In this document: one piece after another, positions 1 through 64,000 of the stretch | How positions within the stretch are numbered: the stretch's first letter is position 1 | Layout of the letters: each line of letters begins with the position of its first letter | Assembly: GCA_937899715.1 (NCBI GenBank) | Contig: CALCNX010000090.1 | Coordinates: 1-64,000 of the forward strand | Direction of reading: 5' to 3' | DNA length: 64,000 bases | Source of the DNA: an uncultured bacterium | GTDB lineage: Bacteria > Bacteroidota > Ignavibacteria > Kapaibacteriales > UBA4661 | Made by a program: the position numbers and the translations under genes | Notes under the pieces: model-generated | Told to the model about the DNA's origin: nothing | The model's input: only the letters and a program-made list of their open reading frames with translations | The model's database searches: none

Positions 1-49
1 ATCTACACAGGCGAAGACACTCTTTCCCTACACGACGCTCTTCCGATCT
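1..49. other. Illumina TruSeq-HT adapter remnant (…ATCTACAC + i5 index AGGCGAAG + ACACTCTTTCCCTACACGACGCTCTTCCGATCT); non-biological
   Basis: Exact match to the 3' portion of the TruSeq universal adapter with an 8-nt index inserted at the i5 position; genuine ORF reading begins at nt 50. Confidence 0.9.
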
Positions 50-1009
50 GGGCTGCTCTGGAACGAAGCAAACAAGCGGGACGCACTGGTGTATCTGGAC
101 GCATTTTTAGAGAAGTTCTTTTCAGGCGTGTTACAGGGCGATGTTGACGCTGTACCGGTTCCGCGAACCGTCTATGCGCTGGCAAAAGAGTACAAAGACA
201 CGCGGCTTGGGCAGTCAGGCGCAATCGTTTTGGAGAAATTCAAAAACAGCCTACGGTTCCATTTCCCGAAAGATGTGCCGTTCTCGGCAGCAGAAATCCT
301 GTCGGCGCTCCGAGAAGCCCAATCACGGGAGCTTGCACAGTCCACACGCAAGCGCTACATGACTACGATGAAGGCGATGTTCACCTATGCGGTCGAGTGT
401 GAGTACATCAAGAAAAATCCCGTTGCAACGATTGGTATTCCCAAAGAGCCGAAAAAAATTGAACACCTCGTGTTGAAGCCAGACGAGGTTAAGCGCCTGA
501 TCGGATTCTTTGAAAACATTACAGATCGCTATCACGACGAACACGCCCTGATTTTCGAGTGGCTGTGGCGAACTGGTATGCGTGTTGGCGAGGTGATTAA
601 AATGAAGTGGAGCGATTACGACGAAGAGCGCGGTATCCTGAAAATAATTGGCAAAGGTAGTATCTATCGTGAGTTTCCCGTCTCGCTCTTCCCAGAGGCG
701 GTTGCAATACTGGAAAAGATGCGCAAGCACTCATTCCCAGACGGCAAAATATGGCGGTGGAAAAACACACAGAATATACAAACCAATTTCCGCAAGGCAG
801 CATTGGCGCTCAAGTTCAATCCGAAATACGTAGTCCACACGTTGCGAGGCAGTGCGGGATGGTACTACGAAAACGTGTTAGGTTTGGATTTTACGCTCGT
901 AGCGGAATTGCTCGGACATTCGCCCAGCATGAACATCCAACGCTACCGAAAAAAACGCACCGGGGAAGACCTCAAAGATGCCCTAAAAAAGGCGACCGAC
1001 GAGCGCTGA
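50..1009 (+). CDS. Tyrosine site-specific recombinase/integrase, 5'-truncated by the contig/adapter boundary
   Basis: Frame open from nt 50 to TGA at 1007-1009; catalytic-domain motifs R…HTLRGSAGWYY…LLGHS…NIQRY (R-H-R-Y tyrosine recombinase signature); antisense shadow ORFs ignored. Confidence 0.75.
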   Translation, partial: GLLWNEANKRDALVYLDAFLEKFFSGVLQGDVDAVPVPRTVYALAKEYKDTRLGQSGAIVLEKFKNSLRFHFPKDVPFSAAEILSALREAQSRELAQSTRKRYMTTMKAMFTYAVECEYIKKNPVATIGIPKEPKKIEHLVLKPDEVKRLIGFFENITDRYHDEHALIFEWLWRTGMRVGEVIKMKWSDYDEERGILKIIGKGSIYREFPVSLFPEAVAILEKMRKHSFPDGKIWRWKNTQNIQTNFRKAALALKFNPKYVVHTLRGSAGWYYENVLGLDFTLVAELLGHSPSMNIQRYRKKRTGEDLKDALKKATDER

Positions 1010-1103
1010 ACGAGCGTTTTCAAAAACAAACCCAAAAACAGTAGGTATTATGCGGGTTCGCAGCAAAAAGTTCGGGTGTCTTCTTCTCCGCAACGCTAAA
1101 AGA

Positions 1104-1140
1104 AAAACCCGCACCATTACTGGCTTGCGGGTTTTTTGTT
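1104..1140 (+). terminator. Rho-independent terminator after integrase (AACCCGCA…TGCGGGTT stem + TTTTTT)
   Basis: 8-bp perfect stem followed by T6 tract, 95 nt downstream of integrase stop. Confidence 0.6.
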
Positions 1141-1389
1141 GCTTTTTTTCAAAGATATTTCTTAGATTCATCGCTGGCATTTGGTAAAAATAGAAATTTT
1201 CGATAAATATGCTGCCGAGTGCATTTTCTGATAGTGGTAGGGAATACAATCCTGTCCCTCGAAGCCCCTACTCTAGCCAATCAAAGACCGAATTTGCAAG
1301 ATATTGCTCCTGAACAAAAAGAACAAAAGCCTATAATCCCATTTTTTGCTGCCTGTGCAAGCGGCAGCGCCTCAACCAATTGATACGTC

Positions 1390-3255
1390 ATGGAAACCTT
1401 TTTTGCTTCGTACTGGTGGATTCTTCTTCTGGTTGTCATTCTGGCACTGTACAAATACGTTCTGCGTTTTTTATTTGGTGTGGTCATTGTGCCTGAGGAC
1501 AAAATCGGGTTAGTAACAAAAAAATTCGTGCTTTTCGGTGAACACAAAGAATTACCCGATGGGCGCATTATTGCTATACAGGGCGAAGCGGGCTTTCAAG
1601 CAAAAGCACTTGCTCCGGGCTTATACTTTTGGAAATGGTTTTGGCAATATGATGTGACGATGGAAAAATTCACCGTGATTCCCGAAGGGCAAATCGGCTT
1701 GGTACTGGCAAAAGATGGCGCTGAAATACCGACAGGCAATATCTTGGGGCAGCGTGTAGAATGTGATAATTTCCAAGATGCGGATAAGTTTTTGACCAAT
1801 GGTGGGGAGCGAGGCAGACAAACAGCTTATATCACCGCCGGTTCATATAGGATTAACTCCCTGCTCTTTCAGGTTTCGATTACTGATATGGTTCGCATCA
1901 AAGAAAGCATGGTCGGCATTATCACTACGTTGGACGGATTGCCCATCGAAGCAGACCAAATAGCAGGCAAACTGATTAGCGGACACAATAATTTTCAGGA
2001 CTTTGACCTTTTTCTCAGGAATGGCGGAAACAGAGGCTTGCAACCACAGGTAATTTTAGCAGGGTCGTATAACCTGAACCCTTGGGCTGTGCAGGTGGAA
2101 GAAATTCCCATGACCGAAATCCCTATTGGGTTTGTTGGCGTTGTTATTTCTTACATCGGTCAAGAAGGAAACGACCTAACAGGTTCTGAATTCAAGCACG
2201 GAAACATCGTTGAAAAAGGGCGTAAAGGGGTTTGGCTTGAGCCAATGGGACCGGGGAAATACCCTGTCAACAAGTACATTATGAAAGTTGAGTTGGTGCC
2301 AACGACTAATCTTGTTCTTAATTGGGCATCTGCACGCAGTGAAGCACATAATTTGGACAAAAATCTTTCGACCATTACCGTCCGCTCCAAAGACGGCTTC
2401 CCATTTAATCTTGATGTTGCACAAATTATTCACGTACCCACGACCGAAGCGCCAAAAGTTATCGCACGGTTCGGTAACATGGTCAATCTTGTCTCTCAAG
2501 TGCTGGAACCGACTATTGGAAACTATTTCCGTAATTCGGCACAAGACAGCGATGTGATTGCGTTTTTAAGCACTCGGAAAGAACGTCAGGAATCAGCAAA
2601 AGCGCATATTAAGAAAGTGTTGGATGAATACAATGTAAACGCTGTGGATACACTTATCGGCGACATTGCACCACCTGAATCCTTGATGAAAACACTGACC
2701 GACCGAAAAATTGCCGAAGAGCAAAAAGTGACCTACGACACACAAAAGCAGGCTCAGGAAACACGGCAAGGGATGGAAAAAGAGACTGCGATTGCCGATA
2801 TGCAGAAAGATATTGTCAAAGCTCAACAAAGCGTTGAAATTGCGGAGCGCACGGCAAGCGCAACGGTAAAAAAAGCAGAAGGCGACGCGACAAGCGTTAA
2901 ACTGGCAGTCAGTGCCGAAGCAGAAGCCACGAAATTACGTGCCCAAGCTGAAGCGGAAGCCATCAAACTAAAAGCCTCCGCACAAGCCGAACAAATCTCG
3001 CTCACGGGCGATGCAGAAGCAGGAAAAATCCTTGCTGTCGGAAAATCTACCGCAGAAGCATACGAGCTTGCTGTCAAAGCGCTGGGCGGCGAAAACTTCA
3101 CTCGCTACAAAATTACCGAAGAACTTTCTAAGGGTCAAATCAAGCTCATTCCAGATATACTCATTGGCGGCAATAATGGCGGTGGGAATGCGATTGACGG
3201 ACTTTTGGGATTGAAGCTCATGGAGATGATTGACCCAAAGAAAAATGAAGAATAA
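1390..3255 (+). CDS. SPFH/band-7 (flotillin-like) membrane protein
   Basis: N-terminal hydrophobic segment; C-terminal Ala/Glu-rich coiled coil (AEAEATKLRAQAEAEAIKLKASAQAEQ) typical of flotillin/YqiK. Confidence 0.6.
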   Translation: METFFASYWWILLLVVILALYKYVLRFLFGVVIVPEDKIGLVTKKFVLFGEHKELPDGRIIAIQGEAGFQAKALAPGLYFWKWFWQYDVTMEKFTVIPEGQIGLVLAKDGAEIPTGNILGQRVECDNFQDADKFLTNGGERGRQTAYITAGSYRINSLLFQVSITDMVRIKESMVGIITTLDGLPIEADQIAGKLISGHNNFQDFDLFLRNGGNRGLQPQVILAGSYNLNPWAVQVEEIPMTEIPIGFVGVVISYIGQEGNDLTGSEFKHGNIVEKGRKGVWLEPMGPGKYPVNKYIMKVELVPTTNLVLNWASARSEAHNLDKNLSTITVRSKDGFPFNLDVAQIIHVPTTEAPKVIARFGNMVNLVSQVLEPTIGNYFRNSAQDSDVIAFLSTRKERQESAKAHIKKVLDEYNVNAVDTLIGDIAPPESLMKTLTDRKIAEEQKVTYDTQKQAQETRQGMEKETAIADMQKDIVKAQQSVEIAERTASATVKKAEGDATSVKLAVSAEAEATKLRAQAEAEAIKLKASAQAEQISLTGDAEAGKILAVGKSTAEAYELAVKALGGENFTRYKITEELSKGQIKLIPDILIGGNNGGGNAIDGLLGLKLMEMIDPKKNEE

Positions 3256-3366
3256 GTGCTTTATTGCGAATATTTATTCTGAGATGACCAACAATTGACG
3301 TGCAATGCTCTTCAACATCTTGGTTGGTCGGACTTCAAATTTTTATCATATTTTTTCTACTTGTCT

Positions 3367-5040
3367 ATGCGATTGCTCAAAGCCTCTATAATTCTCATAC
3401 TCTGCGTGGTTTGCAACCTGGCAGCGCAAGAACCATTCCGCGACCCGAAAACAAAAAAAGTAGGCATAAAAGCCGGCGAACAAACTATTGTTAAACCTGC
3501 ATACGATGACCTTATTGCCTTTCCCGAACATGGTGCAGCCGCACGAAATGGAACTCTCTGGGGCTTCGTTACATACGACGACAAAGAAACAATTCCCATT
3601 TCATTCGACAAGATTGAATTGCAAAAAGGCGGTTTGGTAAAAGCCTCTAAAGCTGGTAAAATAGGCTTTTTCAACACAGATGGTCAAGCACTTGTGCCCG
3701 TGGAATTTGATGCTATTGATATGAAAGTCTTTGATGGAGCAGCCAAGCCGACCCATTTTCTTGTCCGAAAAGATAAAAAAGTTGGATTCTACACCATAAG
3801 CGGGAAATGTATTATTCAGCCGCTTTACGACGATGTAAAGCTCATGTCCAACAACCTTTTTCAAGCGAAAATCAATGAAAAGTTCGCTTATCTTTCACGC
3901 GACGGTGCTGAAATTGTACCACCGAACTATGACAAAATTACCTTTCTCAAAAACAAGACGATGAAAGTTGAACTTGCCGGAAAGCAAGGTTTACTCAATG
4001 CTGAGGGAAAAGAAATTACGCCGACGATATATGACAATATTGATTTTTTGGACAACAACCGCATTCAAGCTGCACTCAACGGCAAAGTAATGATTCTCAG
4101 CGGTGACGGGAAGCCCGTCATACGAACCGCAGAGGAATCTGCCGGATTTTATATCATGTTGGACAAAAATCTCCGCTACGGTTATATTGATGCTGAAGGT
4201 ATTCCAGTAGTGCCCTCGGTATATGGCAAAGTAAAGGAATATTCTGAAGGCGTAGCAGCCGTTGAGAAGGACGGAAAATGGGGTTTTATTGACCCAAATG
4301 GCGAAGAAGTCATACCGTTTCAATTTGACGATGCACAGTCATTCAGCGAGGGAATAGCGGCATTTGAACAAGAAGAAAAATGGGGTTTTATCGACAAAAA
4401 AGGCTCCATTGTAGTAAAGCCACAATTTCTGAAAGCGAAACTCTTTGTTAATGGTCTCGCGCCCGTACAAACAAAGGATGAGAAATGGGGCTTTATTGAC
4501 AAAAAAGGCAAAATGGTCATTAAGTCTCAGTTTGCAGAGGCAGAAATTTTCCGCGAAGGTCTTGCCGCAGTCAGCGTAAACGGAAAGTATGGCTATATTG
4601 ATACCAAAGGACGGATGGTCGTTCAACCCAAGTATGGCTGGACAATGTTTTTCTCTGAGGGTCTTGCAGAGGTGCGTTTGGGCGGAAAATCAGGCTATAT
4701 TGACAAAACGGCTGCTCTCACAATTCCTCTCTTTTACGAGAATGCACGAGAATTTTCCGAGGCGCTTTGCAGTGTCCAATTTGTGGATAAAAAATGGGGC
4801 TATATCAATACTAAAAATGAAGTTGTGATTCCAGCCACATTCGACTGGGCAAAAAGTTTCCACAATGATGCAGCACCGGTGCGGGTTGGAGAAAAATGGG
4901 GCTATATCAACAAGTCAGGTCAACTTATCGTTCAGCCCCAATTTGATGATGCGTTCGAGTTTACCGGTGCCTTAGCACGTGTCAAACTTGGTGGTCGTGA
5001 GTTTTATGTCAATAAACAGGGAAAAACTATCGGGCAGTAA
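3367..5040 (+). CDS. Secreted WG-repeat (KWGFID/KYGYID repeat) protein
   Basis: Signal peptide MRLLKASIILILCVVCNLAAQ; about 9 tandem ~35-aa repeats each containing (K/E)(W/Y)G(F/Y)ID; internal ATG at 3367 preferred over ORF start 3295. Confidence 0.6.
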   Translation: MRLLKASIILILCVVCNLAAQEPFRDPKTKKVGIKAGEQTIVKPAYDDLIAFPEHGAAARNGTLWGFVTYDDKETIPISFDKIELQKGGLVKASKAGKIGFFNTDGQALVPVEFDAIDMKVFDGAAKPTHFLVRKDKKVGFYTISGKCIIQPLYDDVKLMSNNLFQAKINEKFAYLSRDGAEIVPPNYDKITFLKNKTMKVELAGKQGLLNAEGKEITPTIYDNIDFLDNNRIQAALNGKVMILSGDGKPVIRTAEESAGFYIMLDKNLRYGYIDAEGIPVVPSVYGKVKEYSEGVAAVEKDGKWGFIDPNGEEVIPFQFDDAQSFSEGIAAFEQEEKWGFIDKKGSIVVKPQFLKAKLFVNGLAPVQTKDEKWGFIDKKGKMVIKSQFAEAEIFREGLAAVSVNGKYGYIDTKGRMVVQPKYGWTMFFSEGLAEVRLGGKSGYIDKTAALTIPLFYENAREFSEALCSVQFVDKKWGYINTKNEVVIPATFDWAKSFHNDAAPVRVGEKWGYINKSGQLIVQPQFDDAFEFTGALARVKLGGREFYVNKQGKTIGQ

Positions 5041-5062
5041 AAATACTTCAACAAATACCAAT

Positions 5063-6304
5063 TTAGAATACTACCGTCAACTCAACGGGCTTATTATCAC
5101 GCAAAACCCTCACCGGCACTGAATCTCCGGCTTTTAGCTTAGACAGTGCTTCCATGTATGCCTGAATATCCGCAATATCTGCCTGCCCGATTTTCACGAC
5201 CACATCACCGTCTTGCAAACCGGCTTTAGCACCCGCTCTGCCGGCAGTTACGGCATCAACTTTCAAACCTTTGCCGGAATAACTGTAAGACGGCATAACA
5301 CCAAGAGAAACTTTGTAACTATGCCCTGTCTGCTGCTTGACGCGAGTTTGTGCAAATGCCAGTTTTGGTGTGGCTTGAAGAGAATCCATGATGTTCACGA
5401 TATACCGCAAGACCTTTGCTTCACCACCAATGTTAAGACGCTCAATATCATCCGAAGGCTTGTGGTAATCGCTGTGTACACCGGTAAAAAAGAAAAGCAC
5501 AGGAATTTTTTTGAGATAAAACGACGTGTGGTCGGAAGGTCCCACACCTGACGAATCAAGCGCCAAAGCGAACTGATTACTAAACGCTCGTTCAGCTATG
5601 CTCTTCACAAGCGGCTCAAATGTCGGACTCGTACCGACACCGCCAACGACGAGTTCTTTTTTTGCCTCATCGAAGCGCCCAATCATGTCCAGATTCACCA
5701 TGCAATGTACGTTTTCAAGCGGTAATGTGGGATGTTCAGTAAAATGTTTTGAACCGAGCAACCCCAATTCCTCGCCGGAGAAGCAGAGAAAAAGGAAGTT
5801 ATATGGCTCTTTCGCGGTGTTTGTGGCATAGAGCCGCGCCAGTTCCAATACACCCGCCACACCGGAAGCATTGTCGTCTGCGCCGTTGTGGATTTTGCCT
5901 TTGGGTGCAGGGTCGAGTGAGGAGCCGTCATAACCAAGCCCCAAGTGGTCGTAATGAGCACCAATGACGATAGTTCGCACCGCACCATTATCCAGAAAAG
6001 CGGCAACATTCATCGCCAAGCGATTGCTGTCCGGCAACACATCATTTTTCTTGATAAGCGGAAACGTCTGGAAAAACGTGCCGTCATCGCCTTTTGGCAA
6101 AAGGCGCAAGGAACGGAAGTAGTTTGCAAGATACTCCGCAGCACGTTTTTCGTCGGCGGTACTCGTGCCGCGCCCATGTAAGGAATCACTTGCAAGAAAG
6201 CCAATATGCCTACGGAGCAAGGTTGTATCAATGGTTTGAGCGTTAAGAGAACCAACAAGAAGTATAGTTCCCACTACTAGGTTTCTAAAGAAGAGATGCT
6301 TCAT
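5063..6304 (-). CDS. M28-family metallo-aminopeptidase with C-terminal PDZ domain
   Basis: HYDHLG and DDNASGVAGVLELAR zinc-ligand motifs; C-terminal PDZ-like GLKVDAV…GDVVVKIG; signal peptide from ATG 6304. Confidence 0.7.
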   Translation of the reverse strand: MKHLFFRNLVVGTILLVGSLNAQTIDTTLLRRHIGFLASDSLHGRGTSTADEKRAAEYLANYFRSLRLLPKGDDGTFFQTFPLIKKNDVLPDSNRLAMNVAAFLDNGAVRTIVIGAHYDHLGLGYDGSSLDPAPKGKIHNGADDNASGVAGVLELARLYATNTAKEPYNFLFLCFSGEELGLLGSKHFTEHPTLPLENVHCMVNLDMIGRFDEAKKELVVGGVGTSPTFEPLVKSIAERAFSNQFALALDSSGVGPSDHTSFYLKKIPVLFFFTGVHSDYHKPSDDIERLNIGGEAKVLRYIVNIMDSLQATPKLAFAQTRVKQQTGHSYKVSLGVMPSYSYSGKGLKVDAVTAGRAGAKAGLQDGDVVVKIGQADIADIQAYMEALSKLKAGDSVPVRVLRDNKPVELTVVF

Positions 6305-6327
6305 ATTGTTTTGAAGATAGAAAATAA

Positions 6328-7440
6328 TTAGTCCACCCAATCGGCTATAAACAAGTTTGTGTCTCGTGTGCCGCCGTTACTGCGGTTTGAGGAAAATATA
6401 AGTTTCTTGCCATCCGGCGAAAACATCGGAAACGCATTAAAAATACTTTCGCCCGTAATCTGCTCCAGCCCTGTGCCGTCTGTATTTATCATGTACAACT
6501 GAAAATCGTAGCCGCGCGTCGAATGATGATTCGAGGAGAAAATTATTTTTTTGCCCGATGGATGAAAGAACGGTGCCCAGTTTGCCTTGCCAAGATGCGT
6601 GATTTGGCGCAGATTGGAACCATCCACATTACAGATGTAAATTTCCATATTTGTCGGTGCCACAAGCCCCATGCTCAACAACTCCTTGTATTCCGCAACA
6701 TCCTCCGGCGTAGTGGGGCGCGATGCACGGAACACAAGCTGCTTACCATCGGGTGAGAAAAATGCGCCGCCGTCATATCCCAAGCCGCTTGTAACTTGCT
6801 TTTGATTTGTGCCGTCCACATTCATTGTCCAAAGTTCTAAGTCGCCGGAACGGTCGGAGGTGAAAACAATTTTATCCCCTTTGGGAGAAATTGTTGCCTC
6901 TGCATCGTAGCCGGACGTGGTGGTAAGCGGCTTCATATTACTCCCGTCAAGCGCTGCCACATAAATATCGTAGGAGCGATGAACAGCCCAGAGATATTTT
7001 TTAAGATACTCCGGCTTGGTCACAACGGGCATTGGCGTACAAACGCTGTCTGTGCGGTGCGTGGAGCCAAAAAGAACGTGCTTTCCGTCGGGCATGATGT
7101 ATGAACACGTTGTGCGTCCACGCCCTGTGCTGATGCGAGCAGGATGGTACGCAGAGTCGCGCATTTTGAGCGAGTCTGCCAACGGCAGGTAAAAAATCTG
7201 GTCGCACTGCAAGCCCCACTTGGGGTTATTCGACTGAAATGAAATTGCTTGACCGTTTACCCCGAAATAGGCTTCGGCGTTATCGCCACCAAAGGTAATT
7301 TGGCGAAGGTTTGCGAGGTGGCGGGATTCTTTGACTGCCGATTTTGCTGCTTGAGAAGATTGAACGGGTGCTTGAGCAGTCGCAATAAAAGGTATTTCGC
7401 AGAATGCGATTGCCAAAACAAGAAGTGCAGAAAGGCGCAT
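6328..7440 (-). CDS. Periplasmic TolB-like beta-propeller (PD40/WD40-like repeat) protein
   Basis: Signal peptide; repeated FSPDGK / SPKGDKIVFTSDRSG / FSPDGKKLIFSSNRS PD40 motifs. Confidence 0.65.
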   Translation of the reverse strand: MRLSALLVLAIAFCEIPFIATAQAPVQSSQAAKSAVKESRHLANLRQITFGGDNAEAYFGVNGQAISFQSNNPKWGLQCDQIFYLPLADSLKMRDSAYHPARISTGRGRTTCSYIMPDGKHVLFGSTHRTDSVCTPMPVVTKPEYLKKYLWAVHRSYDIYVAALDGSNMKPLTTTSGYDAEATISPKGDKIVFTSDRSGDLELWTMNVDGTNQKQVTSGLGYDGGAFFSPDGKQLVFRASRPTTPEDVAEYKELLSMGLVAPTNMEIYICNVDGSNLRQITHLGKANWAPFFHPSGKKIIFSSNHHSTRGYDFQLYMINTDGTGLEQITGESIFNAFPMFSPDGKKLIFSSNRSNGGTRDTNLFIADWVD

Positions 7441-7505
7441 GTATGCTTACAATGGATAATAAAAACTGACGATTTAGTTTCGATATAAATTAGCTCTGAT
7501 GCCGC

Positions 7506-7838
7506 TTAATTCCAATGCAAATCGGCGGCATGCTTGCGAATATGCAACTTTACTGCCGCACAAGCAAGCAGTTCTCTGAGTTCCAACGCTTCGTGTTTAT
7601 GCAGCACAAACGTCGCACCCGTGTTGCCGACGGCAATATGAATTTTCCGGCGGTGCAATGAATGAGCAAAGGATTTTTCCCACGCATCAAGGTCGAGTCG
7701 GTCTATCATTTCCCAAAATGTGCGGAAACCTTCTGGACTGAAGCGTAATTCAACAGTTCCAAATTCAACATGAAGTGAATCGCAATGATCACAGCGAAAA
7801 ACCTGCCCCTTGCGGGTTTGGTGGAGAATGATTGCCAT
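7506..7838 (-). CDS. Hypothetical Cys/His-containing small protein (110 aa)
   Basis: ORF only; CDHCDSLH motif; co-directional between a heme-oxygenase-like gene and the TolB-like gene. Confidence 0.35.
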   Translation of the reverse strand: MAIILHQTRKGQVFRCDHCDSLHVEFGTVELRFSPEGFRTFWEMIDRLDLDAWEKSFAHSLHRRKIHIAVGNTGATFVLHKHEALELRELLACAAVKLHIRKHAADLHWN

Positions 7839-7955
7839 AATAAATATTGAAAAGGAATGACAAATATACGACTAAAAATTGTAATTACACATAAAATTGC
7901 GCAAGTATGAGGAAACATACTTGCGAGAGGAGCATAAAATTTACTGTTCTTTAAC

Positions 7956-8570
7956 TTACACGGCTTCGGCGACACCAACTTCAAGCATTAGCCAGCGCTC
8001 CAAAGCAGCAAAGGTCTCTTTTGCACTGTGAATAATAACAGCTTCTTTTGCTTCATCATCATTCGCAGCGCTCACAATTGCTTCACAGTACGCCTTCCAC
8101 ATCACGCCCACATTTGCGCCGTAACTGGAAAAATAGGCAGTACCATTTTCGGCGGTAAAGCCAAACATTTTTTGCACTTGGCGAGCTTGAATCTGCCCGC
8201 CCAGCGTTGAGCCTTCCATCACGTACATCACACCGACAGCATCTTCGAGACTGTTCATTGTTGGTAAATCTTCTGTGCGGGGCAGAAGTGTAATGTCTGT
8301 ATCTGTCATCCCCAGCGCCCGTAAGTCTTGCTCCAAAAGCGCAATTTTACGGCGTTCATCGAAAGCGATACCAAGGCGAGACCATTCAAAGCCAGATAAT
8401 ACCTGCTCCAACGGCACGTGAAAGCCGTAGAATTTCTGCAAAAATTCTTTGTATTGCTCAATGCTCATCGTGCCATCCATCATGGCTTTGCCAAACGGAT
8501 TGCCTTCTACGCTGTCATGCTGCGGGCGCGTTTGGCTCTTGAGTTCAGTCAAAATGCGTGGTTTTTCCAT
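7956..8570 (-). CDS. Heme oxygenase-like protein (BphO/HemO family)
   Basis: N-terminal L..LK..T...H...E pattern and YVMEGSTLGGQ motif characteristic of heme oxygenases; ~200 aa. Confidence 0.55.
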   Translation of the reverse strand: MEKPRILTELKSQTRPQHDSVEGNPFGKAMMDGTMSIEQYKEFLQKFYGFHVPLEQVLSGFEWSRLGIAFDERRKIALLEQDLRALGMTDTDITLLPRTEDLPTMNSLEDAVGVMYVMEGSTLGGQIQARQVQKMFGFTAENGTAYFSSYGANVGVMWKAYCEAIVSAANDDEAKEAVIIHSAKETFAALERWLMLEVGVAEAV

Positions 8571-8766
8571 TTTTTTGAATAGAATAGTTGTTAAAACTAA
8601 TTTAGACTAAGTATAAATAACTCTACAAATATAGAGTTCCAATTTCACATTTGCAAGCCTTATTTAGACACAATTCAAATAAGAAAAAAAGCAAGACAGG
8701 AATAGACCTCACAGGCTACTTCTACCTTGCTTTAATAGTTTGTAGTAATAGTTCGTAGTCAGCTTC

Positions 8767-9678
8767 TCACGGCTTCTGCAAGTTATCAGTATCAGCCAAA
8801 ATTTGTTCTATATACGCTAGAGGTCGCTCCCACAGGCGCTTTCCAGTGCGCTCGGTGAAAAAACCAAAATGCCCAAGATGTTTCACACCTGCGTCCTCCG
8901 GAGTTACACGCTCCATTTCAACCGAAATCCCTGTATAAAACTTCAAAATCTCCTGCCCTGTTCGCTCATTCGCAATGGGGTCGTCGCTCACGATATACGC
9001 CCGCCAAGGTAGCAGAACATCGTCGTAAAAATGATTTTTGATTGTTTTGCCAAAGAAATGCCGGAGATAGCGTGGCTGCCTGCACCATGCCGCCCACTCA
9101 CGCGCCACACCTTTGGGTAAATCCTCGCCCTGCCCGATAGCTTTTGCGGGCGCATACCCCAGAAGAAACGTTGTAAGCGGGATAAAAACATACCAAATGA
9201 ACGCCGTAAAATACTTGAACGGCGCAGGAAATATCCGCCAATAGCCAACGGAGGAGGCGATACTAACCACCCCTGCCAGTAAATGATGGTTCGGCATTAG
9301 CCCAATCAACTGCCCGCCCATGCTGTGCGCAATGACAAATTTCTTCAGGTGCGGATAATGCCAATGCAACCAGTTCAGCACACCCGGCATATCACGCTCC
9401 CCCCAATCGCGGGTATATGCCTCAAAACCACGTAACGATGCGGGACGCGAAGCGCCAATACCGCGATAATCGAATACCACCACCACAAATCCCTGCTCCG
9501 CCCAAAACTTCGCAAACTTCAGATAAAATTCTTTTTTGATACCCGTGCCACTATGAATTTGGATAGTCGCTTTTGCCTCGCCTATCGGCTCCATGACGAT
9601 TGCCGCAAGGTCGAAGCCGTCCGTAGCAGGTATGCTCACGGTTTTCGTTGTGAAACGGGGTTGGGTAAGAGTTTCCAT
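8767..9678 (-). CDS. Alpha/beta-fold hydrolase
   Basis: GxSxG nucleophile elbow AHSMGGQ; 303 aa. Confidence 0.6.
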   Translation of the reverse strand: METLTQPRFTTKTVSIPATDGFDLAAIVMEPIGEAKATIQIHSGTGIKKEFYLKFAKFWAEQGFVVVVFDYRGIGASRPASLRGFEAYTRDWGERDMPGVLNWLHWHYPHLKKFVIAHSMGGQLIGLMPNHHLLAGVVSIASSVGYWRIFPAPFKYFTAFIWYVFIPLTTFLLGYAPAKAIGQGEDLPKGVAREWAAWCRQPRYLRHFFGKTIKNHFYDDVLLPWRAYIVSDDPIANERTGQEILKFYTGISVEMERVTPEDAGVKHLGHFGFFTERTGKRLWERPLAYIEQILADTDNLQKP

Positions 9679-9786
9679 AGTTGGAGAGAGTATTTTGGGA
9701 ATAATGATTCTTAGTTTATACTAAACGTTCATTCAAATTGAGTGCTGTAAAACGCCTGTTATTGCGAATTTATGGGCAGTTTTTTG

Positions 9787-9903
9787 ACACGGATTGAAGA
9801 AGATTACACAGATTACACGGATGGTGCAAGGCAGTACAGCCCCGCAATGGTCTTGATTCTTCAGGAAAAATCCGTGTAATCCGCGAAATCTACCTAATCC
9901 GTG
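9787..9903. promoter_or_regulatory. Cluster of 4+ copies of GATTACACGGAT / ATCCGTGTAATC core motifs; candidate TF-binding array
   Basis: 12-bp perfect inverted repeat at 9811-9822 / 9870-9881 plus partial copies at 9788, 9802 and 9895, upstream of the alpha/beta hydrolase gene. Confidence 0.4.
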
Positions 9904-9949
9904 CCAAGAAAAAAGAATTGTTCTTGAAGCTGACCTTTTATTGGCGCTC

Positions 9950-10816
9950 TTATTCAACGGTTCCAAGCAGATGAACAATGCTTTTATCAACACTCGTGAT
10001 ACGAAACGAGGTTTGCGCTTGCTCACCGTCACTGTACTCTAAGGCGACCGTATTCGGCAGCAAAACGGGCTTTTGGAATTGTACATCTATTTTTCGCACC
10101 GACATATTTTTTATGCGCTCAATCACCGACGCAAACATACTCACCGAATACCACCCATGCGCCAGTTTGCCCGGTAGTCCGAATGCCTTCGCCATCACGC
10201 CCGAAATATGAATCGGATTAAAATCTCCCGAAACCTTTGCATAATCCCAGCCGATTCCGGAGGGCATCACGATTTTTCCACCGTCTTTGAAAGCGGAAAA
10301 ATCTGCCCGTGAAGCGCTTTCGTCCTTGGGTGTAGCGCCTTTGTTCGCCGATTTTTCGCCACCTCCCCGCTTGGCAATGTAACCGCTTTTGCAAACAGCC
10401 ACCAGCGTTGAGGCTTGCCGTACTTCTACATGAAATTGTGGAAAAAGTGAGCCGGACGGCTTGCCTTCTATTGTCACAGACGATGTGAGCGATACGGGTT
10501 GCGTGAGTTCAGGCTTTTGCAGCATTTCAAGCGAATTGGTCAAATGTACCATGCCGGGCGCGGCAAGCGGAAATTTTCCATCGCGCATCATCGCAATTTG
10601 CGCCCGTTGCGCAAGCAAGTACAGCCATGTTACGGGAAAGTCGGCGCTATTCTGAAATCCGCAAAATGCTGAATACTCCTTGATGTTATCCGTATCCAGC
10701 GCAACATTCTCGAATGTTTTTTCGAGCGAAAAGGTTTCTTTCACAGGCGGATTGCCGCGCCTGAGCGTGAGCATCACGGGCAGAAGCATCTGCGGAATGG
10801 AATCAAGACGAGCCAT
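9950..10816 (-). CDS. MaoC-like (double hot-dog) dehydratase
   Basis: GDFNPIHISGVMAKAFGLPGKLAHG motif (MaoC D-x-N-x-x-H…G…I-A-H-G); start moved to ATG 10816. Confidence 0.6.
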   Translation of the reverse strand: MARLDSIPQMLLPVMLTLRRGNPPVKETFSLEKTFENVALDTDNIKEYSAFCGFQNSADFPVTWLYLLAQRAQIAMMRDGKFPLAAPGMVHLTNSLEMLQKPELTQPVSLTSSVTIEGKPSGSLFPQFHVEVRQASTLVAVCKSGYIAKRGGGEKSANKGATPKDESASRADFSAFKDGGKIVMPSGIGWDYAKVSGDFNPIHISGVMAKAFGLPGKLAHGWYSVSMFASVIERIKNMSVRKIDVQFQKPVLLPNTVALEYSDGEQAQTSFRITSVDKSIVHLLGTVE

Positions 10817-10877
10817 TATATCCTCCGAACGGTAAATTATACTGAACGATTGGTTAGTAAAGAAGTTACAATAATTA

Positions 10878-12899
10878 TCACTGCACACGTAGAATCTTCG
10901 TTGTCATTACCATTGCTCTGGCTTGCAGCCTTAGCACGTACACGCCTTGTGTTGCGCCCTGAGCTGACCACACAAATTGCTTCGCGCCCGCCTCGTATTC
11001 TCCCGTCCCTAAAACTGCCACTTCCTGCCCCAAAGCATTATAGACACTGAGACGCAATGATGTTCTGTGCGGAAGAAACGCTTCCACAGTAATATCGCCA
11101 AAAGCAGGGTTGGGGAAAGCGTGTATTTTTGCGGTATTCTCGGAACGTAAAGTTTCAATATTCTGTGAAACCGATGTTGAGACCGCGTTTAGCACGTACA
11201 GCCCACCGTTTGTACTGACGAAAACATTTTTGTTATTTGCACCCAAAGAAAAAGTGTTTACTGCCGCATTTGGGAAGGCTGGAAAGCGCTTCCAATCTAC
11301 ATTTACAGGCTTATACTCAATAACGCAGGGTCTCCGAAAATTAGCACGAATAAGCTCACGTTTTCTAGGCGCAAAAAAACTCCACTCTATTTCTATTCCC
11401 TGAACGTAAATAAATCCATACGAATAACGGTCTAATTCTGCAATCTCCACAGCCCAGTCTTGACAATCGTTATTAAAACATGAACCACCTTGAGCATAAA
11501 AAGTATTCTCATGTGCCGATAACTTCGTAATTACAGAAGAAGCCGAACCATTCGCCAGAAAGTACTGTTTCCAAGACTGACCTTTATTTACTGTATTAAC
11601 ATATCTACTTCTCATTGCTGCCCAAAGTGTATCTCCAATGACAGCAATCGTAGATAAACTTCCGATTTCATTAGAACTTACCGAAAGTGGTCGCCAATTT
11701 TGACCAAAATCATCGGAAAACAATACGCTTGCACCAATACTTGCAAATAGCTCTCTGTCACCATATTGACCAGTTATACACGACATAGTTGCACGAGTAT
11801 TACTTACGGGCTTTGTCTGTGTCCATTCTTTCCCATTAGAAGAACGCCAAACAATACTATCGCCCGAATGCGCCCAAAATTGAGTTTGTGTGGCTGCGAG
11901 AAACTCCGGTGACCGACCATTAGGCAGTACAAACTGCTCAAACCGATCCTTCTCCCAACGATGGTAGCCGCCCAGATTACGAAGCGACACAAATACTGCA
12001 CTATCATTGGCAACGACACTATTCACCCAACATAGGGATAATCCCTGATTGAAAGAACGCCAATCACACGTATTCGCGTCGGCAGTAATTACTCCTTGCG
12101 TTGTAGCAATAAAAATTCCTCTGGTGGTATTACTGATAGATTGAACCACGATATTACTTGGTAAATCACAGGTGCGCTGCCAAGAAATTCCTGCATTTAT
12201 GGAACGCCAAAGGGCGTTTGTAGAGATAGCAATAACATGAAACGAGTTTACGAAAGTAAGAGAGCGAGGTACGAAGGGTATTGCTGCATTTTGCCAAGTT
12301 TTCCCACTGTCAGCCGAGCGAAATAAGGTTGAATCTTTTGAACCGCACAGAATAATGGCGCTTGTTGAAGCAATGCACGTTAAAGTAGTCGAAAATAGTA
12401 TAGATTCTGCATTTGTACGATACTGCACTGAAACTGTATTATTTGTCACACGAAGCACACCGCGAGAGTGTAATATCAACGTCCAATTTTCAACGACCGA
12501 GACATCGGAAACCTGTGCAGAAGAAAGGCGATCATCTGCCGTTCTTAGTGAAATAGCTTCTTGCTGCCATATTTCACCACCATTCCACGATCTGAGCAGC
12601 GTAAAAAAACCATCAAAGCCTTTGTCAGGAATAAGCGTATAAAGTATATTATTGCGAGACGTAATTCCCCTCAACGAGTAAGTATCTTGTGGAGTTAAAA
12701 GTTCTTCCCAGCGCCTTCCCGCTACATTACGAAACAAACGCCCATATTCCCCGACAGCAAACAACGTGTCCCCCGAAGCAGTAATATGAGTAATATTCCC
12801 ACCTTCCGGACCAACAAAACGCCACGCGGGAGCGGAATTTTGCGCTAATGCGCCAGACCAAGCAAAAGCGAGAAAAAATAAGACTACAAGGGTTTTCAT
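10878..12899 (-). CDS. Secreted BNR/Asp-box repeat protein with T9SS C-terminal sorting domain
   Basis: Signal peptide; multiple S-x-D-x-G-x-T/S-W repeats (SADSGKTWQ, SINAGISWQ, SDDFGQNWR, NKGQSWK, SSNGKEWT); C-terminus …GVYVLRLQARAMVMTTKILRVQ resembles Por_Secre_tail. Confidence 0.65.
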   Translation of the reverse strand: MKTLVVLFFLAFAWSGALAQNSAPAWRFVGPEGGNITHITASGDTLFAVGEYGRLFRNVAGRRWEELLTPQDTYSLRGITSRNNILYTLIPDKGFDGFFTLLRSWNGGEIWQQEAISLRTADDRLSSAQVSDVSVVENWTLILHSRGVLRVTNNTVSVQYRTNAESILFSTTLTCIASTSAIILCGSKDSTLFRSADSGKTWQNAAIPFVPRSLTFVNSFHVIAISTNALWRSINAGISWQRTCDLPSNIVVQSISNTTRGIFIATTQGVITADANTCDWRSFNQGLSLCWVNSVVANDSAVFVSLRNLGGYHRWEKDRFEQFVLPNGRSPEFLAATQTQFWAHSGDSIVWRSSNGKEWTQTKPVSNTRATMSCITGQYGDRELFASIGASVLFSDDFGQNWRPLSVSSNEIGSLSTIAVIGDTLWAAMRSRYVNTVNKGQSWKQYFLANGSASSVITKLSAHENTFYAQGGSCFNNDCQDWAVEIAELDRYSYGFIYVQGIEIEWSFFAPRKRELIRANFRRPCVIEYKPVNVDWKRFPAFPNAAVNTFSLGANNKNVFVSTNGGLYVLNAVSTSVSQNIETLRSENTAKIHAFPNPAFGDITVEAFLPHRTSLRLSVYNALGQEVAVLGTGEYEAGAKQFVWSAQGATQGVYVLRLQARAMVMTTKILRVQ

Positions 12900-12934
12900 A
12901 GCGAGGAGAAGAAAAATTCTAGACCAAAAACACG

Positions 12935-13450
12935 TTAGGCTACACGACGAACATACAGCGTTTTCAGCACCGAAGCAACAAGTTTTCCATCTTCGCCAAA
13001 AACTTCTACGGTGAATTTCGGTTCGGTCTTCGTGTTTGCGTCTGCCTCAGCCTTGATGTCCGCTATTTGCTCTGCTGTCAGCCGGAACTCGCATGAAACC
13101 GTGCCTTTGCCCGGAGAGCGAAACTGCACTTCAGCCGCTTTGTCCCAGACGATGTAGTCTTTGCCAAGATTATTGATAAGCATAAACACATAAAACGGGT
13201 CGGTCATGGCATAGAGCGAACCACCAAAATGAGTACGGAAGTAATTGCTATTGAACCAGCGAAGGGGCATTTCAACACGTATAAAACGAAAATCTTCGCT
13301 TATTTCTTTTACTCGCACACCTGCTCCAAAATAGGGTCCGTAGATATTGAGCAAAAAGCGGAGCATTTTGGGACCGATTTTGTAATTTCGCAAACCGCCT
13401 TGTTTGTGCTGTTTTGGCTGCTGTTCGGTTTTGATTTCTGTCGTCGTCAT
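12935..13450 (-). CDS. Hot-dog-fold thioesterase-like protein (DUF4442-like)
   Basis: ~170 aa, resemblance to YiiD C-terminal/DUF4442 family; start ATG 13450 avoids overlap with upstream gene. Confidence 0.4.
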   Translation of the reverse strand: MTTTEIKTEQQPKQHKQGGLRNYKIGPKMLRFLLNIYGPYFGAGVRVKEISEDFRFIRVEMPLRWFNSNYFRTHFGGSLYAMTDPFYVFMLINNLGKDYIVWDKAAEVQFRSPGKGTVSCEFRLTAEQIADIKAEADANTKTEPKFTVEVFGEDGKLVASVLKTLYVRRVA

Positions 13451-13514
13451 GGTTTTACTAATTAAACGTTTAGTATGTAAATGCTGTGAATTGTTCATTA
13501 TCATCACCGCGACT

Positions 13515-14186
13515 TTACGCTGCAAATGCATTCAAATCTATCATCAAACCAGTTTTCGCAAGCTGTTCATCGTTGATAACAGAACTATAATGCTTGCGAA
13601 GTTCACCAAAAAAGAGGTCGTAAGGCAAATCATGAAACGCACCATACTCATGCACATAATCCATGAAGACATTTCCGGCATGGTCGAACTGCTGGAAGAT
13701 AGAATCTTCCTTGCCATCAAATTCCAGTGTCGGGACGTTCAACTTCGTACACAGCGCCGCATTGAAGGCAGGTGTAGCCTTTACCCAGCGCCCCGAAAGC
13801 CATAATTCCGTACAGCCATGAAAAACCAGCAAATCGGTTTGCAACACACGCTCTACCTTCTCGGTGGCAATGTGATTGCGCACATTGAAGAACGAAAGTC
13901 GCGTCGGTATGCCCACCACTCGCGCAACAGCAGCCAGCAGAACTGCCTTTTCGACACAATAGCCGTAATTACGCTTTAGCAAATCGCTTGCTTTTAAGCC
14001 CGTCGGGCGCAAGTCAATTTTGTAGGGGTTGTACATAAAATCATCGCGGACGGCGTAATACAAGCGCGCGGCGTTTTCTTCCGGCGAGGCATCACGCTGC
14101 GAATGTTTGTGAGCGTACTCTATAACGGCAGGATTATCACTGTCCAAAAAATACGTTGGGCGAAGATAGGGAGCGGGTTCAAGCAT
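13515..14186 (-). CDS. Transglutaminase-like cysteine protease superfamily protein
   Basis: GYCVEKAVLLAAVARVVGIPTR (Cys nucleophile), downstream HGCTELW His and Asp; 223 aa. Confidence 0.55.
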   Translation of the reverse strand: MLEPAPYLRPTYFLDSDNPAVIEYAHKHSQRDASPEENAARLYYAVRDDFMYNPYKIDLRPTGLKASDLLKRNYGYCVEKAVLLAAVARVVGIPTRLSFFNVRNHIATEKVERVLQTDLLVFHGCTELWLSGRWVKATPAFNAALCTKLNVPTLEFDGKEDSIFQQFDHAGNVFMDYVHEYGAFHDLPYDLFFGELRKHYSSVINDEQLAKTGLMIDLNAFAA

Positions 14187-14245
14187 TAGTGTCGTTGGTA
14201 AAATGGGATAATAAAGTAAACGAGCGTTCAGGATAACAAGCGTTG

Positions 14246-14809
14246 CTACCCCGCAGAAAGACGTGTTTTTGCCCGCTCCAGCATTTCATCTATATAGCGT
14301 TTATCCCCGTAGATGCGCATAAACATGACAGCCCCTTCAAATTCCTGAACGCTCTGCTCGGCAATTCGCCGTGCGGCTTCGGGTTGGTAGGTGGCGGAAA
14401 AAATTTCCGTAAGCGCATCCGTCCAATCACGGAAGAATTCGCGCAAATACGGCGCAAACTCAGGCAGCGTGGAAAGCGTTTCCAGTGCGGTATTTGCCAT
14501 GAGGCAGCCGCCATCGCTTTTGGAGAACATTCGTTGCGCTTTGGCAAGAAATTTTTCTAATTTCTCTTCCGGCGTGAGTTTGTCGGAATACGCAAGTGCA
14601 AAAAGCGTCGTCTTAAAGTGCAGATGAACTCCGTGCAGCACCGCCTTCATCAGCTCTTCTTTGTTCTCGAAGTGATGATAAAACACGCCTTTAGTCAGTC
14701 CACACGCCGCCGCTAAGTCTGCCATCGACGTATTATGGTAGCCCTGCTTGCGAAAGACCCCTGCTGAGGTGAGGATAATTTCATCTTTGCTGAGTTTTTG
14801 AACGGGCAT
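14246..14809 (-). CDS. TetR/AcrR-family transcriptional regulator
   Basis: N-terminal HTH SMADLAAACGLTKGVFYHHFENKEELM. Confidence 0.75.
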   Translation of the reverse strand: MPVQKLSKDEIILTSAGVFRKQGYHNTSMADLAAACGLTKGVFYHHFENKEELMKAVLHGVHLHFKTTLFALAYSDKLTPEEKLEKFLAKAQRMFSKSDGGCLMANTALETLSTLPEFAPYLREFFRDWTDALTEIFSATYQPEAARRIAEQSVQEFEGAVMFMRIYGDKRYIDEMLERAKTRLSAG

Positions 14810-14892
14810 ATATCGGAAAACGGTGAAAGGAAGTGGTGTTGACAGAATAAACTTACTAAACGTTCGTTCAATATCAAAAATATTTTTTAGAA

Positions 14893-16977
14893 TTATTCTA
14901 CTCCCATCGGCACATCTACATTGAATGTTGTCCCTTGCCCATACTCGCTTTCAACCATAATTTCTGCACCCATAGCGTCCACAAGTTTTTTCACAATGGA
15001 CAATCCCAAGCCCGTAGAATCCTCTCCGCCAGTCGGCTTGGCAGAAAGCCGTGCAAACTTTCCAAACATTCTTGTTTTGTCTTCATCGTTTAGTCCCGGA
15101 CCTTCATCGCGGACAGCAATACGCACGAAGGTCGCTTTTCCACCATCGGCGCTAATATTTTTTTGCACCGACACCCACACACGCTTCCCTTTGGGCGAGT
15201 ATTTCAGGGCGTTATCCAGCAAATTTTCTACCACTTCCGCCATCGCCGATTCATCGGTTTTGAGTTCAATGTTGTCGTCCGATACCTCCACAAGTATCGT
15301 AATATCTTTCGCTGCGGCGTGTGCATGATGCTCCTCTGCCAAATTCTGCACAAGCCGGGCAACGTTAAACCGTCTTGTTTCAAGGGTTTTACCACCTTGC
15401 TCAAGAGCATTCAGACTGAGCAGTTTTGTAATCGTGTTTAGCATTCGCTCCGATGATTGCAGAATACGCTCCCCCATAGCGGTAATGCGATCTAGCGGAA
15501 GATTTGCCGCTTGCGCCAGCGTTGAGGACGACATCATAATACCCGTCAGTGGATTTTTCAAGTCGTGCGCCACAATGCTGAGAAGTTCATCTTTTTCGTG
15601 ATTCAGCGCCTCCAATCGCTGATTAGCACTTTCCAATCGTTGGTTTGCTTCGTACAGATGTTCATTTTTGACATCCAGTTCCATATTGGACGTTGCAAGC
15701 GCCGTATTGGATTCCTGAATGTGTTTCGACTGCTCTTCCAGTTCGCGCTGTTGCCGCAAAATGACCGCATTAACCTCGCGCAAAGCAGCTTCAGAGCGGG
15801 CTTTGAGACGATACCGATTGATGGCAAGCCCAAGCAAAATTATCACAAACACCAAACCAAGTATAAGCGTATTACGCAGTGTGCTGAGGCGCTCTTGCTC
15901 TTTTTCTGCCAGCAGCAATACTTTATCTTTTCGCTCCGCAAGGCGCATAATATCAAGCGTCTTCATCCGTTCTTCGATATTGAAGGAGAGCAAAGAATCA
16001 CGCATTGCGGCAGCACGGCGGTAATAATCTAATGCAATATCGTGTCTGCCTACCTGAGAATACATCAGCGAAAAACGTTCGCATATAAGCGCAATGTCCT
16101 CAAATGCTTTTGTGCTGTCTGCTACTCGCAGCCCACGTTCGGCAGTAGCAAAGGCAAGCGGGAAGCGCTTTTCAGCCGCATAAATGGCAGCAAGATTTTC
16201 CAGCGAGCGGACGATATATTGATTGATTTTTTTTCGCTCAAAAAACTGAAGCGCCTCTTTCTGGTAATACGCCGCCGAATCGTACTTTTCCAATGCCAAA
16301 AAGACCGTACCGATGTGATACAATGCCACGTGCGCATAATAATCTTCCTTGCCCAGCCTTCCCCATTCAAACGCCTCACGCTCCAAACGAAGCGCCTCAG
16401 AAATATCACCGGACTTGAGCGCAATATCACCCAAGTTTCCCAGCACGAGCGCCAACCCGGCTTTGTGCTTTGCTGCACGAAAAATTGCTTCGGAACGCTT
16501 AAAATAATCTTTTGCAAGTGCCATTTTACCTTGCGCCTTGTGCATATAGCCTAAATTATTGAGCACAAAAGCCTGACGGACTTTCTCGCCCAGCACTTCG
16601 TAAATATCGTACGATTCCAAGAGCGCCTCCAGCCCTGCGTTGTAATGGCGCTCATAGATAGACACAATGCCTCTAATGCCCAGTGACCGCGCCTGTCCTG
16701 ACTTATAGCCGATTTTTTTTGCACGAAGAAGTGCCTCGTTTGCATAGATAAGTGCAGTATCAGGAAACGTATTGCGGACAGAAAACCCAATTTCAATCAT
16801 GCGATTCACAAGTGCGGTATCGTGCGTGGCGGGCTTGGCACGGAGTTCTTTCGCTAGAATTTGCTTGAGCGAGTCCGCTTCTCGTGTTTGCGCAAGAAGA
16901 GTATTGGCTCTACACGAACCAACCGAAAGCAATACAGAAACTATAATGATGGTGATAACCTTCATAACTTCGCTCAT
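14893..16977 (-). CDS. Sensor histidine kinase with N-terminal TPR repeats, TM helix and coiled coil (no adjacent response regulator)
   Basis: HisKA H-box SIVAHDLKNPL; HATPase_c N/G1/G2 boxes (RDEGPGL…GLGLSIVKKL); TPR-like repeats N-terminal. Confidence 0.8.
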   Translation of the reverse strand: MSEVMKVITIIIVSVLLSVGSCRANTLLAQTREADSLKQILAKELRAKPATHDTALVNRMIEIGFSVRNTFPDTALIYANEALLRAKKIGYKSGQARSLGIRGIVSIYERHYNAGLEALLESYDIYEVLGEKVRQAFVLNNLGYMHKAQGKMALAKDYFKRSEAIFRAAKHKAGLALVLGNLGDIALKSGDISEALRLEREAFEWGRLGKEDYYAHVALYHIGTVFLALEKYDSAAYYQKEALQFFERKKINQYIVRSLENLAAIYAAEKRFPLAFATAERGLRVADSTKAFEDIALICERFSLMYSQVGRHDIALDYYRRAAAMRDSLLSFNIEERMKTLDIMRLAERKDKVLLLAEKEQERLSTLRNTLILGLVFVIILLGLAINRYRLKARSEAALREVNAVILRQQRELEEQSKHIQESNTALATSNMELDVKNEHLYEANQRLESANQRLEALNHEKDELLSIVAHDLKNPLTGIMMSSSTLAQAANLPLDRITAMGERILQSSERMLNTITKLLSLNALEQGGKTLETRRFNVARLVQNLAEEHHAHAAAKDITILVEVSDDNIELKTDESAMAEVVENLLDNALKYSPKGKRVWVSVQKNISADGGKATFVRIAVRDEGPGLNDEDKTRMFGKFARLSAKPTGGEDSTGLGLSIVKKLVDAMGAEIMVESEYGQGTTFNVDVPMGVE

Positions 16978-17010
16978 TCCTCGTTACCGAACTACACACA
17001 GTCTTCAAAT

Positions 17011-18807
17011 CTAGGTTTTCTGCGGCGTTTTACCCACAATAAAATATGTTCTCATATTTCCTTTTCCTTTTATCTCAATTTCACCGCGCTCTTCCACCTC
17101 GTAGCCTTGTTCTGACGAGCTTTTGAGTGCCGAATAGACCTCCTCGGAAATATGGATTTTTCCCGCCTCACCGTGCGATTCCATACGTGAAGCCGTGTTC
17201 ACCGTATCGCCCCAAAGGTCGTACGCAAATTTTTTCGTGCCGATAATCCCCGCCACCACGCTTCCGGTGTGCATCCCAATTCGGATGTTCATAGCGGAAT
17301 CAAAGCCATTGCGCATCATTCGCTCCGAAAACACTTCCACCGCCGAAAGCATATCCAGCGCCGCTTTTATGGCAGCCTCCACGTGGTCGCGGCGTGGATA
17401 GGGTATCCCTGCGGCAATCATGTACGCGTCGCCAATAGTTTTGATTTTTTCTAAGCTATACTGCTCGGTAATGGCATCAAACACCGAAAAAATATCATCC
17501 AAAATCCGCACAATCTCCTCCGCCGAGTGCTGACCTGCAAGACGCGTAAAGCCTACAATATCCACAAATACCACCGTAACATTCTCAAACGTATCGGCAA
17601 TCGTACTTTCTCCGGCGCGAAGACGCTGGGCGATGGGCATGGGTAAGATATTGAGCAGAAGCCGCTCCAATTCTTGCTGCGCGTGTGCCAGTTCCACATT
17701 CCGCAGGCGATAAATTTCCGACTCTTTTTGCGCTTGCTCTGCTGCAAATCCCTGCTGCAAATACTGAATTGTTCGCTTACCATCTTGCAGCGCCGTTTGC
17801 TCGCGGAGCGCATGAAATCGCTCTAAATTGCTAAACGCTCGTTCAATATCACCTGTTGCTTTGTAGCATTGTGAAAGGAGTTCATGCACTTTCGCCACAC
17901 TAGCTAATGCCTGTGCACCCTGCAAACCCTCCTCTGCGCGGCGCAAGTAACCAAGCGCTTTTTCAGCACGCCCAGCGCGAAAATATACATCTCCAATCAC
18001 AAGCAATACTTGACTAAGTTCCATTGCGCTTAGTTCGCGTTCTCCGATTTCCAAAGCCACAAAAAGCAGCTCCAATGCTTTGTCAAAGCGTTCCTGCTCT
18101 GCGTACATCTCCGATACCCCAATGAGCGCCCTGCACACACCACTGATATTTCCTGCGTGTTTGTATGCCGCCAGCGCTTGCTCAAAATACAATCTCGATT
18201 GACTGTAGCCGCGTAGTTCCTTATGCGCCGAGGCAATACTGAAGAGTGCAGAAGCCCTTTCATCAGCATCGCTCAATCCCTCCAGCATCCTGAGTGCCTC
18301 GCGGTAGTGCTGCAAAGCAGTCTGCGCTTCGCCCAAGCCAAAGTACGCATCACCACTGGTGTTGTAAATCTTTGCCGATTCGAGTTCCAAGCCGTGCTCA
18401 TCGGTAACGGCGCGAGCTTTGGCAAGATATTCCAGCGCTGTGGTGAACATGGCAATACGAACATAGCACACTGCAGTCCAGCGCAAAGCACTTGCCTGTA
18501 CACGTGGCGCTTGCAGCATTTCAGCTTGCTTACTTATTTGAAAAAAACGCGGAAGTGCCTCATCAAACTGCGCTGCTTGTGCGGAAATAACAGCGACCGC
18601 AAGAGCACTTTCTAACTCTAACATTGTATCGCCGGAGGAGCGGGCATAACGAAGTGCTTCGAGCGCGTAGTCGTGCGCACGGGTGTTGTCGTGGTTGGCA
18701 AGGATATATGCTGCTTCCAGCAACAACTTCATACGGTCATCGCTATCGGCATAATCCATTCCACCATCGGCAAGAACGTCTTGAATGATTTTGAGACGTG
18801 CATTCAT
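17011..18807 (-). CDS. Class III adenylate/guanylate cyclase with N-terminal TPR domain
   Basis: CYCc motifs VTVVFVDIVGFT…KIKTIGDAYMIAAG…GIIGTKKFAYDLWGDTVNTASRMES. Confidence 0.8.
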   Translation of the reverse strand: MNARLKIIQDVLADGGMDYADSDDRMKLLLEAAYILANHDNTRAHDYALEALRYARSSGDTMLELESALAVAVISAQAAQFDEALPRFFQISKQAEMLQAPRVQASALRWTAVCYVRIAMFTTALEYLAKARAVTDEHGLELESAKIYNTSGDAYFGLGEAQTALQHYREALRMLEGLSDADERASALFSIASAHKELRGYSQSRLYFEQALAAYKHAGNISGVCRALIGVSEMYAEQERFDKALELLFVALEIGERELSAMELSQVLLVIGDVYFRAGRAEKALGYLRRAEEGLQGAQALASVAKVHELLSQCYKATGDIERAFSNLERFHALREQTALQDGKRTIQYLQQGFAAEQAQKESEIYRLRNVELAHAQQELERLLLNILPMPIAQRLRAGESTIADTFENVTVVFVDIVGFTRLAGQHSAEEIVRILDDIFSVFDAITEQYSLEKIKTIGDAYMIAAGIPYPRRDHVEAAIKAALDMLSAVEVFSERMMRNGFDSAMNIRIGMHTGSVVAGIIGTKKFAYDLWGDTVNTASRMESHGEAGKIHISEEVYSALKSSSEQGYEVEERGEIEIKGKGNMRTYFIVGKTPQKT

Positions 18808-19005
18808 CTGCGTTGTAAGAACACAATCGTCATTGTGAAAACAGTGAAGGAGTTACAAAATCTTAGAAAGTGTCTGAAAATTGTGCCCCCTCATCCCAGC
18901 CTTCTCCCAGAGGGAGAAGGAGCAATAAATGAAGCCATTTTCTGAAGCCCTCTCCCTCTGGGAGAGGGTTGGGTGAGGGCTTAAAACGTATTTATAGACA
19001 TTTCC

Positions 19006-19671
19006 TTAGCGCTTCTTCCCCATAATAAACCAGCCATTTTGTTTGTTCCAGAGGAGCTCTATCATTTTGAATTTACATTCTTTGTAGAGTTTTAGATATT
19101 CGGGCGTAACATCATTTTCACATCGGTAGGCGAGTGCCGCCTGAATAGTCGTACCGATTTGAGGAAGCGTATAATCAATGCCAAGCCCTATTCCGCGCTG
19201 GTTGTCGTCGGGAGTATAGCTGATAATGCCCTTTACATCTATCAGATTCGGTGTGCTTTTCTGCCCGTAAAACTCGCTAATCCGCACACTCGGAAGAAGC
19301 TGAGACGTGACATCGCGCCATTCTCCGGCATCCAGCAAATACATCTTGAGTGTGCTACGCTTGCAGCCGTCGCCATCGCCAGGGTCGGTGATTTCTTGGT
19401 GGGCATAATACTTCGTTCCATCATCGGCAAGAAACAAGACAAACACCGTCTGCTCCGATGAATGGGTATCAGGATTCGTCGTCGTTTTGATTGACAAATA
19501 CCCGTTGGTGGCATCATAGACGACCTTATTCGTCGGCGAGGGAGTCATGGAGGCTTCAGGGCGCTTTAAGGGAAAACGCTGAAACACCTCACGCAGACTT
19601 TGCGCTGAGACGGGTACATTCCACAGAACAATAAAGGTGCTGAGAAGTAATGCAAAGAAAAATTGCTTCAT
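19006..19671 (-). CDS. Hypothetical secreted protein
   Basis: Signal peptide MKQFFFALLLSTFIVLWNVPVSAQ; no recognisable domain. Confidence 0.45.
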   Translation of the reverse strand: MKQFFFALLLSTFIVLWNVPVSAQSLREVFQRFPLKRPEASMTPSPTNKVVYDATNGYLSIKTTTNPDTHSSEQTVFVLFLADDGTKYYAHQEITDPGDGDGCKRSTLKMYLLDAGEWRDVTSQLLPSVRISEFYGQKSTPNLIDVKGIISYTPDDNQRGIGLGIDYTLPQIGTTIQAALAYRCENDVTPEYLKLYKECKFKMIELLWNKQNGWFIMGKKR

Positions 19672-19829
19672 GGTGATGGAACAAGAAAGAATGAACAAGG
19701 ATGGCGACAGCTAAGCAGCAAGAGCAAATGACGGAAAAACAAGCCGGGAGTTACGCTTTGCTCAATGATTCGGCAAATTAGAACAAAGGTTCTATTACCA
19801 ATAATTCGGACATTACCGAATACTGGAGT

Positions 19830-19894
19830 GCGGAATTTATTCCGCATTAAGTATGTACGCGGCTGACGAGAACAAAAGCGGAATAAATTCCGCA
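19830..19894. promoter_or_regulatory. Two copies of a perfect 16-bp palindrome GCGGAAT(TT/AA)ATTCCGC, 49 bp apart; candidate operator pair
   Basis: 19830-19845 and 19879-19894; intergenic, ~160-220 bp upstream of the secreted-protein gene start (19671). Confidence 0.4.
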
Positions 19895-19916
19895 TTCTCA
19901 ATGTCCAAGCTATTAA

Positions 19917-20828
19917 CTAGAATAAGAGTTCTATCGGAACAAGAACCGTTTCCTCTGCTGTCGCCGAGCGCATTGCACGACGATTGAGCAGCTTAACATT
20001 TAGTTTGATACCGATAGTACCACGCAAGGTTTTGCCCTTGAGGGAAACTTTGGGCAAGTTTTTGATTCCCATCGTCACAAGAAATACTCCCGCATCAAAA
20101 AAGCCCGAAATGCTCATAAATTCAGGCTTGAGGGCGCTATTAAGTTTTTCGTCAGCCTTATTGCCTGCAAAGAACTGAAGCCGTGTTTGTGAAGAGTCCA
20201 GTACAGGCTCGGCAACCTCCAAATCGTTCACCAGCGCCATGACAACACGATTTTTCTCGGCATCAACAGGCTTGGCAAAATCAACACGCAGCCCTTTGAT
20301 TGCAAAAGTGCATTCACCCGGCTTTGCCGTTTTCCCTTTGCCGGAGGTTGCTTCTATGCTAACCCGTGAGATGTTAAATGTTGGTGGAATCTGCTGTGTT
20401 TCATAAATATTCGACCACAAAAGCTGTTTCTCTGTGCCGGTCGCAGTTCGGTATAATTCTACTTCGACTTTTCGCGCATACCCTGGAATACGTTCCCCAA
20501 CAAAAGGCGTTTGGTACGGCACTTCTATGCGCTCATCGCCACTGAATTTGTAAGCGAGAAGAAGTTCACGCGCAGGAATATTTGCCTCAGTGGCAATGTC
20601 CGAAGAAAATCGAACATTGTCACCAAAATACAAAATTGTAGAACGAAGCGCAGAAGCGGCTTTCGGGGCAATCTTTTCCAGTTCTTTTCCCTGCCCGTAT
20701 AAATTCCCACAGAGTACCAACGACGACGACAATAAAATGAACAAAACACCAACGGTATGAAGAATTGATGCAAGTACTGATGTGCTCCAAAGTCTAATTT
20801 TTCGCATAACGTTGTGCGACAATATCAT
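19917..20828 (-). CDS. Hypothetical membrane-anchored protein
   Basis: N-terminal TM helix; 303 aa; no recognisable domain. Confidence 0.4.
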   Translation of the reverse strand: MILSHNVMRKIRLWSTSVLASILHTVGVLFILLSSSLVLCGNLYGQGKELEKIAPKAASALRSTILYFGDNVRFSSDIATEANIPARELLLAYKFSGDERIEVPYQTPFVGERIPGYARKVEVELYRTATGTEKQLLWSNIYETQQIPPTFNISRVSIEATSGKGKTAKPGECTFAIKGLRVDFAKPVDAEKNRVVMALVNDLEVAEPVLDSSQTRLQFFAGNKADEKLNSALKPEFMSISGFFDAGVFLVTMGIKNLPKVSLKGKTLRGTIGIKLNVKLLNRRAMRSATAEETVLVPIELLF

Positions 20829-20956
20829 GGAAAGTCAATAAATTCAAGCGCAATATAGCCACAAAAAAAGTGCAGCCCAACGCTTTTTCGCGCTTGACTG
20901 CACCCTGTAAACAAATATGCAACTTGTTACTCGCAGGCGCGAACATTCAACAAAAT

Positions 20957-22480
20957 CTAGCTCAGAATCGGTTCATTCGCCGGCTTCTCCATAAATGGCA
21001 GCCCGAAATCTTGACAAACCAATTTGTGCGTGGTCTCGGCGGTCATTAGTACGCCCGGTACGCCAGCGCCCGGATGGGTGCTAGTGCCAACAATGTAGAG
21101 ATTCGGCACATCTTCACTGCGGTTATGCGGACGGAAGTACGCTGTTTGCTGGATAGATGGCTCTACGCCCCATGCGCTGCCCAAATGGCTATTGCGGTCG
21201 CGCTTGAAATCTTCCGGCGTAAAGAGTTCCAGCACATCCAGATTTGCCCGTAAATCCTTCATGCCAAAATCTTCTTCGAGAAACTGAAGCACCTTATCAG
21301 CATACTTCTGCTTAATGTCGTCCCACTTCAGTCCCGATGCGAGATTGGCGACCGGAATGAGCACATACATACTCTCGCAGCCTTCGGGAGCCATGTCGCT
21401 ATCGGTGCGCGTCGGCACGTGGAGATACATTGAGAAGTCTTCCGGCAGAATTTTTTTGTCGAAAATATCTTTCACAAGCTCTTTGTAACGCTCCGAGAGA
21501 ATCAAGGTATGGTGCAGAAGTTCGGGATATTTCTTTTTGGTACCGATGTACATCAGAAAAGCACTCATCGAATAGTCCAGTTTCAGCACTTTCTTATCTG
21601 TCCATTTTTTGCGGTGTTCAGGCTTGAGAAGTTTCGTCTGCGTGTGCACAAAGTCTGCATTGGAGACAACTGCATCTGCGCCAAACACTTCACTACCCGT
21701 GCGGACACCAGTTGCACGACCATTCTCAACGATAATTTCTTCGACGGGAGAATTTGTTTTTATCGTACCGCCTAGTTCCAAAAATACTTTCTCTAATGCC
21801 TCCACAAACGCATACATACCGCCTTTAGCAAACCAAACGCCGCCGTTCTTCTCCAAATACGGAATCATCAAATAAATTGCCGGAGCACGGAAAGGACTTG
21901 CGCCAATAAAAAGCGGATGGAAAGAAAAAGTAAAACGAGTACGGAAGTCCTTGAAATAACGCTTGACAAACGTGTATGCCGGAAAAAGTGCGTTCAATTT
22001 CAGTGCCTTGGGCACAAAGCTGAAATACGTTCTCAAATCCATAAAGGGCGTTGTACCCAAGCCGTCGGTAATCACGGCATCATAGAGTTTGCGTGAGTCC
22101 TCAATAAAACGGTCGTAATTTGCAGCATCGTCCTTGTTGAATTTAGCAAATTCTTGGCGCATTTTGGCGCTGTCGCCCGTATAGTCAATGTAGGTTTTAT
22201 CGTGAAAGTAGATGCGGTAAAAAGGGTCGAGATAGGTCAAATCCAAGTAATCTTCCATCTTTCTGCCCGCAGCAGCAAATACCTTCTCAATCACATCCGG
22301 CGCAGTGATAAGCGAGGGTCCCATATCGAAAGTGTACCCACTTTTTTTCATTTGATACGCATGACCGCCCACGCGCTCATTTTTTTCAAATATCGTTACA
22401 TCAAAACCCTGCGCCTGCAAACGCACGGCAGCAGAAAGCCCGCCAAAGCCGGAACCGATAATAGCAATTTTTTTACGCAT
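20957..22480 (-). CDS. Phytoene desaturase-family (CrtI/CrtD-like) FAD-dependent oxidoreductase
   Basis: N-terminal Rossmann KIAIIGSGFGGLSAAVRLQAQGFDVTIFEKNERVGGHA; length 507 aa typical of CrtI family. Confidence 0.65.
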   Translation of the reverse strand: MRKKIAIIGSGFGGLSAAVRLQAQGFDVTIFEKNERVGGHAYQMKKSGYTFDMGPSLITAPDVIEKVFAAAGRKMEDYLDLTYLDPFYRIYFHDKTYIDYTGDSAKMRQEFAKFNKDDAANYDRFIEDSRKLYDAVITDGLGTTPFMDLRTYFSFVPKALKLNALFPAYTFVKRYFKDFRTRFTFSFHPLFIGASPFRAPAIYLMIPYLEKNGGVWFAKGGMYAFVEALEKVFLELGGTIKTNSPVEEIIVENGRATGVRTGSEVFGADAVVSNADFVHTQTKLLKPEHRKKWTDKKVLKLDYSMSAFLMYIGTKKKYPELLHHTLILSERYKELVKDIFDKKILPEDFSMYLHVPTRTDSDMAPEGCESMYVLIPVANLASGLKWDDIKQKYADKVLQFLEEDFGMKDLRANLDVLELFTPEDFKRDRNSHLGSAWGVEPSIQQTAYFRPHNRSEDVPNLYIVGTSTHPGAGVPGVLMTAETTHKLVCQDFGLPFMEKPANEPILS

Positions 22481-22671
22481 ACTCTCTAATGAAGGCTTAG
22501 TAGAAAATAAATATTGAGGAATGAAGCGCTCCGCATGATAAGCACATTTAAGTAGTGATGGTAAATGCGCCTTTGCGGCTCACCTCTTTCGCTCAACGGT
22601 GGTGGTTTTAGCGTTGAAGACGAATACGCTCTGATTTTCCTGTACATTTTCTTACTCCGCACTCTCTCAAA

Positions 22672-23199
22672 TCAATACGGCTTCTCGCCCATCATGTTCC
22701 CTGCGGGGTCGTAGTTCGCAACGATAATAGTCGCACCATTTTTGCAAACAGCTTTCCCAACGCCTATTTTCGTGGTTTTCGACCATACCATTTGTGTATA
22801 ATGACCGGTCTTTGACCAATTTTTACCATTCAGTTTCCCGCCTTTCCAGAATTTTTTCTCGCTGTACCAAGACTTACCTGCATCAATAACGGTGTATGTC
22901 TTTCCTGCGCCCCAGAAGACGTTTTCACCATACTTCTGCGCCCATTTACCGCTATTCGGTCGGTGCTGCATCGCACAGCCGCTCGTTGCGATATAGTTTG
23001 CCCATTCCTGCGCAAATGCGGCGAGTTCAGGCGACCATTCCAAGGGCGGCGCACCAACTTCTTTGCGAACAGTGTTGTGATAATCTACAATTTGCTGTGC
23101 TTCTTCAGCCGAGACAGTTTGAGCGGTTGCGGATTGTTGCAAGAGAGCAGCAAACGCCAGCATGGAAGCGGTAATGACGGTAATAAGATACTTTATCAT
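22672..23199 (-). CDS. Secreted CAP/SCP/PR-1-like domain protein
   Basis: GHYTQMVW CAP signature; signal peptide from internal ATG 23199. Confidence 0.6.
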   Translation of the reverse strand: MIKYLITVITASMLAFAALLQQSATAQTVSAEEAQQIVDYHNTVRKEVGAPPLEWSPELAAFAQEWANYIATSGCAMQHRPNSGKWAQKYGENVFWGAGKTYTVIDAGKSWYSEKKFWKGGKLNGKNWSKTGHYTQMVWSKTTKIGVGKAVCKNGATIIVANYDPAGNMMGEKPY

Positions 23200-23334
23200 A
23201 GCAGTAACAAGTATTTTACAATAGGACGTAAGTTCAAGAGCCACAATATACACAATTTGCCCATAGAATAACAACGCCCGATACTTCAAAGAAATATCGG
23301 GCGCTTTCTTATATCTCAATTGTGCTAAAGAGTA

Positions 23335-24726
23335 TTATTTATCCCACCAAACACGGTTAAAAATAGCACTTTGCTCAAGTGAACCGCCTGCAGCAGCCCA
23401 GTTGGTGGCGTTATACAACCGCTCGCTTTGTGAGTATGGTAAACGGCGCGGAATAGCGTTTCCGGTAGCCGGCTTAAGGGTCGGCAATGCAGTTCTACGC
23501 CAGTCCACCCACGATTCATTACTCATATACAGAGCAATATATTTTTGCTCCATGATACGATCCAGGGTAATAGCACCCGCTGGAACAACACTTGGCTGCG
23601 CTACATATGCGTCAATAGCTGTTGCTGCTATGGTACCATATGAAGTGCTGTTGTAAGTAGCCAAAGAAGCCCTGACTGCTGCGGTAAATGCAGTTTTTGC
23701 TGCATCTGCGTTTCCTTGTGCGAGATTTGCTTCTGCTTCAATAAATTTTTGCTCAGCATATGTACCAAGCAGTACAGGCGACCCCTGTGAAGCGTGAAAT
23801 TTTCCCAGCGCAGTACTATCACCACTGACAGTTTGTACAATAAGGGATTTACGAGGGTCGTTAAGTTTATTGAGCAAGGTCATAAAGTTCGGGTGAACAC
23901 GAATGTCTCCGCGCTGTGAGTCGAACTGATACAACGGATTTGCGTTGCTCGCTGCACCTTGTACGAACGTTACTTTCAAATCTTCGGAAGCCGATTGCAA
24001 GCCTTTTGCCGCAAACGTCAATGCTTGTTGCATTGCCTGTGTATTATTTTGTTTTGACAAGTGCAAAGCATAGCGAGCTTTCAGCAACCATGCTGCACGA
24101 ATCCAGCGTTGACGACCCGTAGCGCCACCGCCGTAGATAACGTCATCGGTAGCACCGGGAGAGAGTGAGCTTGTAGCAGCGCCCAAATCAACAATAGCTG
24201 CATCAAGTAATGACTGAATCTCCGTGTAGAGTGCCTCTTGCTTGTCGTATGGAACTTGAAGCAAGCCGTTACCTTGGAATGCTTTTGTATATGGAGCATC
24301 ACCAAAAGAATCAGTCAAATTACCGAGGCATGCTGCCATCAATACACGAGCGACCCCGCGATAGTGAGGGGAGTTGGTTTCCGTACCTTTGTCAATCATA
24401 ATCTTTAGATTATTCATGCAATTCTCGTACATATTGTTCCAGATGGACTCAGTATCACTTTCAAGAATCTTATACAGGTTACCAATTCCATCATGTTGGC
24501 GAACAATACCAAGATTGTGTTGGGTTAGGAGGCTGGAAAAACGATTTAAATTGCCGCCAAACGTGTAGCCGACGCTTACTTCTGCGCCTAAAAGAAGGTT
24601 GGTCAAAGCAGCGTCTGCCGGACTGTTGGGGTCAATATTCACCTTGGGGTCTATCCATTGTGAACATGACATAGTGACGAGTGCGACAATAGCTAGCGCA
24701 GCTCCGGAAATACGAAATTTTTTCAT
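23335..24726 (-). CDS. SusD/RagB-family outer-membrane lipoprotein
   Basis: Lipoprotein signal …LVTMSC; size and position immediately downstream of SusC-like TBDR. Confidence 0.7.
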   Translation of the reverse strand: MKKFRISGAALAIVALVTMSCSQWIDPKVNIDPNSPADAALTNLLLGAEVSVGYTFGGNLNRFSSLLTQHNLGIVRQHDGIGNLYKILESDTESIWNNMYENCMNNLKIMIDKGTETNSPHYRGVARVLMAACLGNLTDSFGDAPYTKAFQGNGLLQVPYDKQEALYTEIQSLLDAAIVDLGAATSSLSPGATDDVIYGGGATGRQRWIRAAWLLKARYALHLSKQNNTQAMQQALTFAAKGLQSASEDLKVTFVQGAASNANPLYQFDSQRGDIRVHPNFMTLLNKLNDPRKSLIVQTVSGDSTALGKFHASQGSPVLLGTYAEQKFIEAEANLAQGNADAAKTAFTAAVRASLATYNSTSYGTIAATAIDAYVAQPSVVPAGAITLDRIMEQKYIALYMSNESWVDWRRTALPTLKPATGNAIPRRLPYSQSERLYNATNWAAAGGSLEQSAIFNRVWWDK

Positions 24727-24777
24727 AATATTTCTATCCTCGAGAAATAGTTGGAGTTTCAAAGTTATTGTAAGACA

Positions 24778-27700
24778 TTAGAATCCGACACGAAGACCAA
24801 ATGTATAGGACTTTGTACCAGGATTATTAAAATAGTCCAAACCTTGAGCGTTATTTGCACCAAGCAAACTTGATTCAGGGTCAACACCTCTATAGCTTGT
24901 GCTTAACCACAGGTTTCTACCGGTAAAGAATACTTCAATATTCTTCACGATAGCAAGCGGTTCAGTAACAACTTTTGGCAAACGATAGCTTACTGTAATT
25001 TCCCGTAAGCGAATCCAGCTTGTACTTTCAGAAAGTGACTCGCCCATACCACTATTAAAGTTATTGTTGTAACCGTCCGTACCCCAGAAGGACTGACCGT
25101 AGTTACCGTTGGGACGTTTGAAGATAACTGTGGTGTTCGGCTTGCCATCGGCAGTTACACCTTGAGCAACGTTATTCACAAAAGTAACGCCATCGTATGT
25201 GCCATTAAGGTTAGCACGTGCGGCAGTTTCGATTCCAGTTCCAAAATAGTTAAGCGCACCACGAGTGCCATTCCACATAAATCCGCCTTGTTTGATATCC
25301 AACAATGCAGTAATGGAAAGCCCCTGCCAGCTCAGTTTAGGACGAATGCCCATGATAAAGTCGGGAGTTGCAGACCCCCATGCTGACTCTGCCGCATTTG
25401 TTTGCGGAAGTCCGTCGGCATCAATAATCAATTGCCCTTGAGCATTACGCAACCAACCAAGACCGTAGATTGAGCCATATGGCTTACCTGCAACGGCACG
25501 AAGAGAGCCGCCATTAAAACCACCTAAGAAGATATTATCAACACCTGGCGCTAATTCCTTCACCAGATTTGACAATGCTGAAAAATTCACTGACAAATCA
25601 AATTGGAAATCGCCAGGCGCTTCAGCACGTACAATTGTCGAGTTAAGAGCAACTTCAATACCTTTGGTTTCCATTGTACCAGCATTCACTACCCTTGTGT
25701 CATAGCCTGTTGATGTAGCGATAGGCACTGGGAGGATTTGATCTTTATTTGTTGTCTGATACACGGTAACATCAAGACCAAAGCGGTTCTGGAAAAATTT
25801 CAACTCAAGTCCGAGTTCGATTTCAGTTTTACTTTCGGGACGTAGCTGATCGCTTCCAAGCGTAGTGCCTTTTTTAAAGCTGGTTGTTCCGTTGAACGGG
25901 AAGGTAACACCATTAGTATAACCGTCGGCAACACTTGCCCGAACAAATGGTGTGGTTAAGTTGTAAATAGGCGCATCACTTCCACTTTGAGCGTATGATG
26001 CTCTAAGTTTACCATAGGGAAGTATTTCATTATCCTTAAAGAAAGCTTCTGAAAAGATGAAGCCCACGTCTACACCGCCATACATAAAGCTATTATTTTT
26101 CTCAGGCAAAGAAGTTGACCAATCATTACGCAGACTACCATTTACATACAACATATCCTTAAATTCAAATCCCAATTTAGCGAAGAGCGAACCTCTCCGC
26201 AGAATACCATCATACTGGAATACTGAATATGGCGCAACGTTCGATAGATGGTAGTAATCAGGAATAAGTAGACCGTCACCTCGGCTAAAAATATAGTTAT
26301 CAATTCGTTGATAGAGGTTATTACCAAGAATAAGTTTTGCACGAAAATCTTCGGTAATTCGCTTGTCAAGAGAAAGGATAAGGTCGGAATTCAAAATAGA
26401 AGCGCTCTCTCTATCAGCAACAACACGACCTGTCGGGAAGGAGGCAGCACCGATTGCAAAGTGCTGATCTATTTTGGTGGTGGTAAAGTCTTCACCCAAG
26501 CGATACGTAATGCTAAGGTCACCCAAAATGTCTTTCAGGAACCAATCTGCCTTCGTATACTTTAATTCCAGCGAACCGGTCAGACGGCTTACCTGTTCGG
26601 TCAGAGGTTGTTGATTAACAACCCAATATGGATTGTCGTATGTACCAAAACCACGATAGGAGCGCTGACGACCGGCAATACTTGCACCGTTAAATGATGC
26701 ACCTGCCGGAAACTTGTAGGTATTCGGGTCGGTAGGATCGCTAAGACCATTGGAATTATCAAATGTTGGTGGTGTCCGAAACAAGCCAAGTGTAACACCT
26801 GATGTATTGGAACCACGCTCAATACGTGTAGCATCCGAACCTGTGTATTGAATATTCGCAGCAACAGAAAAATCATCAAACATATTATACGTAGCATTAA
26901 CGCGGAATGTACCTTTGTTGTATGCTGAATTAGGGACAACACCCTTACTGGAGAGCAACGATGCAGATGCAAAATATGTAGCTAAGTTGCTACCACCGCT
27001 AATGTTAAGATTATGCTGCTGAGTAATACCGGTTTGATAGAATTTATAGCGGTCATATGGTGTTACGGGAATGGAGTTGGGGTAGAGTGCTTTCTGAGAA
27101 GCTCCTACGATACTTCCATTCTTGTCCCATGGGTAATCAGTTTTTGTCCAAATTAATGTGTCTATCCTTGCGCCCCATGAGGTCGAAGTTCCACTGTTTG
27201 GCAAAGCAAGGTTACCATTTGCGCCTTGCGAGTAGGTGGTTTGTAATTCCGGCAATTTATTTACTTGCTCATATCCAAGAGAATAGGAGTAGTTGATGCT
27301 TGCTTGTGAGCCTTCTTTACCTTTTTTCGTGGTAATAACAATAGCCCCCGGTGATGCCAAAAGACCGTATAGTGTTGTTGCCGCAGCACCTTTAAGGACG
27401 TTAATAGACTCAATGTCATCAGGATTTAAGTCCATAGCACGGTTTCCAAAATCCACGCTATTCGTTGTACCCGAACCATATGCACCGTTACCTGCATCGT
27501 TGCTCATAGGAATACCGTCAATAACGAAAAGCGGTTGATTATTGCCCGTAATTGACGATGTACCGCGAATCTTAATATAAGAAGAACCACCGGGTGAACC
27601 GGAAGAGCTACTCACTTGAACGCCTGCAATTTGACCGGCAAGTGCATTCACAACGTTTGGTTGGCGCCCCTGCTCAAGAACATCTCCCTTTACCTCCTGC

Positions 27701-28074
27701 ATAGCGTAAGAGATAGCTTTTTTCTCCTGCTTGATACCGACCGCTGTTACAACGAGTTCCTCAAGCAACATCACGTCTTCAGCAAGAGCAACATCCAGAT
27801 TTTCGCTCGAAATAGCGACTTCTTTTTTCTTGAAGCCGATATATTCAAACACAAGCGTTTTAGCATCCGAAGGTGCAGCGATTGCATATGTACCATCCGC
27901 TTTTGCAAACGAACCACGATTACTGCCTTTAACGGTGACTTTCACGCCGCCGAGGGCTTTTTTGGTAGCGGCATCTGTTACCTTACCGGTAATAGTCCGT
28001 ACCTGTGCTGAAGCGAAGGCAAAGGAGCAAAGCACCATTACCACCGCCAAAGAAATGCGTAGCATATTTTTCAT
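24778..28074 (-). CDS. SusC/RagA-family TonB-dependent receptor
   Basis: N-terminal carboxypeptidase-regulatory-like domain (ITGKVTDAATKKALGGVKVTV), plug domain, ~1100 aa barrel, C-terminal …TFGLRVGF; start at ATG 28074 gives signal peptide. Confidence 0.8.
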   Translation of the reverse strand: MKNMLRISLAVVMVLCSFAFASAQVRTITGKVTDAATKKALGGVKVTVKGSNRGSFAKADGTYAIAAPSDAKTLVFEYIGFKKKEVAISSENLDVALAEDVMLLEELVVTAVGIKQEKKAISYAMQEVKGDVLEQGRQPNVVNALAGQIAGVQVSSSSGSPGGSSYIKIRGTSSITGNNQPLFVIDGIPMSNDAGNGAYGSGTTNSVDFGNRAMDLNPDDIESINVLKGAAATTLYGLLASPGAIVITTKKGKEGSQASINYSYSLGYEQVNKLPELQTTYSQGANGNLALPNSGTSTSWGARIDTLIWTKTDYPWDKNGSIVGASQKALYPNSIPVTPYDRYKFYQTGITQQHNLNISGGSNLATYFASASLLSSKGVVPNSAYNKGTFRVNATYNMFDDFSVAANIQYTGSDATRIERGSNTSGVTLGLFRTPPTFDNSNGLSDPTDPNTYKFPAGASFNGASIAGRQRSYRGFGTYDNPYWVVNQQPLTEQVSRLTGSLELKYTKADWFLKDILGDLSITYRLGEDFTTTKIDQHFAIGAASFPTGRVVADRESASILNSDLILSLDKRITEDFRAKLILGNNLYQRIDNYIFSRGDGLLIPDYYHLSNVAPYSVFQYDGILRRGSLFAKLGFEFKDMLYVNGSLRNDWSTSLPEKNNSFMYGGVDVGFIFSEAFFKDNEILPYGKLRASYAQSGSDAPIYNLTTPFVRASVADGYTNGVTFPFNGTTSFKKGTTLGSDQLRPESKTEIELGLELKFFQNRFGLDVTVYQTTNKDQILPVPIATSTGYDTRVVNAGTMETKGIEVALNSTIVRAEAPGDFQFDLSVNFSALSNLVKELAPGVDNIFLGGFNGGSLRAVAGKPYGSIYGLGWLRNAQGQLIIDADGLPQTNAAESAWGSATPDFIMGIRPKLSWQGLSITALLDIKQGGFMWNGTRGALNYFGTGIETAARANLNGTYDGVTFVNNVAQGVTADGKPNTTVIFKRPNGNYGQSFWGTDGYNNNFNSGMGESLSESTSWIRLREITVSYRLPKVVTEPLAIVKNIEVFFTGRNLWLSTSYRGVDPESSLLGANNAQGLDYFNNPGTKSYTFGLRVGF

Positions 28075-28639
28075 AACTACAAAATGAATTGGGGTGAAAC
28101 ATAATGTGATAGAATTGAACCGTTCTACCACAAAGGTTTGGGGTCGTAGGAAGAAAAAAAGTCCAAAACAACGCTGAAGCATAGATTTTAACGAGTATTT
28201 GCGATAATATATTGGCAGCGTTTAACACTAATTAACATTAAGAATTTATATAAAGTCGAAACTTTTTTAGGAACAAGCCGTAATATTGCATTTTTTTTAT
28301 CTCTTGACCAAAAAATTTCGCGCCAAGCGTACATTTCTAAATGTTAATTTGTATTTCTCACGCCCTGTGAAAAAGAATGGATGCCATTACTGAACTGAGA
28401 AATAAACCTTGGGCTACCGAGCTGTTCGGCGAGAATCGTGATTGACAAACAATAGATTTGTTCACGAGCAAACGGCTTTTTTTGCGTACATCTCCACTTT
28501 TTTTGCTAGTTTTGTAGGCTGTGTGTGTTTGTACAACTTTTTAGCGAAACAACCATTTGTACTTGTACACTCTTTCTTTCCTCAACACACTCACGCGACG
28601 AATTCAATTCTTTTACCCAAATCTCTTTGTAGGCACACG

Positions 28640-30004
28640 ATGCAATATTTCGCAACGATTCTCGATATGATAGGCTCTACGCCCCTTCTGCGTCTCAATC
28701 GCGTTACCGAAGGTATCCAAGCAACTGTACTCGTGAAGATGGAAAGCCGCAATCCCGGCGGCTCCGTGAAAGACCGCATCGGCGTTGCGATGATAGAAGC
28801 TGCCGAAAAAGACGGGCGTTTGAAGCCGGGCGGCGTGATTATTGAGCCGACAAGCGGCAATACCGGCATCGGGCTTGCACTGGCAGCACGTCTCAAGGGC
28901 TATAGCTGCCTCTTTGTAATGACCGAAAAAGCATCGGTTGAGCGTGTGCGCTACCTCAAAGCCATGGGTGCCGATGTGATGATTGTGCCCTCAGCCGCAA
29001 AATCAAGCTCACCGGAATACTACTTTAACACGGCAAAACGTCTTGCCAGTGAAATTCCGAATGCAGTCATGCTAAACCAGTACGATAATCCCGCAAACCC
29101 TGATGTTCACTATCGCACGACCGGTCCCGAAATTTGGAAAGACACTGACGGGAAAGTGACGCATTTCATTGCCGGAATGGGAACGGGCGGTACTATCACG
29201 GGGACAGCGCGGTATTTGAAGGAACAGAACCCGAATATAAAAGTTATTGCCGCCGACCCGCTCGGTTCCTCCATTAAATCTTTCAAAGACACCGGACGCT
29301 TGGTGGAGTCCCTGCCCTACCTCGTCGAAGGCGTAGGACAGGAACGCATTCCGGGCAATCTTGGTCTCAATTTGGTGGATGAGGTGCTGAACATTACCGA
29401 CAAGGATTCATTCACCATGGCACGCCGCTTGGTGCGCGAAGAGGGCTTGTTTTGCGGTGGCTCATCCGGTATGAATATCGTGGCTGCGCTGCGCGTGGCA
29501 AAGCTCCTCCCGAAAGAAGCCGTTGTCGTGGCTATTGTCTGCGACACTGGTGAGCGCTATTTGTCGAAGCACCATTCCGATGAGTGGCTGAAACAAAACA
29601 AGATGCTCGACGTTGACCGCATGACGCTCAAAATGCTTCTGGAAGAAAAACATTCCTCCAAAACGCTGCCTCCGCTTGTTTCTGTCAAGCCCGCAGCACT
29701 TCTGAAAGATGCTCTCGACCAAATGAATAAATACGAACTCTCCTCCCTACCGGTGCTGGATGATGCTGGCAAACCCGTTGGAAGCGTCCGCGACAATCGC
29801 CTCATGGCGCGAGTGTTAGAAGACCGCAATGCGCTGGATGCGCCGATTACCGATGTGATGGAAGAACCAATGCCAGTCTTGGATGCAAATACTGATGTCA
29901 AAGAAGGTATTGAGCGTTTACGTCAGTATCCTGCCGTTTTGGTCGGCGATTTTGGTCGCATTATCGGTCTTGTCTCACGGCACGATGTACTTCGCTATGC
30001 GTAA
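28640..30004 (+). CDS. Cystathionine beta-synthase-like enzyme (CysK/CysM PLP fold + tandem CBS domains)
   Basis: PLP-lysine region SRNPGGSVKDRIG, GTGGT glycine loop, C-terminal CBS pair; long N-terminal ORF extension rejected. Confidence 0.7.
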   Translation: MQYFATILDMIGSTPLLRLNRVTEGIQATVLVKMESRNPGGSVKDRIGVAMIEAAEKDGRLKPGGVIIEPTSGNTGIGLALAARLKGYSCLFVMTEKASVERVRYLKAMGADVMIVPSAAKSSSPEYYFNTAKRLASEIPNAVMLNQYDNPANPDVHYRTTGPEIWKDTDGKVTHFIAGMGTGGTITGTARYLKEQNPNIKVIAADPLGSSIKSFKDTGRLVESLPYLVEGVGQERIPGNLGLNLVDEVLNITDKDSFTMARRLVREEGLFCGGSSGMNIVAALRVAKLLPKEAVVVAIVCDTGERYLSKHHSDEWLKQNKMLDVDRMTLKMLLEEKHSSKTLPPLVSVKPAALLKDALDQMNKYELSSLPVLDDAGKPVGSVRDNRLMARVLEDRNALDAPITDVMEEPMPVLDANTDVKEGIERLRQYPAVLVGDFGRIIGLVSRHDVLRYA

Positions 30005-30788
30005 CTATCAATCCGACGATAAAATTACTAAACGTTGTAGTCCACATTATAAGTGGGCTACAACTACTTTGCAGTCTGTTGCAGCCGCTTTCTTTTGTTG
30101 TGTTTTTTTGGTTTCATGCGCTTCTCAGCCGACCGTCATTGCGACTGATGCCCTTCAGTCGGATGCACAAATGGATGTAGAAATTGCTCCGACCTTTATC
30201 GGATTTCGTCCGAAAAATACTGGTACAGAGATTCGTACCGGATACCTCTTTTACCCCGGCGGTTTGGTGGATGAACGCGCGTACGCTCCTCTATGCCGGG
30301 CTATTGCAGCACAAGGATTTTTCGTTGCAATCGTTCCTGTCCCCTTCAAGCTGGCGGTTTTTGACCCTTTTGTTGCTAATCCCGTCATCCGCGAAAATCG
30401 TTACATCCGTTCATGGGCTATCGGCGGACATTCGCTTGGTGGCGCGATGGCAGCGCGATTCGTCTATCAAGACTCAACCGCTTGCAAAGGTCTTATTTTG
30501 TACGCCGCATACCCGGATGCTTCCAATGATTTATCGAAGCGAGTAATACCAGTGCTTTCTATCTCCGGTAGTCTTGACGGCTTGGCAACTCCAGCAACGA
30601 TTGAGAATAACAAAAAATTCTTGCCTGCTCCGCCTCAAACGCGCTATGTCGTGCTAGAAGGCGCGAATCACGCACAATACGGCAATTACGGCAAACAAAA
30701 CCGTGATAACGACGCAACCATGAGCTATGAAGAGCAGCAACGACGCACCGCCGAAGAAACAGTGCGCTTTTTGAAAACACTCAAATAA
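29997..30788 (+). CDS. Alpha/beta hydrolase lipoprotein
   Basis: Lipobox …FLVSCAS; GGHSLGG nucleophile elbow; start uncertain (ATG 29997 overlapping upstream stop by 8 nt, or in-frame TTG at ~30069). Confidence 0.55.
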   Translation: MRNYQSDDKITKRCSPHYKWATTTLQSVAAAFFCCVFLVSCASQPTVIATDALQSDAQMDVEIAPTFIGFRPKNTGTEIRTGYLFYPGGLVDERAYAPLCRAIAAQGFFVAIVPVPFKLAVFDPFVANPVIRENRYIRSWAIGGHSLGGAMAARFVYQDSTACKGLILYAAYPDASNDLSKRVIPVLSISGSLDGLATPATIENNKKFLPAPPQTRYVVLEGANHAQYGNYGKQNRDNDATMSYEEQQRRTAEETVRFLKTLK

Positions 30789-30813
30789 TTTTCGCACCCC
30801 GAAAAAAGGCGCT

Positions 30814-32058
30814 ATGACACAAGACTATCTGGACAAAGTCAACACCACTGAAGCCTCTCCACGCTTTGGTATAATTTTTCTCGTTGTCCTGCTTGACATT
30901 ATTAGCTTTTCACTGCTTTTGCCTGTGCTGCCGTATTATGCTGCCACATTTGGTGCAACACCGACTCAAATTGGCTTTCTTACAGGGCTGTATGCTTTAT
31001 GTCAGTTTTTTGGTGCACCCATTATCGGTCGCCTCTCCGATAAAGTTGGCAGAAAACCAATGTTTCTCGTAGATATTGGCGGTAATTTCATTGGCTTTCT
31101 CGTGCTGGCAAGCGCTTCATCACTCTGGATGCTCTTTCTTGCACGCTTTATTGCGGGCTGCGTAGCGGCGAATATACCCGTAGCGCAAGCATATATCAGC
31201 GATGTTACAACAAAAGAGCAGCGTTCATCAGCGCTGGGGCTTATCGGTGCGGCATTCGGAGTGGGATTCACTATCGGTCCTGCGTTGGGTGGCATCTTGA
31301 GTAAAAATGGCTACGTTCTGCCGGCACTTCTTTCGGCAGGACTGTGCGTAGTCAACTTCCTTGTCATTGCGCTCTTTCTTCCTGAATCCTTACGCTTGGA
31401 ACAAAAAGGCATTGCAAACAAAAAACACGCCAACGAAGAACCTAAACCAATAAGCGCAGAGCCACTGTTTGATATTGCTTTGCTCCGCAGATTGTTTACG
31501 AGCCCGTACGCCGCGCCGTTGCTAATATTTTGGGCAGGATTCAGTTTTGCGTTTGCAATGTTTCAGCAAAACATAGCACTCTTCAATAAATACCATCTCA
31601 ACCTTACAGCCCGCGAAACAGGATATGTCTTTGCGTGGATTGGCATTCTGGTCTCGCTCATGCAAGGCGTTTTTCTGCGGATTCTGACGCGCACCTGGTC
31701 TGATGAATTGTTGCTCAAAATTTCCGCCCCTGTTATGGTGCTTTCGCTTGCTGTGTGGGCATTTACGCCCAATATCATAGTGCTCCTCATTGTGCTTGTT
31801 CCTTTGTCTTTTGCAGCCAGCACACTTATCACCGTCATCAATAGCCTTTTAACCAAAGCCTCGGCGCACGATGAAATTGGTGGCGCAATGGGTATCGCTG
31901 GAGCAATTGACAACAGCACCCGCTTTGGTACTGCTTTTGCAGGCGGTGTGCTCATTCAGCGTATCGGAACGTTTGCACCCGGCGCTGCGGCTGCAGTCAT
32001 TATGTTTACCATGCTTCTGTGGAGGAGTTTTACCGTATCAAGAAATCAAGAAGTTTAA
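30814..32058 (+). CDS. MFS transporter (drug:H+ antiporter-like)
   Basis: 12 predicted TMs; MFS motif A GRLSDKVGRKP. Confidence 0.7.
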   Translation: MTQDYLDKVNTTEASPRFGIIFLVVLLDIISFSLLLPVLPYYAATFGATPTQIGFLTGLYALCQFFGAPIIGRLSDKVGRKPMFLVDIGGNFIGFLVLASASSLWMLFLARFIAGCVAANIPVAQAYISDVTTKEQRSSALGLIGAAFGVGFTIGPALGGILSKNGYVLPALLSAGLCVVNFLVIALFLPESLRLEQKGIANKKHANEEPKPISAEPLFDIALLRRLFTSPYAAPLLIFWAGFSFAFAMFQQNIALFNKYHLNLTARETGYVFAWIGILVSLMQGVFLRILTRTWSDELLLKISAPVMVLSLAVWAFTPNIIVLLIVLVPLSFAASTLITVINSLLTKASAHDEIGGAMGIAGAIDNSTRFGTAFAGGVLIQRIGTFAPGAAAAVIMFTMLLWRSFTVSRNQEV

Positions 32059-32159
32059 ACAAACACTAAAGAACCTTAACTTAACCTAATATAATAAAAA
32101 GGCTCAAGCAACCCAGCCATAAGCATAAGCACAATCAATTAATACCTTATCATTTATTC

Positions 32160-33416
32160 ATGCAGAAAACCATGCAATCCCTACCCAAACATAGCATCTC
32201 TCAACATCTTTGGCGATATATTCTTTGCCTTACGCTTGCTTTTGCAAGCAGTACAGGCGGACTTTTTGCTCAAGGAGCCTTGTTGAACGAAGAGGAACTT
32301 GCAGGAAAAGAGACCTACGAATCTCTTGCCCGTGCTCTTTCGGAACCGGAAAAAGTCTATAAACTTGATCTGAGTAAAAATTATCTCAAAAAACTTCCGC
32401 CCAAATTTTTTGAGTTAAAAAACTTACAGGTCTTGATTTTGAGCGTGAATCCTCTCACAGAATTGCCGGAAAATATCAGCTCCCTTAAAAACCTCCAAGT
32501 ATTATCCCTTTCAACTGGCTTGCTCAAAAAAATACCGGCAAGTATCGGCAAGTTGGAAAACCTTGCGGCTCTATCTCTTGCCAAAAACCCTCTCACGGGC
32601 TTACCAAAGGAATTAGGCAATCTCAAAAACTTGCGGGTTCTTGATCTATCCGGCACACGCCTCAAAGGAGAAATGCCACAAATGCTCTGCAAGCTGGACA
32701 AACTCACGGGGCTTTCCCTCGCGGATAACGAAATCACAAAACTTCCCGCAGGGATTGGCAATCTCAAATACCTCGTACAACTCGACCTTTCGCGGAACCG
32801 ATTAAGCACACTCCCTGCGGAGTTCAAAGATTTGACCTACTTGGCGGATATTGACTTGGCGCTCAACAATATCAAAACATTCCCCGAAGCGCTTACAACA
32901 ATGGTCGGATTGAGACGCTTGGTCTTGGATGAAAATCCCATTCAGAAGTGGTCGCAAAATATGGGCGCACTCAAAAGCCTTCGCGTTATTTCAATAGCAA
33001 ATAGCAAATCTACGACCTTTCCGAAAGAATTATGCTTGCTAGACACACTGATTGTGCTGAGTGCCGCCAATAATCGTTTTACCGAATTGCCAAAAGAAAT
33101 TGGACACCTCAAGACACTGCGAACGCTTGATTTAGCATATAGCGAAATAGCAGTGCTGCCCGTTGAAATCGGCGAGCTAAAAGACTTGCGAACGCTCAAT
33201 CTCATGTTTAACCAGCTACAAGAACTCCCTAAAGAATTTTGCGAGCTGACTAACCTTACAACGTTGAACATTTCTAGCAACCGCCTCAGTTCGCTGCCGA
33301 AAGACATCATTAACCTGACAAAACTCACCGAAGCACGAATTGCGGGCGGCAATCGTATTCCGCAGGAAGAAATTGACCGTTTGAAGAAAGTAATACCGAC
33401 GGCATTTGTGGAGTAA
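32160..33416 (+). CDS. Secreted leucine-rich-repeat protein
   Basis: Signal peptide; ~15 tandem LxxLxxLxLxxNxLxxLPxxI repeats. Confidence 0.7.
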   Translation: MQKTMQSLPKHSISQHLWRYILCLTLAFASSTGGLFAQGALLNEEELAGKETYESLARALSEPEKVYKLDLSKNYLKKLPPKFFELKNLQVLILSVNPLTELPENISSLKNLQVLSLSTGLLKKIPASIGKLENLAALSLAKNPLTGLPKELGNLKNLRVLDLSGTRLKGEMPQMLCKLDKLTGLSLADNEITKLPAGIGNLKYLVQLDLSRNRLSTLPAEFKDLTYLADIDLALNNIKTFPEALTTMVGLRRLVLDENPIQKWSQNMGALKSLRVISIANSKSTTFPKELCLLDTLIVLSAANNRFTELPKEIGHLKTLRTLDLAYSEIAVLPVEIGELKDLRTLNLMFNQLQELPKEFCELTNLTTLNISSNRLSSLPKDIINLTKLTEARIAGGNRIPQEEIDRLKKVIPTAFVE

Positions 33417-33440
33417 AATTCCTTAACAGTGACGAAAAAC

Positions 33441-33474
33441 AAAGGGCTGACGGTAAAGTAACTGCCAGCCCTTT
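33441..33474. terminator. Candidate bidirectional terminator hairpin between convergent genes
   Basis: AAAGGGCTG…CAGCCCTTT 9-bp stem between LRR gene (+) and prolyl oligopeptidase (-). Confidence 0.45.
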
Positions 33475-33499
33475 ATCGTTTCTATAAATACCGAACCGC

Positions 33500-35629
33500 T
33501 TAAAACTTTGGCTTCATGCCCAAATTCCACATCGTGAAAGCGTACAAATCAGCCGACTCCTCAATTGCTTTTTTGGTGTTACTTGCACCGTGACCTGATT
33601 TCGTAGCGATACGAATCAGCACCGGGTTTTCGCCTTTGTGCTTCTCCTGCAAAGTCGCAGCAAATTTGAAACTATGCGCCGGCACGACGCGGTCGTCGTG
33701 GTCAGCAGTTGTCACTATCGTTGCGGGGTATTGAACTCCCGCCTTCAAGTTGTGAAGCGGCGAATAGCCAAGAATATACTTGAACTCTGCTTCACTGCTT
33801 TCCGACGAGCCGTAGTCCGCAATCCAGTTCCAGCCAATCGTAAACTTATGAAAGCGCAACATATCCATTACACCCACCGCCGGAAGCGCTACTTTGAAGA
33901 GTTCCGGGCGCTGACACATCACCGCTCCCACAAGCAGACCACCATTGGAGCCGCCTTGCATAGCGAGCTTTGCCGGAGAGGTATATTTTTCTTTCACAAG
34001 CCATTCGGCAGCACCGATGAAATCATCGAAAACGTTTTGTTTGTGGAGCTTCATGCCCTGTTCGTGCCATTTTTCACCATACTCACCGCCACCCCGCAAA
34101 TTTACTTGCACAAAGACTCCACCCTGCTCCAGCCAGCCGATACGCAAAGGGCTAAATCCGGGAAAAAGCGAAATGTTAAAGCCACCGTACCCATAGACCA
34201 GCGTTGGGTTTTGTCCGTTCAACGCCAAGCCTTTTTTGTGAACAATAAACATTGGTACTTTCGTGCCGTCTTTGCTGGTGAAAAAGACCTGCTTTGTTTC
34301 GTAATCTTCGGGCTTGAAGGAAACTTCGGAGGCACGGAAGAGATTTGATTTCTTCGTAGCAAGGTCGTAACGATAAATTGTCGGCGGAAAGGTAAAGGAT
34401 GTAAAGGTAAAAAACACTTCTTTGTCGTCTCGCTCACCGCCAAAACCTGAAACCGTGCCGATTGCGGGCAGTTGTACTTCATTTTCCAGCTTGCCCGTGA
34501 GGTCGTACACATACACGCGATGCGAAACATCTTTGGAATACGTGGCAAAAATTTTACCACCCGCCGTGCCAGCACTAATAAGCGGTTCGGGCTTTTCAGG
34601 TAAAATTTCTTTCCATGCGCTTTCGGCAGGATTTGCGGGATCAATAAGCACCACACGCTGATTCGGGGCTTTGTAATTGGTCTGCACAAGCAACTTATCG
34701 CCGACATTATCCAGCACCGAAAAATCATAATCAAACTCGCCGACAATGCGCGTGAAGTCTTTCTGCCCTTTTGCCAAGCTCCGCACATACAAGGCATTGC
34801 CGTCTTTGCCTTTGCCTCGGTCGGAAACTGATAATGCCAAGAAACTCTCGTCATCCGTTACGCCCACGGTATGAAAACGTTGGAGATTTTTGGTATCTTC
34901 AAAAATAAGCTCGTCTTTGCTTTGGTCGGTGCCGAGTTTATGATAAAAAACTTGGTGGTTCTCATTTTTTGCTGAAAGGAGTTTAGTTGAATCGGGAGGC
35001 GCGGGATAGCGGCTATAAAAGAAGCCATCTTTGTACCAGGAAATACCGGAAACTTTCACCCAACGCAGACGGTCACTCATTTTTTTGCGTGTCGCAATCT
35101 CCATCACGTTGATTTCAAGCCAATCCGAGCCGCCGGACGAAAGTCCATACGCCCAATACTTCACGTCGTTGGAAATGGCAGATGCTCCCAAGCGCACCGT
35201 TCCGTCCGCCGAAAGCGAATTGGGGTCGAAAAAGACTTCGGGCTTGCCTTCTATGCCCTTTTGGATATAGAGAACCGACTGATTCTGCAAACCATCGTTT
35301 TTCGAGAAGAAGTAGTATTCACCTTTGCGCGAGGGAGTGGAGTATTTTGGGTAATTGTAAATTTTCTCCAACCGTGCCTGTAAGTCCTTACGGTATGGAA
35401 TCTGTTCCAAATAGCCGAAAGTTACTTTATTTTCTGCTTCCACCCATTTTGCCGTCGCGCTTGATGTATCGTCTTCAAGCCATCGGTAAGGGTCATTCAC
35501 TTTCGTACCAAAGTAGGTGTCTGCGTGGTCAATCTTCAGTGTTTGCGGGTATTGGAGCGGTTTCTGCTGTGCTGTTGCCATAGCCGTTACGGTTATCAAA
35601 AGTGCAATGGTGAAAAAAATACGGTGCAT
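33500..35629 (-). CDS. Prolyl oligopeptidase (S9A family)
   Basis: Signal peptide, beta-propeller + C-terminal catalytic domain with GGSNGGLLVGAV (Ser nucleophile) and His/Asp; 709 aa. Confidence 0.8.
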   Translation of the reverse strand: MHRIFFTIALLITVTAMATAQQKPLQYPQTLKIDHADTYFGTKVNDPYRWLEDDTSSATAKWVEAENKVTFGYLEQIPYRKDLQARLEKIYNYPKYSTPSRKGEYYFFSKNDGLQNQSVLYIQKGIEGKPEVFFDPNSLSADGTVRLGASAISNDVKYWAYGLSSGGSDWLEINVMEIATRKKMSDRLRWVKVSGISWYKDGFFYSRYPAPPDSTKLLSAKNENHQVFYHKLGTDQSKDELIFEDTKNLQRFHTVGVTDDESFLALSVSDRGKGKDGNALYVRSLAKGQKDFTRIVGEFDYDFSVLDNVGDKLLVQTNYKAPNQRVVLIDPANPAESAWKEILPEKPEPLISAGTAGGKIFATYSKDVSHRVYVYDLTGKLENEVQLPAIGTVSGFGGERDDKEVFFTFTSFTFPPTIYRYDLATKKSNLFRASEVSFKPEDYETKQVFFTSKDGTKVPMFIVHKKGLALNGQNPTLVYGYGGFNISLFPGFSPLRIGWLEQGGVFVQVNLRGGGEYGEKWHEQGMKLHKQNVFDDFIGAAEWLVKEKYTSPAKLAMQGGSNGGLLVGAVMCQRPELFKVALPAVGVMDMLRFHKFTIGWNWIADYGSSESSEAEFKYILGYSPLHNLKAGVQYPATIVTTADHDDRVVPAHSFKFAATLQEKHKGENPVLIRIATKSGHGASNTKKAIEESADLYAFTMWNLGMKPKF

Positions 35630-35720
35630 AATGCTGTACTGGAAAAATGAGAAAATAGGGATTGTGTTCGCAAGGAATTGGAACAGAATATGGAGTTAAG
35701 GAAACTTTGTTTTCAACCCA

Positions 35721-36593
35721 TCACACCTCAAGAATTTCAAATACATTCGCACGAATAGTGCCGGAGATGGAATCAAGCGGAAGGTCGTTGGAATCAAGTC
35801 CGAAGGGTTCTTCAATTTCTTCGGCTATCATCTCCAGCCCCATAAGGATGTAACCCGCAAACATCTCCGCCGGAATGGTGTAGAGTTCATATTTTTCGAT
35901 GAGCAAAAACGGTAAGATGACTAAATAAACAAAGATGAACACCCGAATATACGTGCCATAGCTGGGCGGAATGGGAGTAAACTTTATGCGCTCACACACA
36001 CCCGTTGTATCCAGCAGCACGTCGTATTGGGGCTTCATATTGCGCATATCCTCGCCGCGAAAAATACCGCTCCGAAACAGCGTTTGCATCCGCTCAAAAA
36101 TTGCTTTGCCGATAGCGTTCGGAACGTGCTGCACCGATTGCAAGTGTTCTACGGATGCGGGGTCGAGGTCGGAAAGCTCTTCGGGAATGAAGGTATCGCG
36201 GAGGTGATTCTTGGTAGCAAACGTGTAGGCGCTGATGTGCTTGGCAAAGAAGGCGCGGTTATCCTTGTCAGCGCGAGGCAGCATGGCGTGGAGCATCGTT
36301 GCAAAAATGCGCGTGTGAATCACTAGGCTTCCCCACGCTTTGCGCCCTTCCCAAAAGCGGTCGTAAGCGGTATTCGTGCGGAAGACCAGAAGCAAACTGA
36401 GCATTGTGCCCATAAGCGACGCAAAGATGATGTCGCTCCGAAGCGGTATCCAATGGTATTTTGCTTCCACAATCAGCAAAACAAGCGTGTATAAGCCAAA
36501 CCACGCAATACGCTTCAGCAAAAGCGCCATTGTGCCGCGTGTGTGAAAATCCAACAACGTGCTGAAAAATTTGGGTGCGCGTTCGTCGCTCAT
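35721..36593 (-). CDS. Bestrophin-like / UPF0187 (YneE) family membrane protein, paralog A
   Basis: LFRTNTAYDRFWEGRKAWGSLV family signature; about 60% identical to paralog at 40029-40928. Confidence 0.65.
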   Translation of the reverse strand: MSDERAPKFFSTLLDFHTRGTMALLLKRIAWFGLYTLVLLIVEAKYHWIPLRSDIIFASLMGTMLSLLLVFRTNTAYDRFWEGRKAWGSLVIHTRIFATMLHAMLPRADKDNRAFFAKHISAYTFATKNHLRDTFIPEELSDLDPASVEHLQSVQHVPNAIGKAIFERMQTLFRSGIFRGEDMRNMKPQYDVLLDTTGVCERIKFTPIPPSYGTYIRVFIFVYLVILPFLLIEKYELYTIPAEMFAGYILMGLEMIAEEIEEPFGLDSNDLPLDSISGTIRANVFEILEV

Positions 36594-36841
36594 AACGGCT
36601 TTCCTAACGCTTGAGAGGATGAAAGAAAACAACAATAAATACAACCACTGCTTGCCTTGCGAATAGGCAGCGCCGAGCGAAATTAACCAATCCATGTGCA
36701 ATTCGCAAACGGAATCCCGAAAAAAGCCTGCGAGGAAAATTTATTTGCCCACCCCAAAGTTTTTCTTCATCTTTGCACCGTGCAAATGGCTCTCCATGCT
36801 GCATATTTCTACCATAGCTCCAAACAGTAGTGTAAAAGTAA

Positions 36842-37207
36842 ACTGATTTAATACTGCTAGCCGCAAAAGGTGGTGACGGACTGACGGCATCGCAGCCGAC
36901 ACCTCCGCAAGAAACGATAGCACAGCACAATAATCCTCAATACGAAAGTTCTCTTACGCTAGCAGCATATCCGAACCCCGCTTCTGACCGATGCACATTG
37001 GGCTTTACCTTGCCAACCGATGAATCTGTTCGTCTGACCATCTATGATATGCTCGGTAAACAGTTAGAAGTACCGCTCAACGAAAACCTTCGTGCAGGTG
37101 AGTATAACTTTGCCCTCTCTACACGCCACTTTGCTGCCGGAACTTACATTTGTCGTTTGGAAACCCCAACACAACGAGTTCATGTACGATTAACTATTGT
37201 CAAATAA
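36842..37207 (+). pseudogene. Orphan T9SS C-terminal sorting domain remnant (no start codon, no cargo domain)
   Basis: Open frame from TAA at 36839 encodes …LAAYPNPASDRCTLGFTLPTDESVRLTIYDMLGKQLEVPLNENLRAGEYNFALSTRHFAAGTYICRLETPTQRVHVRLTIVK, a canonical Por_Secre_tail, with no ATG/GTG upstream in frame. Confidence 0.6.
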
Positions 37208-37227
37208 TTTTTGCCCGAGAAATCATC

Positions 37228-38121
37228 ATGAAAAACCTCTCAAAATACATTATACTCGCTCTCTGTGGCACGATGCTGTTCGTTCAGTGCGATATACTGA
37301 ATCCGCCTATCACGTTTTCTACGACAAGCGGTAACGTCCTAGGGGTATTCCCAAACGGAACACTAAGCCCGCTTGATTCGGTGAAAATTGAGGTGGATGG
37401 CTCTGTCCGAGACATTTCTAAAGCCGATGGTACTTTTTCGGTAAGCGGTTTGACGGCAGGAAAATCCTACCGCTTCCGCTTGCTTGGACGGGGTGATTTG
37501 CTCTTGGATTCGACTATTACTATTCAAGCTAATGATGCCTCGCTACCGAAGGACAAGCAAACAGCAAAAGCACTCTCGTTGAAAGTTCGATTAACCGGAA
37601 AAGAGCTTGATGCTCGATTCTTTCGGTTTCCCCTTGCTGTTGGGAATCAATGGAATTATGAGGTAAACGAAATAAGGAAAACAATCTATAATGGTATGAC
37701 AGCTATTTCTTCCGATAGCTGGAAAGCTAGTATTACGATCTCAGGAAAATCATCCCAAAATCAAGATATTCTTTGGGCTGCTGATGTGACCGAAAATCAA
37801 TATCACTGGCAATACAATTTTAAGCAAACTGACACCCTCTTGTTTTTATGGAATTATGTTCCTCTTGTTTCAGCAGATAAATTATTTCAATATGGATTTA
37901 ATCCGCAAATTCCTATGTTTAAAGAACGGCGCATTATAGCTCCCAATGACACATTAAGCCAAATCGTTGCGGTTCATGCTCCTATGGGTAATGCTAGAGC
38001 AAAAATTGTTCATACTATCGGTATTGTGGAAATTTATGATGTTGAAGGCTTTCGTGCTAATGATGGCTATGCTGTTACTCGAGAGACTACTTATACCCTT
38101 AAATCCTATACGCTCAAGTAG
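37228..38121 (+). CDS. Putative lipoprotein, tandem paralog 1 (shared N-terminal module, divergent C-terminus)
   Basis: Signal/lipobox …LFVQC; residues ~20-145 identical to the next gene; C-terminal …TYTLKSYTLK. Confidence 0.55.
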   Translation: MKNLSKYIILALCGTMLFVQCDILNPPITFSTTSGNVLGVFPNGTLSPLDSVKIEVDGSVRDISKADGTFSVSGLTAGKSYRFRLLGRGDLLLDSTITIQANDASLPKDKQTAKALSLKVRLTGKELDARFFRFPLAVGNQWNYEVNEIRKTIYNGMTAISSDSWKASITISGKSSQNQDILWAADVTENQYHWQYNFKQTDTLLFLWNYVPLVSADKLFQYGFNPQIPMFKERRIIAPNDTLSQIVAVHAPMGNARAKIVHTIGIVEIYDVEGFRANDGYAVTRETTYTLKSYTLK

Positions 38122-38126
38122 AACAA

Positions 38127-39038
38127 ATGCTACAATCAAGGATAAAACTCTCACCTATTGCTTTCATATTCATCTGCACTGGCTTTTTGTTCGTTCAGTG
38201 CGATATACTGAATCCACCCATCACGTTTTCTACGACAAGCGGTAACGTCCTAGGGGTATTCCCAAACGGAACACTAAGCCCGCTTGATTCGGTGAAAATT
38301 GAGGTGGATGGCTCTGTCCGAGACATTTCTAAAGCCGATGGTACTTTTTCGGTAAGCGGTTTGACGGCAGGAAAATCCTACCGCTTCCGCTTGCTTGGAC
38401 GGGGTGATTTGCTCTTGGATTCGACTATTACTATTCAAGCTAATGATGCCTCGCTACCGAAGGACAAGCAAACAGCAAAAGCACTCTCGTTGAAAGTTCG
38501 ATTAACCGGAAAAGAGCTTGATGCTCGATTCTTTCGGTTTCCCCTTGCTGTTGGGAATCAATGGAATTATGAGGTAAGTCAAATTACCCATAATGCTTTC
38601 AATGGTAATAGTTATTACGATACCGCTCGTTGGAAGGCGAATATGTCCATCATTAAAGTTGAACAGGACGGTAAAGATACATTATGGCATTTCGCTGCTT
38701 TTGATAACAATAACCCAAATGTTCGCAATGTCATTTGCCGACAAACAGATTCTCTCCTTTATCTATGGAATACACCACCACGACCACAAGGATATGCGGT
38801 AACACTTTTATCCTTCAGCGATTATCTAAGTATTCGCTCACCCTTACCTCTTACAGAACTTTCCTCGGATACTTTAAAAATTATAATAGGCGGTCTTCTT
38901 CCTGGAAATAATACGAGCAAACTTCTTCACAAAGTTGGTCTCATCGAAATTTCTGACATTGAGGCTGCGCGTATGAACGGTGGAATTTCCTACTCGCGCC
39001 AAACTATCTATAAACTTACTTCCTATACCCTCAAGTAG
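38127..39038 (+). CDS. Putative lipoprotein, tandem paralog 2
   Basis: Shares a near-identical 390-nt 5' module (38188-38577 vs 37277-37666); diverged middle; similar C-terminal end …IYKLTSYTLK. Confidence 0.55.
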   Translation: MLQSRIKLSPIAFIFICTGFLFVQCDILNPPITFSTTSGNVLGVFPNGTLSPLDSVKIEVDGSVRDISKADGTFSVSGLTAGKSYRFRLLGRGDLLLDSTITIQANDASLPKDKQTAKALSLKVRLTGKELDARFFRFPLAVGNQWNYEVSQITHNAFNGNSYYDTARWKANMSIIKVEQDGKDTLWHFAAFDNNNPNVRNVICRQTDSLLYLWNTPPRPQGYAVTLLSFSDYLSIRSPLPLTELSSDTLKIIIGGLLPGNNTSKLLHKVGLIEISDIEAARMNGGISYSRQTIYKLTSYTLK

Positions 39039-39152
39039 GACAATAGCATTTTCCGTATATTTGTACATTACTACGATAGAGGTTGCATTGTAAGACGTTC
39101 TCTTCGTTTGTACTCCGCTACCTCGGATAGAAGCCGATATTTTCATCCATGA

Positions 39153-40010
39153 ATGCCCGCTATGAGACATCGTTATGTGAATCCCTTTACCGACTTTGGT
39201 TTCAAAAAGCTCTTTGGCGAGGAAGCTCATAAATCCCTCCTCATTGATTTTTTGAATGCTCTTTTGCCGTCAAAGCACCACGTCCGCAATCTTGAATACA
39301 CAAAAAACGAGGCAGCAGGTGAAACATCACTGGACAGAAGAGCCGTTTTTGATATTGCCTGCATGGGCGAAAACGGTGAGCGTTTTATTGTGGAACTCCA
39401 AAAAGCAAAACAGAATTTTTTCAAAGATCGCAGCGTGTTTTATGCAACCTTTCCCATCCGTGAACAAGCGGAACGGGGCGATAATTGGAACTTTGAACTC
39501 GCCGCAGTCTATTGTATCGGCATTTTGGATTTTGTATTTGATGAGGATAAAGACAAGGCAGACTATTTGCACTTTGTACAACTCAAAAATCAGCACAATG
39601 CCGTTTTTTATGATAAACTAGCGTTTGTCTATCTTGAAATGCCTAAATTTCTGAAGACCGAAACAGAGTTGGAAACGCAGACCGACAAGTGGCTATATTT
39701 TATCAAGCACCTGAGTGCCATAGAGGAAATTCCGCCGCCGCTTCGGGAGCAGGTGTTTGAGGAGGCTTTTCACGCAGCAGAGATAGCGAAGTTTACCCCT
39801 GCGCAGGCACAGGAATATGAAACATCGCTTAAATACTATCGTGATTTGCAAAATGTGATGGAAACAGCAATAGTGGAAGCGGAAGCACGAGGCGAAAGAA
39901 GAAACCAAGAGCAGACAGCCCGTCGGCTCTTGCAAATGGGGTTACCGATTGATGACATTACCAAAGCAACGGGCTTGAGTGCTGATGAAATCAAGCGATT
40001 GCAGCAATAA
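39153..40010 (+). CDS. Rpn-family recombination-promoting nuclease / PD-(D/E)XK 'putative transposase' (YhgA-like)
   Basis: N-terminal RYVNPFTDFGFKKLFG motif and C-terminal …LLQMGLPIDDITKATGLSADEI typical of the family. Confidence 0.6.
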   Translation: MPAMRHRYVNPFTDFGFKKLFGEEAHKSLLIDFLNALLPSKHHVRNLEYTKNEAAGETSLDRRAVFDIACMGENGERFIVELQKAKQNFFKDRSVFYATFPIREQAERGDNWNFELAAVYCIGILDFVFDEDKDKADYLHFVQLKNQHNAVFYDKLAFVYLEMPKFLKTETELETQTDKWLYFIKHLSAIEEIPPPLREQVFEEAFHAAEIAKFTPAQAQEYETSLKYYRDLQNVMETAIVEAEARGERRNQEQTARRLLQMGLPIDDITKATGLSADEIKRLQQ

Positions 40011-40028
40011 TTAGCAGCATTCCCATTC

Positions 40029-40928
40029 TCAAAACTCCTGCACCGGGTCTTCCTTGATTTCCACGCCCAAGATTTCATGAACGTTCAGGTAGATTGTCCG
40101 CGCCATAGCATCAAGCGGAAGGTCGTTGCTGTCCAGTCCGAAGGGTTCTTCAATTTCTCCGGCGATCATCTCAATCCCCATCAGAGCATAAGCGGCAAAC
40201 ATAATCGAAGGAATGGTGTAATAGCCGTACTTATCCATCAGCAAAAACGGCAGCACACAGACGTAAATGGTGATAAAGAGCTTGATATAAAATCCGTAGG
40301 AAAACGGAATCGGTGTTCGCTTGATGCGCTCACACACGCCGGCAATGTCAATTAACGCGTCGTGGTGCGGTTTCACCGAGCGCAAGTGCGGGTCGGCTAT
40401 CAGTTTTTGCTTACGGAGTTGTTCAATGCGGGCGAAAAGCTCCGCGCCGATAAGGTTGGGAACGTGCATTGCATTTTGCAAACGCTCAAGTAACTTTTCA
40501 TCCAGACCCTCAAGTTCCACAAAATGGATATTATCGCGTAAGTGTCCTTTGAGTGCGTGTGCGTAAGCGGAGATATATTTGGCAAAGAACGTACGATTTT
40601 CGGTATCATCTTTCTCCAAAATACCATGCACAATCATCGCAAAACTGCGGCTGTTATTCACAAGCGAACCCCATGCTTTGCGTCCTTCCCAAAAGCGATC
40701 GTAGGCGGTGTTTGTGCGAAAGACCAACAAAAGACTGAGCAGCGTTCCCAAGAGCGAAAGCAAGATGGTATCTATACGCACCGAAATCGGAAAGAAATTT
40801 CCGACCACAAACACCAAAATACCAGTGTAAATGCCAAAAAATACGACGCGCCGCAAAAGAATTTTAATGGCATCGCTCGTGTGAAATTCTTTGAACGACC
40901 GCAACACGTGAAGCATGTTTTCCCACAT
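40029..40928 (-). CDS. Bestrophin-like / UPF0187 family membrane protein, paralog B
   Basis: LFRTNTAYDRFWEGRKAWGSLV signature; start at ATG 40928 avoids overlap with argS stop. Confidence 0.65.
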   Translation of the reverse strand: MWENMLHVLRSFKEFHTSDAIKILLRRVVFFGIYTGILVFVVGNFFPISVRIDTILLSLLGTLLSLLLVFRTNTAYDRFWEGRKAWGSLVNNSRSFAMIVHGILEKDDTENRTFFAKYISAYAHALKGHLRDNIHFVELEGLDEKLLERLQNAMHVPNLIGAELFARIEQLRKQKLIADPHLRSVKPHHDALIDIAGVCERIKRTPIPFSYGFYIKLFITIYVCVLPFLLMDKYGYYTIPSIMFAAYALMGIEMIAGEIEEPFGLDSNDLPLDAMARTIYLNVHEILGVEIKEDPVQEF

Positions 40929-40957
40929 ATCGGTTTCCCTGACAGAAGTGACACAAA

Positions 40958-42694
40958 CTACATTTTTTCGGGTGCCTTTATTCCAAGCACCGCCAGCCCA
41001 TTGTTCAGAACAGTTTTTGCCGCTCTCAAAAGGGCAAATCGTGCTTGCATGAGGCTCTCTTCCTCGCCTAATATACGACAATCATGGTAAAATTTATGAA
41101 ATGCTGCTGCTACTTCGCGTAAATATTCTGCGATTACCTGCGGTTCCAGTGTCTCTGCCGCGCGCAGAATAATTTCGGGAAAGCGCAAAACAAATTTGAT
41201 AAGTTCAATTTCCGACGGATGCAGAAGCAACGTCGTGTCGGCTGTCTTGGCGATTTGTACGCCCCGCTCTTCTGCCGTGCGCATAATAGACGCAATGCGA
41301 GCATGAGCATACTGCAAGTAAAATACCGGATTTTTTTCGGACTGCTCCTCTGCCAAATTCAGGTCAAATTCCAAATGCGTCGAAACGCCACGCATCAGAA
41401 AGAAAAAGCGCGTTACGTCTTCGCCAAATTCTTCCAAGAGGTCGTCCAGCGTGTAACTGCGCCCTGTTCGTTTGGACATCTTCACTTGCTCACCGTCTTT
41501 CATCAGCGTTACGAACTGGTGAATCACCACGCGCACTTTTGATTTTTCCTCGCCCAACGCCTCCACAGCCGCCATCACATCAGGAATCGTTGCAATATGG
41601 TCAGCACCAAAAATATCAACCACAAGGTCGAATTTACGACGCGCCAATTTGTCGTGATGATAGGCAATATCCGGCAAACGGTACGTTGGCTCGCCGGATG
41701 ACTTGATAATCACGCGGTCGTCCGTCATACCCATACGCGAGAGTGCAAGCCATGTTGCACCGTCTTTCTCATAAACAAACCCTTTTTCGCGCAGACGCTC
41801 AATCGTGTCTTTCACTTTGCCATCAGTGTAGAGCGAATCCTCGTTGAAATATACGTCGTGGTGAATGTTCATGCGCTTCATGGTGGCATGAATTGTCGCA
41901 AAGCACCATTCTTCGCCAGCTTTACGGCAAATCGTCAAATTCTCCTCACTTGCTTCTTTGAGCGCTGCACCGTGCTTGTCAGCAAGCGCTTGAGCGATTT
42001 CCTTGATATACTCGCCATGATACAAACCTTTATCTTCCTCAGAAAACTCCACGCTTGCATCAAGAATCTGCAAATAGCGCGTGTGGACGGAGCGCCCAAG
42101 ATTATTCATCTGGTTTCCGGCGTTGTTGAAATAGTATTCGCGGGTAACGTCGTAGCCATTCCAGACGAGAATATTCGCCAGCGTGTCGCCAATGGCAGCA
42201 TTACGACCGTGCCCGACGTGAAGCAGTCCTGTGGGGTTCGCACTCACATATTCCACGTTTGCCTTGATGCCACGCCCGCGCTCATTCCGCCCGATATTCT
42301 CACCCTCAAGCAATAAATCTTGAAGTCGCATACCATAAAAACTCGGTGCAAACGTGAAGTTGATGAATCCTGCTCCGGCAATGGAAATATCGGTAATCAC
42401 CGCACTATTGACGCTGCTTTTGAGAATTTCGACAAGATTGACGGCAAGTTCACGCGGATTTTTTTTGAGTGCTTTTGCAAGTGTCATTGCAGCATTGGTC
42501 GAAAGGTCGCCGTGCTCCGCATTGCGCGGTACTTCAAGTGTGATTTCCGTAGGTGCATCAATCCCGAGCGTAAGAGAAAGTGTTTTCAGAGCGTCATGCA
42601 GAATAGGCGTAAGATATGATTTCATAATGCTTAGAACGTGTAAAATGTCGGTAGAATGGAAAGGAAAATTTGTAATACCAAATTGAAATGACAA
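40958..42694 (-). CDS. argS: Arginine--tRNA ligase
   Basis: Class I HIGH motif (HVGHGRNAAIGD) and KMSKR motif; 578 aa. Confidence 0.85.
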   Translation of the reverse strand: MSFQFGITNFPFHSTDILHVLSIMKSYLTPILHDALKTLSLTLGIDAPTEITLEVPRNAEHGDLSTNAAMTLAKALKKNPRELAVNLVEILKSSVNSAVITDISIAGAGFINFTFAPSFYGMRLQDLLLEGENIGRNERGRGIKANVEYVSANPTGLLHVGHGRNAAIGDTLANILVWNGYDVTREYYFNNAGNQMNNLGRSVHTRYLQILDASVEFSEEDKGLYHGEYIKEIAQALADKHGAALKEASEENLTICRKAGEEWCFATIHATMKRMNIHHDVYFNEDSLYTDGKVKDTIERLREKGFVYEKDGATWLALSRMGMTDDRVIIKSSGEPTYRLPDIAYHHDKLARRKFDLVVDIFGADHIATIPDVMAAVEALGEEKSKVRVVIHQFVTLMKDGEQVKMSKRTGRSYTLDDLLEEFGEDVTRFFFLMRGVSTHLEFDLNLAEEQSEKNPVFYLQYAHARIASIMRTAEERGVQIAKTADTTLLLHPSEIELIKFVLRFPEIILRAAETLEPQVIAEYLREVAAAFHKFYHDCRILGEEESLMQARFALLRAAKTVLNNGLAVLGIKAPEKM

Positions 42695-42851
42695 TCGTGC
42701 ATAACAAGGGGTTGCACCCCCTTGTTTACTGGCTTTGTTGATATTCTATTGCACAACAATTAACTGAATTTGGTATAAGAATACGAAAAAGTGTAAAAAA
42801 ATAAAGCGTATATCCCACTGGTGAAGCGAGCTATACGCCGCAGAAAAGCAA

Positions 42852-44825
42852 TTATTGATTCAAATAAAAGCGCTCACTGCCCAGCAGAAGCATCGTTTCC
42901 TCAATTTCTTGCGTTAGCTTCAAGCCGTCAGTAAACCCGCTTCCTTTAAATTGAATACGCCCGTTTTTGTCGAGATAAAAGCGCATCGGTAAGCCCGTTA
43001 CACCGTATTTCTGTGCCATGATGTTGTTGTCATCCACCAAAATAGAAAAATAAAGCGAAGAATTCCTCGCCATATAGTCCTTGACAAGACCGAACTGGTC
43101 TTTGCCCTTATCTTCCCACGCATCAATGACAACAATGTTAAAATCTCCTGCTTTAACGTACTTGTTATACAACACATTCACGAAAGGCATAGCTTTTAAG
43201 CAGGGTTCAGCCCATGACGACCAAAACATAATCATTGTGGGCTTGCCTTTGAAGGAAGATAACGTCACAGGCTTATGGTCTGTCGTGAATATTGTACCGT
43301 CAATCAATTCGCGGTCGAGACGTTGTTTGATTTGTTTATTTGCCAGCAATGCAGAAGCAGAGTCTTTCAACCGTTGGAGTTCAGCCACGTACAAGGTAGA
43401 ATCGGTCTTTTTTCCACGTGCAGAATCCATAGCTCTTCTGTGCCATTTCAAAAGGACATCATCACCGCCAGTTGTTACGATACCTTGCGCAGCAATCGCC
43501 ACTGCCTCAGCATAACGTTTTTTCTCGAACAATATTCCGGCAGCCTGCGAGAAGGCAGGAGCGGGAAGCTCGCCTTTTGTGATTTCTAATGCACTCGTGA
43601 AGGTAGAAAGCGCATCATCGGGGCGTTTCAATTCCACATAGATTGCGCTAAGAGTGTTATAGACATCGCCAAGTGTGGCAGTGGTATTCAAATTCCATTC
43701 AATTTCGGCAATATGCGAAGGACGCTGATACAACGGCTGACGCTTTGCAAGTTCAAGTGCTTTCTGGGCATAACGCAAGCCGCGTTCCTCGCTTGTATCG
43801 GTGCGGCACCAGTATTTTGCAAGTTCATTGTATGCAAGGGGCGAGACATTCGGAAGCGTGTCCAGCCACTTCGCAGCATCGGTGAGACGACGCACTTGAG
43901 CAAAGGTTGCCACAGCAGCACCCTGCATCATTGGTGCCATCGGTGATTCTCTAAATTTCATTGAAAATTCCACAGCCCGCACCAAGAACCAATCCGGCAC
44001 AACTTGAACTTGAAGTACTTGCATTGCATTATCTTCAGCAATTTTACTTTTCGGGAATCGCTTGATATATGCGTCTTCCAGAGCTTTTGCTTGATTTGCC
44101 ATGCCAAGAGCATTCAAGCCGCGAATCACAGCACGAGTGTCGTTTTCGCGTGTCGTGTCGAAAGGTTGCGATACATAGCTTTGCAAACTGCGACGGTACG
44201 TCTCCTCCGGTATGTCCTTCACGTCGTACGCCAATGCCACTTCAGCGACTTTTGCCGAAAGATTATTCGGATAAAAGCGTAATTCTTCCCGCATGAGTTG
44301 AAGCGCTTTGGGAAAATCAGACGAGCGGCTGCACTCGGTGGGCAAACTCCCTAAAAAAGTGATTGCATTTCTAAGCAAGGAACCTTGTACAGGCTTTGCA
44401 CCGTCACCTGTAATGCGTGTGTCCCAGTAATTGCCATTGTTATCGTCGTAACGAGAACCATTGAAAAGTTTCATCATCCAAAACACATCGGTTTGCTTTA
44501 CCGCTATTTCGCCGCCAAAACTCCCATCGAAGCGACGGGTGAGTTTGACGTAATCTGCCACAGGCTCGCCGGAAATTTCTCGGAAACGATAGACAAGAAG
44601 GTAAATGTTCTCAGCATTACGCCAAGCAGAATCCGGTTTGTAGGTGAACGAGGCACGCTCACCAAGGCGCGGCATAGCAGGGCTGATACTGAGTTCGCCT
44701 CCCTTTACAGTCAGTGAAAAAAGCATCGGCGAGAGCATCACAAGCCAGCTGAGGACAAACAGTCGTATGGAACGTGATTGATGCAAAGTCTGATTTGGTG
44801 CGGTGTGTACGCCACAGATGTTCAT
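42852..44825 (-). CDS. TPR-containing protein with C-terminal thioredoxin-like (TlpA/AhpC-TSA) domain carrying a degenerate W-A-E-P-C motif
   Basis: C-terminal 130 aa aligns with the TlpA fold (…IMFWSSWAEPC…GVTGLPMRFYLDKNGRI); only one Cys in the CxxC position. Confidence 0.55.
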   Translation of the reverse strand: MNICGVHTAPNQTLHQSRSIRLFVLSWLVMLSPMLFSLTVKGGELSISPAMPRLGERASFTYKPDSAWRNAENIYLLVYRFREISGEPVADYVKLTRRFDGSFGGEIAVKQTDVFWMMKLFNGSRYDDNNGNYWDTRITGDGAKPVQGSLLRNAITFLGSLPTECSRSSDFPKALQLMREELRFYPNNLSAKVAEVALAYDVKDIPEETYRRSLQSYVSQPFDTTRENDTRAVIRGLNALGMANQAKALEDAYIKRFPKSKIAEDNAMQVLQVQVVPDWFLVRAVEFSMKFRESPMAPMMQGAAVATFAQVRRLTDAAKWLDTLPNVSPLAYNELAKYWCRTDTSEERGLRYAQKALELAKRQPLYQRPSHIAEIEWNLNTTATLGDVYNTLSAIYVELKRPDDALSTFTSALEITKGELPAPAFSQAAGILFEKKRYAEAVAIAAQGIVTTGGDDVLLKWHRRAMDSARGKKTDSTLYVAELQRLKDSASALLANKQIKQRLDRELIDGTIFTTDHKPVTLSSFKGKPTMIMFWSSWAEPCLKAMPFVNVLYNKYVKAGDFNIVVIDAWEDKGKDQFGLVKDYMARNSSLYFSILVDDNNIMAQKYGVTGLPMRFYLDKNGRIQFKGSGFTDGLKLTQEIEETMLLLGSERFYLNQ

Positions 44826-44969
44826 AGCACAACTGCCAGATAGTGAAACAAATGGATTAGAGGAATTACAAAGGTACGGATTTTTCAGAATATTTCCCGA
44901 AGGAACGAAAAAGTTGTAAATTTGGAAGTGCCGTACATTGTATTTTATTTAGACACAAATAGCCTTCAA

Positions 44970-45632
44970 ATGTTTAAGGTAATTGCTTCACCAAAGACTG
45001 TATCGGGCACTACACCCTACCCGATAAGTCTGATTCTCCTTGCTTCCGGCGCATCCAGCCGCATGAAAGCCACGATTGGTAAAGACAAAATGCAGTTGAC
45101 GCTCCCAGATGACGGGAGAACGCTGCTCCAAACGACGCTTGAACTCTACAATTCTTACCCTTTTGCAGAAATTCTTGTTATTGTACGTCAACATGGAACA
45201 GAAGAACCGTCCCTAAAAACTCAATTCATTGTCAATGACAATGCTGAACGCGGTATGGCTTCGTCGCTTGCGCTTGGTGTTGGGAGTAGTTCGCCTGCTG
45301 CAAATGGCTATTTGATTGCGCTTGGGGATATGCCGCTTGTCCAGCCCGCAAGCGTAGAAGCACTCTGCAATGAATTTCTTTTGCGCGGAAGCACTGAAGT
45401 GATTTGCATTCCCACTTTTCGCGGACAGCGCGGCAATCCGGTACTTTTTGGCAGTGCTTACAAAGAAGATTTATTACGGCTTTCCGGGGATGTCGGCGCA
45501 AAGTCACTGCTTCGGAAGTATGCCGACCGTGTATGCGAAGTAGAAACGGATGATGAAGGAATTTTGCTGGATATTGACACGGCGGAAGATTGGCAATATT
45601 TTCTGCAAAAAGAACGCCGCCGAAAGAGCTAA
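44970..45632 (+). CDS. MobA-like NTP transferase (molybdenum cofactor cytidylyl/guanylyl-transferase family)
   Basis: LILLASGASSRM nucleotide-binding motif; ALGDMP…; ~220 aa. Confidence 0.55.
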   Translation: MFKVIASPKTVSGTTPYPISLILLASGASSRMKATIGKDKMQLTLPDDGRTLLQTTLELYNSYPFAEILVIVRQHGTEEPSLKTQFIVNDNAERGMASSLALGVGSSSPAANGYLIALGDMPLVQPASVEALCNEFLLRGSTEVICIPTFRGQRGNPVLFGSAYKEDLLRLSGDVGAKSLLRKYADRVCEVETDDEGILLDIDTAEDWQYFLQKERRRKS

Positions 45633-45670
45633 GAAGCGCTTACGGCGGCGTGATAAATCAAAACCGTCTA

Positions 45671-46705
45671 TTATGGACGTAAGGTTATGGTGGTAGTGGT
45701 TGATTGCCCAATAAACAAGCCAATACCGCTTCCGCTCACGTTCCATTGAGGATTACGCCCATCGCTGCTGAGAGGATTAAATTGCTGGCTTTCGTAGAGA
45801 CGAGATTGAGTCTGTAGATACGGAATAATACGTGAATCTCGTGCTTCAATGGTGAGTACCATCGCCAGATTTGCTGTTGGAATAAGGGTCGTGGTTGGCT
45901 GCGGTGATTGAGGCGAATACGAATAAATCAATATATTCCCCTTACCGTCACTTCTACCGGAATACCCGGCTGTTACCAATTGTGAACCCAAAGAATCCGA
46001 AATGGGTGGCTGCATATAGCCTGGGTATGTTGCCAGTGGAGCGCGACTTGGGTTGGCAATATCCAGTAATCGGAAGTACTGTAAACTGTACATTTCACCT
46101 GCTCGTGAAATCATCGGAACACGTACTGAGGCAGTCAATGAAGTGTCTCGATACACTTGCGGATTCCCGCCAAACGGACCGCTTGAAAAAGTTCTTTCAG
46201 TGATATTCAATTTCCATGTTAATTGCGGAACACTTGCCACGACTGGTGTTTGTGGGACGGTGGTGGTCGCAGTTGCAGTTTTACCATTCCAGTTTACGGT
46301 AAGCGTATAGGTTTTACCGTTTTCAGCGATAAGCCCTTCTACCGTTTCATAGCAAGACGGTCCGGCAATAGTTTGTCCGTAATTCGTTTTAATGCTATCC
46401 ACTGCCGATTGCAAACGCAAACGATACTCGCGCCCCTCCACCGTAATACGTGCGTCTGCGTCAGTGATGCGTACCTTGTCCATATTGAATGTGTCTAGAG
46501 GTGCAATCGTGCGTGTGATTTGGATATTGCGAATCTGCTGCCCCGCTATCACCGCACCATTTATCACTAAACGCTCTTCGTGCGGTATGTTTGCACCAGT
46601 GACTACCTGACCGCATCCCGCAAAAATTTGAGCAATCACGACATAGGCGACAAGAAGCCCAGCCGCCGCCAACACTGAATGTATTTTCAAAGATGATGTT
46701 TTCAT
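45671..46705 (-). CDS. Lipoprotein, DUF4249-like (typically encoded downstream of TonB-dependent receptors)
   Basis: Lipobox IFAGCGQ; sits 14 bp downstream of TBDR gene on same strand; family assignment from memory, not searched. Confidence 0.4.
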   Translation of the reverse strand: MKTSSLKIHSVLAAAGLLVAYVVIAQIFAGCGQVVTGANIPHEERLVINGAVIAGQQIRNIQITRTIAPLDTFNMDKVRITDADARITVEGREYRLRLQSAVDSIKTNYGQTIAGPSCYETVEGLIAENGKTYTLTVNWNGKTATATTTVPQTPVVASVPQLTWKLNITERTFSSGPFGGNPQVYRDTSLTASVRVPMISRAGEMYSLQYFRLLDIANPSRAPLATYPGYMQPPISDSLGSQLVTAGYSGRSDGKGNILIYSYSPQSPQPTTTLIPTANLAMVLTIEARDSRIIPYLQTQSRLYESQQFNPLSSDGRNPQWNVSGSGIGLFIGQSTTTTITLRP

Positions 46706-46719
46706 GGTTTTCCTTTCAA

Positions 46720-49158
46720 TTAAAATTTGAAACCAAGGCTGATAGTCGGCACAATGCCGAAAAGCGTGTATTGGGTCAGAACAGGTACGGAACCTGTTAT
46801 CGTTGGATTCTGTGTGGGCTGCGGGCGATAGTTCAGAATCCACGCAAACGGATTTTGGCGGTTATAGACGTTGTAAACATTGATACTGAAATTGAACGGG
46901 AGACCAAACCACGTAAAGTTATTGGTCAAATTCACATCCAGTTTGTGGAAGTCCGGCAAACGGAAACCATTACGCTCGGTATAGCTGTTAAACTGCCCCC
47001 CATAAAAATAGCCACCTGTTGATTGTCTATCTTGCCCGGGAATACCACTGTAATAAAACTGCGATGAAGGCATGGTGTATGCTTGTCCGGTGGCAAACGT
47101 CCACGTAGCACCGATTTCCCACGCTTCGTTAAATCGGTACGTCGCCACAACTGAAACGTCATGGCGGCGGTCGTAGCGCGGCGCAAAGGGCTTGCCATCG
47201 TTGAGTTCGGCAAAGGTGCGGTTTGTCCACGAGAGCGTATAGCCAATCCAGCCCGTGAGAGCGCCCAAGCGCTTATTGATAAAAAGTTCTACGCCGTAGG
47301 CATTGCCATCACCGCGCGTTAGCTGACTTTCGGCAGGCGTAAGAAAGCCAAAGTTTGCGCCATCCTTAAATTCGTAGAGATTGCGTAGCGATTTGTAGTA
47401 GCCTTCTACACTGACAAAATATTCTTTGCCCAAAAGACTCGTCTCCACACCCAAAATATATTGCATGGAATTACCGGGCAGAATTGTTTCGGTGGACGGG
47501 AACCACGTATCGGTGGGCAAGGAAATGCCGTTATTCACCACCAGATGCAGGAACTGATTTGCCACAGCAAATGCGCCTTTGATAGAAATATCTTCCGTTG
47601 GCGCAAAAGCAAACGAAGCTCTTGGCTCAGGAAGAAAACGATTGCCGCGTTGAAAATACGATAGGCGCAAGCCCAGATTTGCAGTCAGTTCAGGAGTAAT
47701 TCTCCATTCGTCTTGCCCATAGACGGAGGCTTCGAGCGCGTCAATTCTGCCGGATGTAAGATTTGCCATTTCTGCCACTTGCAAGACTTGCTCATTATTG
47801 GATTCCAAAAGCGTCGTAAAACGATGGAACGTAGCATCAAAGCCAATCTTGACCGTGTGTTCGTCAGCAGGAAACCACTGCACATCGCCACGTGCCGTAA
47901 AGTCTCGTATCTGCGAGAGTGTGCGGAAACTCGTCGTATCGAAACTATTCTGCGAGATAATATTTGCTCCGAACCGATAATCGGTATAAATCGCAGAAAA
48001 ATTGGTAAAAAGCGACGGCGAGATAATATGCATCCAGCGCAGATTGCCGGTCGCATTGCCCCAGTCTATTCCAAAACCCACACCTCCCGTTGCTTGCTGG
48101 TTCTGCGGCGCTACCACGTCGCTACCAAAATAACCACTTGCGTAAAGACGGTCGTTTTCGGAGATTTTGTAGTTAATTTTTGCGTTGACATCGTAGAAAT
48201 AATAATTGAGAGGCGATTGCCCTTGGGTCGCTAAATTCAGCAACAAATCGAAGTAGGTGCGCCGCCCGGAGACCATAAATGTTACGTCTTCCGTTATTGG
48301 ACCTTCAACCGTAAGCCGTGATGCAACCAGGCTTATGTTACCTGCGCCTGTAATTTTTTCTTTCGAGCCTTCCTTCATCGTCATATCAATCACACTGGAC
48401 AAACGACCACCGTATTCTGCCGGAAAACCGCCCTTGATAACCCTTACATCACGCATTGCATCGTTATTGAACACGCTCAGAAAACCTCCTAAGTGCGACG
48501 GATTATAGACAATCACGCCATCAAGCAAAATCAGATTTTGGTCGGGTGAGCCGCCGCGCACATAGAGACCGCTTGAAAGCTCACCACCCGATTTAATACC
48601 GGGCATGAGTTGCAGCGCACGAAAAATATCCGTTTCGCCGCCCAGTGTCGGCATTTTGCTTATAAATTCGGATTTTATCTCTACCGAACTGATGGTTCGC
48701 GTGGACGTAGCCTCGCGCTCTGCCTGCACTGTTACTTCCTGTGAACGAACATTTTGCGTACCAAGCGCAATATTCTCGCGCACGGGTGCAGTACCGACAA
48801 CAATACGCTTCGCAAACTGCTTATACCCAACACCACGCACCACAAGGAAATACGAGCCTTCGGGAACATCCGGCAATGAATAAAACCCGAATTTATTTGT
48901 GCGCGTCCCCCGAACGATCGCAGAAGAACGAGCAACAACACTGTCAGTGGCAAGTATCACGTTGATACCAATAACAGATTCTCCCGATGCTGCTTCGCTC
49001 ACGAGACCGGAGACGGCAGCACGCTGCTGAGGAGACGGGGAGACCGATTGCGGGGTTGCGCCCGGAACAGGAGAATTATCAACTTTTTGAGCCATAATGT
49101 GGCTCCCACACGCTAGAGTGCAAACAAGCAAAAGCGCGGCTAAACGGCAATGCTTCAT
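46720..49158 (-). CDS. TonB-dependent receptor with N-terminal carboxypeptidase-regulatory-like domain
   Basis: Signal peptide; CarbopepD_reg-like segment; plug and 22-strand-size barrel; C-terminal …ISLGFKF. Confidence 0.75.
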   Translation of the reverse strand: MKHCRLAALLLVCTLACGSHIMAQKVDNSPVPGATPQSVSPSPQQRAAVSGLVSEAASGESVIGINVILATDSVVARSSAIVRGTRTNKFGFYSLPDVPEGSYFLVVRGVGYKQFAKRIVVGTAPVRENIALGTQNVRSQEVTVQAEREATSTRTISSVEIKSEFISKMPTLGGETDIFRALQLMPGIKSGGELSSGLYVRGGSPDQNLILLDGVIVYNPSHLGGFLSVFNNDAMRDVRVIKGGFPAEYGGRLSSVIDMTMKEGSKEKITGAGNISLVASRLTVEGPITEDVTFMVSGRRTYFDLLLNLATQGQSPLNYYFYDVNAKINYKISENDRLYASGYFGSDVVAPQNQQATGGVGFGIDWGNATGNLRWMHIISPSLFTNFSAIYTDYRFGANIISQNSFDTTSFRTLSQIRDFTARGDVQWFPADEHTVKIGFDATFHRFTTLLESNNEQVLQVAEMANLTSGRIDALEASVYGQDEWRITPELTANLGLRLSYFQRGNRFLPEPRASFAFAPTEDISIKGAFAVANQFLHLVVNNGISLPTDTWFPSTETILPGNSMQYILGVETSLLGKEYFVSVEGYYKSLRNLYEFKDGANFGFLTPAESQLTRGDGNAYGVELFINKRLGALTGWIGYTLSWTNRTFAELNDGKPFAPRYDRRHDVSVVATYRFNEAWEIGATWTFATGQAYTMPSSQFYYSGIPGQDRQSTGGYFYGGQFNSYTERNGFRLPDFHKLDVNLTNNFTWFGLPFNFSINVYNVYNRQNPFAWILNYRPQPTQNPTITGSVPVLTQYTLFGIVPTISLGFKF

Positions 49159-49544
49159 ACAAAGCAACCTTTGATAAAGTTAAAAAAATGAATTGAAAAA
49201 AGAGACGACCTCAACGAAGCAGCCCTGAAAAAACTGACTTCCTTGAAAAAGAACTGAACGAAGTAAAGGTTACAAAATAGGCAGAGTTCCTGTGAAGAAA
49301 AGAGATTGCTTGAAAGGCAGACTATACAACACCATATCAGGCGATAACAAATTTTTTTTTTGTGAAAGACGCACTCCAAATGAGCAGGAGATTTATTTGA
49401 CCAGACACAAATATAAAGAAATTTCTTTATATCATGCAAACGACCGTAGAATTTTTCTTTTTCTCTTCCATTGACCACTGTTTTTTTGTCTATGAATAAG
49501 TTTTTGCCGATATTAGAACAAACGTTCTAAGAAAAAATACATTT

Positions 49545-50270
49545 ATGAAAAAGAAACCACGCACAACCAAAACAAGCAACGACGGAAGAAATACCGTCGG
49601 AAAAAGCGCCGCTAGAACAAGTACCGTTAAAAATAATACCGCCAGCACAACGAAAGACAAAATACTCAACGCTGCCCGCGACCTTTTCAACAAACATGGC
49701 GTAGAAGCTATCACCGTGCGGCATATTGCCCAACATCTCGGCATTAGTCACGGTAATTTATGCTACCACTTTCCGCGCCGAGAAGACATTATTTTTGCCT
49801 TGTACGAGCGTGTTGTGCAGGGTATGAGCGCACAGGTATCACTCTGGACACCCGATGCTATCAGTCTTGGGATGGTGCTTGGTGCATTACGGGCCAGTTT
49901 CGAGCTTCAGTACGAATATCGGTTTTTGATGATAGATTTTGTGAACATCATGCGCCGTTTGCCCGAGGTGCGCGAGCACTTTCGCATGATGTTTGAGATT
50001 CGCAAGCATCAATTCCGCAGCGCACTAGAAGCACTCCGGGAACAAGGTATTTTACTACAATCTATTCCCGATGCGCAATACGAACGACTGCTGCTCCATA
50101 GCTACCTCATGGGTGATTTTTGGATGTCGGAAGCGGAAATACTTTTTATGGGCAAAGAAAAGGAGAAAGTACCGTTTTATGCGGAACTGGCGTGCTCGCT
50201 CTTTGTTCCCTACTTAACAGCAAAGGGACAAAAAGAGTATGACGCATTCGTCGGGGCTGCATTCTCCTGA
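49545..50270 (+). CDS. TetR/AcrR-family transcriptional regulator (divergent from TBDR operon)
   Basis: HTH ILNAARDLFNKHGVEAITVRHIAQHLGISHGNLCYHF. Confidence 0.7.
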   Translation: MKKKPRTTKTSNDGRNTVGKSAARTSTVKNNTASTTKDKILNAARDLFNKHGVEAITVRHIAQHLGISHGNLCYHFPRREDIIFALYERVVQGMSAQVSLWTPDAISLGMVLGALRASFELQYEYRFLMIDFVNIMRRLPEVREHFRMMFEIRKHQFRSALEALREQGILLQSIPDAQYERLLLHSYLMGDFWMSEAEILFMGKEKEKVPFYAELACSLFVPYLTAKGQKEYDAFVGAAFS

Positions 50271-50285
50271 ATACAATTTACACAC

Positions 50286-52211
50286 TCAGACAGCCTGTCC
50301 CAAGCCCAGCGCAGCCTCAACTCTGACACTCGGTAGTTCCACATAGAATGTGGCACCCTTGCCAAGCTCGGCTTCGCACCACACCCGCCCGTTCATTGCC
50401 TCCACCATACGCTTAACGATAGACAATCCCAAGCCCGTGGAATGTTCGTTGCCCGTTGGCTGTGCCGAAAGGCGTACAAATTTTCCGAAGAGTTTCTTCT
50501 TGTCCTCCTCCGTTAAGCCCGGTCCCTCGTCTTGCACAGCTATACGAACAAAGCCTTGTTCCTCCGTCAGGCGCACCCAAATTTTCCGCCCCGAAGGAGA
50601 GTATTTCACTGCATTAGAAACGAGATTATCCATCACTTGCCGCGTGGCGATACTGTCCCCCAGCGCTGGGGCAGACTCCGTCTCGGTCATAAAATGGAGC
50701 GTGATGCCCTTCTCTTCGGCGCGAAGAATGTAGTCTTTGACAGTATCGGCAGCAATATCGGTCAGATTGAGCGGCTTTAGATTCAGTCTCATATTGCCGG
50801 TCTCAATAGCATTGATGTCGAGCAGATTATTCACAATCGTTACCATGCGCTCCACCGCTCGTTGCAGGATTTGTGCGGTTTCCTGCACATCGCTTTTGGT
50901 GAGTTCGTCCGACGCAAGGTCTAACAGAGAAATTAACCCGCGCATTCCCATAAGTGGATTTTTAAGGTCGTGTGCGGCAATACCCAAAAACTCATTTTTC
51001 TCTTGATTCGCCCGCTCAAGGTCGTTATTAACGCGCTTGAGTTTTATGTTTGCTGAGGAAAGCTCAAGATTGGCGCGTTGTGTGGCAATCGTCTGTTCTT
51101 CCAGCAAGTCTTTTTGATGCTTTATGAGCGCATTTGCTTTATTCATTTCTTCATTGGTGCGCTCCAGCTCACTGGTGCGTTGCCGGACGTTTGCAATCAT
51201 GCTATTGAACGCCTGCGCAAGATTGCCGACTTCATCACGGCTGCGGACGGGTACGGTAATATCGTGAATGCCGCTTGCTACCTTCTGTGCAGCGCGCTCA
51301 AGCGATACAATCGGCGAAGAAATGCGGTATGCAAACCAAAAAGCCAACACGATACTGCTGAAAAGACAAAACAGCATCACGCCCAACACAACATTCTCCA
51401 CAACGGCAGAACGCTCCTGCCGCACAGCAACGATATTCCCAATGAGCGGCTCAATGCGCTCCATATCGGTATTCAGTTGTTCATCCAGCATCTTGATAGC
51501 TCGCACAAGCACCGTTGCTTTCTCAAATGCTTCGATATACGTCGCAAGGTGATAAGCGATTTGAGTGCGTTCCTCTAGCGCCAGCGCTGACGAGGCATTG
51601 ACGGCAATCGCGTTCCGAATGAGCTGGCGGACTTCCCCAATGTATGCTTCATCGCCGCGCATAAAAAAATCCTTTTCACGGCGGCGGGCTTGCAGGAGAA
51701 TAATTTCAAGAGACTTTTGATTATATGTTGCCGCTATACTTTGTGCACCGTGAATGGCATTCCGAAACGTACCTTCTTCGCCAGAGTTTTCGTTCATACC
51801 TCGCTCGTGGATTTTGACAGCGAGGTCTTGAAAGACGGCACGGTAATGCTGCGCTTTGCTAGAAAGCTCGTAAGCATTATCATCACGTTCAAAGTGTTCC
51901 AGAAGCGTAAATGCTTTTGCCAAGTGCCTTTCTACCTCGTCTGCGTCCGCTTTTGAGCGCCGAAAAACAAATTTATTTTTGCTGTCATGTGCTTTCAATA
52001 GCTCCGCTTGAAGTTCACCCGCTTGCACCGAAGCCGTAAGCACTGCTCGCTGTATAAACGCAAACGTGGCAATAATGACGGCAAAAACGACGATAAAAAG
52101 TGCAAAAGCAAGTATTTGTACCCGAAGCGGAACACGCAGTCGGCGGAATGACGAAAAAAAATGTGCATTGGCGGGCTGTGGCGATAGCGTTTGTGAAGAG
52201 AAAGGTTTCAT
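50286..52211 (-). CDS. Sensor histidine kinase (2 TM, HAMP, coiled coil, HisKA, HATPase_c); paralog of 14893-16977
   Basis: HAMP RSRDEVGNLAQAFN; H-box IAAHDLKNPL; catalytic domain about 70% identical to the first HK. Confidence 0.8.
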   Translation of the reverse strand: MKPFSSQTLSPQPANAHFFSSFRRLRVPLRVQILAFALFIVVFAVIIATFAFIQRAVLTASVQAGELQAELLKAHDSKNKFVFRRSKADADEVERHLAKAFTLLEHFERDDNAYELSSKAQHYRAVFQDLAVKIHERGMNENSGEEGTFRNAIHGAQSIAATYNQKSLEIILLQARRREKDFFMRGDEAYIGEVRQLIRNAIAVNASSALALEERTQIAYHLATYIEAFEKATVLVRAIKMLDEQLNTDMERIEPLIGNIVAVRQERSAVVENVVLGVMLFCLFSSIVLAFWFAYRISSPIVSLERAAQKVASGIHDITVPVRSRDEVGNLAQAFNSMIANVRQRTSELERTNEEMNKANALIKHQKDLLEEQTIATQRANLELSSANIKLKRVNNDLERANQEKNEFLGIAAHDLKNPLMGMRGLISLLDLASDELTKSDVQETAQILQRAVERMVTIVNNLLDINAIETGNMRLNLKPLNLTDIAADTVKDYILRAEEKGITLHFMTETESAPALGDSIATRQVMDNLVSNAVKYSPSGRKIWVRLTEEQGFVRIAVQDEGPGLTEEDKKKLFGKFVRLSAQPTGNEHSTGLGLSIVKRMVEAMNGRVWCEAELGKGATFYVELPSVRVEAALGLGQAV

Positions 52212-52528
52212 GCGGTATTTGGGTCTTATAGCGAGATATGTATGGTGAAGTTTACAGCCTCAAATCTATGAAGAATACTGTAACGAGGCGATTACACGGC
52301 ACATCAAATTGTGATAACACGTGCGAAAGTCATTGTTGAGATGCATCCCTGAAGAAATCACATTGGATTTGTGGATTTTTTTTGCCAACTTCGCGCACGA
52401 AGAACATAAGTTCCTATTGGTAATGCCTCACGCTTGGGGCAGTGCCTTTTTCATTATCATCAAGGTTGTAAACTCCTTTGCCATTTGAGTACAAAGGAAA
52501 TCATAGCCTCTGCCTAATTTTGCAGACC

Positions 52529-54070
52529 ATGATGCAGAAACATTTTCGCTTCCCTTCTTGGCTTCTCAGTTGCATAGTTCTCTTTGCACTGTGCTCATCC
52601 ACCTGTGCCATTCGTGCTGTGGCGGACTGCCCGACCGTTATTTTGACGGCAAAAGACGGCACTTTTTCAAGCCCGGTATCTTCGCAAGGCGACATCCATT
52701 ACGACACGCAACTTCGCTGCCAATGGATACTAAAGCCCACTGATGCCAAGCAAATCCGCCTGTGGTTCAGTGATTTTGCAACTGAAGAAAACCGTGATGT
52801 GGTGCGCATTTACGACGGAGCGGAAACCACCGCACCACTCCTTGCCGAACTGAGTGGCTCCAACATTGACGAAGCAACGTCCGTCGTTTCCACAGGAGGC
52901 GAAATGCTGGTGGAATTTTTGACGGATAATCTTCGTAACATTGACACCGATTTCGGCTGGCGGGCGCATTATGTCTCATCTTCTGTACGGAGCATTTTGA
53001 GTGCAACACCCGACAATCTGGACTTTGGCGTAGTTGTGCTAGGAAAAATCTCTGCTCTCAAATCATGTGTCGTAACAGGTTTTCGCATCACCGACGATAT
53101 TCGTATTGCCGCACCGCGTGGATACTTGCTTGCTCTCTCGCCATCGGGTGCTTTCAGCGATACGCTTTTTGTGCCGGGCAACCGCGATAGCGCTACCTTT
53201 ACGCTCTACATTCAATTCACGCCGCCTACAGTCGGTGACTTCGACAAACGAATTTCCATCACGAGCCGCACCGCGTTTGCAGTGGTTGACGCACAAGGCA
53301 TTGCACCGCCTGCAATTTATTGGGAGCCTATGACGGGTCCCTACACCGCATCAATTCTGTGTATGGCTGCCGATAAAGATGATGATGTCTATGCTGGAAC
53401 GCATAACGGGGTTTATCGCTCCAACACAAACGGGCACGCATGGATACAAAGTAATGAAGGACTGAGTAATAATGCGGCTTTGTCGGTTCGAGGTATCGCA
53501 GTCTTAGGAGATGAAGTATTTATCGGTACCGAAGATGGCGTGTATAAGTCGAGCAATGGCGGAAAATCGTGGCAATCACGCAGCGTCGGCTGCCCGAAGT
53601 TTGTTCACACTATCGTCGTCAAAGGTGATACGCTGCTTGCGGGAACAGACCAAGGAATTTTTCGCTCTACAGATGATGGCGAATTGTGGAAACCGCTTAA
53701 TAACGGACTCAAGAACCATGCGGATGTAACGGCAATTTTCATTTCAGAAAATATCACTTTTGCTGCAACGGGAGATTCGATACTGTATCGCTCTACCAAT
53801 CACGGCGAGACATGGACGCAAGACAATACCTTCGGGAAGCACCGCATTGACTGCTTTGGTCAGCATAAGGACGTTATTCTCGCCGGAACACAAGGCGGCT
53901 GGATATATCGCAGTGAGAACGGCGGCGCATGGAAAAAACTTGATGACCTCACTTTACCGGAAGATGGCTGGCAATACGTCCTGTCACTTGCCACCGACAA
54001 AGACGGTGTGTTCTATGCTGGCACAGAAGAAGGTGTCTTACGTTCCGGCGACGACGGCAAAACATGAGAA
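52529..54070 (+). CDS. N-terminal part of giant T9SS cargo protein (CUB-like domain + Ig-like + BNR propeller), terminated by in-frame TGA at a conserved Trp position
   Basis: Signal peptide; CUB-like C.WIL…IRLWFSDF.TE…DVVRIYDG…GW.AHY; BNR repeats; frame continues beyond TGA. Confidence 0.55.
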
Positions 54071-55840
54071 CTACGCGACAAAGGTTTAAGTGAGCCGATT
54101 GTAACGGCACTCGTCGTGGAAGGCACCGATGTTTATGCCGGAACAGATGCAGGCATTTTTGTCTCCGAAGACAAAGCAGCAACATGGCGTGAGGCAAATC
54201 AAGGCTTAACAGGAGCTATCGTAACCGATATGCAAGAGCACAGGGGGCTGATACTGGCAGCAACGGCGGGCGACGGTGCATATCGAACATCCGACAACGG
54301 TGCAACGTGGCTTCCTTCCGATGCGGGTTTGCAAGCCCGCTACTTACGCGGTTTTGCTTCCAGAGGAAAAGATTTATATGTCGCCGCTTACGATGAATAC
54401 GACCCTTCTAATCCACACATCACTATTCCGGGCGTGTATCGCTCCAACAACAACGGAACATCGTGGACACCAGTGCTGATAGACACCGTGCGGGATGCAG
54501 CAGGAAAAATCAAAACACTCCACCCTTTCCATTCAATTGTCGCAACAGGCTTCGGTACGCTCATTGCGGGTGGCGACGAAGGCGTGATTTGCCGCTCGAC
54601 CAATGGTGGCGTTTCGTGGACAAAATCAACAATTATCCGCCTTGCTACTGTTGACTTGCCGTCTGTTACAACGCTCATTATTGGTCTTGACGACGCTATT
54701 TTTGCGGGAACTGTCGGCGGAGGAATTTTTCGTTCCGATGACGACGGGCAAACATGGCGGCGCACCTTTGGGGACGAACGCGGTCTTTCGGATAAAGCCC
54801 GCCGCGTCAATCACATCATTCGGGAGCAAACGGCACTTTTTGCAGCTACCGATGCAGGGATTTACCGCAGTTTGAGCAATGGTCTTTCGTGGTTACGATT
54901 GAATTTCCCCGATTCATCGGGCAGCGTCAAGGACACCATTCTGCCGCAAGCAATCATCGCTGTCGGCGGTGCGCTGTATGCCGGAACGGATGCACACGGC
55001 GTGTGGAGGTCGCTCAATGACGGCATATCGTGGGAGCGCGTCAACGAAGGATTGAACGACGATGCCGATATAACATCGCTTGCTGCTGCCGGAACGACCG
55101 ATTTATACATTGGTTTGCACGGTGGTGTGGTCTATCGCACATCGCTCCAAAGCTCGGTCAATTCTGCCCGTGCTGTACTCGAAATCCCAGAGAATCTCAC
55201 AGCAAAGCCCGGCGACGAAGTAGAAATACCGATTATCCTCAAAAGTATTCAGTCACCACCGGCAAATATTCGCTCCATCAAGGGACGATGTATTTTGCGC
55301 TTCAATGCCTCTATGCTCGACCCCGGCACAGCTTTGAGCCAAGAAGCTGTCGTCAATGGCGACCGCCTTATTCCCCTCACATTTGATTTACGTCCGAATG
55401 CGGGGACAGCACTTGCTACCTTGCGCTTCCGTGCTCGGCTTGGCGATGCGATTGCTACGCCGCTCATTTTGACAAGTCTCAGCGCGGACGGCGTGATTTT
55501 ACTCGCTCCGAAGCCCGGTGTTCTTACGCTGACAGGTCTTTCCTACGCGGGCGGTGCACGGCTTTTCAGCTCTGAACGTGCTCCACTGCTGGCAGCAACA
55601 GCACCTAATCCCGTCAATGACAACGCCAAAATCAGCTACACACTCCAAGCAACGGCAGATGTGAATGTATCGATCGTCAATATCTTTGGCATAACCGTTA
55701 AAACATTGGTCGCTAAACGCTTGCTGCCGGGTGATTACGAGGTCAACATGGCAACGGATGATGTGCCGCCGGGTGCATATTTCCTTGTGCTTCAAACAAA
55801 CGCTCACCGCATTTCCCAACCAATCCGTATCGTGAGATAA
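54071..55840 (+). CDS. C-terminal part of the same interrupted ORF: BNR/Asp-box repeats + T9SS C-terminal sorting domain
   Basis: Same reading frame as upstream half, no stops between 54071 and 54116; repeats S.D.G.TW; ends with Por_Secre_tail-like …GAYFLVLQTNAHRISQPIRIVR. Confidence 0.55.
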   Translation, partial: LRDKGLSEPIVTALVVEGTDVYAGTDAGIFVSEDKAATWREANQGLTGAIVTDMQEHRGLILAATAGDGAYRTSDNGATWLPSDAGLQARYLRGFASRGKDLYVAAYDEYDPSNPHITIPGVYRSNNNGTSWTPVLIDTVRDAAGKIKTLHPFHSIVATGFGTLIAGGDEGVICRSTNGGVSWTKSTIIRLATVDLPSVTTLIIGLDDAIFAGTVGGGIFRSDDDGQTWRRTFGDERGLSDKARRVNHIIREQTALFAATDAGIYRSLSNGLSWLRLNFPDSSGSVKDTILPQAIIAVGGALYAGTDAHGVWRSLNDGISWERVNEGLNDDADITSLAAAGTTDLYIGLHGGVVYRTSLQSSVNSARAVLEIPENLTAKPGDEVEIPIILKSIQSPPANIRSIKGRCILRFNASMLDPGTALSQEAVVNGDRLIPLTFDLRPNAGTALATLRFRARLGDAIATPLILTSLSADGVILLAPKPGVLTLTGLSYAGGARLFSSERAPLLAATAPNPVNDNAKISYTLQATADVNVSIVNIFGITVKTLVAKRLLPGDYEVNMATDDVPPGAYFLVLQTNAHRISQPIRIVR

Positions 55841-55843
55841 TCC

Positions 55844-57997
55844 ATGAAGAAAGCAACTATACCCTTCCTCTGCACGGCGCTCACGCTTCTGTTCGTTGTT
55901 GTTTCTTGCCCTTTATTTGCTCAAACGCAAGCAACGGTGCAGGCAGCATCGCAAACGACAACACAAGCATCGGACAACGATGGCATTCGATACGGCATAA
56001 CGGGATTGTTCAATTACAACAGGCACAGCGCTCGTTTTTTGCAAATTCCCCGCGCGGTGCGGGAAAATTTAACCGACTACTATTTTCAAGATGGCGTGGG
56101 AACAGGCCTTTCGGTGGGAGCATTTATCGGAATACCGATTTTTCGCTGGCTCAATCTCGACCTCCGCGCCAGCTACGTTCAGCGCAGTGGAACGCTCTAT
56201 TCGCGGCTTGACTCGGAAATCGTCGGACGGCGCGACGGCACAGGCGATGTGGGTATTTTTCGCCGCACGTTCACCGCTAATTTGGCAACAATCGGTTCGG
56301 AGGTATTTTTGAACTTTAATCCCGCGCTCGGCTTGAACGTGTATTTGGGCGGACGTGCAGAGTGGGCAATCGCAAAAACGTACCGCCAAGAAGAAGCGAT
56401 AGTTGCGCCGTCGGACGGCGTGTTCCACGACACCGGCGAGCGCACACGGAATGTGCAAAGCGGAACACTTCCCGACGTGCGCAATCTTGGCGTGGCAAAT
56501 ATGAACATTGAAGTTCTGGGTGGCATCGGTTACGAAATTCCGATTCACCCATCGGGTGCATGGACACTGGAGCCGACACTTTTTTACGGAGCGCAAATCT
56601 ACTCAGTCTTGCAAAATTTAGAAAAGGATGAGTATTGGAAAATTGCGACGCTGCGCGGTGGTGTTGCGCTCAGATACTACCCCGTGCGGGAAGCACAGTT
56701 CGATAGTCAGTTGTACAAAGTCAAACAACTGGCATCCATGGAAAAGCAACTTTCGGAAGAGCGAAAAAAGATTCAATCCGAACTCAAAGAACTCCGCCAG
56801 TCAGGTGTTTTTGTCAAAATCGGTCTGCCGGAGGGCTTGCTTGCTGATGGCTCGGAAGTACAGAACCCAACCATTCGCGTCGAGCAGTTCCGCTCATCGG
56901 CAACTGTTCAGCTTTTGCCGCATATTTTTTTCAACGAAAATTCATCTGTTATTCCGGCACGGTATCGCCGTATTGCTTCCTCCGAGCGCACAAGTTATTC
57001 CTTCAATCGTCTGACCAAACTGCGCCCGCTTGAACTCTACTATCATATTTTGAACATTATCGGCAAGCGCCTTCAAGAGCGCACCGAAGCTCGCCTCACG
57101 CTCACTGGATACTCGTTCACTTCCGGCTCAGAAAGCGGCAATAAGAAACTGGCACAGCAGCGAGCCGAATCGGTGAATGATTACTTGCAAGATGTATGGA
57201 AAATTGCGGCTAACCGCTTGACCGTGACCATACAGGACGTGCCTGCTCTTCAGGCGGGAAGCGATGCCGAGGCTGATTACCGCCGTGTGGATATTGCCTC
57301 GACCGACCCCACGATTCTGCAAGCAGTCACCTTTGAAAGTATGTATCAGACTGTTTCGCCGCAAGCATTGCGCTTTTCGCTGGACATCAATGCCGGAGCG
57401 GGTTTGAAGCAGTGGAGCCTTGAGGTATCGCAGTTCGAGGGGAACGAAATCAAAACGCTGTTTAATGTAGAAGGAACAAATACGTACTCCAAAGAATACA
57501 TCTGGCGCATTGATGAGCGCCCTGCATCTGTGCCGGGCTTCACGGGAACGCTGGATTCAAAATTGGAAGTAACCGATGTGAACAACCGCAATAGCGACGC
57601 ACCTATTCAGACCACGCCCGTCGAGGTGATTATGCTTGCCGACAAAATCACGAAAAAGGTTCCCGACACTCGCGTTGATGTTCTTACGCTTGTAGCATCT
57701 TTGGGGAAAGAAATCACGGAGGGCGAGACGTTTGCTGCTTTCAAATCAAGTCTGTCGCAGAATGTGGCGCTTACGGTGGAAGGATGGGCGGAAGGCAAAG
57801 ACGATACAAGCCTGAATACCGATGCCGCCGATGCACGGGCGCGTCAGGTGGTGCAAGCCTCCGGCGTTCCGGCAAAAATAGTAAGCAGCAAAAAGAATGT
57901 AGCGTGGATGAAAGCATTGCACAACGACGCAAGCGTACCCGAAGGACGGCTCTACAACAGGGCTGTCCGTGTGGAGATACGGAAGCAGATTCAGTAA
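55844..57997 (+). CDS. Outer-membrane protein with N-terminal beta-barrel-like region and C-terminal OmpA-like domain(s)
   Basis: Signal peptide; Gly/aromatic-rich barrel region; coiled coil; …RLTLTGYSFTSGSESGNKKLAQQRAESVNDYL OmpA-like; starts 4 nt after the previous stop. Confidence 0.5.
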   Translation: MKKATIPFLCTALTLLFVVVSCPLFAQTQATVQAASQTTTQASDNDGIRYGITGLFNYNRHSARFLQIPRAVRENLTDYYFQDGVGTGLSVGAFIGIPIFRWLNLDLRASYVQRSGTLYSRLDSEIVGRRDGTGDVGIFRRTFTANLATIGSEVFLNFNPALGLNVYLGGRAEWAIAKTYRQEEAIVAPSDGVFHDTGERTRNVQSGTLPDVRNLGVANMNIEVLGGIGYEIPIHPSGAWTLEPTLFYGAQIYSVLQNLEKDEYWKIATLRGGVALRYYPVREAQFDSQLYKVKQLASMEKQLSEERKKIQSELKELRQSGVFVKIGLPEGLLADGSEVQNPTIRVEQFRSSATVQLLPHIFFNENSSVIPARYRRIASSERTSYSFNRLTKLRPLELYYHILNIIGKRLQERTEARLTLTGYSFTSGSESGNKKLAQQRAESVNDYLQDVWKIAANRLTVTIQDVPALQAGSDAEADYRRVDIASTDPTILQAVTFESMYQTVSPQALRFSLDINAGAGLKQWSLEVSQFEGNEIKTLFNVEGTNTYSKEYIWRIDERPASVPGFTGTLDSKLEVTDVNNRNSDAPIQTTPVEVIMLADKITKKVPDTRVDVLTLVASLGKEITEGETFAAFKSSLSQNVALTVEGWAEGKDDTSLNTDAADARARQVVQASGVPAKIVSSKKNVAWMKALHNDASVPEGRLYNRAVRVEIRKQIQ

Positions 57998-58026
57998 ATA
58001 TGCATATTTTTCGCTGACATTTTTAC

Positions 58027-58683
58027 TTACTCTTTCTGCCACCACCGAAACGCCGGAAGCGCAGAGAGTAAAGTCGCTCCAAGGAGCAGCACAGCATAAA
58101 AGTGAGCCGTGCTGTAATCAAGCCCCTGTACGGCATCGTAGAGCGCAATGGAGGCGGTACGTGTTTCCCCGGCAATATTACCGCCAATCATCATCACTAC
58201 GCCAAATTCGCCCAACGAATGAACAAATACAAGCGCACTGCCTGTTAGAAGACTTCTCCGCGCAATCGGTATTGCCACGCGCACAAATACTTGGCTTCGG
58301 GTAGCACCATCCAGCACAGCATTTTCCAATATTTCAACGGGAATCGCTTCAAATCCGTTCTTAACAGGCTGCACCATAAACGGCAGTCCATAGAACACCG
58401 AACCCAGCACTAATCCCGTGAAGCTAAACACTAAGTGCACATCCAAACTATCCGCCAGCCAAGCACCGACGGCGTTTCCCCGCCCGAATACATACAAAAA
58501 ATAAAAGCCAATAACCGTTGGTGGAAGTGCTATGGGCAAGCTCACAAAACTTTCAATAATCGGTTTCAGACGATGCTTTGATAATGCCAAACCGTAGGCA
58601 AGCGGCACGGCAACGACAAGCAAAACAAGCACAGTCGTAGTAGCAAGGCGCAAAGAAACAAGTAATGGCGAGATGTCCGGCAT
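58027..58683 (-). CDS. ABC transporter permease, ModB/CysTW type (molybdate/sulfate/tungstate family); no adjacent binding protein or ATPase
   Basis: EAA-loop region LDGATRSQVFVRVAIPIARRSLLTGSALVFVHSLGEFG; 218 aa. Confidence 0.55.
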   Translation of the reverse strand: MPDISPLLVSLRLATTTVLVLLVVAVPLAYGLALSKHRLKPIIESFVSLPIALPPTVIGFYFLYVFGRGNAVGAWLADSLDVHLVFSFTGLVLGSVFYGLPFMVQPVKNGFEAIPVEILENAVLDGATRSQVFVRVAIPIARRSLLTGSALVFVHSLGEFGVVMMIGGNIAGETRTASIALYDAVQGLDYSTAHFYAVLLLGATLLSALPAFRWWQKE

Positions 58684-58835
58684 GAGTCAAAATATAAACA
58701 AGAAAAGATATTACTTGAACCAACGATGAAAAGTCTTGTGCAAAACAAAAAATCTGAATAAGTTTTCGGTTTCTACACGTGCCCATCAAAATACGCAATA
58801 AACGAGTATTCATCAATAATTCCACGATGTGATGT

Positions 58836-59228
58836 ATGGACATTTTTCCCAATGATGATTTCCCGACGCTTGAGCGCAACGGAAAAACATTTGTCCAAGT
58901 CTGCCACAGCAGCGATGTTCTGCGCCGTAAGGGTACGCGCGTGGAATTTGACGAAGAGCTTCAAATCGCCATCTTTCGGGTAGGCGAAAGGCTTCATGCG
59001 GTCTCCAACATCTGCCCGCACAATCACTCGCCCTTGCTCCACGAAGGCGAAATCAACACTGAAGATTGCACTATCAGTTGCCCAATGCACGGGTGGACGT
59101 ATTCGTTGCACACGGGACGGCACACCTCTTCAAGTCATTCCCACGTGAAAGTCTATGACGTTTTTGAGGAACATGAATTGGTGTATCTCGAAAAGCCACA
59201 GCCCGTGGAAGTGGAATGGAAGTGGTGA
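58836..59228 (+). CDS. Rieske [2Fe-2S] domain protein (NirD-like small subunit)
   Basis: CPHNHSPL…C..HGW Rieske ligands (CxH-X16-CxxH); opposite-strand ORF 58773-59123 judged a shadow. Confidence 0.6.
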   Translation: MDIFPNDDFPTLERNGKTFVQVCHSSDVLRRKGTRVEFDEELQIAIFRVGERLHAVSNICPHNHSPLLHEGEINTEDCTISCPMHGWTYSLHTGRHTSSSHSHVKVYDVFEEHELVYLEKPQPVEVEWKW

Positions 59229-59251
59229 GTGAAAACCGTACACGCATTTTT

Positions 59252-60253
59252 ATGAATACAGCCGAGCAATCGCACCAAGCGCTTCATGACAAAACTCAGC
59301 ACATCAAGCAATTCGCTCTCTCATGCGGCTTCTCGCTTGTAGGTATTGCCGAGGCAGTACCGCTCAAAGATGAAACAGAAAACTTTTCTGAATGGCTCCG
59401 GCAAGGCTTCCATGCAGGTATGGGCTACATGGAGCATAACCAAGAAAAGCGTTATGATGTCTGCAATATTCTCCCCAATACTCGTTCGGTCATTGTAGTG
59501 GCGCAAAACTACTACACCCCGTACCAACACTGCACGAGCGAAAACAAAGGAAAAATCTCTCGTTACGGCTGGGGCGATGATTATCACGACGTAATTCCCG
59601 AAAAGCTGGAGCGTATTGCTGATGAAATCAAGCGCCTTCAGCCGGAAGCACAAACGAAAGTCTATACTGACACGGGTGCAATTTTAGAAAAGCAATGGGC
59701 TGTTCGTGCGGGCATCGGCTGGCAAGGAAAGCACAGCAACATTATCTCGCGCGAGATTGGCTCGTGGTTTTTTATTGGTGTTATCCTCACCACAGCAGAA
59801 TTTTGTTATGATTCGCCGATGCAGGATTTCTGCGGTTCCTGCACGGCTTGTCTCCAAGCCTGCCCCACGCAAGCCATCGTCCAGCCATACCTTGTGGATG
59901 CTCGCAAGTGTATTCCGTATTGGACAATTGAGACCAAGCCCGATGTTGATTTTCCCCGTGAAGTTGCCGATAATTTAGACGGCTGGCTGTTCGGCTGTGA
60001 TACTTGTCAGGATGTCTGCCCGTGGAATCGTTTCCAAAAGCCTACGCACGAAGACCGTTTCCTGCCTCGCTTTGGAGAAACAACGCTCAATCTCAACGTC
60101 GTCCAGCAAATGACACAGGAAGAATTTTCAACCCGTTTCCGAAAAAGCCCCGTTAAACGCAGCAAAATAGCGGGTTTGAAGCGTAATGCTCTTGCACTCC
60201 GACGACAAAAAAAAGCGGAATCAGGCGATGACGACAAAGGCTCATCTTCCTGA
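59252..60253 (+). CDS. queG: Epoxyqueuosine reductase
   Basis: Conserved WAVRAGIGWQGKHSNIISRE, 4Fe-4S motifs CGSCTACLQACP and CDTCQDVCPWNRF; alternative upstream ATG 59216 overlaps Rieske gene. Confidence 0.75.
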   Translation: MNTAEQSHQALHDKTQHIKQFALSCGFSLVGIAEAVPLKDETENFSEWLRQGFHAGMGYMEHNQEKRYDVCNILPNTRSVIVVAQNYYTPYQHCTSENKGKISRYGWGDDYHDVIPEKLERIADEIKRLQPEAQTKVYTDTGAILEKQWAVRAGIGWQGKHSNIISREIGSWFFIGVILTTAEFCYDSPMQDFCGSCTACLQACPTQAIVQPYLVDARKCIPYWTIETKPDVDFPREVADNLDGWLFGCDTCQDVCPWNRFQKPTHEDRFLPRFGETTLNLNVVQQMTQEEFSTRFRKSPVKRSKIAGLKRNALALRRQKKAESGDDDKGSSS

Positions 60254-60293
60254 AATCCGCTTCAGTTCTATTTCACAGAGAAATCCTCTTGGA

Positions 60294-61577
60294 CTATGGT
60301 TGCTGCTTTTCGATGCTCCACACAAAATTTGCAAAAAGGTCAACAACTTCCGGCAGTATCGGCAATTTTTTCTTTTCCATGGGTGCCATAGCAAGGTCTT
60401 GGTTGCCGTCCTTAAGATTGAAACTCATATTTTTCACGGAGAAATATTGCGCCCGTGGATTGGCAGCCACCATGTTCCGCGTGTGCTCGTCGCCAATGGA
60501 GAAATCTAACGTGCCATGAACACCGATAATCGGGATAGTCAATTTGGCAACTTCCACAAGCGGCTCGTATTTATTGAGTGAAAGAATGTACTTTTGAAGC
60601 GCCGGACGCATCAAATCGTACAAAATACCATCTTTAGGAGTCAACTGCGGACGACGACCATTCTCCAGCATTGAGGCAAGCGAGTCAATTTCCCGTGCCG
60701 TACCTTCGGGGAAGGTGGCAGCGGCTTGGCTACGCATATAACGCAGCCAGCGACGTGAATCCGGCGCAACCATGATAAGACCGTCCACCTGCTGCCGATA
60801 CGCCGTGATAATGCCTGCCAGTGCGCCTTCACGCCCAAAGTCATTCGGACGGCTCAAACCCAAAATAGTGATTGCACCAAGACGCTTATCTTTACGCAAG
60901 GAATCTACCCACCCGCAAGCATCCACAATCGTTCGCTCGAAATCATGAAAATCGTCATCAAGGTAGGCATCACGGCTTCGTCCCGAACCGCGCGTGTCGT
61001 AGCGAAACGTAGCAATACCCTCAGTAGCAAGCGCTTCGGCAAGATACTGACCATAATTGCTTGAATCGCGGTTATGCCGCGAAATACCGTTGCGGTCATA
61101 AACCGTATTCGTGTTCAGAATGAGCAGCACGGGCACCGATGCTGTCGTGGTGGCAGTTGTGGGAAGAAGAAGTGTCCCCCAGAGTGTACCTGTCGTGGTA
61201 GGCAGTCGGCGTTCCTCGCTCGTAAATTTGAGCGGTTGCTTGGGACGTTTGAGCGAACGTGCCAGTGGCGGAGACGCAACAACGCCTCCACCGGCAGTGG
61301 GTGGCTCTACCAATGGCTTGGAAACTGGTTCTTGGGGCGCGGGCGCAGGGGCGCTTGTGGAGGTGGGTTTTGTCTCCTGCGGCTGTTTGTCTTTCTTGCC
61401 CGTAACCTTTTTGGACGGCTTTGGTGAAGCCTTTTTTGATGAGCCGGATTGGGATGTTGTTTGCGAAAAGGCGGGATACGTCATCCCGAACAGCACAAAA
61501 ACGAATGGTATCAAACAGAGTGCAATCGGCTGTTTCGAGAAGAATTTCAAACCACGAGAATTTGTCATAAAGCGCAA
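60294..61577 (-). CDS. Secreted alpha/beta-hydrolase-fold-like protein with Pro/Thr-rich linker (atypical nucleophile elbow GLSRP)
   Basis: Signal peptide; low-complexity PAPAPQEP…TTTGT linker; hydrolase-like C-terminal region but no canonical GxSxG. Confidence 0.4.
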   Translation of the reverse strand: MRFMTNSRGLKFFSKQPIALCLIPFVFVLFGMTYPAFSQTTSQSGSSKKASPKPSKKVTGKKDKQPQETKPTSTSAPAPAPQEPVSKPLVEPPTAGGGVVASPPLARSLKRPKQPLKFTSEERRLPTTTGTLWGTLLLPTTATTTASVPVLLILNTNTVYDRNGISRHNRDSSNYGQYLAEALATEGIATFRYDTRGSGRSRDAYLDDDFHDFERTIVDACGWVDSLRKDKRLGAITILGLSRPNDFGREGALAGIITAYRQQVDGLIMVAPDSRRWLRYMRSQAAATFPEGTAREIDSLASMLENGRRPQLTPKDGILYDLMRPALQKYILSLNKYEPLVEVAKLTIPIIGVHGTLDFSIGDEHTRNMVAANPRAQYFSVKNMSFNLKDGNQDLAMAPMEKKKLPILPEVVDLFANFVWSIEKQQP

Positions 61578-61748
61578 AAAGTTAGTTCAACAAAATGAAA
61601 AAGAATGTCGCTATCCCGTGATTGATTGCGCAAGTTGCTGAAGCTACTCGCACAACCTATTCGCTCACGGAGTATATGTATTTTTGCGACAATCGTGGTA
61701 ACGTAGGGTTCGATAGAAAAAGAATCGTTCTAAAAAACTCACAAGCGC

Positions 61749-62339
61749 TTAAACACTCGCAGCGACAGGTACTTGCTCGTGTAGAAGGCGCAGCCACTGG
61801 CGATAACCAATCCACGCCAAGACCGTGAAGACGACATAGAGCGCTGAAGTAAGCCACAATGATTTGGAAATAAACAGCCCAACATACAGCACATCAGCCG
61901 CCAGCCACACAAGCCAGCTTTCACAATATTTCTGCGCCTGCATCCAGACGGCGCAAAGGCTCATGCTTGTCAAAAACGCATCCATTTCCGGCAATGCTGC
62001 ATCGGTATAGTGCCGAAGAACGAATGCTGCTCCGAAAGCAAAGACGAGTGTGGCGATAGCGGCATAAGGCATTAATGTTGTTGGGATGCGCGTGATACGG
62101 CGCTCTGTGCGGGATTCGCCGCCATGAAGCCACTCATACCATCCATAAGCGTTCATACCGCAGAACACCAGTTGCAAAGCCATATCTGCGTAGAGTTTCT
62201 CACGAAAAAATACCGCCACATACAGCAAAACACTCGCAATGCCCCACGCCCAGCACCACACATTATTGCGTACTGTTAGCCACACCGAAATAATGCCGGT
62301 AATGGCACCAACTGCTTCAATCCACGTGATGTGAGGCAT
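61749..62339 (-). CDS. pnuC: Nicotinamide riboside transporter PnuC-like
   Basis: ~196 aa, 6-7 TMs, Trp-rich motifs (WLTVRNNVWCWAWGI…WYEWL) typical of PnuC. Confidence 0.5.
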   Translation of the reverse strand: MPHITWIEAVGAITGIISVWLTVRNNVWCWAWGIASVLLYVAVFFREKLYADMALQLVFCGMNAYGWYEWLHGGESRTERRITRIPTTLMPYAAIATLVFAFGAAFVLRHYTDAALPEMDAFLTSMSLCAVWMQAQKYCESWLVWLAADVLYVGLFISKSLWLTSALYVVFTVLAWIGYRQWLRLLHEQVPVAASV

Positions 62340-62625
62340 ACCTCAATCTTTGACTACAAAAGAGCGATAAGATGTTTAACTCAATTTTCCTTGCAGGTTT
62401 CCTTGCAGGACAGCTACAAAATTACGAAAAAGGTGATAATTTTTGTTGGAAAACTCCTATTTTTCCGCTATCCTTAACATCTTTTAACCAAGCGCATTTC
62501 GCACTATTACCTCAAAAGCACCTATTTATGCGGCTTCTAGCCCTCTTGTTTCTTGAACCATCCCCCGCATTTCGTTCCCAGCTCTAGCAGAATCAAACCC
62601 TACTCCACGTTCACTTGCCGTTACC

Positions 62626-64000
62626 ATGCTCATCACCCGCATCAAAGCTGACCATTTCAAGACGTATCATGCACTTGACCTCGACCTGAGTGTGAGCGAG
62701 GGCAAGCCGCTTGTACTTATTGGCGGTGCGAATGGCGGCGGCAAAACCACACTTTTTCAAGCGGTCTGTGGTGCGCTGTACGGGTTAAAAATTAGTACGG
62801 AGCAGCAATTTCACGAACTGTACAATACAGGTGATAATGCCCGCACAGGCTCCGGCACGGTATCGGAGCAAGGTATTCCGCACATCACACTCGAAATTCA
62901 TTTTGTCGGGCATCTTTTGGGCGAAGAGAAACCACACACACTCACACGTCGCTATGAAGTCTCTGCAAGCGGCAAAAAAACTGAGGTAGTGGAGTATGTC
63001 AACGCAAATTTTGGCGGAATGAAATATGCCTTCAACAGCGCCATGCCGCAACGCGAACGCATGAAGCATCAAACCGAGATTGCCAAAATTATCAAAGCAA
63101 ATCTGCCCGAAGAACTCAGCCGCTATTTTCTTTTTGATGCGATGGAATCCGGCGCACTCGTGCGTGAGGACGAGATAAACCGAGTCATTCGAGAAAATAT
63201 CGAAAGCGTGATGGGCTTTGGGAAATATATTCAGCTTGGACGTGTCGCCGAAACACTGGCAAAGCGCACCAACGCTGAACGCCTAAAACTCGAAAATGAG
63301 AAGCACGAATATATGCGGCTTCTTGGCGAAAAACGGCAATTAGAAACTCGTGCCGCCACGCTGGAAACAGAACTTACAGAATCATTTGCTTTTCGCCGCA
63401 AGAACAAGACACTCTACGAAGCACTCCAACACGACCTCGAAGCTGGGTTTGCCATTACGCGGACGATTGAACAAACAAAAAAAGAGATTGAAACAATTCT
63501 GAGCCGTGAACGCGGCTACCACAGCGCCGTACAGGGCTTCGCGCAGAACTTTGAGCAGCACGTTATTTTGCCGAACCTTGCCAGCACGCTTCGTAGCGAA
63601 CTTGCGCTTATTATTTCCACCAAAAACGCCGTTGAAAAGCAAGGTGAGGAAACTATCAAACGCGAAACCGTCGAGCGAATCGTCCGTGAGGCTCTTCGGT
63701 ACTTGCGTGATAAAACGTTGATTGAAGAGAATGGCGCTCAATCGCTGGAAACATCGCTTGTGGAATATCTCGTTTCGGCACGAATGTCGGCGGCGCAAGC
63801 GGACTTCTACGAATTTTTGAACCAGCAGGAAGTTCGCGCTTTGGAGAACCTTTTACACGGCACACACGCGAACCCTTTTGCACAAATTCTTGAACAAAAA
63901 AGCCAGCTTTTGAGCCAATTAGAAAGACTTCCGGGTTTGGAGCGAAGTCTTGAAGAATGGCGTAGTCATGCGGCAAGCAAAGACTTTTCGCTTATTCGTA
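62626..64000 (+). CDS. AAA/SMC-like ATPase (DndD/SbcC/RecF-like P-loop + long coiled coil), 3'-truncated by window end
   Basis: Walker A LVLIGGANGGGKTTLFQAVCGALYG near N-terminus followed by >350 aa of coiled-coil-prone sequence; frame open to end of window. Confidence 0.55.
   Translation, partial: MLITRIKADHFKTYHALDLDLSVSEGKPLVLIGGANGGGKTTLFQAVCGALYGLKISTEQQFHELYNTGDNARTGSGTVSEQGIPHITLEIHFVGHLLGEEKPHTLTRRYEVSASGKKTEVVEYVNANFGGMKYAFNSAMPQRERMKHQTEIAKIIKANLPEELSRYFLFDAMESGALVREDEINRVIRENIESVMGFGKYIQLGRVAETLAKRTNAERLKLENEKHEYMRLLGEKRQLETRAATLETELTESFAFRRKNKTLYEALQHDLEAGFAITRTIEQTKKEIETILSRERGYHSAVQGFAQNFEQHVILPNLASTLRSELALIISTKNAVEKQGEETIKRETVERIVREALRYLRDKTLIEENGAQSLETSLVEYLVSARMSAAQADFYEFLNQQEVRALENLLHGTHANPFAQILEQKSQLLSQLERLPGLERSLEEWRSHAASKDFSLIR

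Follow-up and report, generated by a model that had tools for sequence, protein, structure and literature searches.

Tyrosine integrases of temperate phages that target the 3′ ends of tRNA genes form a familiar class, which includes the P4-, P22-, HP1-, and L5-type enzymes; phiCTX, for example, uses a tRNA-Ser gene in Pseudomonas. Here we describe the beginning of a 64,000-nt stretch of DNA from an uncultured bacterium (this whole stretch is called the window below), where an integrase gene resembles these systems in several respects: it adjoins an att site, its product has the PF00589 domain, and the short core of the att site is the 3′ end of a tRNA gene. In addition, empty and occupied alleles coexist, and, by analogy with the known systems, the tRNA would be rebuilt at the far junction. 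The locus differs from the described systems in that its identity core is only 13–14 bp long, with a degenerate extension resembling a T-arm, and in that its integrase is very distant from those of deposited phages (≤29% identity, INPHARED) and comes from an Ignavibacteria/Kapabacteria-like host. Judged by its sequence, the phage is new and belongs to a little-studied host lineage; its mode of integration is one already known.

The other known phenomenon relevant to this locus is technical. A study by the Moeller lab of MAG and isolate assemblies contaminated with adapters located the reverse complement of AGATCGGAAGAG at the beginning of contigs (BMC Genomics 2024, PMC11536531); adapters concentrate at contig extremities, adapter-bearing reads break contigs, and trimming lets contigs merge (PMC11536531). 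The start of the window shows this contamination in the same orientation, with the reverse complement of AGATCGGAAGAG adjoining that of the “reverse-specific” part CGTCGTGTAGGGAAAGAGTGT; it differs in that the read-through passes the index and enters P5, so that the library index is readable from the assembly. Taking both phenomena together, we consider it highly probable that nt 1–49 are a laboratory oligonucleotide fused to real DNA, namely the prophage-host junction on the integrase side of a temperate tailed phage that sits in a tRNA-Ser(GGA) gene.

Sequencing adapter at the start of the window

The first 49 nt of the window consist, in order, of ATCTACAC, AGGCGAAG, and ACACTCTTTCCCTACACGACGCTCTTCCGATCT, all on the forward strand. 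The first part (1–8) is the last 8 nt of the P5 flow-cell sequence, which is synthetic and non-genomic and matches the D505_F primer exactly; the second (9–16) is the i5 index of TruSeq HT D505, as given in a published primer table (PMC7868615); and the third (17–49) is the TruSeq Read-1 sequencing-primer site, which stops where the insert was ligated. The primer site matches at 33/33 nt with 0 mismatches and is present as a single copy in the window, and it was found in 0/100 dinucleotide-preserving shuffles with up to 3 mismatches allowed. The universal adapter core, AGATCGGAAGAGC, likewise has its sole occurrence in the window at 37–49 (minus strand). A search of the rest of the window for Nextera, TruSeq Read-2, full-length P5, and P7 sequences found none, and no adapter was found at the far window end.

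The D505_F oligonucleotide is listed in the primer table as AATGATACGGCGACCACCGAGATCTACAC-AGGCGAAG-ACACTCTTTCCCTACACGACGCTCTTCCGATCT (PMC7868615), so the window opens with its final 49 nt; a catalogue 8-nt i5 index, D505, separates the P5 tail (...GATCTACAC) from the primer site. Compared to the TruSeq HT or TruSeq-compatible universal (P5) adapter with index D505, the window has the same P5 tail, index, and Read-1 site, but holds only 49 of the 70 nt, the initial 21 nt of P5 (AATGATACGGCGACCACCGAG) being absent. Nucleotides 1–49 are the genome-proximal 49 nt of an Illumina TruSeq-type P5/i5 adapter with index D505, and no feature of the organism. An earlier note on this DNA had read them as the TruSeq universal adapter with an i5 index and had assigned that index to D505; the exact and unique match, the shuffle control, and the primer table (PMC7868615) bear out both statements.

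Comparison with related loci led to the same boundary. Full-length integrase loci were available from an Ignavibacteria MAG (L001), from ENA and Logan contigs (L003–L006), and from a further Logan contig (L007). BLAST matches to the window begin at nt 50 for L001 and L003–L006 and at nt 48 for L007, where the earlier start is a two-base chance extension. In the alignment of L001, L003, and L007, ...GACTACATGGAAAGCAC stands where the window has the adapter; orthologous DNA has no counterpart of nt 1–49, and similarity begins at the ligation junction. The same note had called the window start a non-biological boundary, which agrees with four independent homologous loci that begin to match at nt 48–50 and are unlike nt 1–49.

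It is exceedingly improbable that the adapter-like 49-mer is genuinely genomic, or that the window begins at a chimeric join in the interior of a contig instead of at a contig end. Such a reading would have to accommodate the identity of these nucleotides to a synthetic oligonucleotide, the failure of all 100 shuffles to match 33 nt even at 3 mismatches, the different sequence at this place in orthologous loci, and the position of the adapter exactly at base 1, complete toward the genome and cut outward. Because the adapter lies exactly there, with its genome side whole and its outer side cut, we infer that base 1 is a true contig end. All the window proteins that were looked up are encoded on a single NCBI/ENA contig of 110,967 bp, so the window is one end of that contig. 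At the other side (63400–64000), the window end seems to fall inside a coding sequence, which fits a 64-kb piece cut from the 110,967-bp contig; of the two window ends, the left one alone is a contig end.

The truncated integrase gene

Directly after the adapter, at 50–1009 (forward strand), lies a 5′-truncated tyrosine integrase gene consisting of codons 41–359 and the stop codon, with matches to PF00589 and phrog_1 and 97% identity to a 359-aa relative (P0001). Its frame is open from nt 2 to the stop at 1007–1009, and from nt 50 it encodes 319 aa. The nearest integrase relatives are 359 aa long and 96–97% identical, so 40 N-terminal codons (120 nt) are absent from the gene in the window; as the earlier note had stated, the reading frame is already open at nt 50 and the gene is truncated. 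The coding sequence is incomplete due to the assembly, not to mutation, and the gene is not a pseudogene. The adapter is stop-free and in frame with the integrase (window 2–49), so that gene prediction at the contig edge would add 16 artificial residues (STQAKTLFPYTTLFRS) to the partial protein. Exact look-up of the partial integrase translations in a protein collection, with and without the adapter residues, found nothing.

The PF00589 catalytic domain was matched with 69.2 bits (gathering threshold 27.1) over profile positions 2–169 of 172, that is, as a complete domain, and the 319-aa fragment also contains a SAM-like core-binding domain; the full-length relative matched the PHROG family phrog_1 (“integrase”) at 2.9e-40. 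By inspection against the established motifs, putative catalytic residues of the R-K-H-R-H/W-Y set can be recognised in the translation: Arg in TGMRVGE, Lys in GKGS, both His and Arg in HTLRGS, and a further His together with the Tyr in LGHSPSMNIQRY. Comparison with L001 and L007 revealed 106–110 synonymous and 16–20 non-synonymous codon differences, a ratio that shows the integrase gene to be under strong purifying selection and not in decay.

Some of the annotation would suit a housekeeping recombinase: relatives carry the JGI label “integrase/recombinase XerD”, the top NCBIfam matches are the XerC and XerD models, and the closest solved structure is XerD. The XerC/XerD chromosome-dimer resolvases do share the tyrosine-recombinase fold family with the integrase, and they are its best NCBIfam and PDB sequence matches. 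However, the scores against the XerC and XerD models (TIGR02224/TIGR02225), 74.9 and 73.7 bits, are far under the equivalog cut-offs of 335 and 330; the gene is missing at this locus from the nearly identical L002 and the related L072, two empty-site loci described below; and the integrase always adjoins the tRNA-derived core and is linked to phage genes. We therefore give very little credence to a XerC/XerD-type chromosomal recombinase that would sit outside any mobile element, and treat the gene as a phage integrase.

The attachment junction in tRNA-Ser(GGA)

The DNA to the right of the integrase gene can be divided into a phage-derived part and a host-derived part. Nucleotides 1010–1078 (forward strand) form a P-type arm beside the integrase, which is kept 3′ of the gene in L001, L003–L006, and L007 and is missing from L002 and L072. 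The arm is followed, at 1079–1092 (forward strand), by the 14-bp core TCTTCTTCTCCGCA, which is identical to the 3′ end of the tRNA-Ser(GGA) gene and is the inferred crossover region. From 1093 to 1389 (forward strand) lies the DNA normally found 3′ of tRNA-Ser, with a hairpin and T-run at 1102–1137, and the first host gene past the junction is at 1390–3255 (forward strand) and encodes a 621-aa SPFH/Band_7 protein (Pfam PF01145). Similarity to all the integrase-bearing loci stops at window positions 1091–1093, 82–84 nt past the stop codon, after ...TTCGGGTGTCTTCTTCTCCGCA.

The decisive comparison is with L002, a 3-kb Logan contig, which is 99.86% identical to the window over 2912 nt (window 1066–3977) and encodes exactly the 621-aa product of the gene at 1390–3255. 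To the left of this shared stretch, L002 has an intact tRNA-Ser(GGA) gene in place of the integrase gene, and the 14 nt at the tRNA 3′ end and just beyond (TCTTCTTCTCCGCA) are those of window 1079–1092. The empty site recurs in a more distant relative, L072, where the tRNA, its left flank, and the hairpin with T-run match those of L002; past the tRNA hairpin, its genes are syntenic with window 5063 onward. An unoccupied attB allele is thus present in a close relative, and also in L072. The 14-bp core is common to the occupied sites (the window, L001, and L003–L006) and to both empty sites; L007 has the first 13 bp of the core, followed by CA.

The window contains one copy of the core. The 13 nt to its left (1066–1078) are a degenerate copy of the tRNA T-arm with four mismatches; since these mismatches would break the T-stem, only a crossover inside the core would rebuild the tRNA at the other junction. 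ARAGORN found no tRNA in the window, and the att site emerged only by comparison with L002; together with the single core copy, the ARAGORN result fits a junction that keeps only the 3′ fragment of the tRNA. The hairpin at 1102–1137 has a fold energy of −20.6 kcal/mol and, with its T-run, is likely the tRNA terminator; a terminator scan missed this hairpin, whose loop is over the limit of the scan, and folding shows it. The check proposed in the earlier note, to look for an att site or tRNA, has therefore led to a junction with a tRNA-Ser(GGA) 3′ fragment at 1066–1092, with empty sites in L002 and L072 and phage linkage elsewhere.

We propose that the phage integrated by a tyrosine-recombinase crossover inside the 3′ strand of the tRNA T-stem/acceptor. 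The window holds the integrase-proximal junction, made up of the last 960 nt of the integrase gene, the arm, the core, and host DNA, and of the tRNA only a non-functional 3′ fragment is kept there. The rebuilt tRNA and the putative remainder of the prophage would be found past the contig start, in other contigs.

The occupied sites share the integrase, the arm, and the core, and right of the core the window, L001, and L003–L006 have different host flanks; the same phage family thus occupies the same tRNA in related hosts. The relatives of the host proteins at ≥90% identity come from MAGs named Ignavibacteria or Candidatus Kapabacteria, and L003–L005 share about 87% nucleotide synteny with window 5082–14570.

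Phage genes linked to the integrase in relatives

Linkage of the integrase to phage structural and replication genes was found in relatives only; the window shows the integrase alone. Upstream of the integrase gene, the 37-kb contig of P0001, L001, and L003 all have many small ORFs. Among the upstream ORFs of the relatives are genes for an HTH_17 protein, an AAA_24/Sak4-like annealing protein (5.6e-44), and a DEAD-box helicase: L003 has the Sak4-like gene, and the P0001 contig has the AAA_24, DEAD helicase, and HTH_17 genes. We also observed element-borne pairs of tRNA genes upstream of the integrase gene, namely Phe(GAA) and Met(CAT) in L001 (2782–2991), and Trp(CCA) and Met(CAT) in L003 (3326–3536).

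The organisation of L007 is different. In this locus the integrase gene, the arm, and the core TCTTCTTCTCCGCCA (which supplies the CCA end, ...CCGCCA) are followed directly by phage genes, with no host DNA, and one of these genes encodes a tape-measure protein (>1700 aa, 4e-40). The attP of an unintegrated genome would be expected to look like this, and we would read L007 as such, here from a single linear 28-kb contig.

A second prophage junction with a rebuilt tRNA was recovered from no source; a search of IMG/VR with the integrase gave no relative, and a degenerate tRNA/arm pattern gave one match there (L008). The matches of a tblastn search of the integrase against the deposited phages (INPHARED) were the distant ones mentioned above.

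The element in this genome might be the remnant of a decayed prophage, or an island of non-phage origin, of which only the integrase-att end is left. We regard this as unlikely, even though the integrase is the sole phage gene that the window shows, and even though the region to the right of the tRNA varies (Band_7/WG-repeat genes in the window, a TonB Plug gene in L003, and nothing in L072), which suggests repeated traffic. Against decay are the strong purifying selection indicated for the integrase gene and its catalytic motifs, which are intact by inspection; relatives at 96–97% protein identity have at least 10 kb of phage genes upstream, and the empty-site allele at 99.86% identity suggests a recent gain or loss. 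An integrated temperate tailed phage is the reading we retain.

Origin of the contig break

Given the design of Illumina libraries, the most likely source of the adapter is a very short library fragment whose reads went into the assembly untrimmed. If the insert was shorter than the read length, read 2 would have crossed into the reverse complement of the P5-side adapter, and such a read 2, when reverse-complemented, would present the adapter and then the genome, which is the layout at the contig start. No genomic sequence can succeed the adapter on its outer side, so the contig stops there and nt 50 would be the mere end of one sheared fragment. Instead of random shearing, the join at nt 50 might reflect a recurrent, genuine double-strand DNA end within the integrase gene, for instance a programmed cut, or a defined terminus of a form that is excised or packaged, but to this idea we assign hardly any probability.

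The earlier note had also suggested that the assembly broke inside a mobile or repeated element. A mobile element is indeed there, as indicated by the att junction, the empty sites, and the phage linkage; that the element caused the break is only plausible. There is a somewhat less than even chance that adapter-bearing reads alone made a dead-end path, the prophage having no role in the break. The richness of contig extremities in adapters and the merging of contigs after trimming (PMC11536531) fit such a dead end, as does the unremarkable position of the break, inside the integrase gene and 120 nt from its start. However, independent assemblies also stop in or near the same integrase gene: MBL7990757.1 (P0044), from a 7459-bp contig of a Candidatus Kapabacteria MAG, is a partial integrase of 230 aa at the contig end, with 129 N-terminal residues missing, and the two Logan contigs L005 and L006 end 790–950 nt upstream of the integrase gene. 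Moreover, the empty-site allele at 99.86% identity means that there is real heterogeneity at the locus. The two causes, adapter reads and prophage heterogeneity, are mutually compatible. As an observation in its own right, this end of the prophage repeatedly breaks assemblies, MBL7990757.1 being from an independent public MAG.

Apparent gene turnover at the tRNA-Ser locus

The interval between tRNA-Ser and a conserved M28-peptidase gene differs in content and length among the loci. In the window (1093–5062) it is about 4 kb long and contains the Band_7 and WG-repeat genes; in L003–L005 it is about 2.5 kb long and contains a TonB-dependent Plug gene (11233–13797 in L003); and in L072 it consists of only about 180 bp (5404–5583). 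From this comparison of loci, the tRNA-Ser site appears to be a general hot spot of gene turnover and not a target of the phage alone. To the right of the core, L001 (11164–11210) and L003 (11233–11275) are alike and unlike the window, with AAACGGCTT...AAGCCGTTTTT hairpins; an element that once occupied the site may have left this shared DNA behind. Two small genes, encoding 204 and 139 aa, come next in L001.

We also scanned metagenomes with the degenerate pattern GTTCGRRTSTCTTCTTCTCCGC. The scan was swamped by ordinary tRNA-Ser genes, giving at least 80 tRNA-Ser loci, with L072 as the sole useful yield; the phage-specific TTCGGGTGTCTTCTTCTCCGC would be the better choice for such a scan. Phage-type or rebuilt-tRNA junctions were sought among these loci (at least 80), and none was found among the matches listed, all of which were host-type. 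In each of four unrelated metagenome contigs (L012, L036, L037, and L056), the tRNA-Ser 3′-end pattern occurs twice with a spacing of about 217 nt, as tandem tRNA-Ser genes or a duplicated att site might produce.

Implications

For the record itself, the 49 nt ought to be trimmed. If they are left in place, the integrase frame gains the 16 adapter residues (STQAKTLFPYTTLFRS), which can seed spurious protein entries as well as false similarity among unrelated contigs; the adapter also reveals the library index, D505.

For the biology of the host lineage, the phage may represent a temperate tailed-phage lineage of Ignavibacteria/Kapabacteria that is as yet undescribed and that is now entering and leaving tRNA-Ser in natural populations, a reading that is more likely than a recurrent DNA end at nt 50. 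For a phage of a poorly studied lineage, the comparison pins down the att core in tRNA-Ser(GGA) precisely and supplies the empty sites to match, and the core tells genome finishers where the missing prophage and the tRNA belong.

Follow-up and report, generated by a model that had tools for sequence, protein, structure and literature searches.

Classical TetR repressors such as TetR/tetO, QacR and AcrR are ~190-aa proteins that combine an N-terminal HTH (PF00440) with a C-terminal ligand domain, and they have a 15-18 bp palindrome over the regulator's own promoter with the controlled genes adjacent. These properties all have counterparts in the locus described here, which lies in a window of 64,000 nucleotides (the whole stretch of DNA that was analysed). 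The host genome belongs to Kapaibacteria/Ignavibacteria and represents an uncultured MAG lineage. Unlike the classical repressors, the locus has a promoter of the Bacteroidota -33/-7 type, a putative operator for each gene of a co-directional cluster of five and two conserved intragenic candidate operators, and what it is predicted to control is not an efflux pump but enzymes of hydrolase, hotdog and MaoC type.

FadR of Bacillus and Thermus and PsrA of Pseudomonas are acyl-CoA-responsive TetR regulators of lipid metabolism, and the PsrA operator is of the type CAAAC-N2-4-GTTTG, which resembles ACCAAAC...GTTTGGT. They likewise belong to the TetR family and act as local repressors on genes whose products handle acyl-CoA (hydratases, thioesterases). 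Unlike these two systems, our locus has no beta-oxidation genes, and its TetR protein scored only 28 bits against the NCBIfam cut-off of 200 for FadR and 22.5 bits against 300 for PsrA.

Operators inside coding regions are known for LacI/GalR-family proteins: lac O2 in lacZ, the PurR site in purB and the CcpA cre roadblocks. As in these cases, the codons at our intragenic sites would serve both protein and operator, and a repressor site in a coding region would act as auxiliary operator or roadblock. The present case differs in the protein, which is of the TetR family, and in that function is inferred from sequence conservation. To our knowledge, textbooks have no case of a TetR-family protein with a conserved site inside a coding region.

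A further similar operator is that of PaaR (TTHA0973) of Thermus thermophilus, a TetR-family repressor of phenylacetate catabolism, which reads CNAACGNNCGTTNG (PMC6651687, PMC9493321). The AACG-NN-CGTT core and the 2-nt centre are common to the PaaR operator and the window sites, and the ACC...GGT variant of distant homologues (e.g. ACCAAACGATCGTTTGGT, L086) agrees with the PaaR operator wherever the latter specifies a base. Sites of PaaR, too, lie over promoters, and its effector is an acyl-CoA (phenylacetyl-CoA). In contrast to PaaR, the window sites have T/A at the outer C/G of PaaR, the dyad reaches 18 bp (ACT...AGT), and no paa gene (paaABCDE, paaK domains) is among the genes preceded by a site. 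The PaaR operator of B. cenocepacia, ACCGACCGGTCGGTT, is without the 2-nt centre. A literature string search with the operator words and a C. glutamicum PaaR motif gave no usable match, and the latter motif does not enter the evidence.

We conclude that the recurrent motif of the window is very probably the operator of the TetR-family factor encoded at 14246-14809, serving autorepression, a local regulon and intragenic auxiliary sites (Table 1).

Table 1. Coordinates of the predicted features of the locus.
Feature	Positions	Strand	Evidence and remarks
Candidate intragenic operator in M28/PDZ peptidase CDS (5063-6340, -)	5579-5596		PWM 22.4; codons A-E-R-A-F-S
Alpha/beta-hydrolase gene (Hydrolase_4), conserved partner of this TetR subfamily	8767-9678	-	Domain search
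Candidate operator	9720-9737		PWM 16.2; 41 nt upstream of alpha/beta-hydrolase ATG (9678); kept in L001
MaoC-like dehydratase gene, predicted regulon member	9950-10816	-	PF01575 1.5e-16; start codon checked against L001
Candidate operator	10841-10858		PWM 22.5; 24 nt upstream of MaoC ATG (10816)
DUF4442 (hotdog-fold) gene, predicted regulon member	12935-13450	-	PF14539 7.8e-22
Candidate operator	13457-13474		PWM 15.8; 6 nt upstream of DUF4442 ATG (13450)
Transglutaminase-like gene, predicted regulon member	13515-14186	-	PF01841 4e-15
Candidate operator	14215-14232		PWM 15.2; 28 nt upstream of transglutaminase-like ATG (14186)
TetR-family regulator gene, 187 aa, proposed dyad binder	14246-14809	-	PF00440, PF21993, HTH-operator covariation
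Putative sigma-A promoter of TetR gene	14848-14878	-	Sequence reading; TTTG (14878-14875) + 19-nt spacer + TAAGTTTA (14855-14848)
Candidate operator O-tetR, gene orientation ATTGAACG-AA-CGTTTAGT	14855-14872		PWM 25.0 bits; 45 nt upstream of TetR ATG (14809)
Candidate intragenic operator in TPR-adenylate cyclase CDS (17011-18807, -)	17830-17847		PWM 20.5; codons 321-326, I-E-R-A-F-S

The motif family in the window

The original prediction described a recurrent 21-nt word in three copies, and all three were present on the + strand, at 9720 (ACTAAACGTTCATTCAAATT), 14855 (ACTAAACGTTCGTTCAATAT) and 17830 (GCTAAACGCTCGTTCAATAT), the second and third matching at 19/21 positions. Their contexts also agreed: the first precedes the alpha/beta-hydrolase start, the second lies between the TetR start and the histidine-kinase (HK) stop codon (14893-14895), 20 nt from the latter, and the third is inside the TPR-adenylate cyclase (AC) CDS. 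The real unit, however, is not the asymmetric word but an 18-bp dyad, A(C/T)T(A/G)AA(C/T)G-NN-C(G/A)TT(C/T)A(G/A)T, and the family has four more members, at 5579, 10841, 13457 and 14215. Among the AAACGTT-core variants which had been listed as related, the one at 13459 is the true member at 13457, whereas 30027-30040 is only a half-site (PWM <6) and the one at 49519 belongs to another palindrome, TTAGAAC-N4-GTTCTAA (49513-49530).

The copy at 5579 surfaced in an all-against-all 20-mer comparison. By the same comparison a single 18/20 pair is at chance level, with about 2 direct pairs per shuffled window, so pairwise similarity was dropped as an argument. An independent PWM was built solely from the sites that precede TetR orthologues in nine further genomes. 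It found seven sites of at least 15.2 bits, the next best having 9.6, and all seven are inside 5579-17847 (12.3 kb around the TetR gene), while the remaining 52 kb has zero. The sites at 9720, 13457 and 14215 are the lowest, with just 15-16 bits each. Shuffled windows had a mean of 0.31 sites of at least 14 bits and a maximum of 2 (300 shuffles), and the chance expectation in 64 kb at 16 bits or more is 0.09 sites. In a wider survey of 16 related loci (168 kb, threshold 14 bits), each of the 49 sites either preceded a regulon gene or lay in a flanking coding region; the coding-region class consisted of the conserved AC and peptidase positions plus two sites of L132 (HK and p303).

That the motif is a small dispersed repeat (mobile or REP-like), as had been suggested as an alternative, or a chance recurrence, we regard as almost certainly wrong. 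The chance level of a lone 18/20 pair would fit it, but seven sites against 0.3 expected would not; the sequence likeness between copies stops at 18-20 bp with no repeated sequence in the flanks, Rfam matched no family in 5000-21000, and, between genomes that have reached synonymous saturation, the sites keep fixed orthologous positions upstream of the same genes. All copies are also tied to one gene cluster. As a separate candidate, an RNA hairpin from the dyad was ruled out, because a 2-nt loop is not feasible. Terminator-like sites were fewer than the shuffle expectation.

The TetR gene, its putative promoter and its homologues

The TetR protein has an N-terminal HTH (PF00440, E 1.8e-16; score 60 bits, cut-off 24) and a C-terminal ligand/dimerisation domain (PF21993 TetR_C_13_2, 2.7e-12, 47 bits against 27), and it aligns over the full length with solved TetR structures, e.g. 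3qbm and 3on4. NCBIfam gave no equivalog for the protein or its targets; the best match was AcuR with 62 bits against a cut-off of 247, and the cut-offs of AcuR, FadR, PsrA and AcrR were not reached.

The 14855 copy had been proposed to resemble a Bacteroidetes-type promoter, and it indeed fits precisely between the -7 element TAnnTTTG and a TTG that is conserved, filling the spacer and providing the first T of the -7 element. TAnnTTTG is the Bacteroidota -7 consensus (PMC9723704). The O-tetR dyad is kept upstream of the TetR orthologues of L001-L005, L050-52, L130-134 and L137. Promoters of orthologues show TTG-N19/20-TAnnTTTG too, e.g. TATGTTTG, TACGTTTG and TATATTTG, and TAnnTTTG is perfect at the TetR genes of L002, L003, L004, L051, L130, L132, L134, L137 and L053. 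That the promoter is part of the repeated module is not supported: a TTG at -33, a spacer of ~19-20 nt and TAnnTTTG at -7 were found at the TetR copy only, and -33/-7 boxes were not recognisable at the hydrolase, MaoC, DUF4442 and transglutaminase-like copies. A sigma-70 promoter scan had 21 matches against 18.1 expected and was uninformative for this phylum.

Of ~50 loci examined, most had the dyad ahead of the TetR homologue, with identities of 35-98% and differing gene contexts. Dyad positions 3 and 16 change together with the recognition helix: the helix TKG[V/I/L]F pairs with ACT...AGT, and [L/I/Q]KGS[L/I] pairs with ACC...GGT, in ~23/25 cases. Both helix types are interleaved in a tree made from the C-terminal domains only.

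Another regulator might bind the dyad, or TetR might be an activator at some or all sites, but we consider this improbable. Four of the five upstream sites are without a recognisable overlapping promoter, so the position of a site does not by itself dictate repression, and there is a second TetR gene in the window (49545-50270). That gene, however, is preceded directly by its own distinct palindrome, the TTAGAAC-N4-GTTCTAA mentioned above. The shorter form TAGAAC-N4-GTTCTA had zero copies in 140 loci searched, so conservation of the copy at 19778 is not supported. The dyad also accompanies this TetR subfamily through numerous unrelated gene settings, co-varies with its recognition helix and, at the TetR promoter, covers the spacer and -7 box, a classic repressor position; all this argues against the alternative. 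The TetR protein encoded at 14246-14809, as a repressor, is the preferred binder.

Genes preceded by the dyad

The suggestion of a shared promoter/operator module is supported, as five dyads sit 6-45 nt before the starts of five co-directional genes, TetR gene included. The MaoC site is the most widely kept target site, being found in 10 related loci as (A/G)CT(A/G)A(C/T)CAATCGTT(C/T)A(A/G)(T/C). The 14215 site has counterparts in L001, L003 and L132, and the 13457 site has counterparts in L003, L004, L051 and L133, where they precede DUF4442 or hydrolase paralogues; neither site was found in every orthologous spacer. The DUF4442 start codon was set by comparison with L001 (171-aa protein). 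In distant genomes (L007, L060, L062, L064-67, L071), a homologous hydrolase directly follows the TetR homologue.

Copies inside coding regions

The AC site scores 20-25 bits in 8 AC orthologues with identity down to 61%, and the one syntenic AC to lose it is that of L137, which reads GAG CAA GCC. In 5 orthologues the peptidase site is present with 17-22 bits. An internal or antisense promoter, which had been raised for the 17830 copy, was rejected for the coding copies, as no TTG/TAnnTTTG was in register on either strand; the 17830 copy looks like an intragenic operator, not a promoter. Downstream, no conserved in-frame Met was present for a catalytic-domain-only cyclase.

A plain sliding-window invariance scan of four AC orthologues was unexceptional, with 14/18 positions of the site invariant and many other windows equal, so a synonymous-recoding test was used instead, in which the peptide was recoded at random in 8 AC and 5 peptidase orthologues with a threshold of 14 bits. 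Random recoding got to 14 bits in just 5-20% of trials per lineage. It means that a single lineage with the site is not improbable. The sites are nevertheless retained at 17-25 bits in all of ~6 AC and ~4 peptidase lineages, which are few and not fully independent, while other synonymous sites are near saturation.

These results bear on the possibility, which we judge unlikely, that the upstream copies are real operators and the two coding copies are by-products of the peptide ER[A/S]FS and codon bias, where TetR may bind without selected function. The peptides around both sites are conserved, that of AC strongly so (CYKxxGD(I/T)ERAFSNLERFH), which would agree with such an origin, as would the unexceptional invariance score, the recoding frequency and the lack of flanking promoter elements. 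On the other side stand the retention in all lineages and the pattern of substitution: in third codon positions, operator columns 3, 6 and 12 always have T, A and G, whereas variation is seen at the N and Y columns, and the amino-acid changes I/T (ATT/ACT) and A/S (GCG/TCG) hit degenerate operator columns. Chance is also unlikely to supply two near-perfect extra sites per 64 kb, with 0.3 expected from 14 bits upwards and 0.09 from 16 bits upwards, and L132 has acquired its extra intragenic sites within HK and p303, both of the same upstream operon.

This pattern suggests that the intragenic dyads are kept by selection on the DNA itself, and most likely they would be roadblock or auxiliary operators extending control to the flanking operons. 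The full proposal is more tentative, a little short of an even chance in our estimate: selected and functional intragenic TetR operators, through which a small-molecule-sensing repressor would gate the upstream AC/HK operon and the downstream peptidase by roadblock, with ER[A/S]FS constrained so that replacements occur only at degenerate columns, together with the helix code.

Proposed mechanism

The analysis shows the sites, where they lie, how they are conserved, their association with the TetR gene and the protein-DNA covariation; binding by TetR, repression, a ligand and what the intragenic copies do we infer as follows. A TetR dimer would bind the 18-bp dyad ACT(A/G)AACG-NN-CGTT(C/T)AGT. 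The dyad at its own gene occupies the spacer and the first -7 base of the sigma-A promoter, so binding there should block initiation and give autorepression. Dyads also precede the transglutaminase-like, DUF4442, MaoC and alpha/beta-hydrolase genes by 6-41 nt and would put these genes under the same regulator, by promoter occlusion or by roadblock to read-through, which are indistinguishable because no promoter is recognisable at these four sites. A small ligand would release the repressor; an acyl-CoA or lipid-like compound is our guess from the gene content.

Implications

An autoregulated TetR repressor with operator and local regulon is a known, ordinary type of switch, and nothing here is a new kind of system; the single unusual feature is the dyads inside two coding regions, which are apparently selected. 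An anonymous repeated word is turned into a concrete predicted regulon of an uncultured Kapaibacteria: a TetR repressor, seven operators and five genes including tetR. The putative TTG-N19-TAnnTTTG element is a promoter example for a group without mapped transcription starts. The helix-operator covariation offers a ready-made specificity-variant pair with which orthogonal TetR switches could be engineered in Bacteroidota. If functional, the conserved intragenic operators would provide a clean example from nature of a coding sequence constrained twice, by its protein and by the operator; in that case TKGVF-T3/A16 and LKGSL-C3/G16 would also be a natural, readable specificity code in one TetR subfamily. 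The upstream operon so gated would be of second-messenger type, with a TPR-adenylate cyclase and a TPR-histidine kinase, and the intragenic operators suggest coupling of a metabolite sensor to this cAMP/two-component signalling operon.

Identification of the dyad

The three copies of a ~21-nt motif in the original prediction were found exactly at 9720, 14855 and 17830. The first lies 41 nt 5' of the hydrolase ATG, the second 45 nt 5' of the TetR ATG, and the third is within the cyclase coding sequence, where it spans codons 321-326. In an all-against-all 20-mer comparison a single 18/20 pair was non-significant (about two direct pairs per shuffled window), and the same comparison gave a fourth close copy at 5579-5596, within an M28/PDZ peptidase gene.

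In gene orientation the copy at the TetR gene reads ATTGAACG-AA-CGTTTAGT. TetR orthologues were fetched from loci L001-L005 (98-67% identity, all Kapaibacteria/Ignavibacteria MAGs), and their equivalent upstream positions carry ACTAAATGAACGTTTAGT, ATTAAACGCTCGTTTAGT, ACTTACCAACCGTTCAGT and similar sequences. The consensus from the TetR copy and these orthologues is the 18-bp dyad AYTRAAYG-NN-CRTTYART, the true unit of the motif, and a pattern scan of the window with it added sites at 10841, 13457 and 14215. A weight matrix (PWM) was trained only on TetR-upstream sites from nine other genomes, the window being excluded against circularity. With this independent matrix exactly seven sites in the window reached at least 15.2 bits, and the next-best position scored 9.6. 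All seven fall in 5579-17847, and the PWM scan gave zero sites in the remaining 52 kb. We give no appreciable weight to chance as the source of this recurrence, as 300 shuffles of the window gave on average 0.31 sites scoring at least 14 bits (maximum 2) versus seven in the window.

Genes and dyad sites of the region (site scores from the independent PWM; distances are from dyad to ATG)
Gene	Coordinates	Strand	Site	Bits	Distance (nt)	Basis and remarks
M28/PDZ peptidase	5063-6340		5579	22.4		intragenic dyad
Alpha/beta hydrolase	8767-9678	minus	9720	16.2	41	Pfam
MaoC-like dehydratase	9950-10816	minus	10841	22.5	24	Pfam; start set by comparison with L001
BNR/T9SS protein	10878-12899	minus				Pfam; no dyad of its own
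DUF4442	12935-13450	minus	13457	15.8	6	Pfam; start set by comparison with L001
Transglutaminase-like protein	13515-14186	minus	14215	15.2	28	Pfam
TetR-family regulator	14246-14809	minus	14855	25.0	45	Pfam; 187 aa
TPR histidine kinase	14893-16977	minus				Pfam
TPR adenylate cyclase	17011-18807	minus	17830	20.5		Pfam; intragenic dyad

Two further positions had been listed as variants of the motif: 30027 is a lone half-site, and 49519 is part of a different palindrome, TTAGAAC-N4-GTTCTAA. This second palindrome occurs at 49513-49530, ~15 nt 5' of another TetR-family gene (49545-50270, plus strand; PF13972 and PF00440), and is probably the operator of that regulator. It also occurs at 19778-19794, ~80 nt upstream of a 230-aa gene (19006-19698) which heads the p230-cyclase-kinase gene row. 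Conservation of the 19778 palindrome is unsupported because none of 140 fetched loci had a copy. By 20-mer self-comparison, internal repeats ~102-105 bp apart with a AAAAATGGGG(T/C)TTTAT motif were found at 4270-4900 in the ORF 3295-5040, and a paralogous segment pair with an offset of 4338 bp at 35767-40700 (35767/40105, 35982/40320, 36331/40669). Both are unrelated to the operator.

Link between the dyad and the TetR protein

The adjacent protein is a standard TetR-family member. It reached no curated equivalog, the best being AcuR with 62 bits versus a cut-off of 247. A metagenome scan gave TetR homologues down to ~35% identity, most with a dyad upstream, either ACT...AGT or ACC...GGT such as ACCAAACAAACGTTTGGT or ACCTACCAATCGTTTGGT. 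The recognition helix GL(T/S)K(G/A)(V/I/L)F pairs with T3/A16 in the dyad, and GL(L/I/Q)KGS(L/I/M) pairs with C3/G16, with only ~2/25 exceptions. In a neighbour-joining tree of the C-terminal domains alone the two helix types are interleaved, so the association is not one inherited split. This covariation of helix and operator is the strongest computational evidence that the TetR protein would read the dyad, and a different regulator binding it carries no appreciable weight. The original reading as an operator was right, with seven copies around the TetR gene, and the most fitting description of the motif is that of the putative 18-bp operator of an adjacent, autoregulated TetR repressor.

The operator of Thermus thermophilus PaaR is CNAACGNNCGTTNG (PMC6651687, PMC9493321). 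Its core AACG-NN-CGTT is identical to that of the window dyad, and the ACC...GGT variant of the homologues agrees with it at every specified position. Unlike PaaR, the genes under predicted dyad control here are not paa genes, and the likeness appears to be one of DNA reading, not of membership.

Upstream sites and a putative promoter

Five of the seven sites closely precede start codons. At the TetR gene, the dyad lies between TTTG (14878-14875) and TAAGTTTA (14855-14848), with 19 nt between the boxes. The resemblance to a Bacteroidota sigma-A promoter noted for this copy was supported: TTTG-N19-TAAGTTTA matches the TAnnTTTG type, which is the -7 consensus (PMC9723704), and the orthologous upstream regions are alike, with TTG-N19/20 and then TATGTTTG, TACGTTTG, TATATTTG or TATCTTTG. 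Because the two boxes frame it, the dyad occupies the spacer, and the -7 box takes its first base from it. Such an overlap is a classic position for a repressor.

Canonical boxes were not recognised at the four other upstream sites (transglutaminase-like, DUF4442, MaoC and hydrolase genes). There the TetR protein might occlude an atypical promoter or block read-through from upstream; the latter is conceivable because the genes are co-directional, as are all in 8767-18807, and the spacers short.

Predicted regulon in related loci

Across sixteen related loci, 168 kb in all, we found 49 sites of at least 14 bits. All 49 lie either upstream of a regulon gene (TetR, transglutaminase-like, DUF4442, alpha/beta-hydrolase or MaoC) or within a flanking coding region, and we give dispersed repeats no appreciable weight as an account of the copies. 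The most constant site is that of MaoC, in 10 loci. In distant genomes, homologues of the alpha/beta hydrolase in the window are the commonest genes after a TetR homologue, and the hydrolase is the predicted conserved core target of TetR.

In L001, the nearest relative, 6/7 sites remain at 14 bits or more, the DUF4442 site scores lower, and the BNR/T9SS gene is missing. This gene encodes a BNR/Sortilin-type protein with a C-terminal T9SS sorting domain and in the window stands between DUF4442 and MaoC. L003 lacks it too, and L002, L004 and L051 have it in the same position; it is thus a variable insertion within the regulon.

The MaoC-hydrolase spacer (271 nt) contains an inverted repeat at 9801-9822/9870-9891, with 22-nt arms AGATTACACAGATTACACGGAT/ATCCGTGTAATCCGCGAAATCT (86% complementary, 47 nt between) and a tandem GATTACAC(A/G)GAT. 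The spacer of the 98%-related L001 differs in sequence. The repeat could be terminator-like or an inserted element.

Intragenic sites in the relatives occupy the conserved positions in the cyclase and peptidase genes; L132 (GCA_049241505.1) has two more. These two strong dyads, at 6130-6147 (21.7 bits) and 11130-11147 (23.4 bits), fall within the coding sequences of p303 and the histidine kinase, two genes of the operon that precedes the TetR gene. In the same locus a second hydrolase gene is preceded by two dyads. Intragenic sites seem to have been gained repeatedly in this operon.

Sites within coding regions

The cyclase dyad scores 20-25 bits in eight orthologues (protein identity down to 61%) and the peptidase dyad 17-22 bits in five (down to 74%). 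For most pairs of these lineages, codons for the same amino acid agree in only 40-52% of cases, which puts synonymous sites close to saturation. At operator columns 3, 6 and 12 the third codon positions are fixed (T, A, G) in 8/8 cyclase and 5/5 peptidase sequences; those at N and Y columns are variable, as are nearly all flanking codons. The replacements Ile/Thr (ATT/ACT) and Ala/Ser (GCG/TCG) sit at degenerate operator columns. When each peptide was randomly recoded with the codon usage of its own gene, the cyclase attained 14 bits in only 10-20% of trials and the peptidase in 5-14%. With about six cyclase and four peptidase lineages, these low rates make retention unlikely without selection at the DNA level, and both dyads are apparently under such selection.

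The peptides around both dyads are conserved themselves and the lineages are few, and in a plain invariance scan the cyclase dyad was unremarkable. In a more distant cyclase with conserved synteny (L137) the site is lost and reads GAG CAA GCC, and in cyclase homologues away from the TetR cluster the peptide has diverged. Of the alternatives considered, the one with appreciable weight is that the coding-region copies are incidental by-products, and we consider it unlikely. Both dyads (5579-5596 and 17830-17847) share frame and orientation and encode E-R-(A/S)-F-S and then Asn (AAT); the shared frame is not counted as evidence because it is a ~1-in-6 coincidence. In the peptidase, this segment is a clade-specific loop that distant M28/PDZ homologues lack.

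We found no promoter elements flanking the two intragenic copies and, 3' of the cyclase copy, no internal start codon that is conserved. So we favour a role as roadblock or auxiliary operator. Repressors of the LacI/PurR/CcpA type are known to use operators inside genes; to our knowledge, a TetR-family protein with a conserved intragenic site is less familiar. The seven predicted operator copies, these two included, would define a local regulon.

What the first reader, a model, noticed from the sequence alone, without database searches (positions are those of the whole stretch)
37228..39038. Tandem lipoprotein genes sharing a near-identical 390-bp 5' module with diverged 3' halves: candidate cassette-type variable surface lipoprotein pair
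Nucleotides 37277-37666 and 38188-38577 are almost identical. I saw only about 2 mismatches (ccgcctatc vs ccacccatc). They encode the same ~125-aa segment (FVQCDILNPPITFST…FPLAVGNQWNYEV). The downstream ~150 codons of each gene are unrelated in sequence and AT-richer, although both end with …(T/L)(K/T)SYTLK. Near-perfect identity confined to one module implies recent gene conversion or recombination, or a shared-N-terminus system with variable C-termini. That pattern is reminiscent of phase-variable or polymorphic surface-protein families.
Basis: seen in the sequence. Interest (0 to 1): 0.65.

Follow-up and report, generated by a model that had tools for sequence, protein, structure and literature searches.

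The report
Tandem lipoprotein paralogs homogenised by recombination
Two neighbouring genes for rare, uncharacterised lipoproteins share a 390-base stretch made identical by recent recombination while the rest diverged long ago, which is a clean new example of a known way that tandem gene families evolve, not a new variation system.

Summary
The repeat is real. Positions 37277-37666 and 38188-38577 match at 388 of 390 bases, with 358 identical in a row. It is the only long repeat in the 64 kb.

It lies in two co-oriented genes 5 nt apart (37228-38121 and 38127-39038). Each has its own start codon and signal peptide with a conserved Cys.

The 3' halves are not unrelated. They are ancient homologs (31% aa identity, E 1e-22) with saturated synonymous sites. 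The shared module has dS 0.03 and dN 0, so recombination, not selection, made it identical.

Related contigs show the module acting as a recombination site:
- Two other assemblies of the same strain carry a single hybrid gene that lacks exactly one 911-bp unit.
- A sister genome has a foreign-looking patch over the signal peptide and most of the module.
- A relative about 80% identical also has the tandem arrangement.

I found no silent cassettes, inverted repeats, simple repeats, nearby invertase or reverse transcriptase.

The closest analogue is the Staphylococcus aureus lpl lipoprotein cluster, by mechanism and not by homology. The family is very rare. The proteins have a transthyretin-like N-domain and a poorly modelled beta-rich C-domain. 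The host is an uncultured Kapaibacteria/Ignavibacteria-like bacterium.

Verdict: a new member of a known kind, of modest interest.

The parts
36998..37207 (+). Orphan remnant of a type IX secretion C-terminal sorting domain. It has no N-terminal part and forms the left flank ('A') of the locus.
   Evidence: TIGR04183 Por_Secre_tail, E 1e-6. The reading frame is closed by a stop about 55 codons upstream. The remnant is conserved next to the lipoprotein gene in L001-L005.
37228..38121 (+). Gene 1: 297-aa putative lipoprotein (signal peptide sp1 + shared module + C-half type 1).
   Evidence: ORF. It is P0001 in the protein collection. Its C1 half has no close relative among about 15 billion proteins.
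37228..37276 (+). 5' variable region of gene 1 (signal peptide sp1, MKNLSKYIILALCGTM...).
   Evidence: 20/49 identical to sp2 in the codon alignment. About 90% conserved in L004.
37277..37666 (+). Shared module, copy 1. It encodes LFVQC (the conserved Cys), the transthyretin-like domain, a linker and the family motif FPLAVGNQWNYEV.
37667..38121 (+). C-half type 1 (C1), AT-rich (GC3 0.28).
37667..38577 (+). The 911-bp unit (C1 + 5-nt spacer + sp2 + one module copy) that is absent from the otherwise identical contigs L001 and L002.
   Evidence: L001 and L002 are 100% identical to the window up to 37666 and continue at 38578. They carry gene 1's SNP alleles. Their product is P0002 = sp1 + module + C2.
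38122..38126 (+). 5-nt intergenic spacer AACAA. There is no terminator, so the genes are probably co-transcribed.
   Evidence: The same gene-end / spacer / sp2 junction is conserved at 83% in L006.
38127..39038 (+). Gene 2: 303-aa putative lipoprotein (sp2 + shared module + C-half type 2).
   Evidence: ORF. It is P0043, on the same 110,967-nt public contig as gene 1. Its C2 half is orthologous to that of P0003 in L003 (dS 0.38, dN 0.045).
38188..38577 (+). Shared module, copy 2.
39153..40010 (+). Rpn-family PD-(D/E)XK nuclease / putative transposase gene, a conserved right-hand neighbour. No link to the repeat is shown.
   Evidence: PF12784, E 1.6e-73; TIGR01784, E 1.7e-29. It is also adjacent in L001 and L003 but absent next to L004/L005 and L087.
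35721..36701 (-). Bestrophin-family gene, the left one of two paralogs that bracket the locus.
   Evidence: PF25539, E 4e-68. DNA is 71-79% identical in patches to 40029-41081.
40029..41081 (-). Bestrophin-family gene, the right-hand paralog.
   Evidence: PF25539, E 1.4e-73. The same bracket is present in L003.

Best explanation
Genes 1 and 2 are old tandem paralogs of a rare lipoprotein family, probably co-transcribed.

A 390-bp stretch covers the lipobox Cys, the transthyretin-like N-domain, a linker and the family's most conserved motif (FPLAVGNQWNYEV). Very recent homologous recombination, either gene conversion or repeated unequal crossing-over, made this stretch identical in the two genes. 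The event could not spread into the signal-peptide codons or the C-halves, because those are too diverged to pair.

Once identical, the two direct repeats become a substrate for further RecA-type exchange. Crossing-over between them removes one 911-bp unit and leaves a hybrid gene (sp1-module-C2). Exchange with other strains replaces patches that end in the same conserved 3' part of the module.

Shown here: the mosaic pattern, the synonymous-site contrast, the exact one-unit difference between assemblies, the replaced patch in a sister genome, and a tandem arrangement in a more distant relative.

Inferred: the enzymology (general homologous recombination), co-transcription, lipidation, and a cell-envelope binding role in which the N-domain is a stalk and the C-domain a diverged binding head.
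For: 1. Recombination rather than selection. Between genes 1 and 2 the module has dS 0.031 and dN 0. The C-halves have pS 0.72 (saturated) and dN 0.70. The identical run is 358 nt, against at most 42 in 10,000 shuffles.
2. The genes are true paralogs over their whole length: C-halves 31% identical, E 1e-22.
3. L001 (SPAdes) and L002 (MEGAHIT, activated sludge) are 100% identical to the window but lack exactly 37667-38577. They encode sp1-module-C2.
4. L003 is a sister genome (flank genes dS 0.10-0.47, dN 0.006-0.016). Its C2 half fits vertical descent (dS 0.38, dN 0.045). In the signal peptide plus the first ~100 module codons, pS is 0.76 and dN 0.24. The patch spans about 37235-37585 and ends just before the motif-coding part.
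5. L006, about 80% identical, carries module-C3-stop-spacer-sp2-module and closes on itself inside the module with a 53-nt overlap. The tandem layout and a repeated module therefore exist in a second lineage.
6. The modules of L004/L005 and L006 are mosaics of each other.
7. There is no dedicated variation machinery at the locus.
8. The same pattern and model are published for the S. aureus lpl cluster (PMC2568036).
Against: - Direction and number of events are unknown. Two copies cannot distinguish one conversion from two crossovers.
- The single-gene form could be a low-coverage assembly collapse of the loop rather than a real deletion. L001 has only 4x coverage. I could not see reads.
- Assembly can over-homogenise near-identical repeats.
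- The residue before the conserved Cys is Gln (VQ|C). This is unusual for a lipobox, so lipidation is inferred from the family alignment, where distant members have S|C.
- Function is unknown, and the C-domain model has low confidence (pLDDT 35-78).
Confidence: 0.75

Rival explanations
1. A programmed variation system. The two direct repeats, perhaps with the adjacent Rpn-family nuclease, would mediate frequent reversible loss, gain or shuffling of the 911-bp unit. The population would then switch between expressing C1 + C2 and a single hybrid lipoprotein.
For: - A one-unit length polymorphism separates otherwise identical sequences from three assemblies.
- An Rpn/PDDEXK_2 gene is the conserved neighbour in the window, L001 and L003. 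E. coli Rpn proteins promote RecA-independent recombination (PMC5350276, title and abstract).
- L006 closes on itself as a 905-bp unit. That is the size of a circle excised by recombination between the repeats, or of an amplified array.
Against: - There are no silent cassettes, inverted repeats, SSRs or a nearby invertase.
- There are only two copies, and both are complete genes.
- The Rpn gene is absent next to L004/L005 and the distant relative L087. In L003 it carries a 46-nt 5' deletion.
- The self-closing contig and the single-gene contigs are also what short-read assemblers produce from a tandem repeat.
- Rpn genes are currently read as toxin-antitoxin phage-defence genes (PMC10400941 abstract).
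Confidence: 0.1
2. An assembly artefact. The tandem pair would be a chimeric join of two strain alleles of one gene, or the identity of the two modules would be produced by consensus collapse.
For: - The window is very probably a MAG contig.
- Two other assemblies of the same strain show only one gene.
- There was no read-level check.
Against: - The junction (end of the upstream gene, 5-nt spacer, start and signal peptide of gene 2, start of the module) is conserved at 83% in an independent contig from a different organism (L006).
- The unit carries 521 nt of unique sequence with intact reading frames.
- The copies keep two distinguishing SNPs.
- Collapse cannot create 358 identical bases from sequences about 50% identical.
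Confidence: 0.07
3. Identity maintained only by strong purifying selection on the N-terminal domain after an old duplication, with no recombination.
For: - The module contains the family's most conserved motif.
- All amino acids of the module are identical between the copies.
Against: - Synonymous sites are identical too (dS 0.03, against saturation in the C-halves).
- The same module is the least conserved part between the window and its sister genome L003 (dN 0.24, dS saturated).
Confidence: 0.01
4. A diversity-generating retroelement, with one copy as template repeat and the other as variable repeat.
For: The arrangement is two near-identical repeats, one of them in the gene of a surface-type protein.
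Against: - There are only two mismatches (G/A and T/C), both synonymous and not adenine-specific.
- The repeat is the N-terminal part and not a C-terminal variable region.
- No reverse transcriptase was found among the ORFs of at least 150 aa scanned with Pfam in the window.
Confidence: 0.01

Closest known systems
Staphylococcus aureus lpl (lipoprotein-like) tandem paralog cluster on the nuSa-alpha island (Tsuru & Kobayashi 2008, PMC2568036)
   Same: - Co-oriented tandem lipoprotein paralogs.
- A nucleotide-level conserved region inside each ORF, flanked by a variable 5' region (signal peptide) and a variable 3' region.
- Strain-to-strain deletions and shuffles whose breakpoints fall in the conserved region.
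[quoted passage not shown] Here this is exactly the 911-bp unit that differs between the window and L001/L002.
   Different: - There is no sequence homology (no Pfam match).
- The host is a different phylum, free-living in activated sludge.
- There are two genes, not up to ten.
- The conserved region is longer (390 nt vs 132 nt) and essentially identical (99.5%, against an average of 88%).
- The 5' variable part is only the signal peptide.
- The C-half of the upstream gene is not conserved together with the downstream signal peptide between lineages (C1 vs C3).
Concerted evolution of bacterial paralogs by partial gene conversion (e.g. the survey in PMC6053082, title and abstract only)
   Same: The paralogs are more alike within a genome than orthologs are between genomes. 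The conversion tract is bounded by loss of homology.
   Different: The cases described there are reported as mostly long-lasting. Here the tract covers under half of an orphan, poorly conserved envelope protein, and it coexists with replacement of the same segment between strains.
Cassette or phase-variable surface lipoprotein systems (Mycoplasma vsp/vlp-type families, Borrelia vls, Neisseria pilE/pilS; from general knowledge and the review PMC4534519, listed)
   Same: These are surface-type lipoproteins with a shared N-terminal part and differing remainder, with recombination between copies.
   Different: No silent cassette bank, no invertible element, no site-specific recombinase and no repeats prone to slippage. 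Both copies are expressed-type complete genes.
Carboxypeptidase-regulatory / transthyretin-like N-terminal domains (PF13620/PF13715), such as the SusC N-terminal extension
   Different: The window proteins do not reach any Pfam threshold. The domain is fused to a lipoprotein signal and an unrelated beta-rich C-domain.

Membership tests
lpl-type tandem paralog cluster with a central recombination region (a mechanistic class, not a homology family) | Co-oriented tandem paralogous lipoprotein genes | tested here: met
   Two ORFs lie 5 nt apart. They are homologous over their full length, and each has a signal peptide with a conserved Cys.
lpl-type tandem paralog cluster with a central recombination region (a mechanistic class, not a homology family) | A nucleotide-level conserved region inside each ORF, flanked by variable 5' and 3' regions | tested here: met
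   The module is 388/390 identical, the signal-peptide region 20/49 and the C-halves 218/449.
lpl-type tandem paralog cluster with a central recombination region (a mechanistic class, not a homology family) | Rearrangements between strains with breakpoints in the conserved region | tested here: inconclusive
   L001/L002 lack exactly one unit, with the junction inside the module. The replaced patch in L003 ends inside the module. However, the single-gene form could be an assembly collapse, and no reads were available.
lpl-type tandem paralog cluster with a central recombination region (a mechanistic class, not a homology family) | [quoted passage not shown] | tested here: inconclusive
   The last ~35 nt of the upstream gene, the spacer and sp2 are 83% conserved in L006. 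The bulk of the upstream C-half differs (C1 vs C3, about 30% aa identity).
S. aureus Lpl protein family (homology) | Sequence membership in the Lpl/DUF576 lipoprotein family | tested here: not met
   Neither protein has a Pfam or NCBIfam match above threshold.
Cassette / phase-variable surface protein system | Additional silent or partial cassettes available as donors | tested here: not met
   blastn and tblastn of the locus against the 64-kb window find no other copy. The rest of the genome could not be searched.
Cassette / phase-variable surface protein system | An invertible promoter or inverted repeats, a site-specific recombinase next to the locus, or slippage-prone simple repeats | tested here: not met
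   There are no significant inverted repeats or SSRs. The neighbours are bestrophins and an Rpn nuclease. The only tyrosine recombinase is at 89-1009, 36 kb away.
Cassette / phase-variable surface protein system | Within-population heterogeneity of the locus | not testable with these tools
   This needs the reads of the source sample, ERZ650283 and DRR046817. Only assemblies were available.
Diversity-generating retroelement | Template/variable repeat pair differing at adenines, plus a reverse transcriptase | tested here: not met
   The mismatches are G/A and T/C and are synonymous. No reverse transcriptase was found among the ORFs of at least 150 aa scanned with Pfam.
Bacterial lipoprotein (Lgt/LspA substrate) | Signal peptide ending in a lipobox with an invariant Cys | tested here: inconclusive
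   The basic n-region, hydrophobic core and Cys are conserved in all family members. Position -1 is Gln in this clade (FVQ|C), against Ser in distant members. No lipoprotein predictor was available.
Carboxypeptidase-regulatory / transthyretin-like domain | Seven-stranded beta-sandwich of the transthyretin type | tested here: met

The most novel reading that the evidence does not exclude
The 390-bp direct repeats form a recombinational switch in a free-living Kapaibacteria-like bacterium. The 911-bp unit would be lost, regained or amplified at appreciable frequency, possibly helped by the conserved neighbouring Rpn-family nuclease. One clonal population would then hold cells with two lipoproteins (C1 and C2 heads), one hybrid, or more. 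The elevated third-position GC of the module (0.44, against 0.21-0.32 in the C-halves and 0.35 in the single-copy L003 module) would be a footprint of long-running, GC-biased conversion.
Probability: 0.1. Interest if true: 0.55.

Novelty: new member of a known kind. Interest (0 to 1): 0.3.

Why it matters
This is a compact natural example of how a conserved stretch inside tandem paralogs becomes a recombination site. It homogenises one part of the genes while the rest diverges, and it creates hybrid genes and copy-number differences between strains. That behaviour was worked out in the S. aureus lpl cluster. Here it appears in an uncultured environmental lineage and in an orphan protein family with only about half a dozen full-length relatives among 1.8 billion representative proteins.

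There are two practical consequences:
- Such loci are places where short-read metagenome assemblies of the same strain disagree (one gene or two).
- Annotation pipelines can report chimeric proteins there.

It does not open a new mechanism, and the proteins' function is unknown.

Tried and rejected
- More family members with context. The search for related loci with the family alignment found nothing in genome contigs, metagenome contigs or viral contigs. The wider alignment A3 was too diverse to seed a scan.
- The window's own contig. The look-up of encoding contigs found no record for gene 1 or gene 2, so the rest of the genome and the sample identity stayed out of reach.
- Wider homolog searches. 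The word-indexed search with a 9-sequence profile added no new full-length members. The exhaustive HMM search gave only P0006, P0018, P0009, P0010 and P0027 as true distant relatives. All other hits matched only the transthyretin-like repeat of giant proteins.
- A C-domain-only paralog downstream of the distant relative P0010 (L087). hhalign probability was 1%, so I rejected it.
- DGR, invertible promoter, SSR phase variation and purifying selection alone were all considered and rejected (see the rival explanations).
- Promoter and terminator scan. Counts were at or below shuffle expectation, so it was uninformative.
- Organism. The best ArgRS matches are only 60% identical, to Kapaibacteria, Ignavibacteria and Bacteroidota MAGs. 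No closer placement was possible.
Full report
**1. The observation**

The window holds two co-oriented ORFs, 37228-38121 (297 aa) and 38127-39038 (303 aa), separated by the 5-nt spacer AACAA.

Positions 37277-37666 and 38188-38577 (offset 911) are identical at 388 of 390 positions. The mismatches are at 37305 (G/A) and 37308 (T/C), and both are synonymous. Downstream of them the two copies are identical for 358 nt.

In a codon alignment of the two genes (888 aligned sites, 70% identical overall), 10,000 column shuffles gave a longest identical run of 17 on average and never more than 42. A self-comparison of the whole 64 kb finds no other repeat of this kind.

One statement is wrong. The 3' halves are not unrelated. 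They align from end to end with 31% amino-acid identity, E 1e-22.

The AT-richness is real. GC is 36.7% and 39.5% in the 3' halves, against 46.7% in the module and 47.0% in the window. Third-position GC is 0.28 and 0.32 in the 3' halves, 0.44 in the module, and about 0.5 in most neighbouring genes.

**2. What the two genes are**

Each begins with a basic n-region, a hydrophobic core and the sequence LFVQ-C-D. The module starts exactly at these last signal-peptide codons.

Neither protein reaches any Pfam or NCBIfam threshold. The family is very small:
- The word-indexed search of 5.8 billion clusters returned five proteins.
- An exhaustive profile search of 1.84 billion representatives returned one close representative (P0003) and five convincing distant relatives (P0006, P0018, P0009, P0010, P0027). 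All other hits matched only a short repeat of giant proteins.

The distant relatives share a common plan:
- a signal peptide ending in S-C;
- one or two copies of the N-terminal domain (…LLDSTITI…);
- the motif FPLAVGNEW-Y;
- a beta-rich C-terminal part ending in …SY-LK(P).

The C-domain is poorly modelled (pLDDT 35-78). Its weak resemblance to 8-10-stranded barrels is only a hint.

The module does not end at the domain border. It runs through the linker and the conserved motif into the first strand of the C-domain. Its 3' edge is therefore set by sequence conservation, not by domain architecture.

**3. The organism and the neighbourhood**

The arginyl-tRNA synthetase of the window is at best 60% identical to those of Kapaibacteria, Ignavibacteria and Bacteroidota MAGs. 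One related contig comes from activated sludge.

The window is ordinary chromosome. It holds a SusC/SusD-like pair, type IX secretion cargo, peptidases, sensor kinases and tRNA synthetase.

Immediately around the locus:
- Upstream lies an orphan remnant of a type IX secretion sorting domain (36998-37207; TIGR04183, E 1e-6).
- Downstream lies an Rpn-family PD-(D/E)XK gene (39153-40010).
- The whole is bracketed by two bestrophin paralogs on the other strand.

There is no invertase or reverse transcriptase. The only tyrosine recombinase is 36 kb away. There are no significant inverted repeats, simple repeats or terminators at the locus.

**4. Recombination, not selection**

| Comparison | Segment | Synonymous | Non-synonymous |
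|---|---|---|---|
| gene 1 vs gene 2 | module | dS 0.031 | dN 0 |
| gene 1 vs gene 2 | C-halves | pS 0.72 (saturated) | dN 0.70 |

An old duplication with a very recent homogenisation of one segment is the only reading that fits. Purifying selection cannot erase synonymous differences.

**5. What related contigs add**

(a) L001 (SPAdes, 4x coverage) and L002 (MEGAHIT, activated sludge run DRR046817) are 100% identical to the window up to 37666 and then continue at 38578. They carry gene 1's two SNP alleles. Their product, P0002, is sp1 + module + C2. They differ from the window by exactly one 911-bp unit, which is the product expected from crossing-over between the two direct repeats.
- This form could also be an assembly collapse of the loop at low coverage.
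- No fragment of the C1 half exists anywhere else in the 15-billion-protein collection. That leans slightly towards a real deletion haplotype, but short contigs may simply have been filtered out.

(b) L003 (GCA_044227435.1) is a sister genome with the same gene order and a single gene.

| Window vs L003 | Synonymous | dN |
|---|---|---|
| flanking genes | dS 0.10-0.47 | 0.006-0.016 |
| C2 half | dS 0.38 | 0.045 |
| first ~100 codons of the module | pS 0.76 (saturated) | 0.24 |

The sliding-window comparison shows the divergent stretch also covers the signal peptide. The divergent patch is about 37235-37585. Identity returns to about 88% in the last 80 nt of the module, which encode the conserved motif.

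Because synonymous sites are saturated, one lineage imported this patch from a distant allele. It did not evolve fast in place.

(c) L006 is 958 nt and about 80% identical. It reads: module positions 51-390, a third C-half type (C3), stop, spacer, an sp2-like signal peptide, module positions 1-103. Its first 53 nt equal its last 53 nt.
- The junction (gene end, spacer, sp2) is 83% identical to the window.
- The tandem layout with a repeated module is therefore real and exists in a second lineage. This also argues against a chimeric assembly of the window.

(d) L004 and L005 carry the tail of the sorting-domain remnant, sp1, the module and 13 codons of C2. After that the sequence is unrelated, and the genomic context is different. 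Their module is nearly the same as that of L006 for about 290 nt and then differs in a 40-nt patch, where L006 is identical to the window. This is a further small mosaic.

**6. Mechanism**

The best-supported model has three steps:
- An old tandem duplication produced two paralogs.
- The module stayed similar enough to pair, because it holds the family's most conserved motif.
- General homologous recombination then homogenised it by conversion or unequal crossing-over. It also removes or adds the 911-bp unit and exchanges patches between strains.

The tract stops where homology stops, at the signal-peptide codons on one side and the C-halves on the other.

This is the model proposed for the Staphylococcus aureus lpl lipoprotein cluster. 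[quoted passage not shown] The correspondence is mechanistic only, because the proteins are not homologous.

Inferred, not shown:
- Co-transcription, from the 5-nt spacer and the absence of a terminator.
- Lipidation. The Cys is conserved across the family, but Gln at -1 is unusual.
- A role as envelope proteins with a constant stalk and diverged heads.

**7. Rivals**

- A programmed switch, possibly helped by the Rpn-family neighbour, is not excluded and is the most novel reading (about 10%). E. coli Rpn proteins promote RecA-independent recombination (PMC5350276). However, they are now read as toxin-antitoxin defence genes (PMC10400941). The neighbour is missing at L004/L005 and L087 and is damaged in L003. 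None of the usual hallmarks of phase or cassette variation is present.
- An assembly artefact is unlikely for the tandem itself, because of the L006 junction. It remains possible for the single-gene contigs and for the last percent of identity.
- A DGR and pure selection are contradicted.

**8. Verdict**

The recombination inference is supported. The cassette / phase-variation reading is not supported, and 'unrelated 3' halves' is incorrect.

This is a new member of a known kind, in a rare orphan family of an uncultured lineage. Interest is 0.3.

Noticed in passing
window 35721-36701 (-) and 40029-41081 (-): Two bestrophin-family paralogs (PF25539) bracket the lipoprotein + Rpn block at a spacing of 4338 nt. 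Patches of their DNA are 71-79% identical. The same bracket is present in L003. The block therefore sits inside an older tandem duplication, or was inserted between the duplicates.
   Followed up: partly
window 36830-37207 (+): An orphan type IX secretion C-terminal sorting domain (TIGR04183, E 1e-6) with no protein in front of it. The frame is closed about 55 codons upstream. Its tail travels with the lipoprotein gene even in L004/L005, where the wider context is different.
   Followed up: partly
L003 9973-10050 and 11040-11165: In the sister genome, the ATG that corresponds to gene 1's start is out of frame by one base with the mature coding part. The called gene starts at a TTG and has a signal peptide without a basic n-region. 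The adjacent Rpn-family gene has a 46-nt deletion that removes its 5' end. Both genes may be decaying there, or these may be sequence errors.
   Followed up: partly
window 37277-37666 vs 37667-38121 and 38578-39038; L003 and L006: Third-position GC is 0.44 in the module where it is duplicated (window and L006) and 0.35 where it is single (L003). It is 0.21-0.35 in all C-halves. Most neighbouring genes have about 0.5. This might be a trace of GC-biased conversion or of foreign origin of the family. I did not test it.
   Followed up: no
L006 1-53 and 906-958: The 958-nt contig closes on itself with a 53-nt overlap inside the module, giving a 905-bp unit. This is most simply an assembly loop. It is also the size expected for an excised circle or an amplified array.
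   Followed up: partly
L004 8698-9268 / L005 3-552: A 570-bp block (sorting-domain tail + sp1 + module + 13 codons of C2) sits between a methylmalonyl-CoA mutase gene and an alcohol dehydrogenase gene in two JGI samples. It ends in a short out-of-family tail and so looks like a truncated, relocated copy.
   Followed up: partly
window 89-1009 (+): A phage-integrase-family tyrosine recombinase lies at the very start of the window, 36 kb from the locus. I did not examine what it belongs to.
   Followed up: no
window 39003-39043 vs 38086-38126: Similarity between the two gene ends continues 5 nt past the stop codons (TAGAACAA vs TAGGACAA; 80% over 41 nt). The ancestral duplicated unit probably included the spacer.
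   Followed up: no
window 19006-19698 (-) and 19917-20828 (-): Two ORFs of 230 and 303 aa have no Pfam match. They are not related to the lipoprotein pair by tblastn.
   Followed up: no

Follow-up and report, generated by a model that had tools for sequence, protein, structure and literature searches.

An in-frame TGA at a conserved tryptophan codon interrupts a predicted type IX secretion cargo gene in an uncultured Kapaibacterium strain

A single in-frame TGA codon (positions 54065-54067) splits a 1103-codon gene (52529-55840, forward strand) of an uncultured Kapaibacterium within the 64-kb stretch of DNA analysed here (the window). The whole gene, read through its translation and its uninterrupted orthologues, would encode a protein with a CUB domain, a tandem BNR beta-propeller and a T9SS C-terminal sorting domain (CTD), and alignment of the homologous codons shows that the stop is a derived state, in which the G at 54067 of an ancestral TGG (Trp 513) has become A. 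We consider that it is probably an ordinary nonsense mutation (TGG>TGA) of very recent origin, or a polymorphism of the strain; an error in the consensus sequence ranks behind this, and both stand well ahead of functionally meaningful readthrough of the stop. These are the three alternatives that had been offered by a reader of the DNA who ran no database searches (the sequence-only reading), and they proved to be the right set.

The sequence across the stop is GGC AAA ACA TGA GAA CTA CGC, within the peptide R-S-G-D-D-G-K-T-stop-E-L-R-D-K-G-L; the parts of this gene and its downstream neighbour described below are likewise on the forward strand. As the sequence-only reading had it, the open reading frames 52478-54067 and 54116-55840 share one frame and are separated by a single stop. 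That reading had put the stop at 54068-54070, which is 3 nt too far downstream because the ORF end at 54067 already counts the stop codon. It had also given the gene 1121 codons, for which 1103 (internal TGA included) is the likelier figure, since orthologues of 1102-1106 aa favour the ATG at 52529 (MMQK...) as the start; the terminal TAA lies at 55838-55840. The N-terminal ORF (52529-54067) accordingly consists of 512 aa and the stop, and the C-terminal ORF (54116-55840) was called by a gene finder as 574 aa from a GTG start. Proteins identical to the two halves are on record (P0130 and P0121, respectively), in both cases from one 110,967-bp contig only; separate look-ups by exact product gave no entry for either half. 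The homologous reading frame of the C-terminal half resumes at 54068, upstream of the called GTG at 54116, and no Shine-Dalgarno-like sequence lies ahead of that GTG.

The CUB domain (residues 34-148; 52628-52972) matches Pfam PF00431 (E = 1.6e-12; 48.1 bits against a cut-off of 21.4), and the same region has a PDB sequence match to cubilin. Residues ~265-870 (53321-55138) correspond to a predicted tandem BNR/Asp-box beta-propeller, for which there are Pfam matches to Sortilin-Vps10, PSII_BNR and BNR and an AlphaFold model with pLDDT of 80-93 across most of the region. Thirteen repeats are recognizable, twelve of the form G-x-x-W together with SEDKAATW; every Asp-box repeat listed in the sequence-only reading is present in the protein, and the stop occupies the Trp position of the sixth. 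Foldseek relates the propeller region to GH74 tandem propellers (6p2m, 2cn2, 4lgn and 5fkq; E ~1e-23 to 1e-25, TM 0.58-0.60 on target) and also to Bacteroides hybrid two-component sensor domains and PorZ. The likeness to GH74 xyloglucanases, Bacteroides sensor ectodomains and PorZ lies in the predicted fold of residues ~265-870 (E ~1e-24 to 1e-26) and in the S-x-D-x-G-x-T-W Asp-box repeats, with a T9SS CTD shared additionally with PorZ, whereas sequence identity to these tandem-propeller proteins is 14-17% and the Kapaibacterium protein has extra N-terminal CUB and beta-sandwich modules. Of the NCBIfam models, F510_1955 glycosylhydrolase comes closest, with 158 bits, below its cut-off of 175. 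We do not file the gene product as GH74; what it has in common with that family, judging from the predicted structure, is the tandem propeller fold.

At the other end, the T9SS type A sorting domain (residues 1026-1096; 55604-55816) matches Pfam PF18962 (Por_Secre_tail) with 29.1 bits, narrowly above the cut-off of 27, and TIGR04183 with 20.9 bits, marginally under the cut-off of 23. Precomputed PF18962 matches are present in the orthologues. The description of the protein as T9SS cargo in the sequence-only reading is thus backed by a match barely over the Pfam cut-off. The N-terminus, MMQKHFRFPSWLLSCIVLFALCSSTCAIRAVA, judged by eye, has the basic n-region, hydrophobic core and A-x-A site of a putative signal peptide, and the structure model has an N-terminal helix. 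A Sec signal peptide and a CTD are required together in T9SS cargo (PMC12618676), and the intact product of ~120 kDa would be expected to undergo Sec export via its N-terminal signal peptide and then T9SS passage over the outer membrane using its C-terminal sorting domain. A gene for an OmpA-domain protein of 717 aa (55844-57997) starts 4 nt past the TAA of the cargo gene; this arrangement is kept in all relatives, and the OmpA-domain gene is likely to be an operon partner. Its product matches the PorE model only in the OmpA domain part (16.9 bits against a cut-off of 600), and no T9SS machinery genes were found within the 64-kb window.

The ancestral codon is clear from the relatives. All 25 distinct full-length orthologues (35-99% identity) are single uninterrupted ORFs with Trp at the site of the stop; at 35-96% identity their lengths are 1080-1167 aa. 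W513 does not vary in an alignment of 20 sequences with six distant homologues added, down to 25% identity. At the DNA level the homologous codon is TGG in L001, L002 and each of L004 to L008, a comparison that covers L004 (GCA_044227435.1, same species, 96%), L005 (93.5%), L001 and L002 (88%) and three GTDB representative MAGs. The proposal that the stop sits on a former TGG site is therefore borne out, and with orthologues carrying W and related loci carrying TGG the stop is derived by one step. None of the orthologues stops at the split point with a separate downstream gene.

Our working hypothesis is that the G>A change at 54067 would be fixed, or the majority allele, in the sampled population of this uncultured Candidatus Kapaibacterium strain. 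Termination in the sixth of ~14 blades would then yield two defective products. The 512-aa N-terminal fragment retains the putative signal peptide, CUB domain, beta-sandwich linker and ~5.5 propeller blades; its first propeller could not be closed and it would be without the sorting domain. The 574-aa C-terminal fragment comprises the rest of the blades together with a beta-sandwich and the CTD, and a product re-initiated downstream, if any, would lack a signal peptide. Both fragments are thus presumably non-functional. A different possibility is gene fission, in which a periplasmic protein of CUB domain and half-propeller would coexist with a propeller-CTD protein whose translation starts at the GTG at 54116; in its favour, two proteins were annotated by gene callers. 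However, no orthologue is split likewise, the break cuts through one of the blades of the first propeller, and with neither a ribosome-binding sequence nor a signal peptide the downstream ORF could not make use of its T9SS sorting domain (PMC12618676). We regard fission as the most improbable of the explanations. The preferred reading, a recent nonsense mutation, resembles ordinary nonsense pseudogenes and strain loss-of-function polymorphisms in its single-step change, intact orthologues and restriction to one lineage, and in that each fragment misses a part required for export.

It differs from ordinary nonsense pseudogenes in the complete lack of secondary decay, which points to an event that is extremely young or not real. 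Over the 590 codons past the stop, the window lineage has accumulated nine synonymous and three conservative non-synonymous changes and no indels; neither decay nor relaxed selection is seen across these codons. The 9:3 pattern departs from neutrality (P = 0.0005-0.002), and the intact sister lineage has a similar ratio of 14:3. A knock-out, if real, would on these sequence counts be far younger than the ~1% divergence of the lineage. That the stop falls exactly on a conserved Trp, as the sequence-only reading put it, is unremarkable and follows from the mutational spectrum, because most single transitions that turn a codon of this gene into a stop affect Trp codons. Of 73 such routes counted with TGG restored, 42 (58%) fall on Trp codons, and the repeat Trps make up 13 of the gene's 21 Trp codons.

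The same absence of decay is equally expected if the organism has TGG and an intact gene, the TGA then stemming from an error in base calling, consensus or assembly, or from the assembler's choice of a minority variant. We consider this possible, though clearly the less probable account. In its favour, the gene is strongly conserved by purifying selection in all relatives, and the TGA allele occurs on one contig only. Searches of JGI metagenome contigs gave no matches to the exact 27-mer with either allele and none to a degenerate pattern for the TGA allele, so neither allele of the strain was sighted independently there. A contig from another assembly (L003; ENA assembly ERZ650283) is identical to the window over 55211-59134 (3.9 kb) and begins 1.1 kb downstream of the stop; its coverage of ~3.8x, read off the contig name, suggests that the population is of low abundance, where consensus errors would be likelier. 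Against an error, the rest of the window is without broken genes: the TGA is the sole internal single-stop split in 64 kb, where pairs of ORFs overlap elsewhere, each member is an intact gene of its own, and no frameshifts relative to L004 were found inside genes of the region. The assembly is not, therefore, error-ridden, and a low-quality long-read assembly is ruled out on the same grounds. Moreover, a substitution that creates a stop is a rare outcome, accounting for about 3% (324 of 9927) of possible substitutions in the gene, and in short-read assemblies real nonsense pseudogenes are normally commoner than those made by errors. We infer that the base is real.

If the TGA is real, it could in principle be decoded. 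Recoding of UGA throughout the genome, as in genetic code 4 of Mycoplasmatota and some endosymbionts, would resemble the present case in that UGA replaces a Trp codon; unlike in those genomes, only one internal TGA occurs in 64 kb, and the GC content of ~47% is not that of a reduced AT-rich genome. Stop usage in the window is 26 TAA, 10 TGA (this one counted) and 8 TAG. TGA also terminates nine other genes, among them 89-1009 and 35721-36701, two genes whose ends had been cited by the sequence-only reading as genuine TGA stops, and three neighbouring genes have a TGA stop that is shared by the window, L004 and L005. Its exclusion of whole-genome recoding thus holds. Selenocysteine insertion was rejected, the site being an invariant Trp with no significant downstream hairpin. 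The known TadA A-to-I targets lie in a U-A-C-G loop motif, which the local sequence CAUGAGAAC is without, and editing of the UGA adenosine seems unlikely accordingly. Phase variation was likewise discarded, as the wild-type run is merely GGG. No tRNA gene was found in the window, and no tRNA(Trp) gene in the related loci L001-L008.

There remains readthrough by the near-cognate Trp-tRNA(CCA), by which the stop would be a tolerated hypomorph or dosage-lowering allele and not a null. UGA is the leakiest stop: Trp-tRNA(Trp), competing with RF2, specifically misreads it, with a frequency of 1e-3 to 1e-2 in E. coli (PMC10570021), and tRNA(Trp) variants with 4-bp anticodon stems, found in some bacteria, read UGA better (PMC13092985). 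As in background leakiness of UGA and in readthrough by Hirsh-type or 4-bp-stem suppressors (PMC10570021, PMC13092985), Trp insertion here would give the exact wild-type protein, and readthrough is compatible with the absent downstream decay. The present stop differs, however, in being conserved in none of the 25 orthologues and in its setting: no stable RNA structure was detected past the stop (z = -1.26; 23 of 200 shuffles fold equally well), the UGA-G context is an ordinary one common to three ordinary gene ends in the window, and the clade keeps TGA as a true terminator. Nothing points to more than background leakage, and functionally meaningful readthrough seems to us unlikely. Less likely still is the specific case in which unusually efficient UGA-to-Trp decoding, for example by a tRNA(Trp)CCA whose anticodon stem has 4 bp, a type recently described from across bacteria, keeps the gene working; were that true, the UGA allele would lower expression and be tolerated, and would mark an early step, taken in nature, on the way to UGA reassignment in a free-living lineage related to Bacteroidota. 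With a recent nonsense mutation, the gene would be functionally knocked out save for a background of 0.1-1% UGA misreading by Trp-tRNA(Trp), which at position 513 would happen to restore the wild-type residue.

The finding is of an ordinary kind. G>A nonsense hits can be expected to leave stops at conserved Trp positions, and such a stop is no evidence for recoding. For annotation, the 512-aa and 574-aa 'hypothetical proteins' should be combined as a single pseudogene or as a corrected gene. A real TGA would represent one strain-specific knock-out of a conserved surface or secreted protein of Kapaibacterium. Such losses of surface proteins are common, for example under pressure from phages or predators, and the relevance of this one would be to population variation within the Kapaibacterium lineage only.

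The open reading frames 52478-54067 and 54116-55840 on the forward strand lie in one frame with a single stop between them, as the sequence-only reading had described, the TGA itself being at 54065-54067, three bases upstream of the position originally assigned to it. The window sequence at 54056-54076 is GGC AAA ACA TGA GAA CTA CGC, and the translation across the stop reads ...RSGDDGKT-stop-ELRDKGL.... The start codon is likely to be ATG 52529 (MMQKHF...), because close orthologues (1102-1106 aa) begin there; counted from this ATG the gene has 1103 codons, not 1121, and the stop is codon 513. The protein carries twelve Asp-box repeats containing G-x-x-W, along with SEDKAATW, and the TGA takes the place of the Trp in the sixth. 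A protein search recovered 14 full-length orthologue clusters (35-96% identity), each a single ORF of 1080-1167 aa, confined to MAGs named Candidatus Kapabacteria, Candidatus Kapaibacterium or 'Ignavibacteria bacterium'. Twelve intact members fall in the 90% cluster to which the nearest orthologue belongs, together with exactly two short ones. These two, P0130 (512 aa) and P0121 (574 aa), are the halves of the window's own gene and derive from a single 110,967-bp contig. The motif DDG-x-TWELR is found at the stop site in 25 of 25 distinct full-length orthologues, and the Trp does not vary across a 20-sequence alignment whose lowest identity is 25%. At the DNA level the homologous codon is TGG in all seven related loci compared (L001, L002 and L004-L008); the nearest, L004 (GCA_044227435.1, JBGAWW010000045.1), is collinear and 96.0% identical over 21 kb. 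The proposal that the stop occupies a former TGG is thus borne out and, since W or TGG is present in all orthologues compared, the TGA is on this comparison a derived G>A change at 54067, private to the window's contig. The original observation, and its three-way interpretation as mutation, error or readthrough, are sound.

TGA is a genuine stop in this genome segment, as had also been claimed; stop usage in the 44 main ORFs is TAA 26, TGA 10 (including that of the interrupted gene) and TAG 8. The TGA ends of the TetR, histidine kinase and QueG-like genes are shared with L004 and the 93.5% identical L005, with equal or near-equal product lengths. A scan of the whole window for any stop with at least 120 open codons on each side returned only 54065-54067, true gene boundaries and one antisense case, a stop between antisense ORFs within the histidine kinase gene 14893-16977. 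Nor is the Trp position of the stop special. Once TGG is put back, 324 single substitutions in the gene would create a stop, 73 of them transitions; 42 of the 73 (58%) fall at its 21 Trp codons, and 13 of the 21 are repeat Trps, so that a G>A nonsense change has a roughly one-in-three chance of striking a conserved Asp-box Trp.

Changes were polarised by parsimony: a site counted when L004 and L005 agree and the window departs from both. The window lineage has accumulated 18 synonymous and 1 non-synonymous change 5' of the stop, and 9 synonymous and 3 conservative non-synonymous changes (V>I, M>I, T>A) 3' of it, with no indel or second stop in the 590 downstream codons; the corresponding synonymous : non-synonymous counts in the L004 lineage, where the gene is intact, are 19 : 1 and 14 : 3. 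As neutrality expects just 25-30% synonymous changes, the probability of 9 or more of 12 is 0.0005-0.002. By this pattern the downstream half was under purifying selection during essentially all of the lineage's history, and the stop is therefore either very recent or not real.

A consensus error at 54067 is possible but less likely: elsewhere the window shows no blemish, and stops arise from only about 3% of all possible substitutions in the gene. For these two reasons we favour, with moderate confidence, a real, very young nonsense allele. No sign of poor assembly was seen in the window, and overlapping ORF pairs elsewhere in it are distinct intact genes. Within genes, the only indels relative to L004 are one of 27 nt, in frame, at 48986 and a compensating 1-nt pair at 63447/63455; the remaining three (49352-49354, 49481 and 58702) fall between called genes. 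The first is a nine-codon insertion in L004 near the N-terminus of a TonB-dependent receptor (46720-49167, -). The pair consists of one lost and one gained nucleotide, eight bases apart in an AAA_23/SMC-like gene, and is a compensated frameshift altering two or three codons. The 1-nt indel at 58702 lies upstream of an ABC permease gene (58027-58683, -) and, relative to L004, shifts a 43-codon 5' extension into another frame; the permease is 261 aa in L001 and L004, where the extension is called as gene, and 218 aa in the window, L003 and L005, and the extension is probably an over-long start call in the relatives, not a frameshift in the window. L003 (ENA assembly ERZ650283, NODE_5679) matches the window base for base over 55211-59134 (100%, 3,924 nt), which indicates that the same strain is present in ERZ650283, apparently at about 3.8x coverage. 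It begins 1.1 kb downstream of the stop site and so does not span codon 513; no other independent contig covers the site either, and two scans of JGI metagenomes gave no match to the stop-site sequence. When L003 is compared with 55211-59176, six mismatches crowd the terminal 30 nt or so of the contig (59135-59162), where a strain variant or a break in the assembly graph is the probable cause.

Pfam places a CUB domain at residues 34-148 of the predicted protein, BNR/Sortilin-Vps10/PSII_BNR repeats over about 265-850 and, at 1026-1096, a Por_Secre_tail T9SS sorting domain that scores 29.1 bits where the cut-off is 27; NCBIfam TIGR04183 scored marginally under its cut-off and the NCBIfam glycosylhydrolase model also fell below. 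Judged by eye, its N-terminus resembles a Sec signal peptide. An 85% identical orthologue, P0004, was modelled with AlphaFold (mean pLDDT 75, rising to 80-93 through most of the propeller region). In structure comparison the model matches tandem seven-bladed propellers: GH74 xyloglucanases (E about 1e-24, TM 0.58-0.60 on target), PorZ and the sensor ectodomains of Bacteroides hybrid two-component systems. T9SS substrates require both a Sec signal peptide and a C-terminal domain (PMC12618676). The 512-aa product has the putative signal peptide but breaks off within blade 6 of the first propeller, and it has no C-terminal domain; GTG 54116, where the downstream ORF starts, has no ribosome-binding sequence, and a product initiated there would lack a signal peptide. 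Both fragments should be non-functional, and fission into two genes appears highly improbable. In Escherichia coli, Trp-tRNA(Trp) competes with RF2 for UGA and misreads it at a background of 1e-3 to 1e-2 (PMC10570021), and such misreading at codon 513 would yield traces of the exact wild-type protein. Some bacterial tRNA(Trp) variants, with anticodon stems of 4 bp, do read UGA (PMC13092985); no tRNA genes were found within the 64-kb window. Functional readthrough is nevertheless improbable, as the RNA around and 3' of the stop is no more stably folded than shuffled sequence (z = -1.26), the UGA-G context is common to three ordinary gene ends, the TGA is not conserved and nothing points beyond trace-level misreading.

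An OmpA-domain gene (717 aa) begins 4 nt past the interrupted gene, an order kept in all relatives. A second T9SS propeller cargo, of paralogous type, is encoded at 10878-12899 (-): a shorter, apparently intact protein of 673 aa with BNR/Sortilin-Vps10 repeats and a Por_Secre_tail domain. The window opens with a gene for a tyrosine recombinase of the phage integrase family (89-1009, +), and it also holds a TPR-histidine kinase adjoining a TPR-adenylate/guanylate cyclase (14893-18807, -) and paired genes for SusC-like (1134 aa) and SusD-like (475 aa) proteins (23335-28182, -). The 88% identical L001 carries an extra HAMP-guanylate cyclase gene (1039-2556) between the thioredoxin-like and NTP_transf_3 genes, absent from the window (gap near 44825-44922), L004 and L005. 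Overall, the interruption is an ordinary event of a known kind: a T9SS tandem-propeller gene that is otherwise well conserved has either taken one derived nonsense mutation or been miscalled at one base.
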